DNA of 32,307 bases. It comes from Atractiella rhizophila (Eukaryota). The notes beneath the pieces were generated by a model. The model saw only the letters and a program-made list of their open reading frames with translations, was not told the DNA's origin and did no database searches. The first letter of the stretch is position 1. The number at the start of each line of letters is the position of its first letter. The translations under genes and the position numbers were made by a program. Of the stretch, positions 1-32,307 are shown in pieces. The stretch is from assembly GCA_021432655.1 (NCBI GenBank), contig MU271684.1, positions 1 through 32,307 of the forward strand, given 5' to 3'.

Positions 1-922
1 CCTGGTGGCAAGGCAGGAAAATGCGCAGAGTGTCAGGAATTCCTGGAGCGGTTCATGGGCTTGACTAAGAGCACAAAGGTGGAACTTGCCATGCGGCTCT
101 TGAAGAAGTTCCAAAGTGAAGGGGAGGCGAATGGAAAGGTCTATAAGACCATAATTTTCTCGCAGTTTACCCAAATGCTTGAGATCCTCCAACCTTTCCT
201 CGAAGCTGCCGATATTGGCTTTACCAGATGTCAGTGATTCGCTAAATTATATACTCTGTGCGTCCCGAGAGCCAACCTCTTTGAGATAGTGGACGGCAAA
301 ATGAAGAGGGAACAACGTGAAGTTGCTCTGGACGCTTTCAAAACAGATCCGTCTACAGTTGTTCTACTCGCGTCATTGAAAGTATGCAGTTCTCTCCATA
401 TCACGACCAAAGCTGACAGTGCCTCCAGTGCGGCTCAGTTGGTCTGAACCTTACTGCCGCTTGCAGGGTCATCCTTTTTGACCTTTGGTTTGTCTTCTCC
501 ACTGCTTTTGTGGGTGAATTAATTTTAAATCAGGTGGAATCCTGGTTTGTCCTACGTTTTGCATAGCTTGCGTTACTGATGTCGTAAATCTGGCAGCCAT
601 CGAAGAGCAGGGTAAGCTTGTTTCGAACTTCCTTGCACTTAATCTACAAATGACAAATTATCCTTAGCTTTCGATCGCGTCCATCGTATTGGACAGACGG
701 AAAAAGTGCAAGTTTATAAACTTGTCGTCGAAAGTACAGTCGAAGGTTTGATTATGTTACTATCGCATTCCGTGACTAACACCAATTTATATAGAACGCA
801 TCTTGGAGCTACAAGAGAAGAAGCGGGAGATTGCTAGCGCAGCTCTGTCTGGCGAAGGAGCGGCCAAACTCAATAAATTGTCTACTCAAGACATCCTCTT
901 CCTCTTCAAGCGGGATGAGTAG
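1..922 (+). CDS. SNF2-family DNA-dependent ATPase/helicase, C-terminal part (Rad5/Rad16/Uls1-like), 5'-truncated by the window
   Basis: Spliced translation: CAEC...STK...KTIIFSQFTQML...DGKMKREQR...[43 protein letters not shown]...YKLVVESTVEERILELQEKKR...DILFLFKRDE*. These are canonical HELICc motifs. Micro-exons at 534-544 and 597-611; stop TAG 920-922. Confidence 0.93.
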
Positions 923-1199
923 TTGCTTTCTTTCTCACTCAGGTTACAAACTTTGTCTTTGTTGCCTCTCTTGGTGTCTTTGGAGAACTAAGTACCAATC
1001 GTGGTCTTACATCTCAGCCCGCTGTTCTCGAATGTTGTGCTTCTTGCCTTCTCATTTCATCCAGGTAGATTGGGAGAGTTATCATCAGGACATTGGAAAG
1101 AGTCTGGTATGGAACGGAGAATGAACACGTTGGACCCTAAACAAAAGAACACAAACCGACGGATGAGCTTTGGAGAATGACGGAAATTTCTCATGTGCC

Positions 1200-3158
1200 T
1201 CAATTGCGGGTACTCAGCATGACCCTATTCAAGCATGCTACCTTTGCTTGACCAGACAGCCAGAATTTCGTGAGAGCGAACAGAGCTTTCGTCGCCTCTC
1301 TTCTCCCCTCTTGTGTACCCAGTTCGTATTCCTCGCTCTGAATAAGATAAACGTATTGATCCATGGGCAAGACTGAACTAGTTCCGGTTGTAGCAGCAAG
1401 TAAGAGTTCTTGAGGGAAAAAGGCAACGGAGATGTGGAGACGTGTGAAAGCCAAGCACAAGGCGTAAGCCTATGGTGAAGATAACTATGCAGCATCCAGA
1501 TATTTTGAAGGTACACTCACCTCTTGATCCTGCATTCCATACTGTTTCACATTGGCTGCCACCTGCGAAAGCATCGTTCCGATTTCCTCCCCATAATACT
1601 TTGGTGAAGGTCCCTCCAAAATCTTGGGCATTGAAGAAGCATCTAGCACATCATTGCTGGAGCCTCTTCGTGAAGGTGGGCGGCTGCTTCCTGTCCCTTC
1701 TGTGTAAGGTGTTGAGCACTATACATATAGTCGTCAGAACCCAGGTTAAACATTAGGCGATGACCTTGTACCTTTGAAATGAACGAAGCTACAGGAACTT
1801 CTTCTTCAATATTCCTTTCCTCTCCGTTCAAGCATACTTCACGGTTCAAGGGGACACTCCAAGTAACTCCTCCGAATACAAAACTGCGCTCCTTCTTCTT
1901 ATTCATTTTCATGGTTTTGCTGCGTATTGAGAACGCAATATCAGAAAGGAAATTTAAAATAAAAACTCGAGCTTACACAGATTCCGTGAACAAGGATATC
2001 TTGTATGTTTCGGCCAGAAGTTCGAATATCGGGTCAGTCATTCCTGCCAATAAAGCCTGACCCTGAAGTCTGTGCATGGAACCACCGCCAACCGCCAGCG
2101 ACAAACTTTGTATGGCATCGTCGAACACGTTGTTCTTGAGGTCAATCTTCATCTTTGGATTCTCGAGTTCTTCAAGCGTGGGCCGCCCAATGTCGTCAAC
2201 ATATTTCTGTTCGACTAAGCTTTGCGGCATTAAAAGGGGTCAACAAAGGTAGATGAAACAATATACCATCTGTGAGGTGAAAAAATTGAGAGGGTAGGAT
2301 CCTTTGTAAGGGTATACCGGACATGGGAACCACACGACAGGCTTTGATGTGATCGTGGTTCCAATGTTCAACATTCCGGTCGTGGTTGCGCCAGTCAAGG
2401 GCGGGAAGTCCCTCCATGCGGTAAGAGGAATATTCGATAAAGAAAGGATTCTGAGTGGCCTCTTCTTGAAGCGTCGTATCAAAGATTAAATTACTTTTTG
2501 TCGAGGGGAAGGGAAAAGTTGAGGTAGTCCCTATCGCTGGAGGCCTGTTCGCATCTGAAGATTGTATTAGGCCCATACAACCTATGTGAGGACACACACC
2601 TAGCACTAATTTGGAATCTTCCAGCAGCGGAAGCAGTGCGACTGCTCGGATTAAACGTAATGCCAGCTCATCTTTCCCTCCCGAGGTATCTTTCGTGTAA
2701 GGTTCTAACCTTTTCTGCAAGGGCCTCAGATATGGAGCTTGGAAAAAGAGAAAATGAGACATACCTTTAGTTCAGTCACCTTTAAAGACATGTAATGTTG
2801 TTTTAATCGCATGAGGAGCACATTTTTCGTCCCCCATGTTGACAATGAGTCCAATATTAATAGTTCCTGATTAGAATTCAGTATTTTAACTCGGGATAAA
2901 TGTTCCTACCTTCAATCGCTTCACTTTCAGCCCACGGAGCTGAGAAGAGGTGAGACCGGAGGTTTGTGCGCCTTTCAGAAATGTCTGTTTAGAATGACTT
3001 TGTGACCGCAAACTACGAGCTTGATTTGGATTTTCACGAGCTTTCTCGACAATCTCCTCAAGTAAGTCTGATTGTGGTAAACTCATGACGCGCCGAACTG
3101 CTCGACGAGAGCCTGTATCCACCTCCAAAGCTCGGAGTCTCTTTCGCGGCGTCCGCAT
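1200..3158 (-). CDS. Uncharacterised protein with two tandem SAP-like motifs and a putative inactive PD-(D/E)xK-like domain (family copy A, apparently intact)
   Basis: ATG 3158; exons 3158-2910, 2866-2765, then 2714 onward, with GT-AG introns. Spliced: LRGLKVKRLKELLILDSLSTWGTKNVLLMRL and YMSLKVTELKKRLEPYTKDTSGGKDELALRL (SAP pattern), then EHWNHDHIKACRVVP, FGGVTW, PVASFISK, PKYYGEEIGTMLSQ, DQEAY.LCLAFTRLH...QSEEYELGTQEGRREA. Clear homology to the copies at 22.5 kb and 25.1 kb. Confidence 0.8.
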
Positions 3159-3786
3159 GAGAAACGGCAATTTCGGCTTATAACAATGTGGTATCGTGGG
3201 CACTATAATAAGCCAGTTAATCAGGTAAATCGCACGTTTGGATATGTTGCTTACAAGCACCATCGACGAGGCGTCGACAACTGAGAAAAGAACCAGAGTT
3301 AGAGTTATGTTGTTCCATCAATGCCAATCAAGTTGCATCAATATTGCTTGTCACGTGATATGTCAACACCTCTTGAACTGCATGGCTAGATGAGCTGCTA
3401 GATGAGACGCATAGCATTCCTCCTTTGCCAGGCTGATTGGTCGCTGGTTTCGTTTTTCCGCATCGTTCATATTTTTCTGGTGGTGCAACGCTTGGGCGCT
3501 GTGAGTGACACAAATGGTCAGACACCTCTTTGGATCTTTGAAGGTTTGGAGAGAAGTCTTTGCCCATGCCCCATCCTGACGCGAGCGTAGCGATTTGAAT
3601 TGTTCCCGCTCATCTACCTGATCCCTTTCTACCTGGAGAGTGGAGGCTCCGTTAGAAGTCTTGTTGAACTTTGTTGACTTGTGTTGACATGGACGCGTCT
3701 GACCTTAACCAAGCCATGAGATTTAAAGCTCTTACCTCATACTCTCAATCTACCTCGTTTCTCTAGAAAGCAAGAAAGGCGACCTG

Positions 3787-5968
3787 ATGACTGTGAGGGA
3801 TAAAACTTCCAAAAAGCCTCTCGCAATGGCTTCGAAGGACCAAGGGGAAGAAAACAAGGTGTCTCCAGAGTCCGCACTGGAGGGACCCAGTGCGTTACTC
3901 CTACATTGGGGTTGGGTTGTATTACTAATGCCCGTTAATTTCAAGGGAGACAGGGTATTGCTGAGGCGTTACAGTTGCCATCAACGAGTAAGTCAACCCG
4001 AGTCTTCCAATGGTCATTCTAACAAATCGTGAACAGTAACCGAGACATATGTCGTATCTTGTTGGTTTCCGCACTCCGACCAGACCGAATACTGACATTC
4101 AGATCAGCGGAAAGCCCATACAAACGACAGAAAAGACACGAGCGCTTCTATGACCATCTGACGGAGGGAAGTTGGACTAAAGAAGCCTGGAAATTTTATT
4201 CAGACAAGGCCACCGTCAAGCCAACTCTGCTTGGAACAATTGGAGGCAATAGTATCTCGAAATTCTTCGTTAGCGGGAGCGAATGGAATAAAGACCACTG
4301 TGCTATGCTGAGGGCGGTCCCTCATTTTAGAGTCAAAATGACTGCGCATCCCTTTGCTAATTTGGAGAAGCCTGATGGGCAATTCGTCAAGAGACGAGAT
4401 GAGAGTACGTTTTTGGGTTGCCTTTAGCACGTCCCAATGGACTGCTTAATTTTAGGTTTTTACGCATACCTCGGTCATATCGCTGGAATGTTCTCAAAGG
4501 GAAAGTTCGTCCCTATCAATCCCAACAATCGCAATACTCCATACGCTATTTCTGTTCTCAGCGATGCTCTGAAGGAAGCGACCTGTCCCACGGTTCCAGA
4601 ACGAATCACTCCTCTCTCACCTGAGGTGTCTCTGCTGCATATGGACGCTCTAGCGGGACTACCAAGTTGCGCGAAAGGAAGCCCTCCTGAGGAGGAAGAG
4701 CCAGATGAAGATGAAGGAGAAGCAGAAACCGAGGTAGCTGGCACTCCAGATTATCGTCTCCAGGTGTGGATTGAGCATGGCAAACGGGTGCTGAAAGTGG
4801 TGCCATGTTCGAAGGAAGCTCCATTGAAACCGCATCCTCTCCATCAATCAGACACCCAGGAACACCTCTTTGAGGACGTTTGTCACGCTTTTGTTCAACT
4901 TGCTCTTTTCGCTTTGGGCTTTGTTCCTGGAGCGGAAAATACGTTGCGGCCGAAGCGTGCTCCAGACTGGTGGATTTCTGGCTGGACTAGAAATGTTTCA
5001 TTTTTTTGCGAGTACGTTATCTATCTCCAATGTTATCGATATTTCTCCCTAAAGTGGATCCCACAGTAAAATTCATCACACCTATCACTGGGTTATGGGT
5101 CCTCCGACCGACCTAGTTAGTAAGGACGACCACAACAAAGAGGTACACAAGAAGTTACGCTGGACCTGTGTTGACGACGGCGGGTTAATCCTGGCCAAAA
5201 ACGTTGCACCTAACGACAATAATGGAAGGCAAAAAATGGAGTGGTTGGTACTGATGCCTTTTGAAGTGCGTATTTTTGCATTTGCTGGCAATATTTGATG
5301 ATGCAAGATAGGTCAAGAAGAAAGGTGTCAAGCCAATGACAGTTTATCCGCAACACCTCGCAGAGCTGCTAGCTGTTGCCCTTCGCCGATACGCGCCGTC
5401 TGAACAGCTGAGACTATTGGACAAGGAAAACTTCAAAGACGAGATGGTGAGCAAAACGTCCGAATCTTACACTGATGCTGAAGAGTCTCAGGTGTATCTT
5501 CTGGCTCTTCATGGCACCAAAATGCACTTTGTCAATGCAACTTTCACTGGTGACTACTTGTACAAGGTGGTGAACGACATCGACATTGGTAATCTTCATG
5601 TGGATGTCTACCACTCTGAAGAATTCGACCTTCTCAAGCATGACGAGTGTTTGACAGGTTTTAACCATCTCTGCAAGGTTATCTGCCATCTAGCAGATCC
5701 TGAAGCGGTGGTCAGCTCGAAAGTTCTTCGCCACTATGGCCCATATGCTTACCATGTTAACGAAAAATGCCTCGGCGACATCTTCAAGATTATCCCCAGG
5801 TTTACCACACCAACTATTCCCGCCTCTCATTCTCAAGGTTCCCAGCTTCCACTTGCACAGACGAAGATGTACTCCAGCCCGCCGGCAGGGAAACAGAGGC
5901 AGCCGATGTCGTCTGTCATAAACTCCAAGAGTCACTCCGCCAAAGGCCGAAAGAAGGGAAACCTGTGA
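3787..5968 (+). CDS. Putative PD-(D/E)xK restriction-endonuclease-like protein, distant paralog of the SAP-bearing family
   Basis: Multi-exon gene joining ORFs 3787, 4029, 4437, 5095 and 5336. Intron 5266-5311 joins PFE to VKKK in frame with ORF 5336, giving CVDDGGL...LMPFEVK...VYPQHLAELLA...QVYLLALHGTKMHFVNATF...HSEEFDL. The N-terminal block SEWNKDHCAMLRAVP is shared with the family. 5' exons and start are uncertain. Confidence 0.72.
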
Positions 5969-6643
5969 TGCCTGGATATTTTCTGGCAGAGTAACTCCAA
6001 TTCGAAGCCATGTTGTACCTTAGCCGCAAGCCAGCTATGCCTCCTATTTCGAGTTGAAGCTCACATGATATTCATTTGTATTCCAACACTGTCATGACCT
6101 TTACAAGATGTTACAGAACTTCAAACAACCATGAAGTCTAGAAAGTACGATGTTAACGTGTCTAACCTAGAATCTCAATCGCGTTCTCCGGGAAAGTCCT
6201 CTTAGGAGTGATGTTCTCACCTGCCTTGAGCTGACTGCTCAATCTCTCTCATCCTCGCCGTTATCCAAATCATTCAAAACAACATCAACAGTCAAGCGGT
6301 CACGGTTCGCTACCTTAGGCTGATGAATATTTGCAGCCAGAGGGACTGGAGCCATGGGTTGGGATGTGAGACGATGGAAGTGGAGGAAGTCATTTGGTCG
6401 CTGCATTGCCTATTGCAGGTGCATGGGTAGAAAGCTTGGCAGGCTGCATATGCACAGAAACTACGTTCTGATTATCGTATGAATAGATGGTCAAGGATGC
6501 AGAGAGGGGCCAATATACGGCATGAACGTTCGATGACCGAACACTCTTCTCGTTTCCTCCTCAATGAAGTCGACGCCTTCAGGTCTACATGACTCTCTTT
6601 TCGACATTACCATCACTCCTACGGATCTGCGATAAAAGTCTTA

Positions 6644-7050
6644 TCACGCGAGCGACTCTGGCTTCACCAAATAATCAGAACTTGATAACGCAAACAGCGC
6701 CATTGTGCTCACTCGGCTCCATTCCTGCGTTGCCAGCTCGTACCTCTCGCTTTGAAAGAGATAAATGAAACTGTCGCCGGAAAGGAGGGGCTTGGTGGTG
6801 GCGGCAATCAGATGGACTTGAGGGAAGAAAGCAGTGGGAATGTGTAGTCGTGTATGCGTCAAAGAAATGGTATATGCGTAACGAATTGGTGTAAGCTGGC
6901 ATATCGCACGACCTGAGAATGCAACGCTTAGCCCTGCATTCCGTATTTCTTTCACCTGGACTTGAGAAAGCATTGTTCCGAGTTCCCCTCTATAGTTTGA
7001 GTTAGGAACATCCCGCACATTTGAATCTGATGGATCAGCTGAAGAGGCTT
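6644..7050 (-). pseudogene. 3' fragment of the SAP/pseudo-nuclease family (copy D)
   Basis: Translates as NYRGELGTMLSQV..VKE and AYTISLTHTRLHIPTAFFPQ...YLFQSERYELATQE...ALFAL, homologous to the last two exons of copies A-C. The frame breaks after VKE and after ALFAL, and no upstream exons are recognisable. Confidence 0.8.
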
Positions 7051-7744
7051 TGGACAAGGAATAACAGGTCAAACAACATTTTGGCTGTTCCAAGGCTCGC
7101 TAATCCTGAGCAGTAGTGTATGCACCAAGGGTTTATGTATAGCGAGCTTCAACAAAAGGAGAATGCCTGTGTTACTTTATTTCCTTCAAAGAGGGAGACT
7201 TTGTTCCAATTGGCCATGACAACACAATGAAACTCATGCATTGAATCATCATCGACAAAAAAGGATGGATAGTTTGAAATATCAACAATCAACAATCAAC
7301 ATTTTAAAATTGTCCCATAGTACAGTAACTCACTCTGAACTCGGCGCAGAAAATTATTACAAGAGCCTTCAATCTCTCGTTCAGAAATACGATTACTACT
7401 AGTAGTAAACGGTAGTAACAATGCTGATCTTCTTCATCAAGGTCTTCATCATGATGAGGCATTCTGATGGAGTCAGGTGAACTTAAATACTCACAAGGAC
7501 GTTGCGCGCATTAGAAGCTAAAATATCCATTCACCAGGACTCATGGCGCTTGATAAGAAGCACTTTCGGTCCGGCATATAATTTTTCGTACTCTGGATTC
7601 GAGCTGAGGGTACACACAGGAAGTCCATTTTGTATTTCAACAATGTCGACGATTACATGTTACACAACTTGAAACAACCCACGGCCCGAAAATACGAATT
7701 ACAATACATATGTTACGATGTTCATGAAGTTCAGGCTTCTGAAC

Positions 7745-8935
7745 TCAGAATTTCATTCCCGTTCTCTCGCCCAAGAAAGCTCTCATCTCAGGCGGGATTT
7801 TCTCCCTCCCCGCGGCCGCGGGATGGTTTCTCCGCCCCCTCACATGAATTTCTTCCTCACCGTCCTCCAAAGCATCAGCAGCCATAACTCGCTCCCTCTC
7901 GCTCATCCCATGCAGTCCATGTGGAAGTGGGGCGCGGGCTCCCGGCGGCGCCCTTCTTCCCTGAGGAATATTGGTGGGCACTCCAGAGAGTGGGTGGGAG
8001 CGTTGTACAGGGTTGTGGGATGGTGGAGGTGGCGCTGGGCGAGAGGGGTGATTTTGGCGCGGCAGTGGCTTTTGATTCATGGGGATGGGGGGAGGAGAAT
8101 GTCTGGGAGGCTGCCTGTGCATAGGCATACGCCCTGATCCTGACATCGCATAGCTGGTCAGCAATCTCTAGCATGTCGACAGGGAGAAGTAACATACCAG
8201 ATGAACTGCTTGTTGAAGATCGGCTAAGACTTGGAGCGCGGGCTTGCGCTTGTTGCAATGGATGAGGCAATCCTATCGGACACAATGAGGAGTTGTAAAC
8301 TCGGCAGCGAAGTACATACTCTCGAGAGGTGGCGAACGAGACAGCGAACGTCCCCGAGGCATTGCACCTATACGGTCGTCCAGGATCGGTTCATTCTGGT
8401 CATCCTCCATCTGATAGCCGCCAAATTCTTCTTCACATCCTTCATATTCCTCATATTCTTCATATCCTTCCGCAGGATAGGGCATGCCATGATGAGGGAC
8501 GGCAGGAAATGCGGTCCGAAGGTTATGAGGGATGGGGGCGCGTCGACTGTCAATGAGAGGACGTTGATCCAAAAGGTCGCAATAAGGGTTCCCGCTCGAC
8601 CCTTCAACTTCATCCATCGCGCGAACAGTTGGTAGCCCGTACTTCTTCGCTACGATTTCATGGATTTGAGTGGGAGAAAGAGTTGGATAACGCTCGCTGT
8701 AGTCGTTGATTTCATTTTGAATTCGCTGTGCAAGCACGTTCGATGAGGAGAAGGGGACGTTTTGTGCTGGATGCAAGGTTGAGCGGCGCATGGGAGGCCG
8801 CGCAGATGATTGGATGGGAGGTATGTTTAATGGACGAGGCCGAGCATGCCTGGCGCGGTCTCTCTTCAGCGAGTTGATTTTCAAGTCAGAGCCAACTTAC
8901 CATGGATCGCAGCGGAGACTGAAGTCAATGGGCAT
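7745..8935 (-). CDS. Hypothetical low-complexity Pro/Arg/Glu-rich protein (4 exons)
   Basis: ATG 8935 (MPIDFSLRCDP), GTAAGT intron 8900-8850 joining in frame to ORF 8273..8884. Further GTATGT introns near 8320 and 8195 link ORFs 7875..8285 and 7745..8164. Contains an EGYEEYEEYEGCEEEF repeat. No recognisable domain. Confidence 0.6.
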
Positions 8936-10472
8936 GTTGTTGGATTAATTGCTGGATGAAGTTGATCACGTTGAAAGTAGGAGGTTGGAGTGGTATGCTC
9001 GAGATGGTTGGGAATTGGCTACTCCCATCCCTCTTAAATATCAGTGGACACCTAACGGTGCGTCACATTCCCTTTCCTCTCAGCACGGGGCGAACGAGGC
9101 TGACGGCGAACCAGGAGGAACCTCATGACCAGGAGATGATTCGCATCCATACAACCACCGTAGCTCCCCACAGTCGGGAGGTTTGACAAGGTATTGACAA
9201 GGTGTGGCATGCGGGGAATTATGTCGAAATTTCGATGGTTCCATTGGCTCTGATCAAGATCAATGCAAAGTTCGAGTCGCAAATGTCAGTTTGAAAGTCT
9301 CGCACTCTCTATTTGGCTCCGTGAGGTCCGTCCCCTTCGTACGATCTGATGAACGATGCAATACAGTCGGCTTGTTATGTTGCTTCAAAACTTCCGGCTT
9401 GCACTTGTTTGGCCCGCTGCGCCGTTCAGCTGTCAATGTCGCCGCAAACCCCAAGAACGAGGTTCCAATTGCACGCTGGCAGGCTGAGATAGCCACTTTG
9501 GTGCACTCGATACACTCGGTAAATGGGAGACCTGGCCCTGCAACTTTTACGGTGGGAGGCTCTCTAGCTCAAACAAATTCCGAAGCGCTGGGTTGTCCAC
9601 AATACATGAATTCAGTCCAAGAAGTTGCATCGTCTGGACTGCCCAAATTTCAAAGGTGCAAACCTCGTCGGCCCTCCTCATCTCTCACACGTGAAACAGG
9701 GCATTATTATTGATAAACACACACAACTGAGCATGCAACATCGGCAGCAATCGGGAAGCTCACTTGGTTCACTCTGGGTTACATAAGCTGACGAAGGTAG
9801 CAGACGGACATGGATGGAAAATGAACGCATCGATAGCTGTGAGACTACAGATTAATGCGGTCGGTCGCGAACGTCGAGATTGTTTATTCACGTAAGCAAT
9901 CAATATTAGCCCACGACAATCAAGTGCATTGATCACAATTGCACTTGCCCAAAGTGCGGTGCGCAAGGCGAACAACGCAAAGGGCTCAGGGACATTGATC
10001 CTCTTTCTCTTTCTGTGTGCCAGCCAAAGAACCCTCCATCCGATAGATCCCGATACTTTGGGCGGGCGAAAGAACAAAAGAACACATTGAGAATGCAAAC
10101 ACCGTCTCCAGACAATAAACAATGTTGGTTGGGCGTTAAGCTGAAAAGCGGAAGGAGTTCTCACACTCGACGAAATCGCGAACCTCACTAGATCTCACCC
10201 ATCGTGTAAAACACGAACGCGAGCTCCTTACATGCTTTGCCCACCCAAGTCCAGTCCCGCTTTCTCAATCTCAGGCTGGGCGCTCTCACTGACTTCAATC
10301 AATGATCGGCTTTGTGTCGGTCGGGAGAGTCGCAGGGTTAAGAATAGCGATGGAGAGCGAAAAGCAACAGAAGAGATGCATTGACAACAGAAAGACTAAA
10401 CCGTCACATCGCTGTCTCAGCAATTTGGACTCTTTGAGGAGAGAGGACATACCGTCTCCCCTAAACTTTCAG

Positions 10473-11080
10473 TCACTTGAAATCCGCCTCGGCATCCTTC
10501 ACCAGCAACCGTCCCACATTCCTATCCACACCACACCAGGCATCAGGCTGTTGTACTGCGGTGGAGGAGATGGGCGTGTTTACGCTGTGTGCTGTGGTGG
10601 GGAGCTGAGAGGGCGGATGATAAGGCTGCAGCGCTGGAGGCTGATGAGGAGGTGGTGGTCGTGGAGAGGGTGGAGGGGGAGGAAGGGGTAGAGGTTGAGT
10701 TGCCATAGGGGAGGAGGAGGTAGTAGCAGAGGTTGGCGCCTTTGTTTCACTTCGCTTGGGTGAGTTGACCGGTTGCTCGCGTGGAGGGGTTTGCGAAGTT
10801 TTGGCGGTGGCTCAGGAGGGTGGGGGGGTAGGAGAGGTGGAGAGAGCCGCGCGGGTACGAGCTTTGGTTGATACCCTAGCTACTACGCTGGGCTGCCCGC
10901 GCACAGGTTCTGCGAGCCTTTCTTCCCTCCCGCCTTCGAACTCCGCAACCGAGAACCTGACCAGCCCGACCACCTCTTACTCTCCGGCGACTACTCCCGA
11001 AACCCCTCCTGCCACCTACAAAACCTCCCGCCCTTTGTAAACCCCTTCCAAACCCGAACCTCCAGCCAACTCCTCTACCT
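10473..11080 (-). pseudogene. Degenerate low-complexity reading frame near the assembly gap
   Basis: The frame of ORF 10473..10706 extends upstream as coding-like P/S/T-rich and G/E/V-rich sequence, interrupted by in-frame TGA, TAA and TAG codons. Confidence 0.3.
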
Positions 11081-11521
11081 CCCACTTGCGCCTCCCCCTG
11101 CTCTTCCTACCTAACCAGGGCCTCCTGTTATTCCTTAGCAGCGGCAGATGGAGTCGAGGAGGAGGAGGAGGAAACCTCGGGCTTTCTGATTATTTGGGGC
11201 TGGACGAGGATTTTCTGCAGAAGCAGAGGGGGGGTGGGGCAAGGGAGCTGAAGGTTGTTCACTTAGGGTGGTGTCCGCTCTGCAGGCACCACGTCTTCCT
11301 TCACCCTCTTCTCCTCGTCGAGCTCAACCGCTTCCTCCGCTAGTCCCTCGACCAGCGCAAAAACCCCTCCCCTCCCTCAACCTCCTCTCCTGCCCCCTCT
11401 ACTCTCGCCCGCAAAACCTCCACCTCGCCTCCTCCTCCCGGTAGCCCAAGCAGGGAAAGGAAAAACCTAAAGAAAAGCGAAAAACCACACGGACACGCCA
11501 CACCTCCCTCCTACTTTTACA

Positions 11522-11630
11522 NNNNNNNNNNNNNNNNNNNNNNNNNNNNNNNNNNNNNNNNNNNNNNNNNNNNNNNNNNNNNNNNNNNNNNNNNNNNNNN
11601 NNNNNNNNNNNNNNNNNNNNNNNNNNNNNN
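11522..11630. other. Assembly gap (N run)
   Basis: 109 consecutive N. Confidence 1.
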
Positions 11631-12168
11631 TTGTTCACCTTCAACCTACGCAATCCGCCACCTACCCTCCCCAACCACCAAAGAAAACCTAAAACTAGTC
11701 TACTCTCATTCGACCCCTATTGTCACCTAGCTATCTGCTTTCATCTGCGTTCTTTGTTCTTATCAACACAGTTTACAGTTACAACCTGCCTCGTTTACTC
11801 TAAGTCTCTTACGTACTGCTACGTCTAGGCTCTATTCCAAGGACTGTTTGAAGTGTTGGACTGGTCGATTTGTTCGTTGAGTCGTCTTCTCGTCGGACAA
11901 GGTCGCAACAACGAACAGAATATGCGACATGGAAGTCGTCTGCAAAAGTATTGAATGCTCTGACCGTCGTCTGAGAGAATAAACTCGCTAGAGTGACGAT
12001 TCTTCTGGGTATAGTTCATTCAACAAGTGGAAGATCCTCCTCTCCTACCCACACCTGTGGGGAAAGTCTGAGTTTTTATCGTAACTCTATCGATTTTCTC
12101 GCTTTCAAACTATTTAACGTAAACGGATAAGTGAAGTGAAGTAAAGACAGCCAAGAAGCATCGACAGC

Positions 12169-15100
12169 ATGTCGGGTGTGGCGAGCGCAAACGCCAAAGT
12201 GGGCGTGGCGGAGGTGGTCAACACGTTCATGAAGCAGCGAAAGTCGCAGGATTCGGCTGGGCGCACCTCTGGGGAATCTCAGCGGAGTCCAGCTGAAAGT
12301 TCGAGTTCGAAGGAGAAGGAGAAGAAGGCCAGTCCTCCCCTGCCCAGCGTGTCTGAGGAGGAGAGAGGTGCGAGTTTGCACGTTGGTGATCGTGGTGGAC
12401 AATCTTCTGGGAAGGGGAAGGAGAGTGTGGATGGGAAGGGAAAGGGGAAGGCTGTCGATTACTTCTCCTCGCCTAGTCCAGGCACCGGTCCATTAGGTTC
12501 AGGTTCTGCCTTGACATCTGCATCTACATCTGCGTCTGCGCCAAAGATGGCACAATCACCATCACCCCTTTCCCTCTCCATCCCCACAACCACCTCACCC
12601 TCACCTCCTCGTCCCTCCCACATCTCCACCCTCTCCTCCCTCATCCCCCCATCCGCCACCACCCCCTCCACCTCTCCCTTCTCCCCCTTCTCGCCCGGCG
12701 CCCCATCCCCCATGCGCGGTCCCTTCACGCGCGCCGACAGCGAACGCGGCTCCCACATCTTGCGGTACGGCGATGTGCCATTGATTTCGACTCCGAGCAG
12801 GAGGAAGAGCTCGCTGGTCAATGTGTGGGGACATGGAGGACACGGCGGTGGGAGCGGGAGCGGGAGCGATGCAAGGAGACGGAGCCATTTGGGTACGGCC
12901 CCGGTCAGGATGGCGTCGGGGGAGAGCGCGGATATGGGAAGAGGTGCGGGTGTGGGTGCGGGTGCGAGGAGGGCAACGGAGGGAGATGCCATCTCGTCTG
13001 GCGGCGCTGGTGCTGGTGCTGGTGGTGCTGGTGCTGGTGGAGAGGGAGAAGGGAATCTGTTGACGAGGATATTGAGTGAAGAACCAGAAGACCACTTGCA
13101 CGGTCCCATCCTCCCCGGCCAAACCGGAGCTGGCTCTCAACCCGGTTCTCCAAAGGGATCACCGAAGGCGGATCGGGACTCGAGGCAGAATTCAAAGGAC
13201 TCTGGTGCAGTTGGAAAGGAGAGGACGGGGGCTGGAAGGGTGGGATGGAGCGCTATTAGGCAGAGGTTTGGACCGGAGAGGTGGAGCCAACATATCGACA
13301 ATAAGGATGACCCCTCCGCCTTCCTCTCGGGCGAAAACCTCCTCACTGACCTCACCGTACCCCTGTTGCCGCTTGCGATGTTGAAGATGAGTCTGACGGA
13401 TAGGGACGAGCACAATAAGAAGAGGATACCGATCCTCATGAATTATCTCAAGCTTAGGATCACGGATAGCGCGCACTCTTTGAGCCAACAACACGCTGTT
13501 TTTCGCATCGAACTCGAGTATGGAGATGGGCTCTTGAAGTGGGTCGTTTATAGGGAGATGGCCGACTTTTGGAACCTTCATGGGAGATATAAGGTCGCGA
13601 ACTTGAGACATGAGATTCCGAACTTGCCAGCGTTCCCAAAGATCGGTCTGCCGTATTGGAATTTGTTGAAGGGTGGAGGAGGCGGAGGAGGAGATGAAGA
13701 TGAAGAGGAGAGGGAGAAGCATATGCAGGAGATGGGGATGGGTGGGAAGGAGATCAGTAAGGAGAAATTCAATAGGATTCAGAGGGAAAGATTAGAGAAT
13801 TACCTCTTGAAACTCATTCGTGCTGTCGTAAGATCTTTTTCTTTTCCATCCTCGCCACGACAGATAATGACGATGTTACATCCAGATGTTCCGTCCGGAA
13901 GCCAACCGTCTCTGCAAGTTCCTCGAGATCTCCGCACTGTCCATACAGCTCGCAACCGCTGGAGCTGGGGCGTTCCAGGGCAAACAGGGCTACTTGTCTC
14001 TGCACGTTTCGGGTGGAAGTGGGAGTGGGATCTCGAGGAAGGGATTGAAGGGTTTTCATCCGATGCACTTCAAGAAGAAGCACGAGCCGAAATGGTTTCT
14101 GGTCAGGGAGAGCTACATCGTTTGCGTGGACGAACCAGACGACGTACGTTCCCTTCCTTTTTTGCGTGAACGTATTTGAATGGGGAATGATGACTTGATA
14201 GCCGACGATTTACGATGTCATCCTCATCGACTCGGATTTCGTCATTGAACGCCCCAAGCGATTGTACAAGCAAGGTCTCCATCTGTTGCAGCACCACAAG
14301 GACGAGAAGACGACTCCTTTCACAGAAGACTTGAAGTCCGACACAGCGACTACCAGCACCAGTCCAGTCGCCACAGGGAAGTCGGGCGACTCTGCCACCT
14401 TCAACGGTGCAGAGGATCCCGCGGATCCTTCCACCACGAACTCGGCGCCGGCGAAGAAGAAGGCGGTTCGAGACGCGTCGTCCCATACCTTTTACGTGAA
14501 GAACTCGGAACGTCGTCTGAGACTGGTGGCGAAGAATGAGAGGCAGATGGACCAGTTTGTGGCTAGCATTGAGATGATGGCGAAGAGGTCGATTTGGGCG
14601 GGGAAGAATAGGTTCGATTCGTTCGCTCCGATTAGGATGAATGTGGAGGCCCAGTGGTTGGTTGATGGGAGGGATTACTTTTGGAACCTCAGTAAGGCTA
14701 TACTGATGGCTAAGGAATCGATTTAGTGGGCTAACCTTCTCGCTTTGGCTTGCTTGGAAGTACTGATGGGTGGATAGTATCCATGATTGGTGGCTCTCGC
14801 CGGAGCTATACTTAAGACGACCGCCGGCTGCTAATGGTGCGACTTCATCTGAGATATGTGATGGACACTGACTGAATGGATGAACAGAAAAATGGAGACT
14901 TGATCATCTGTTACAACGAAAAGCAAAGGAAGGAGTGAAGATCTTCGTCATTGTCTATAAGGAAGTCTCCAATGACTTCACGTATGTTCAACACGTTCCT
15001 GCTGCTGATCTAGGCTAAAAAATATGCAGGCCTGTGGAGTCCAATTATACCAAAACGCGTCTCTTGGGACTTCATCGGAACATTCACGTCCAACGGTCTC

Positions 15101-18100
15101 CTTCACACGGACTGACACCTCAATTCTGGTCCCATGTATGTTTTCTTGAATACCACATGTGGATTCAGCTTATAAGGATGTTGCGTGTTCAGCATGAGAA
15201 GATGTGCGTTATTGACCAAACGATTGCATTCATGGGGGGCCTCGATCTTTGTTTTGGACGATGGGATACCCCAGGTCACGTTCTGATCGATGATGGGCCG
15301 ACGGGGATGGGGATGGCGCGTGAAGAGATCCCTGACGATGTCCAAATCTGGACTGGGAAAGATTATTCGAACGGGAGAGTGTCGGACTTCTTTACTCTTT
15401 CGAAGCCAGAAGAAGATATGTACGACCGGAACAAGGTACCGCGTCAGCCATGGTGCGCAAGTTCGCCCTCAAAACGGTGATATTCTAATAGAATGTTAAG
15501 GCACGACATTGGGCTCCAGCTTGTTGGACAACCAGCAAGGGATCTCTGTCGCCATTTTGTGCAGAGATGGAACTACCTACTTCGGACCAAGAATCATACC
15601 CGTCTCATGCCGTTCCTCCTCCCTCCTGCAGATTTCACACCTCTCGAATTAGCCCAGAAGAGGATCTTTGGTACCTGCGAAGCTCAAATCTGCCGGTCTG
15701 CAAGCCCATGGTCTATTGGGACACCGAACAAGGTGGAGCATTCCATTCAGACGGCTTACATCAAGGCCATCCAACTTAGCGATCACTTCGTCTACATCGG
15801 TATGCCTGTGATCCCTCCCTTCTCACGCGTTAACTGGTCCATACACTACAGAAAATCAATTCTTCATCTCTTCCACTCTCGTGGAAGGTGTTGTTATCGA
15901 GAACAAGATTGGCGATGCTTTGGTGAGCAGGATCATCCGCGCTCATCATGAAGGGACGGCGTGGCGGTAAGCTCAGGTATAGTTGTACAATTCCGACTGA
16001 TAACACGAGGTAGTGCCATCATCGTCATCCCTCTCGAGCCTGGATATCCTGCCTCACTTGACTCGGCAGAGGCTGGTTCTGTCCGTCTCATCCTCGAATG
16101 TCAGAATCGCACTATCTGCCGTGGGCAACACTCGATTTTCGGACGTCTTAGGAAGGAGGGCATTGATCCGGATGAGTACATCACCTTTTTCGGCTTGCGA
16201 GGTTGGGGCAAGCTAAAGAATGGCTGCTTAACGTCTGAAGCTGTGAGCCACTTTCCCGCCATAGCCGATTGAACTGACCCTGGGGATAATGTAGATCTAC
16301 ATTCATGCCAAGGTACATTCCTCTTCTTCCCTGGATTTCCATATTAAGGCTTTGATAGTGCATGGTCGTCGACGACAGGGTTGCCATCATCGGCTCCGCT
16401 AACATCAATGAACGCTCACAACGTGGCGACCGCGATTCTGAACTTGCCTGCGTCATTCGCGATACAGACATGATGGAGTCAACCATGGGGGGCCGTCCTT
16501 ATCAAGTTGGAAGATTTGCTCACTCCCTTCGAGTCCGTCTCATGAGGGAGCACCTTGGGATTGACACGGATGAGATGGAGGCGCGCGAATTAGGCCTCGA
16601 TGTTCGCTCGAGAGATTCAATCAAATCCTCTCAAGCCCATAGCACCCATAGTGCGCCGTGGGATCCAGATCGCGAACAGCAACAAGGTATGCACGAGACG
16701 CAGAAGCATGGACATGTCAAAGGCCAAGCGGAACAGGCGAAGCATACGGCTCGTCATGTTGCTCACGAAATTGCCAATGTAGCTGCAATCGAGTCGGATC
16801 GAGCTGCTCAGGAATTTGCGGATGGTTCGAGGAAGGCTGAAGATGAGGTGGGAAAGGAAGTTCATCGCAGGGACAGCGGAGTGAAGACGGAGGGGGAAAG
16901 AATTGCAGACGGAGAACTTGGAGAGAAGGGTTATGCTGGTACAGTGGTGCCAACTTTGGAAGAGAAGGTAATCGCTGAAGGCCGGCCCTCAGTCACTTCC
17001 GACAAGTCAAAGGAGGATCAGAGCGTTCGCAATACTGAGTCGAAAGATGGTGTTTCTGTGGAGGCTCATTCGGATGCCGATAGAGTGCTAGAATCGGGAC
17101 AAACTACGCCATCCAATCCGAGACAGAAGGAAGGTATCAACCAAGTCCATCCTGAGTCTGACGACGTTCGCAAGTTCAGTAAAGAAGGAGATTCGATAGC
17201 ACCAGAAATTCAAAAAGTCGACGGCACCGCAAAAATCATGGATAAAAAGGCGCCGTCAGAGATAGTCGACGCCGCTCGACCTCCTTTCGAAGATCCTGGC
17301 CCGGAGGCAAAAGAACCTAAGAAGTCAAAAAACCCAGGTCTCAATCTTCATATTCCAGAAAGCCATGGGAGAGATCGCAGCGCTTCAGTTGCCTCAAACG
17401 CATCCACGTCCGGTCGACTTAACGAGAAACTTGCGAATCACAATAGCATCAACAACCGTCTTCGTTCCAATATTCGTCAACCTTTCTATTCCGTCCCTCT
17501 TCCTCGGCCACAGGTTCATGCCAACGGGTTTGACGATCCTCTTGACGATTCCTTCTTCAAGGATGTTTGGCTCGCAAGTGCGGTTAGAAACACAGAAATC
17601 TTTCGAAAGGTCTTCCGCTGCATGCCCGACGACTTAGTCATGACCTGGTCACAATTTCGAGACTGGCAGAAGTACATGGACAAGCACAATAGACCTGCTA
17701 AAGGACAAGCAGAGCCCCCTGCCACCGCAAACGCGTCGACTGTCAACATCGAAGTCCAACCTCCACCGAGCGAGAAGAGCAGCGCGATGCAATCTGAGGA
17801 AGATCTTGACACAAAGCGCAATCGAACGATCAGTATGGGAACAGCGATTAGTGGTCCAGGAGGAGAAGATATGCAAGGTAACCCTACGACGACGAGTCAA
17901 GGTCAGCAGTCGAATCCAGATCATGGTCACAAGAAGGAAGCGACACAGAACCAAACGAAGGACAAGAAGACGAAGAATCAGCCTCAAGTGGAGGGATTCC
18001 CACAGGAGGAAAGGGATCAAATGGAGGCGCTCCTGGATGAAGTTATCGGGCAGTTGGTAATATACCCCACCAGGTAGGTCTTGCGTCCTTCGGAATGACA

Positions 18101-18298
18101 CTCCTGACATCTGCTATTAAACAGGTTCCTTGAGTCTGAAGATTTGGCCAACAAGTTAGTGGTGCTTCCGCCTGTCCACCGCAAGCTGATCCAGTGCTTT
18201 ATAGTTTCCTCTTCCAAAAGGATCGTCTGCCTCCACTCTCGGTGAGCATTTTCCATATTCTGGAGCTCTGCTGACTCCCGCTATAGATCTACAATTAA
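12169..18298 (+). CDS. SPO14: Phospholipase D1 (PX-PH-HKD-HKD)
   Basis: PX-like region (FRIELEYGDGLLKWVVYRE..DFWNLH), PH-like region (PKWFLVRESYIVCVDEP), NRFDSFAPIR, WLVDGRDYFWNLSKA, HDWWLSPELYLRRP, HKD1 FWSHHEKMCVID, HKD2 IYIHAKCMVVDD...GSANINERS, C-terminus YPTRFLESEDLANNFLFQKDRLPPLSIYN* (TAA 18296-18298). Confidence 0.96.
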
Positions 18299-18519
18299 AT
18301 TCTTTGCATTCTCACTAAAAAATGTACAGTACCTGCAAGCCCAACGCGCATTCACATTCTCAATGGACTACTTTTGGCGGTCAAATTTTACTTTATCCTT
18401 ATAATAACGCCAGTTTGTACAATGAAACGGATATAGGTTCACTTTCAAACTGATCTCATGCCTTCAGGTGCGGTTATCCGTGCATTCACCAATTAACTTC
18501 TCGCTTTAGACAAGGGCCA

Positions 18520-18819
18520 ACGCGTTGAAACGCGTCACGAGCCCGTTTCTGCTATTTTCTAGGCACGTGTAGACGTTACGTAACAAATCGTAGGGTTAGG
18601 GGTTATTAGAACTCCCCATATATACGCGTTTCCCTTCCTCCCTCTTTCTTTCCAAATCCTTTCCCCCAAATTCAAAACCGAAGTCGAATTTTTGAAACTT
18701 GAAAAATCTCCCGGAAAGATGCCTAGGACTGCTAAGAAAGGTGAACAATAATTGTTTTCTATCTTCCCACCTTCCCGCGCGACCCAGTCCTTCCACTACT
18801 GGATTTTCGCGGGACGCGT
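18520..18819. promoter_or_regulatory. Cluster of ACGCGT (MCB-like) sites around the start of the YABBY/HMG-like gene
   Basis: ACGCGT at 18520, 18530, 18624 and 18814 (the last in intron 1). Confidence 0.45.
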
Positions 18820-19153
18820 TCTGACCACTTCTTCCGTTATTTCATGCAGATGCAGGAGAAGCGAAGGTAAAGAAGGCAGCCGCCAGTTCTGGAGGGACGA
18901 AGAGGAAGTCTAGTGCTTACAATCTCTATATCAAAGTGCGCCATTTCTTGTTTAGGGCGGGGAGCAGTGGTGAATTGGGGTGTTGTTTGGCTAGTCGGCG
19001 CTCGCGGAACTCAAAGCCAGTAACCCTGATATGCCACATAAGGAGCGCTTCAAGCTTGCTGCTCAAAAGTTTGCCTTTTTTGCCTCGTGAGAGCTTCCAT
19101 GTTGACCATGAAATAGGTGGAAGACTCATCCCGACAATCCGAAGAAGGAGTAA
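18719..19153 (+). CDS. Small YABBY/HMG-box-like DNA-binding protein (missed by the ORF track because of splicing)
   Basis: Four exons splice to MPRTAKK..GEAKVKKAAASSGGTKRKSSAYNLYIKSALAELKASNPDMPHKERFKLAAQKWKTHPDNPKKE*. The pattern SAYNxYxK...LK..NP...HKExF..AA..WK matches the YABBY/HMG-like motif. Confidence 0.85.
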
Positions 19154-20577
19154 AACAAACTTTCGGTTCAGTTTCACAGTGTGCTGTTGGTGTAGTGTTT
19201 TCAGTGCTCTGCGGTCTTTGAATGTTGTTTCCCATTTTGATACTTGGATCGTTTGCGGTCATTCGTGGTTCTAGTGTTGTGTTTCCTTTCGATTTGGTTG
19301 CTTCTCCATTTAATTATGTTACATGAACAAGTCTATGTTATGTCTCATCATCTGCAGCTGCTTGTGCATCGTGCGATCCCAATTCCGACACGAAAATGCG
19401 CCTCATGCAAAGCCTTTTCCTCTCTGGTTATCAAGATCGCGCTCTCTGGCGGACTCTTTGATGACCTTCAACCAGGCTTCAACAATACAACCTTTTGCGG
19501 ATGAACACTTCCTCTTCACCTGTGAGGAGAGGCAGTTTCAAGAAGAGCTCAGGACGCTGTTAATGCAATGATGGATAGCTCTCTCACTAACCTCACAAAT
19601 ACGATTGCACATGCTTTCTGCTGAATTGACTTTCCTAAATGCAGCTGGAAAGTCGCAAGCAATGGCATTGCAGTGCTCATGAATCTAGATGGTATGCGCG
19701 CCGAAGTAAGACATGCCAGTAACAGCACGAGGATACTTTTATTGCTACCGACATTCATTAGCATTGGCAGCAGTGTCGACATGGGCTGTATTGCATGGCA
19801 TCGGTCCCATCCTGTTGCGTTCCAGTACCGTCCCACTTCACTCATCATACTTCTGGTCACTCTGACTGCTGTAGTACTTCCTGAGTTCATTAGAGCTACA
19901 TATGAGGACAAAGGAGGATCGCCAAATTTACTTGTGACCTCATAGTATTGACGAGCATTCTGGTGCAGGTTCGCAAACGGCCCCATTTGTGTCAGTAATG
20001 ATGAATGTCCTCTACCAGGCCATTATTTACTAAAGACCTGATCGCTAACTTGTTTAGAAGGCTGAAGATAAAGTTTGCACGCATGATTGTTAGATAACAA
20101 CAATATTGTCGGAGAATATCAGCATGTCTGTGGCATGCTCCGTAGCAACTCCAACAACCGAACCCATGTAGTGCTTGTCTCTCCTCCATAATATTGATCC
20201 ACAACTGTCAGGTGTGAGACAATGGCATCTTAAGCTGCTTTTGAAGCTGTACACTTCAAATAGTAGGCGATGTTGCTGCTTGCCTTTCTGCCCTTCTTTG
20301 TAGAGCCTCCCCAGTCATCTTAATGATAATCAGACGGTAATGCGCATTTCATACTCCACTTTGTTCTTGTGTCATCAGCCGTGGCCTACACAAGGTAGTT
20401 AACTCCAAGCCTCTCTCACCGCGCGGTGAGACGGTAAGCGTGGCTAACGTCTATCATCCAACACGGAGAGCAGTGGGGTTGACCGATACCACCGTGTAAG
20501 TTGGGCAGTTCAACCCAATTTGCTCAAATGTATAAAACCTGTCCTTGGTGCTTTCCTCACCTCATGCAACTTCAACG

Positions 20578-21842
20578 ATGTTGTTCATCAGTTATCTCCT
20601 GGTAGCGCTTCCTCTCGCATCCGCGCTGTCTCTGGCAAACCTTTGGAAGAGAGCCACGACGTGGACACTCTCGACTACTTTCAAGACAGTGGATGAGTTT
20701 GCCGCTAGTATAGACATCCGAACATGGGCTTACGGTAAAGAACGAGCAGGTGTCGCGAGCGGGATTGGTGGAGAGAGGTGAGTGTTCTCAGTAACATCGC
20801 ACCTTCATTATCACCGATTATTTGTGTTCAGTGCGCAGAGTAAGGCCCTTCTTCATGACTTTGTGGACGAATACCAAGCGGTTGGGATTAGGTTTTTCCA
20901 TTTTCTACCCTAAAGGTACTTGGAATCCTAGTGATGGCAATGGCGGAACGGGTTTCTATGCCCACCCATTGGCATTGGGAGCAGCAAAGAACATTACATT
21001 CGAGTACTCGGTATGAACAGCCGACTCCAAACAAACAGTGATATTGATGCCTATGCAACAGGTTTATTTTCCCTCCGATTTCGACTTCGTCAAAGGCGGA
21101 AAACTCCCTGGGTTGTACGGGGGAAGGCAGAGTTGTTCTGGGGGTGATCCAGCTACTGATTGCTTCAGGTAGGCAGCTACCTTCGTACATTGTTTACGAC
21201 AGAAACGCCGTGTTGATTGGATGTTTCAGTACAAGGATGATGTGGAGGACCGCTGGGGCAGGTGAAGTGAGTCGCCCCTTTAAGTGAAAAAGCTTCTGCT
21301 CTAACATCGTGTTAGATGTATTTGTACGTGCCAAGGGACAAACAAGCTGCCAATATCTGCGCGATGGCCTGGTCTGGTTGCGACACGACGGACGGTATCA
21401 GGTTCACAATATCTCGTCCTACTCCCCATGCGCGAGTCCTGACTTCTTTCCGGTGTAGTATTTCTCGAGGCAGTTTCACGTTCAAGAAGGGTGCTTGGAA
21501 TAAAATTCGCCAAGATATTGTCCTCAACACTCCGGGCAAACAAGACGGAGGCTTCACCATATGGTTCAATGACAAAGCGGTCAGTCATGCCGACAGCGGT
21601 GTACGTCCTTCACTACCCGACCAGTGCAGACCATCATGGACGTTGGATAGGTTTACTACAGAAGCGTGAGCAGCGTCGCTACCATTGGTATTCAATGGGA
21701 ATCCTTCTTTGGTGGAAGCGACTCTTGTAAGCCCTTCTTTCCAATGGTTGCCAATCTTACATCTTTACCAATAATAGCTTGGGCAACTCCCAAAGACACT
21801 TTCACTTACTACACTCGTGCTCGTGTTACCATTAACTCTTAG
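20578..21842 (+). CDS. Secreted polysaccharide lyase family 14 protein (alginate/glucuronan lyase-like)
   Basis: Hydrophobic signal peptide MLFISYLLVALPLASA. Spliced motifs FYPKGTWNP, GGTGFYA, YSVYFPSDFDFVKGGKLPGLYGG, CFSTRMMWR..GAGEMYLYVP, RGSFTFKKGAW, VLNTPGKQDG, FFGGSDSSWATPKD. Stop TAG 21840-21842. Confidence 0.9.
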
Positions 21843-22364
21843 TAGTTTGCAATAACGATTTGATGAGGTTATGTGTTTCTTCTTTGGCACTATGAGCACG
21901 GTTCATTTGGTGTGCTGATGACTGTCCCCGTACGTTCTGGCGTATTGGAGGTAGGCGCAAGGCACTCACCTCTGGACAGGTTCTTAAGACCAGTCAGAGC
22001 ATAATGGAACTGCTTCCTGCTGCAATGACATATTGAGGAGGGATCGGGCAGGCGACGGTGCATGCGTGATCTCAACGCCGGATTGATTTTCGTTACGTAC
22101 AACATCGAACGCCGAAGAGACCTCAGCGAGGAAGATGCTTGAGGTAGCATGTTATGTATTGAGACCCGTCTCCTTAAATTGTTGTTCTTACATTGTTATT
22201 GTCACACCGGAACCTTCTTTTGCGAAGTTTGGTTTTTATAGATGCACATCGCCAGAAGTATGGCCACGATATACAGGAAACGATGCCATCGTCATGGGAC
22301 AGAACGGAGGATGAGCGTTAAATTCCCTTCGAGTTGCCAGGCCCGCAAACACCAACATAAAGGA

Positions 22365-22393
22365 AGGACAATGAACAACTAGCATAAAGAAAG
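22365..22393 (+). repeat. 29-bp exact repeat, copy 1 (upstream of family copy B)
   Basis: AGGACAATGAACAACTAGCATAAAGAAAG, identical to 24988-25016. Confidence 0.9.
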
Positions 22394-22487
22394 ACAGCAA
22401 CAATAATGACAACCACAAACGCTGTTTCAGCATAGTCGTCGAAACCATCATTGCTTTGCTCATCCCCACTCGTAAATTTACGGTCAC

Positions 22488-24283
22488 ATGGGACTACTAC
22501 AACTTGCTCGGAGAGCGAAGGACGAAAGATCTTCATCGAGCAAGAATGTGTTGACTGCACAAGTGCCCAAGGTCACGGTGCGAAGCCTACGAGTAAGCAG
22601 AAAATCCAATTGTTACTACATGATGGTCAGCTGTTCTTTAGATTCTTCTGAAGTCAGAATTACTCTCAACGTTAGGAAGAAAGAATGTGCTCATTTCGCG
22701 GTTGAGAAAGCATTACAAGTCTATGAAGGTTATCAAATTGAAGGTAGGATGTTTAGCCTAGTAGAATTTTGAGCTTGATGGTGTCATAGAAACGTCTGAA
22801 TCGCCATACAACCGAACTTGTTCGCGGGAAGCAGGGTCTAGTGAATCGCTTGATTGAAGAAATCAGCTCGTCAGCCACTAGTAGAATATGGCCGGGCTAT
22901 TCAAGGTATGAATCAACGTGTTACTCCATCGTCGCACAATTGTATTCATTACCAGAGAATTTAGACAAAGAGCAGGCTCGAAAGGCTTCTGCTCTCGCTG
23001 GCATCACGTTCCCTTCACCCAAGCAGACCCATTTACGTTTGACCTACTGGATTACGACGCGATTTCTCGAAATTCGTTCTTGCAAGAGTATATATATCGC
23101 AAGGTGGAAGAACTTCCCGCCCTTGACGGTCAGAATCATTCTTCAAAAGAGCGGGTCATGAATGTTCAGCAGTGGACGGACGACCACATCAAATCATGCC
23201 GAGCCATACCCATCTGCGGCGTGCCGTTGCAAGACTTCCTCCCTGCTCAACTTTTCGAGCTGTCCGAAGGTGAAGATCTTTCCTTTTCTGTCAATTTACC
23301 AATGTCCGAGTATTAGTTGAACTCAGCTATGTTGACGACTTTTCTCGTCCAACATTGGAAGAGCTTTCACGCCGGGATATCGCAATTGACTTAAGAGGCA
23401 ACAAGCTTAGTGCCGCTATTGAAGGATTGTCATTGGCCATCGGCTCTGGCAACATAGGAACAGCGCGAGGTCAAGCTATTCTGACCGGAATGACACATCC
23501 AATTTTTGAGCTTCTGGCAGAAAAGTATAAAGTTTTATTCAAAACATTGTCTCTGTGAGCTTCCTTCCCTCCTCGGTATTCTATCTTCCAACTTTTGGTT
23601 GATCAGCCGCGATCGACAGAACAAGGAAGACCGCATATTTTTGGCCGGCGGCATTATTTGGAAAGTCCCTCAACACCGGCAGGTTGTTGTGGAAGAGCCA
23701 GACGGTGACCTGGAGAATGAACTACCCATAGCTTCATTCATTTCGAAAATTTCAAAAGTAAGACATGTACACTCTATTCTAGTGAAGATGTTTTTAACAA
23801 GATTCGAAGCTCTCAGAGGTTTCTTTGAATGGCTCCACAGTACCAACGTCGTCCAAAATCTTGACGGGTCCTTCTCCTACATATTATGGGGAAGAAATTG
23901 GCACCATGCTTTCACAAGTCTCACAAAATGTGAAGGAATTCGGCATGCAAGATCAGGAGGTTGACTTACTTCCTGGCTCATGATCCATTTGCTGATTAAT
24001 ATGGCAGACTTACACCCTTTCACTGATTTACACCCGTCTTCACATTTCTGCTGCATTCTTCCCTCAGGATCTTTTACTCGTTGCCGCTTCGGGCACCAAC
24101 CCAATCCTCCCTGCCGATCGATACGTTTATCTCGTGCAGAGTGAGGAATACGAATTGGCAACGCAAGAAGGGAGACGAGAGGCTCTCCAAGCGGTGTTCG
24201 CGCTGACAAAATTCTGGTTGTCTGGCCGAGCCAGAGTTGCACGATTAAATAAAGCATTATCATCTATAGCTGGTGATGATTGA
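22488..24283 (+). CDS. Tandem-SAP plus pseudo-nuclease family copy B (apparent 1-nt frameshift near 23039)
   Basis: Exons 22488-22592, 22642-22743 and 22790 onward give KVTVRSLRILLKSELLSTLGRKNVLISRLRKHYKSMKVIKLKKRLNRHTTELVRGKQGLVNRL. Then QQWTDDHIKSCRAIP, AGGIIW, PIASFISK, PTYYGEEIGTMLSQ and QSEEYELATQEGRREA; stop TGA 24281-24283. Confidence 0.72.
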
Positions 24284-24987
24284 GAGGTGGACCTCTTAGA
24301 TATTGCAATCCTCTAATTGCTCAGTTTGGCCTCTCCTTCGATATTATCCACCATCTTGTGACCTCCGTGCTAGCCAATCCTTTGATACATCGAAACAGTT
24401 TGCAGGAGACTCCCATTGCAAAGAAATTGGCAATTGAACTTGCTTTTCATTTACTACTTTCTTTTCATCTGCATGGGTGCATCATTTGTCTGTAAACAAT
24501 GGTAAACCATTCCAAAGGGCATCATGGTCATCTCATCCATCCTTTCGATCCCGTTGCTTATGTAGATCCTCTTAACGTGCTTTCCAAAAATCAATGCAGG
24601 GTGAAAGTTCCATCTGTCTGGTCAAGCAAAAGTTAGGCGGTTAAATAAAAACACATCTTGACATTCATGCATATACTATCAAATTCCAGATTGTGATGAT
24701 ACCTTGGATGGCAACCTTCGAGAAACTAAACAAATCCTCTTCTCTCCTTAAACTAACAAGTTTCAGCAAATTTCGGACTTTTTGTTATGTTTTCTTGACG
24801 CCTTTGTTGGTGCGTTTGAGCTTGCTTACGTTAGTACAACCAAAAAAGCCCTAGATGGAAACAGCTGACTCCCCCTTGCTTGAGTAGACAGAGGCACTCG
24901 CAGAACGGCCACGTTATATATACTAAAACAGCGATGCCATCTCAATGGGCCCTTTGAATTGCTGGGCCACGCAGCGCCATGCCAACG

Positions 24988-25016
24988 AGGACAATGAACA
25001 ACTAGCATAAAGAAAG
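24988..25016 (+). repeat. 29-bp exact repeat, copy 2 (upstream of family copy C)
   Basis: Identical to 22365-22393. Confidence 0.9.
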
Positions 25017-25120
25017 GAACAACAATGACTGTCCCATCGTCTTATTTGATGAGCTAGATCATTGCTTTGCACGGCATAATCCTGATCTCTGCCTCATCAG
25101 CCCTCGAAAATTACGGCCAC

Positions 25121-26892
25121 ATGCGATTTGATTAGAGAGCAACGGGAACAGGAGCTGCATCCAGCAGAAAGACTATAGTAACTACACGCGTCCCTGACAC
25201 TACTATACAGAGCTTACCAGTAGGCATAATATATATATATATGCGTAATTCTTTAGATTGCGCTGAAGTCAGAATTACTTTCGACGTCAGGTTCAAGACC
25301 GTGCTACTCCTCTCTCGATCGAGAAAGCATTACAAGTCCACGAAACCTACCAAATTGGAAGTAGCACCATCTCTTTTCATTCTTGACTTGTGAGTTTGAT
25401 GGGTTTCGTCACAGGAACATCTGAGTCGCCATACAGCTTGATTGGGGGCAATCAGGACCTTCTGGATCGTTTGATTGAGAAAGCATCCCGGATTTCATTT
25501 TTCAACAACGACGGGATGATTCACGGTGCGACCCGACATAAAAAGGTCAATTCTGTTGAAAACGTTTTGGGGGAGAAGACCCAGACTCAGGAGAGTCTTG
25601 CAGTTGCCGTGCCACCCATTCACTTCCCTTCGCCGAGGCAGACGAGTTTGCGCTTTGACCTGCTTGACCATGAACAATTGCTTCAAAATCCGTTCCTGCA
25701 GGAATATACCTCTCTTCGAGTGGAAGATCTCCCTGCCTTTGACAGTCGCAATCATGCTCGACAAGAGCGAGCAGTTGACGTGGAGCACTGGACGGAAGAT
25801 CACGTCAAATCTTGCCGCGCTGTTCCCTTCCCTGGCGTCGACTTACAGAAACTTCTTGGTGCTCGTTACTTTGAGCTGACCCATGGTACCGTAGTCCATT
25901 TGCTTTAACCAATTTATCTGATCTAGAGGGATCAGACGAGCAGGGATATGTCGACGACTTCGCCCGTCATACGCTAGAGGAACTTACCGACCCAGAAACT
26001 CACATTGATATTAGGCGCAACAAGTTCAGAGGTGCACTTGAAGGATTATCAATGTGCCTCTCCTCTGGCTGCACAGAGAAAGAGCAAGGTCAAGCCATTC
26101 TGGCCGAAATAACAGAACCGATTTTTCAACTTTTGGCGGCGAAACATCAGGTGTCATTTACATCAATATCCTTGTGAGCTGTATTTCTCGGTGGTGAAGA
26201 TGTCATCTCCTGAATAGCTGTTATAAGTCACGAACGACGGAAGAATGGAGATCGCAAATTTTCGGCTGGAGGCATCGTTTGGAAGGTTCCTGAGCATCGG
26301 GAAGTGCTCGTGGAAGAACATGAAGGTGATCTCGAGAACGAGGTACCAGTGGCTTCATTTATTTCGAAAGTAACACATGTCTTCCCGTTCCCTCGAGACG
26401 TTATTTGACATAACTCCTAGTTTCCAAAGCGCGAGTCGGCTGTAATGCCATCTTCCACTAGACACAACCTCTGGACAGGACCGTCCCCTACGTACCATGG
26501 AGAGGAAATCGGTACTATGCTTTCACAGGTATCAGCAAATCTGAAAGAATTTGGCATGCAGGATCAGGAGGTTGATCGCTTCTTCTCATTTGCAATATCC
26601 TCACTCATCAATCTGCTAGGCGTACACACTTTCACTGACCTTCACTCGTCTTCACATCTCCATTGCCTTTTTCCCTCAGGACGCCCTACTACGTGCCACA
26701 TCTGGCAGTGATCCAATTCTCCCTGCAGATCGATACATATATCTCCTTCAAAGTGAGGAATACGAATTAGGGACACAAGAAGGCAGGCGAGACGCTGTTA
26801 AAGCCGTGTTTGCACTGACGAAATTTTGGTTGTCTGGTGAAGCCAGAGTGGCACGTTTGAATAAAGCTTTGACACCTAATCGGAGTGGTTGA
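25121..26892 (+). pseudogene. Family copy C: SAP exons disrupted, C-terminal domain intact (pseudogene, or N-truncated gene from ATG 25399)
   Basis: The homologous ATG 25121 is followed by in-frame TAG 25133-25135, with frameshifts near 25293 and 25436. From 25399 the exons read open: EHWTEDHVKSCRAVP, AGGIVW, PVASFISK, PTYHGEEIGTMLSQ, QSEEYELGTQEGRRDA; stop TGA 26890-26892. Confidence 0.7.
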
Positions 26893-27230
26893 CAAGTGGT
26901 GTTGCAACCAGTGACAAAATCCGTTGCATTTTTTCCTTTCAATTTGTACTCCTGACACGCCCTTAGTTTCTTCCAAATATCCCGTGTGGGCTCGTGCGCG
27001 TTTGTAAACGTCTTGATCAGTGCCATGTTTGGAGAGCATTCTTGTATAGGTGGTGGATCTCAGTCATCCATCCACAAAAGCTCGCTTATCGCTATGAAGC
27101 AAACTATCGGAAAATTTGATTCGTTAAAACCAAGTCCATTTGCACAGATGCAATAAAACAATTGATCATACTTTTGATCTATCCTAATCGCTCTTCTTTC
27201 CCCATCCATTTCCATCCCGTCTCAGAACAA

Positions 27231-30200
27231 TCAACCGATGGCACCCAAAACAAGAGCAGCACTGGCAGGTTTTTCTCCCCTCACGGTCATCTCCATCGTG
27301 ACGCCGCTTCCAGCTGAGAAGGTCATCCTACACCTGGCAAGGACCTTTCCACCACCTCCACAAACAATTCCCGATAGTTGAAGGGTATGTACGGCGCCAG
27401 ATGACGGGTTGTCACTGCCTCCTAATGCCTCCATGGAAAGCAGATCGATAAGGGTGGTGCACGCCGCTACACAAGAATCCGTCAAGAATCACCTATGGAA
27501 ACATGGGGAATGAGCGTACCTTTGAGGGACTTCATCTCCGTTAGCTCGAATGTGTCCTTCACCTCTGCACCAGTCCTGAACCTATCCCACTCCTTCGCGA
27601 AATCTGCATAACTAGGTTGAATGAAGTCTCCCGCTCCAACCTCGACTTCCTCAATAGGGTATTCATCCTCATATCCAGTCTCTTCTGGTTCTCCGGACGA
27701 CGGATCAACTTCTTTCGAGACAAACTTCAGCGTATTCGTGAATGAACAAGAAGGATAGGATGAGGGATCGGTGCGGTCGAATGCGACGTAGCAGGTGTCT
27801 GGTGAGGAAGAAAGGGATGGAATGGGAATGATGAACTTCTCCGTCAGAGAGTCGTTCGATGGTGTCATGATGACAGACACGTTCTCCAGCACCGTATCAG
27901 GGATGGTATTACTGATATTGAACTGTTGTGTTGCAATCGTCAGTTCTCTGCCAGACACCAACGAAGGGGCACCGGACGAACCTGGAAGACGACATGCTCC
28001 TTGAAGACATGCTTCACGACACTGACGACGTACTCCATCTCCCTCTCCGTCAGCTCTACAACCTTTCCACTTCTCAAAATCTTGCCGAAAGGTTCGAACT
28101 CAGGGATATTCTTCAATTCCTCCTCATAATCATTCGGTCTCTCTTCTTCCCTCTTCTCGACCTTACCCTCTACCTCACTCTCCATTGAAACCGACATTCC
28201 ACCGAGCAAACCTGCGGCTTCACTTCGCACATTCGCTGCTCGTGAGACTTCCAGCCGCGCCGCTTCTTTGCTCATGCGCGGGATAGAAGAGATGTCGAAG
28301 ACTTCGGTGGCCGCGGCGCCAGACGAGATGTAGCCCACCAGCGAGTTTTCGAGTGCGGCGAGTGAATAGGTAGAGTCTAGGACCAGTTAGTCCATCAGAG
28401 CTGATTCCCAATAAGGAAAAAAACCGGGGTCGACGCACCGTCTTCTTTGAATTCCTTCGCCAACTTCTCCTTCTCCAGCAGCTTCAAATAAAGCGCCGCC
28501 CTGTCCCTGACCTCATCATCGGTATCCATCAAGCATCGTTTCAACAAGACGACGACGCTCCTCTTGGTAGTATCATCGGATACATCCATCCCAAATTTCG
28601 CGAGGCTGGAGACGGCGGCAGCTCGTACAATGGAGTTTTCGAGGATTACACGGTTGTAGATGTACCTGATGAACTTGGATGGTTGAGGAGATCGGGGACC
28701 TTCATATCCCAACAAGTGCAGGATCCGAACAGATAACTTGGTAAATTCACAGTCTTCGATGAACTCGCAGAGTTGAGCCAAAGCTGAACAAGTCAATCAC
28801 TTCAGTCAGACAAAGGTACGCTAATAAGAAAGACTGATAACGCTCACCATTGTCCTTACTCTCCTTAATATTCCTAATCATCTCGAAGATGGTCTCAACA
28901 ATGGTTTTCTTGAACTCATATCCTCCCTCATCTCTTAGGATACCACTCAAGAAACCAAGTAGGACGCTATGTTTAGCGGGAAACTTGAGGCACAGGGTCT
29001 TGATAGCCTTGACAACAATGATCTTGAACTCATCCGAGATCTCGCTGAAGAAGGATGTGATTTGTTTCATGAGGCGGTCGACGAAAGACTCGGAGCCGGT
29101 CTACATAGAGACCATCAATGATCAGCTTTAGCTTTGCTTGCTCAATGAGGAAACGACAAACCTTGAGAAGAGTTGTGATGGCAAAGATCGCAACTCCGCG
29201 ATTATCGTCATTAACGAGCTTCTCCATCTCCGAATTGGCGCTGGCAACGACGGCAGGGTGGGTAACAGAGAGTTTATTGAGCGTCCTGATGGCCGCAAGC
29301 TTGAGAACGGCTTTAGGTGAGCTCAAGAACAGCTGCAGGACTATACACCGTTATGTGAGCACTGGGCGAGAAATTAAGGCAAGATGGCGAACCGGAGACA
29401 GCCCTGTTGAGTTCGTTCGGTTGTACAGCTTTGAATTCACAGATTGCGCGTGCCGCTTCGTAGTTGACACTGTCGCTTTTATGCCTCAAATAACCTTCAA
29501 GGAGGTCAAGCATCGGTCTCCTCAGACTATTCGTGACGCCATCAATCCATATCCCAGCACAGAAGTAGAGAAAAAAAAGCGAGTGAACGCACTTAGAATC
29601 TTCTTCCCCAACCCTCCTCGCCATCCTCACAATCATACAAACCCCCAAAGCGCTCCTCACCGTCCCTGCACCTCCAGCACTCTGCTTTCCCGAAAACTGT
29701 TGAACCATTTTCACTCCCGCCATCCGATCCTTCTCCCTCAATACCCAGAGCGTACCAAGAGCATGGTACTGTGCGATCCAGCTAGTGCTCTGTACAGGCT
29801 GATATTGTCCCTGTTGCTGACTGGAGCTCGATTGGGATACGCCGGAGAGGTAGCTTGAGAAACTCGATACGGAGGGAGAGTAGTTACCCAGGATGGAAGT
29901 AGGCGGTTGGCGGGTAGAGAGGATGGATTCTTGGATCTCTCCCGTCCAGCGTTTGAGGAGGTCGCGGGATGCGGGGGAGGTGTGGTACAGATAGTAGGTT
30001 GCTAGTAGAGCGGAGGAGGATATTGAGGTGTAGGGAGACACAATGAAGGATTTGAAGAATCTTTCAAGAGGCGTAAGCATCGAAGGATCCGTAATCCGAC
30101 ACAGTGTTCGAATCGCATTTGGCCGATAAATTACTTCTTGAGACGATTGCATGTCTTTCAATATCGACTGCGTGATCATCAAGACGTCTTGTGCCATGCT

Positions 30201-30837
30201 AGAGAGTTCCTTGATGACGAGATAGACCATTTGTCGAAGTGAAGGATCCTTGTGGTGGAATAGCTTTGTGCATCCGAAGAAAAGAGTGGTTGCTTCGTGC
30301 GAACTGAAGGTCTCTCCGACATAGAGGAGGTAGATGATTTTGGTGAGTACTATACGACATCTGCGCGCTGAAATCGGACTGTAGAAGAGAAGCATCAGTA
30401 TGTTATACGGCAATCCTTTGTGTATTCCATCTGCTGTCATCAACAGCACTATTCTCGTTTATTCGGTGCAAGTTCCATCCAGACACAGTGGTGTACCAAA
30501 GGATTTGGACTAAGGCTGACTATAAGTGGCTCGCATAGAGAACTGGGATGCATTGTCTATTCCTTGGACTGCCAACAGCCTCGTTTGCTCACTGTCATGC
30601 CACATTGATGATGTAAATCAACGGACTCTTCGCCTTTTCGAAAGACTACAAATCAACGGCATTACGCTTCTCTCCTTGTGTGTGTTTTACGAACTGGCCC
30701 ACTGGAGCCCCCTTCCCACGATGCTCAAGAACGCAGAAAACTCACGACTCGTTAAAAACCCTTGCCTCCTGCAGAACCGTGGTTTTATCCTGCAGGAAGC
30801 TACCAACATGACTCTCTCCATCTTTCTTGGACGCCAT
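27231..30837 (-). CDS. SEC21: Coatomer subunit gamma (gamma-COP)
   Basis: [39 protein letters not shown]..., [91 protein letters not shown]. Confidence 0.97.
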
Positions 30838-31556
30838 GTTCGACCCTCGACCTGGCTCTAGACAATTTGCTCAAAAGAGAATCGTTTCGTTGGAAGACGT
30901 GGTTGCTTGTTTGGGCATCAACATCAAACGACATCTTTATGCATCACGATTCGCCTCAATTGACATCCACCGCCATCAATATCTCACACCCGAACAAGAA
31001 CAATATTCTTTGAAGAAATGCTGTTTACATGGTTTCGTAACGCGTTTCGTAATGGTTTATCATCTGTTACGCCACTCTTTATCGTCCTAGACCTCCTCAC
31101 ACTCAACCGCCGAGGCACAGCGACGTGGAAGAAAGGCTTTTGTAGACATCGTCATTCCTCGAGGATCATCCCGCTCCTCGCTGTCGGAGACTCTTGGGAG
31201 TCCTTGCCAGAGCCCAACCGACAGACCAGCCAGAAGTTTCCGGAAAAGGTGTATTGGTTGTTGGATTCACAACGAGAACAGCGAATGACATCGCTTGAAT
31301 GAACGAATGATAAGCAATCGCGCCATATTCATTGCTGTCAACGTCAAAAAACACTAGTGTTTTCAACCCGCACTGAACCTCGTGCTCAATTCAGCGCCTC
31401 AAGCACTTTTTCAAGGGTTCTGAATGTGTTCTTCAAAGCTTCAAAAGGCGAACTCGTTGACAGTTTCGACCCTTCCCTTTCCGGCGACCTTCGATTACTC
31501 TGCTCTAGCGTTGGGCTTACGGAAGCAGAGTGAACAGAGGAAGAACTTGAAGTAAG

Positions 31557-32307
31557 ATGTCTAACGAGTTGGAACGCAAAGCGAGCATCGAAAAGGAGAG
31601 GGAGTTCGAGGAGGGAGTGGATAAGAAGGACTTGCACGATGATCAAGCCGCTACGAAGGTCGTCTCCCGCATTACGGAGGGAGAGACGACGGATGTGTTG
31701 CCCCCAGGAAGCGTAGATCCCATTTGTGCTTCTTCCTTACTCCTTCTCTTTCGTACATGGTCGTGCTAATATGTAATCATCGGAACAGACCAAGCGAAGG
31801 CAAAGGTGTTAAATGACGCTATTCAAAGAATTGGAATGGGGAAGTATCAGGTGAGATTCTTCTGAATTTCAGAGGAGAGAAGACGATGCTGATAGTGTTC
31901 GGTAGTGGCACCTCTTCATCGTCACGGGTTGGTCCTGTTCCTTTGTCCTTTGCAAGTGCTAACCGGTACTATGAAGGCTTCGGATGGTTCGCTGACAACC
32001 TCTATCCCGTCGTCACTGGTTCGTCTCTTTCGTCCCATCTCGAAACCATCCCATCCTGATTTCTGTTCGCGATAAAGGTCTCATCCTCCCACCCGTCCTG
32101 TCCGAATTTGCAGGTGTCAAAGCGCCATATATCAAGCTGGGCCAAAACATTGGTCTGCTAGTTGGAGCCGCCTTCTGGGGTCTTGGTACGCACTACTCTC
32201 AATCGCTGCAGGAGGGAATATTGGCTGATGATTGTCGGACGGCCAGGATCGGATATTTGGGGACGCAGGATCTCGTTCAATATCACTCTGCTTATCGTCG
32301 GTTTGTA
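31557..32307 (+). CDS. MFS transporter (SV2/sugar-porter-like), 3'-truncated by the window
   Basis: Spliced: GSVDPI.QAKAKVLNDAIQRIGMGKYQWHLFIVTGFGWFADNL...QNIGLLVGAAFWGLGSDIWGRRISFNITL, containing MFS motif A (G...D..GRR). Confidence 0.9.

Follow-up and report, generated by a model that had tools for sequence, protein, structure and literature searches.

Old, diverged paralogs head to head in Atractiella rhizophila: a gene with a nuclease-type motif pattern and a SAP-bearing relative

Gene pair and related copies at the locus

In a window of 32,307 nucleotides from Atractiella rhizophila, which is the whole stretch of DNA analysed here, two eight-exon genes (A on the minus strand and B on the plus strand; Table 1) were found to diverge from each other, with 628 bp between their start codons according to splice mapping. 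This agrees with the head-to-head layout and the spacer of about 630 bp described in an earlier note on this DNA. A repeat check of the spacer gave nothing notable, and the spacer may hold a bidirectional promoter.

Within 27 kb of the window, five members of the superfamily formed by these genes were present: B itself and four of the A type, of which three are full genes and one is a relic. The relic was matched by the A-family HMM at o6647_7099 (E = 3.8e-30, profile positions 348–463) and at o6588_6674 (E = 0.19). In the third A-type copy the core exons were open and the first SAP motif looked degraded. Scanning of the window by tblastn and HMM revealed no further B-type exon. No transposon hallmarks were seen, and the only window repeats of at least 40 nt were the paralogs themselves. 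The flanking genes were ordinary ones (phospholipase D, PL14 lyase and coatomer gamma).

A phmmer search with P0001 (the product of B) against 1.84 billion representatives returned four proteins at E ≤ 1e-3, all of them from A. rhizophila; the B family comprises P0001, P0003, P0004 and P0005, which are 26–28% identical. The A-family search, which covered proteins of 294–937 aa sharing words with the query, returned three proteins (P0002, P0006 and P0007), again all from A. rhizophila, and two metagenome scans yielded no homologues. Within the searches made, both families are restricted to this species.

Table 1. Coordinates of the two genes, their motifs and related copies in the window
Feature	Position	Strand	Basis
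Gene A: P0002, BT69DRAFT_1356009, 535 aa	3158→1200	minus	database protein mapped letter for letter onto window
Gene A exons (n = 8)	3158-2910, 2866-2765, 2714-2600, 2554-2267, 2214-1977, 1919-1772, 1718-1521, 1469-1200	minus	exact splice mapping
Two tandem SAP motifs of A, residues ~74-109 and 111-141, exons 1-3	2637..2939	minus	Pfam PF02037; limits of second motif set by eye
Core of A common to B, exons 4-8, residues about 156-535, from W-x-x-D-H...R-x-V-P block to C-terminus	1200..2554	minus	hhalign, B-family HMM, Atlas
I378-S379-K380 of A, opposite E-x-K of B; intron directly after	1772..1780	minus	global profile alignment, exon map
A-B spacer, 628 bp, putative shared promoter region	3159..3786	.	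exon maps
Gene B: P0001, BT69DRAFT_1356010, 610 aa	3787→5968	plus	database protein mapped letter for letter onto window
Gene B exons (n = 8)	3787-3889, 3946-3987, 4037-4060, 4108-4404, 4456-5011, 5067-5265, 5312-5446, 5492-5968	plus	exact splice mapping
D378 codon of B (V-D-D-G-G-L-I-L-A), candidate first acidic motif residue	5176..5178	plus	D378, G379 invariant in 4/4 B-family members
E-x-K of B, split by intron 6: E407 5263-5265 (last codon of exon 6), 46-nt intron, V408-K409 5312-5317	5263..5317	plus	E407, K409 invariant in 4/4
Q421-H-L-A424-E425 of B, conserved helix, 12 residues past K409	5351..5365	plus	Q421, A424, E425 invariant in B family; E425 in 7/7 A- and B-type
A-type relic, C-terminal third only, last piece in another frame, tail-to-tail with B	6588..7099	minus	tblastn, A-family HMM
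A-type paralog P0006, BT69DRAFT_1303145, 483 aa, eight exons, last four intron phases 1,2,0,0, without B-type neighbour	22488..24283	plus	splice map, HMM
Third A-type copy, tandem duplicate of P0006, period ~2.6 kb, without B-type neighbour	25157..26892	plus	tblastn, repeat families D1-D4, HMM

Genes A and B are old, diverged paralogs

Direct BLASTP comparison of the spliced A and B models was not significant (best HSP of 13 aa, 21.2 bits, E = 0.12). Alignments of the B family (n = 4) and the A family (n = 3), compared by hhalign, gave two colinear local matches (84 columns, P = 6.3e-4; 19 columns, P = 4.1e-3), and the global A/B profile alignment of the core extended over 185 columns (P = 0.0012). 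Column shuffling gave scores no higher than 25.1 in 118 of 120 runs, as against observed scores of 36.9 and 31.1; the remaining two scored about 135.9, and one of these, re-run and inspected, was a 16-column end-of-template artefact. A B-family HMM run over the 842 stop-to-stop ORFs of the window placed four A-type exons right behind the exons of B itself (E = 0.0048–0.035), with the matches colinear in HMM profile positions and A-type exons making up seven of the 11 non-B rows; within the core of A, the matches fell in the 2199–2771 and 1203–1469 exons.

Similarity beyond chance was accompanied by a shared gene structure. The last four introns have phases 1, 2, 0 and 0 in A, B and P0006 alike, with intron 7 in the identical alignment column in all three genes and intron 5 within three columns. 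Moreover, four ESM Atlas structural-neighbour clusters were common to the A and B proteins, the Atlas structural alignments covering residues 164–535 of A. The paralogy proposed in the earlier note is thus borne out by hhalign, by HMM ranking among the ORFs and by intron phases and positions.

All six colinear blocks quoted in that note could be found in the gene products: the W..DH....R.VP block (WNHDHIKACRVVP in A, WNKDHCAMLRAVP in B), the GG block (FVFGGV in A, VDDGGL in B), the K block (SFISK in A, PFEVK in B, the latter interrupted by an intron between E and V), YYGEEIGTMLS of A with YPQHLAELLA of B, a fifth pair (EAYALCLAFTRLHISVAFF in A, VYLLALHGTKMHFVNATF in B) and QSEEYEL of A with HSEEFDL of B. 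Their pairing stood in part: the global profile alignment placed E407 and K409 of B opposite I378 and K380 of A, as had been claimed, but the match of DDGGL with FGGV is doubtful, because R-x-F-x-x-G-G of A pairs with T-x-W-V-M-G-G of B and not with DDGG.

Motifs and predicted fold of the two products

Seven residues (D378, G379, E407, K409, Q421, A424 and E425) were invariant in all four B-family members, an invariance of limited weight because the families are tiny (four B and three A sequences). In the low-confidence AlphaFold model of B, DSSP assigned a helix at 288–308, strands at 348–408, a helix at 421–432 and strands at 451–470, with D378-G379 and E407-x-K409 in or adjoining strands 373–386 and 398–408. 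At the level of sequence, then, B has an acidic strand residue and a (D/E)-x-K motif in the order helix, strand opening with D-G, strand ending in E-x-K and helix with Q at K+12. The pattern appears typical of PD-(D/E)xK nucleases of the RecB/HsdR/lambda-exonuclease type (HSDR_N, PF04313; lambda-exonuclease/YqaJ; Cas4), in which D-strand, E-x-K strand and Q-helix follow in the same order; EcoR124I HsdR has D151, E165, K167 and Q179, the Q lying at K+12 as in B. Unlike these, B has Q-x-x-A-E in place of Q-x-x-x-Y, contains long inserts and bears an additional W-x-x-D-H block at its N-terminal side, and it is eukaryotic and confined to one species.

None of the searches with B produced a significant profile match to a PD-(D/E)xK family. 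No such family, the RecB/HsdR type included, matched at E ≤ 10 in Pfam, where only LPD7, Ribosomal_60s and DUF1684 were returned; NCBIfam, PADLOC and PHROGs held nothing relevant to a restriction-endonuclease fold, and the PDB sequence and profile search gave 0 matches. AlphaFold (AF2) models of the two proteins were unusable (pLDDT 34.2 and 35.9). Foldseek with the B model was likewise non-significant (best E = 0.16, TM ≤ 0.30). About 20 of the 43 rows listed for B were Cas4, RecU, Hjc, MGME1, HincII, CidB, SPARDA, tRNA-endonuclease and a putative exonuclease (3l0a), with Cas4, RecU and MGME1 crowding the list, whereas the equally poor A model had no such nuclease entries among the matches listed.

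ESM Atlas neighbours of B included a cluster with 54% HSDR_N (TM by row 0.78), aligned with B over 207 of the cluster's 212 residues, and clusters carrying PDDEXK_12 (PF20516; TM by row 0.46) and DUF7924 (PF25545; 0.51), all scores for named families lying below the bar and the Atlas models themselves being weak (pLDDT 0.49 and 0.61). The DUF7924 cluster (163 members) was common to P0002, also under the bar (TM by row 0.50). None of the seven A/B proteins matched PDDEXK_12 or DUF7924 in Pfam at E ≤ 10. The best Atlas neighbours were unnamed clusters, plus clusters with kinase families in other parts.

From these weak leads, a restriction-endonuclease-like fold of B is plausible but unproven; of the fold assignment made in the earlier note, the motif conservation in B stood, and significant support from profile, PDB and Foldseek searches was missing. 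The case shows that family libraries and shallow-alignment structure prediction serve small, fast-evolving families poorly. Across the seven proteins of both families the invariant residues were E425, H464 and F470, and the D/E/K triad was not among them. Together with the non-significant profile and structure searches and the nature of the top Atlas neighbours, this would fit a shared core of another alpha/beta fold, in which D...E-x-K is coincidental and both families are non-enzymatic, for example chromatin- or DNA-associated. We consider this rather unlikely, given that 4/4 very divergent paralogs conserve both strands (D-G and E-x-K) and the Q at +12 in the right secondary-structure order, that the Foldseek list was rich in nucleases for B and not for A, and that the HSDR_N cluster aligned over so much of its length. 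We infer from the motif pattern that B may be a metal-dependent nuclease, and its location is probably nuclear because it carries basic patches of the KRQKRH- and KGRKKG-type.

The product of A was confirmed as SAP-bearing, with PF02037 above gathering score (E = 3.8e-7, 30 bits versus a cutoff of 23.9) in two stretches, the best at residues 74–109, and with SAP present in 3/3 A-family members. It was also catalytically substituted, as had been proposed: I378-S379-K380 aligns with E407-V-K409, the profile alignment contains no counterpart of D378 of B, and the D...(D/E)-x-K triad is therefore absent from A. Within the A family, I378 and S379 were invariant and K380 was replaced by R in P0007 (K/K/R, n = 3), leaving I-S-K/R where B keeps E-x-K. 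Judged by these residues, A cannot cut by the canonical mechanism.

Pairing and turnover of the two families

Among the three full-length A-type genes of the window, gene A was the only one with a B-type neighbour. P0007, the one other A-type gene known, is carried by a 74,494-bp contig, which differs in length from the contigs of P0003, P0004 and P0005 (11,051, 42,137 and 19,776 bp, respectively). The pairing did not recur in a comparison that covered the window and P0007, the neighbours of P0003–P0005 lying outside it, and the co-regulated two-gene module envisaged in the earlier note was not supported. The adjacency of A and B is explained by local duplication, which puts paralogs side by side.

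A functional pair, in which an active nuclease B and a dead, SAP-bearing A form a heterodimer targeting or restraining the nuclease, or a toxin/antidote-like cassette, under a shared promoter in the 628-bp spacer, therefore seems unlikely. Such a pair would be consistent with the divergent arrangement, with paralogs of which B kept the motif and A lost it, and with the W-N-x-D-H...R-x-V-P block, in which P0001 is closer to the A-type proteins than its own paralog P0003 is. MUS81-EME1 is an active nuclease joined to an inactive paralog partner. In RecB-RecC and XPF-ERCC1 one member likewise keeps the catalytic residues and its paralog loses them, and the PD-(D/E)XK superfamily is described as containing both nucleases and inactive homologs, the latter serving DNA binding or scaffolding (PMC3424549). 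However, those pairs are conserved repair proteins with established complexes, whereas a complex of A and B would be hypothetical, their genes are species-restricted, and the inactive A type is multi-copy and mostly unpaired. Furthermore, A-type genes outnumber B-type genes locally, and local duplication yields adjacent paralogs anyway.

A split killer and protector appears highly improbable. Here B would be an HsdR/Spok-type DNA-cutting toxin, the SAP-bearing dead A an in-trans antidote or targeting subunit and the spare A-type copies orphan antidotes left after toxin loss, together giving a basidiomycete a cassette of selfish or allorecognition type; adjacency is at present the one argument for it. 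The A/B case by itself opens no long-standing question, and a toxin/antidote system would have wider interest. SPOK proteins of Podospora, compared here by their published description, are similarly fungal and multi-copy, and among the Atlas neighbours of A and B there are clusters in which kinase families also occur. Domain 2 of SPOK is described as a predicted PD-(D/E)XK nuclease needed for killing; in SPOK3, HsdR is its best HHpred match and K240A abolishes killing, nuclease and antidote kinase are united in one polypeptide, and homologs are described in Ascomycota (PMC6660238). SPOK1 is reported to act on DNA (PMC9972908). In contrast, no kinase domain was found in the seven A/B proteins at Pfam E ≤ 10, and none of them combined nuclease and kinase in one protein.

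More broadly, the superfamily could be selfish or of fast turnover, like Spok-type killers or the copy-number-variable DUF7924, with the locus as an expansion site. Its multiple copies, which in this single window include a tandem duplicate and a decayed relic, the lack of homologues found outside one species and the predicted HsdR-like domain of SPOK3 all point this way, as do Atlas structural neighbours that are patchy by taxon (Mollusca, Ascomycota, Mucoromycota and Zoopagomycota). DUF7924, one of those neighbours, is listed among the most copy-number-divergent families of the Neurospora crassa pangenome (PMC13412767). We nevertheless regard this as distinctly improbable in view of the missing transposon hallmarks, the window repeats limited to paralogs, the ordinary flanks, the lack of a kinase or other known antidote domain in either family and the purifying selection on A-type copies.

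On balance we lean, by a modest measure, towards diverged paralogs in a locally expanded, Atractiella-restricted superfamily, B being nuclease-type and A non-catalytic. One gene superfamily would have expanded at this locus by local duplication, its four-gene B subfamily retaining the nuclease-type motif pattern and with it metal-dependent nuclease activity. The larger A subfamily would have acquired two SAP motifs for DNA binding, and its acidic residues would have been lost, leaving I-S-K/R for E-x-K, and the head-to-head layout would be the leftover of an inverted local duplication rather than the sign of a two-gene machine. If B is a nuclease, the B family would add a species-restricted branch to the fungal restriction-endonuclease-like superfamily, and the locus would offer a clean natural case in which an active paralog adjoins an inactivated one and their common origin can still be read from gene structure. 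A may have been retained in a non-catalytic DNA- or chromatin-binding role, because A-type genes are kept by purifying selection: dN/dS between the tandem A-type copies was about 0.13 (0.147/1.117; last exon, third copy versus P0006).

Gene models and family copies in the window

The window DNA is eukaryotic in character, with short GT-AG introns and an absence of bacterial-style ORFs; a bacterial-type promoter scan was set aside, its outcome being meaningless in a fungal host. Gene A (the SAP-bearing P0002, annotated as ‘hypothetical protein BT69DRAFT_1356009’) and gene B (P0001, carrying the candidate nuclease motif; BT69DRAFT_1356010) have consecutive GenBank numbers in Atractiella rhizophila. 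Exact mapping gave 628 bp between their start codons, in agreement with the divergent pair and ~630-bp spacer described in the earlier note, and no notable repeat was seen in that spacer. All six short sequence blocks previously matched between the genes were found in the protein products of A and B, and the differences between hand-built and annotated models (in gene B, small N-terminal exons and a 45-nt in-frame intron; in gene A, one intron) fell outside these blocks. The E-V-K triplet of gene B is interrupted by intron 6, and the string ‘QVYLL’, also quoted in that note, turned out to be the product of unspliced reading across intron 7. Intron 7 (5447–5491, plus strand) is 45 nt long, a multiple of three, and stop-free; the frame would be kept if it were retained, and a stop-to-stop ORF at 5312–5968 (+) runs through it unbroken.

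Five superfamily members were found in the window: B, A, the A-type gene P0006, its tandem duplicate and a C-terminal relic. Window repeats other than these paralogs themselves were not detected, and the genes flanking the A/B locus are ordinary.

Features of the window, with coordinates, strand and basis of assignment
Feature	Coordinates	Strand	Basis or remarks
Putative SNF2-type helicase, C-terminal end	1–840	+	By eye; no Pfam match on short exon pieces
Gene A (P0002, 535 aa)	3158 to 1200	-	8 exons; protein matched letter for letter to DNA
Gene B (P0001, 610 aa)	3787 to 5968	+	8 exons; protein matched letter for letter to DNA
A-type relic, C-terminal third only	6588–7099	-	Decayed; tail-to-tail with gene B
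Phospholipase D	12145–18077	+	PLDc motifs
Polysaccharide lyase family 14 (PL14) fragment	21316–21669	+	
P0006, A-type gene	22488–24283	+	tblastn, HMM
Tandem duplicate of P0006, A-type	~25157–26892	+	Period ~2612 bp; 72–86% identity in repeat blocks
Coatomer gamma	27482–30458	-	Adaptin_N, COP-gamma_platf

The last exon of the tandem A-type copies showed purifying selection (dN/dS 0.147/1.117). The protein search did not recover the duplicate of P0006, in which the first SAP motif appears to have decayed. The relic carries an in-frame insertion at the paralogs’ intron site, and its last piece lies in a different frame. A run of 109 Ns (11522–11630) marks an assembly gap inside a proline- and serine-rich stretch.

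Distribution and paralogy of the A-type and B-type families

A phmmer search of P0001 against 1,835,955,588 representative proteins returned four at E ≤ 1e-3, namely P0001 itself, P0003 (532 aa), P0004 (241 aa) and P0005 (279 aa), the last three being A. rhizophila hypothetical proteins from contigs other than the window’s, with 26–28% identity to P0001. Residues D378, G379, E407, K409, Q421, A424 and E425 lie within the 21 invariant columns of this B-type family. The A-family search, which covered proteins of 294–937 aa having words in common with the query, recovered P0002 and P0006 from this window and P0007 from another contig, all of A. rhizophila. Exon-based protein searches found only the genes themselves (one of 1144 candidates and one of 569), and metagenome scans produced 281 pattern matches with the A-family alignment and 505 with the B-family alignment, none of which was confirmed by tblastn. 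The SAP domain (PF02037) was present in three of three A-type proteins (E 3.8e-7, score exceeding the gathering score), and at the position of B’s E-x-K these proteins share an invariant I-S, the next residue being K in two of them and R in P0007. The description of A as SAP-bearing and devoid of the catalytic-type residues that B possesses was upheld.

Pairwise BLASTP between A and B was unconvincing (best HSP 13 residues, E 0.12), and A-versus-B HSPs among all seven family members reached best E values of 0.016–0.64, repeatedly in the same two regions. Profile–profile comparison by hhalign, with four sequences in the B-family alignment and three in the A-family alignment, gave two colinear local matches: one of 84 columns (P 6.3e-4), spanning the S-E-E-[FY]-[DE]-L block together with the C-terminal hairpin, and one of 19 columns over W-N-x-D-H...R-x-V-P (P 4.1e-3). 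Column shuffling of the A alignment (120 shuffles) gave scores no higher than 25.1 in 118 cases, below the 36.9 and 31.1 of the real matches; the remaining two reached ~135.9, and one of them, when re-run, consisted of 16 columns at 13% identity at the template’s end. This inspected score was treated as a program artefact. Global alignment of the A and B core profiles covered 185 columns (P 0.0012).

When the window’s 842 stop-to-stop ORFs (25 aa or longer) were ranked with the B-family HMM, four A-type exons followed directly after B’s own exons (E 0.0048, 0.012, 0.031 and 0.035) in colinear profile positions, and A-type exons made up 7 of the 11 non-B rows; reciprocally, two B exons fell within the first three non-A rows of the A-family HMM (E 0.4 and 0.91). 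The last four introns have phases 1, 2, 0, 0 in A, B and P0006 alike. In the seven-sequence alignment intron 7 occupies an identical column in all three genes and the positions of intron 5 are at most three columns apart; intron 6 of A and B differs by two residues in the profile alignment, and intron 4 falls 31 residues (A) or 39 residues (B) past the conserved W. ESM Atlas models of P0001 and P0002 had four structural-neighbour clusters in common: a mollusc cluster (426 aa, 71 members), an ascomycete cluster (534 aa, 107 members), a DUF7924 cluster (163 members) and a further cluster (426 aa, 116 members) with Pkinase_fungal elsewhere in its members. Because profile–profile matches, HMM ranking, gene structure and shared structural neighbours all agree, we regard the paralogy of A and B, as originally proposed, as settled.

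One block pairing had to be revised: DDGGL of gene B had been set against FGGV of gene A, and the profile alignment instead places R-x-F-x-x-G-G of A against T-x-W-V-M-G-G of B. In that alignment the segment bearing D378 in gene B is apparently missing from gene A. MAFFT alignment of the seven proteins paired the W-x-D-H block of the A-type proteins with a stretch found only in P0001, around residue 260; this was rejected, as hhalign and intron 4 favour the block at 116. Residues ~258–275 of P0001 (window ~4770–4825) form a second W-I-E-H...K-V-V-P stretch, missing from the paralog P0003, which may be an internal duplication or a chance likeness.

Evidence for a possible nuclease fold in gene B

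Library searches were largely silent. Pfam, applied to exon pieces and whole proteins, returned nothing besides SAP; NCBIfam gave only Rex in P0007, scoring 17 bits where the cutoff is 233; PADLOC gave no match; and the three PHROGs matches were to families of unknown function (E 0.14–0.43). Sequence searches of the PDB yielded only GspJ for P0001 (E 0.43) and nothing for P0002 or the B-family profile. AlphaFold models built from shallow family alignments were unusable (pLDDT 34.2 and 35.9), and the Foldseek check proposed earlier for both proteins gave no match at E ≤ 0.001 (best E 0.16); three-dimensional comparisons using these models amount to noise.

The conserved B pattern consists of a D-G opening a strand, an E-x-K ending a strand and a helix with Q 12 residues on, an arrangement which we take to fit enzymes of the RecB, HsdR and lambda-exonuclease type. 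Secondary structure in the low-confidence B model runs in the order helix, strands, helix, hairpin. Atlas neighbours of P0001 included clusters with PDDEXK_12 and HSDR_N, all flagged ‘under the bar’; for the HSDR_N cluster, likewise so flagged, 207 of 212 residues were aligned with a TM of 0.78 by row. About 20 of the 43 rows listed in the non-significant Foldseek search of B were Cas4, RecU, Hjc, MGME1, HincII, CidB, SPARDA, tRNA-endonuclease or a putative exonuclease (3l0a), the folds being assigned by entry title; no such entry was among the matches listed for the equally poor model of A. The case for B having a restriction-endonuclease-like core is circumstantial, and we rate a nuclease fold in gene B as somewhat better than an even chance. 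The restriction-endonuclease fold proposed in the earlier note stands as likely rather than proven, with the motif pattern and the HSDR_N and PDDEXK_12 neighbours in its favour and the lack of a library or PDB match against it.

Kinase-carrying Atlas clusters also raised a kinase-like reading of B, with K409 as the beta-3 lysine and E425 as the helix-C glutamate. This was rejected: no kinase HMM matched, the aligned parts of those clusters fall outside the kinase families, and the ~100 residues past the hairpin are fewer than a kinase C-lobe needs. The best Atlas neighbours of P0001 and P0002 were clusters without a name, drawn from molluscs, ascomycetes and Mucoromycota, as well as clusters that also contain fungal-type kinase families beyond the aligned region. 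This pattern hints at a broader, unnamed family of domains whose members may sometimes adjoin kinases.

Known systems and the origin of the divergent arrangement

The PD-(D/E)XK superfamily is known to comprise nucleases plus inactive homologs, for instance RecB/RecC and XPF acting with ERCC1 (PMC3424549). Podospora SPOK3 is likewise reported to kill via a predicted HsdR-like PD-(D/E)XK domain, with a kinase domain of the same protein conferring resistance (PMC6660238), DNA is given as the target on which SPOK1 acts (PMC9972908), and DUF7924 is placed among the most copy-number-variable families of the Neurospora crassa pangenome (PMC13412767). SPOK3 has a kinase domain, whereas A and B are without one, and RecB/RecC, XPF/ERCC1, SPOK and DUF7924 have no detectable sequence tie to A and B, the resemblance being in kind only. 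The A/B pair was not found in literature on PDDEXK, fungal nuclease paralogs and Spok, a scope that cannot show absence from print. Overall, A and B are species-restricted representatives of an already known general kind.

The earlier note had read the pair as a co-regulated nuclease and pseudo-nuclease module, such as a toxin/antidote, a targeting partner or a selfish or defence cassette. This reading was unsupported, a B-type neighbour being present at just one of the three full A-type genes in the window; the other two are without one, because neither tblastn nor the B-family HMM found a further B-type exon anywhere in the window. Outside the window, P0007, a fourth A-type gene, belongs to a contig of 74,494 bp, and the B-type genes P0003, P0004 and P0005 belong to contigs of 11,051, 42,137 and 19,776 bp. 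The simplest account of the A/B arrangement is local duplication: one copy would have been inverted, inside an expanding lineage-specific family, leaving A and B adjacent.
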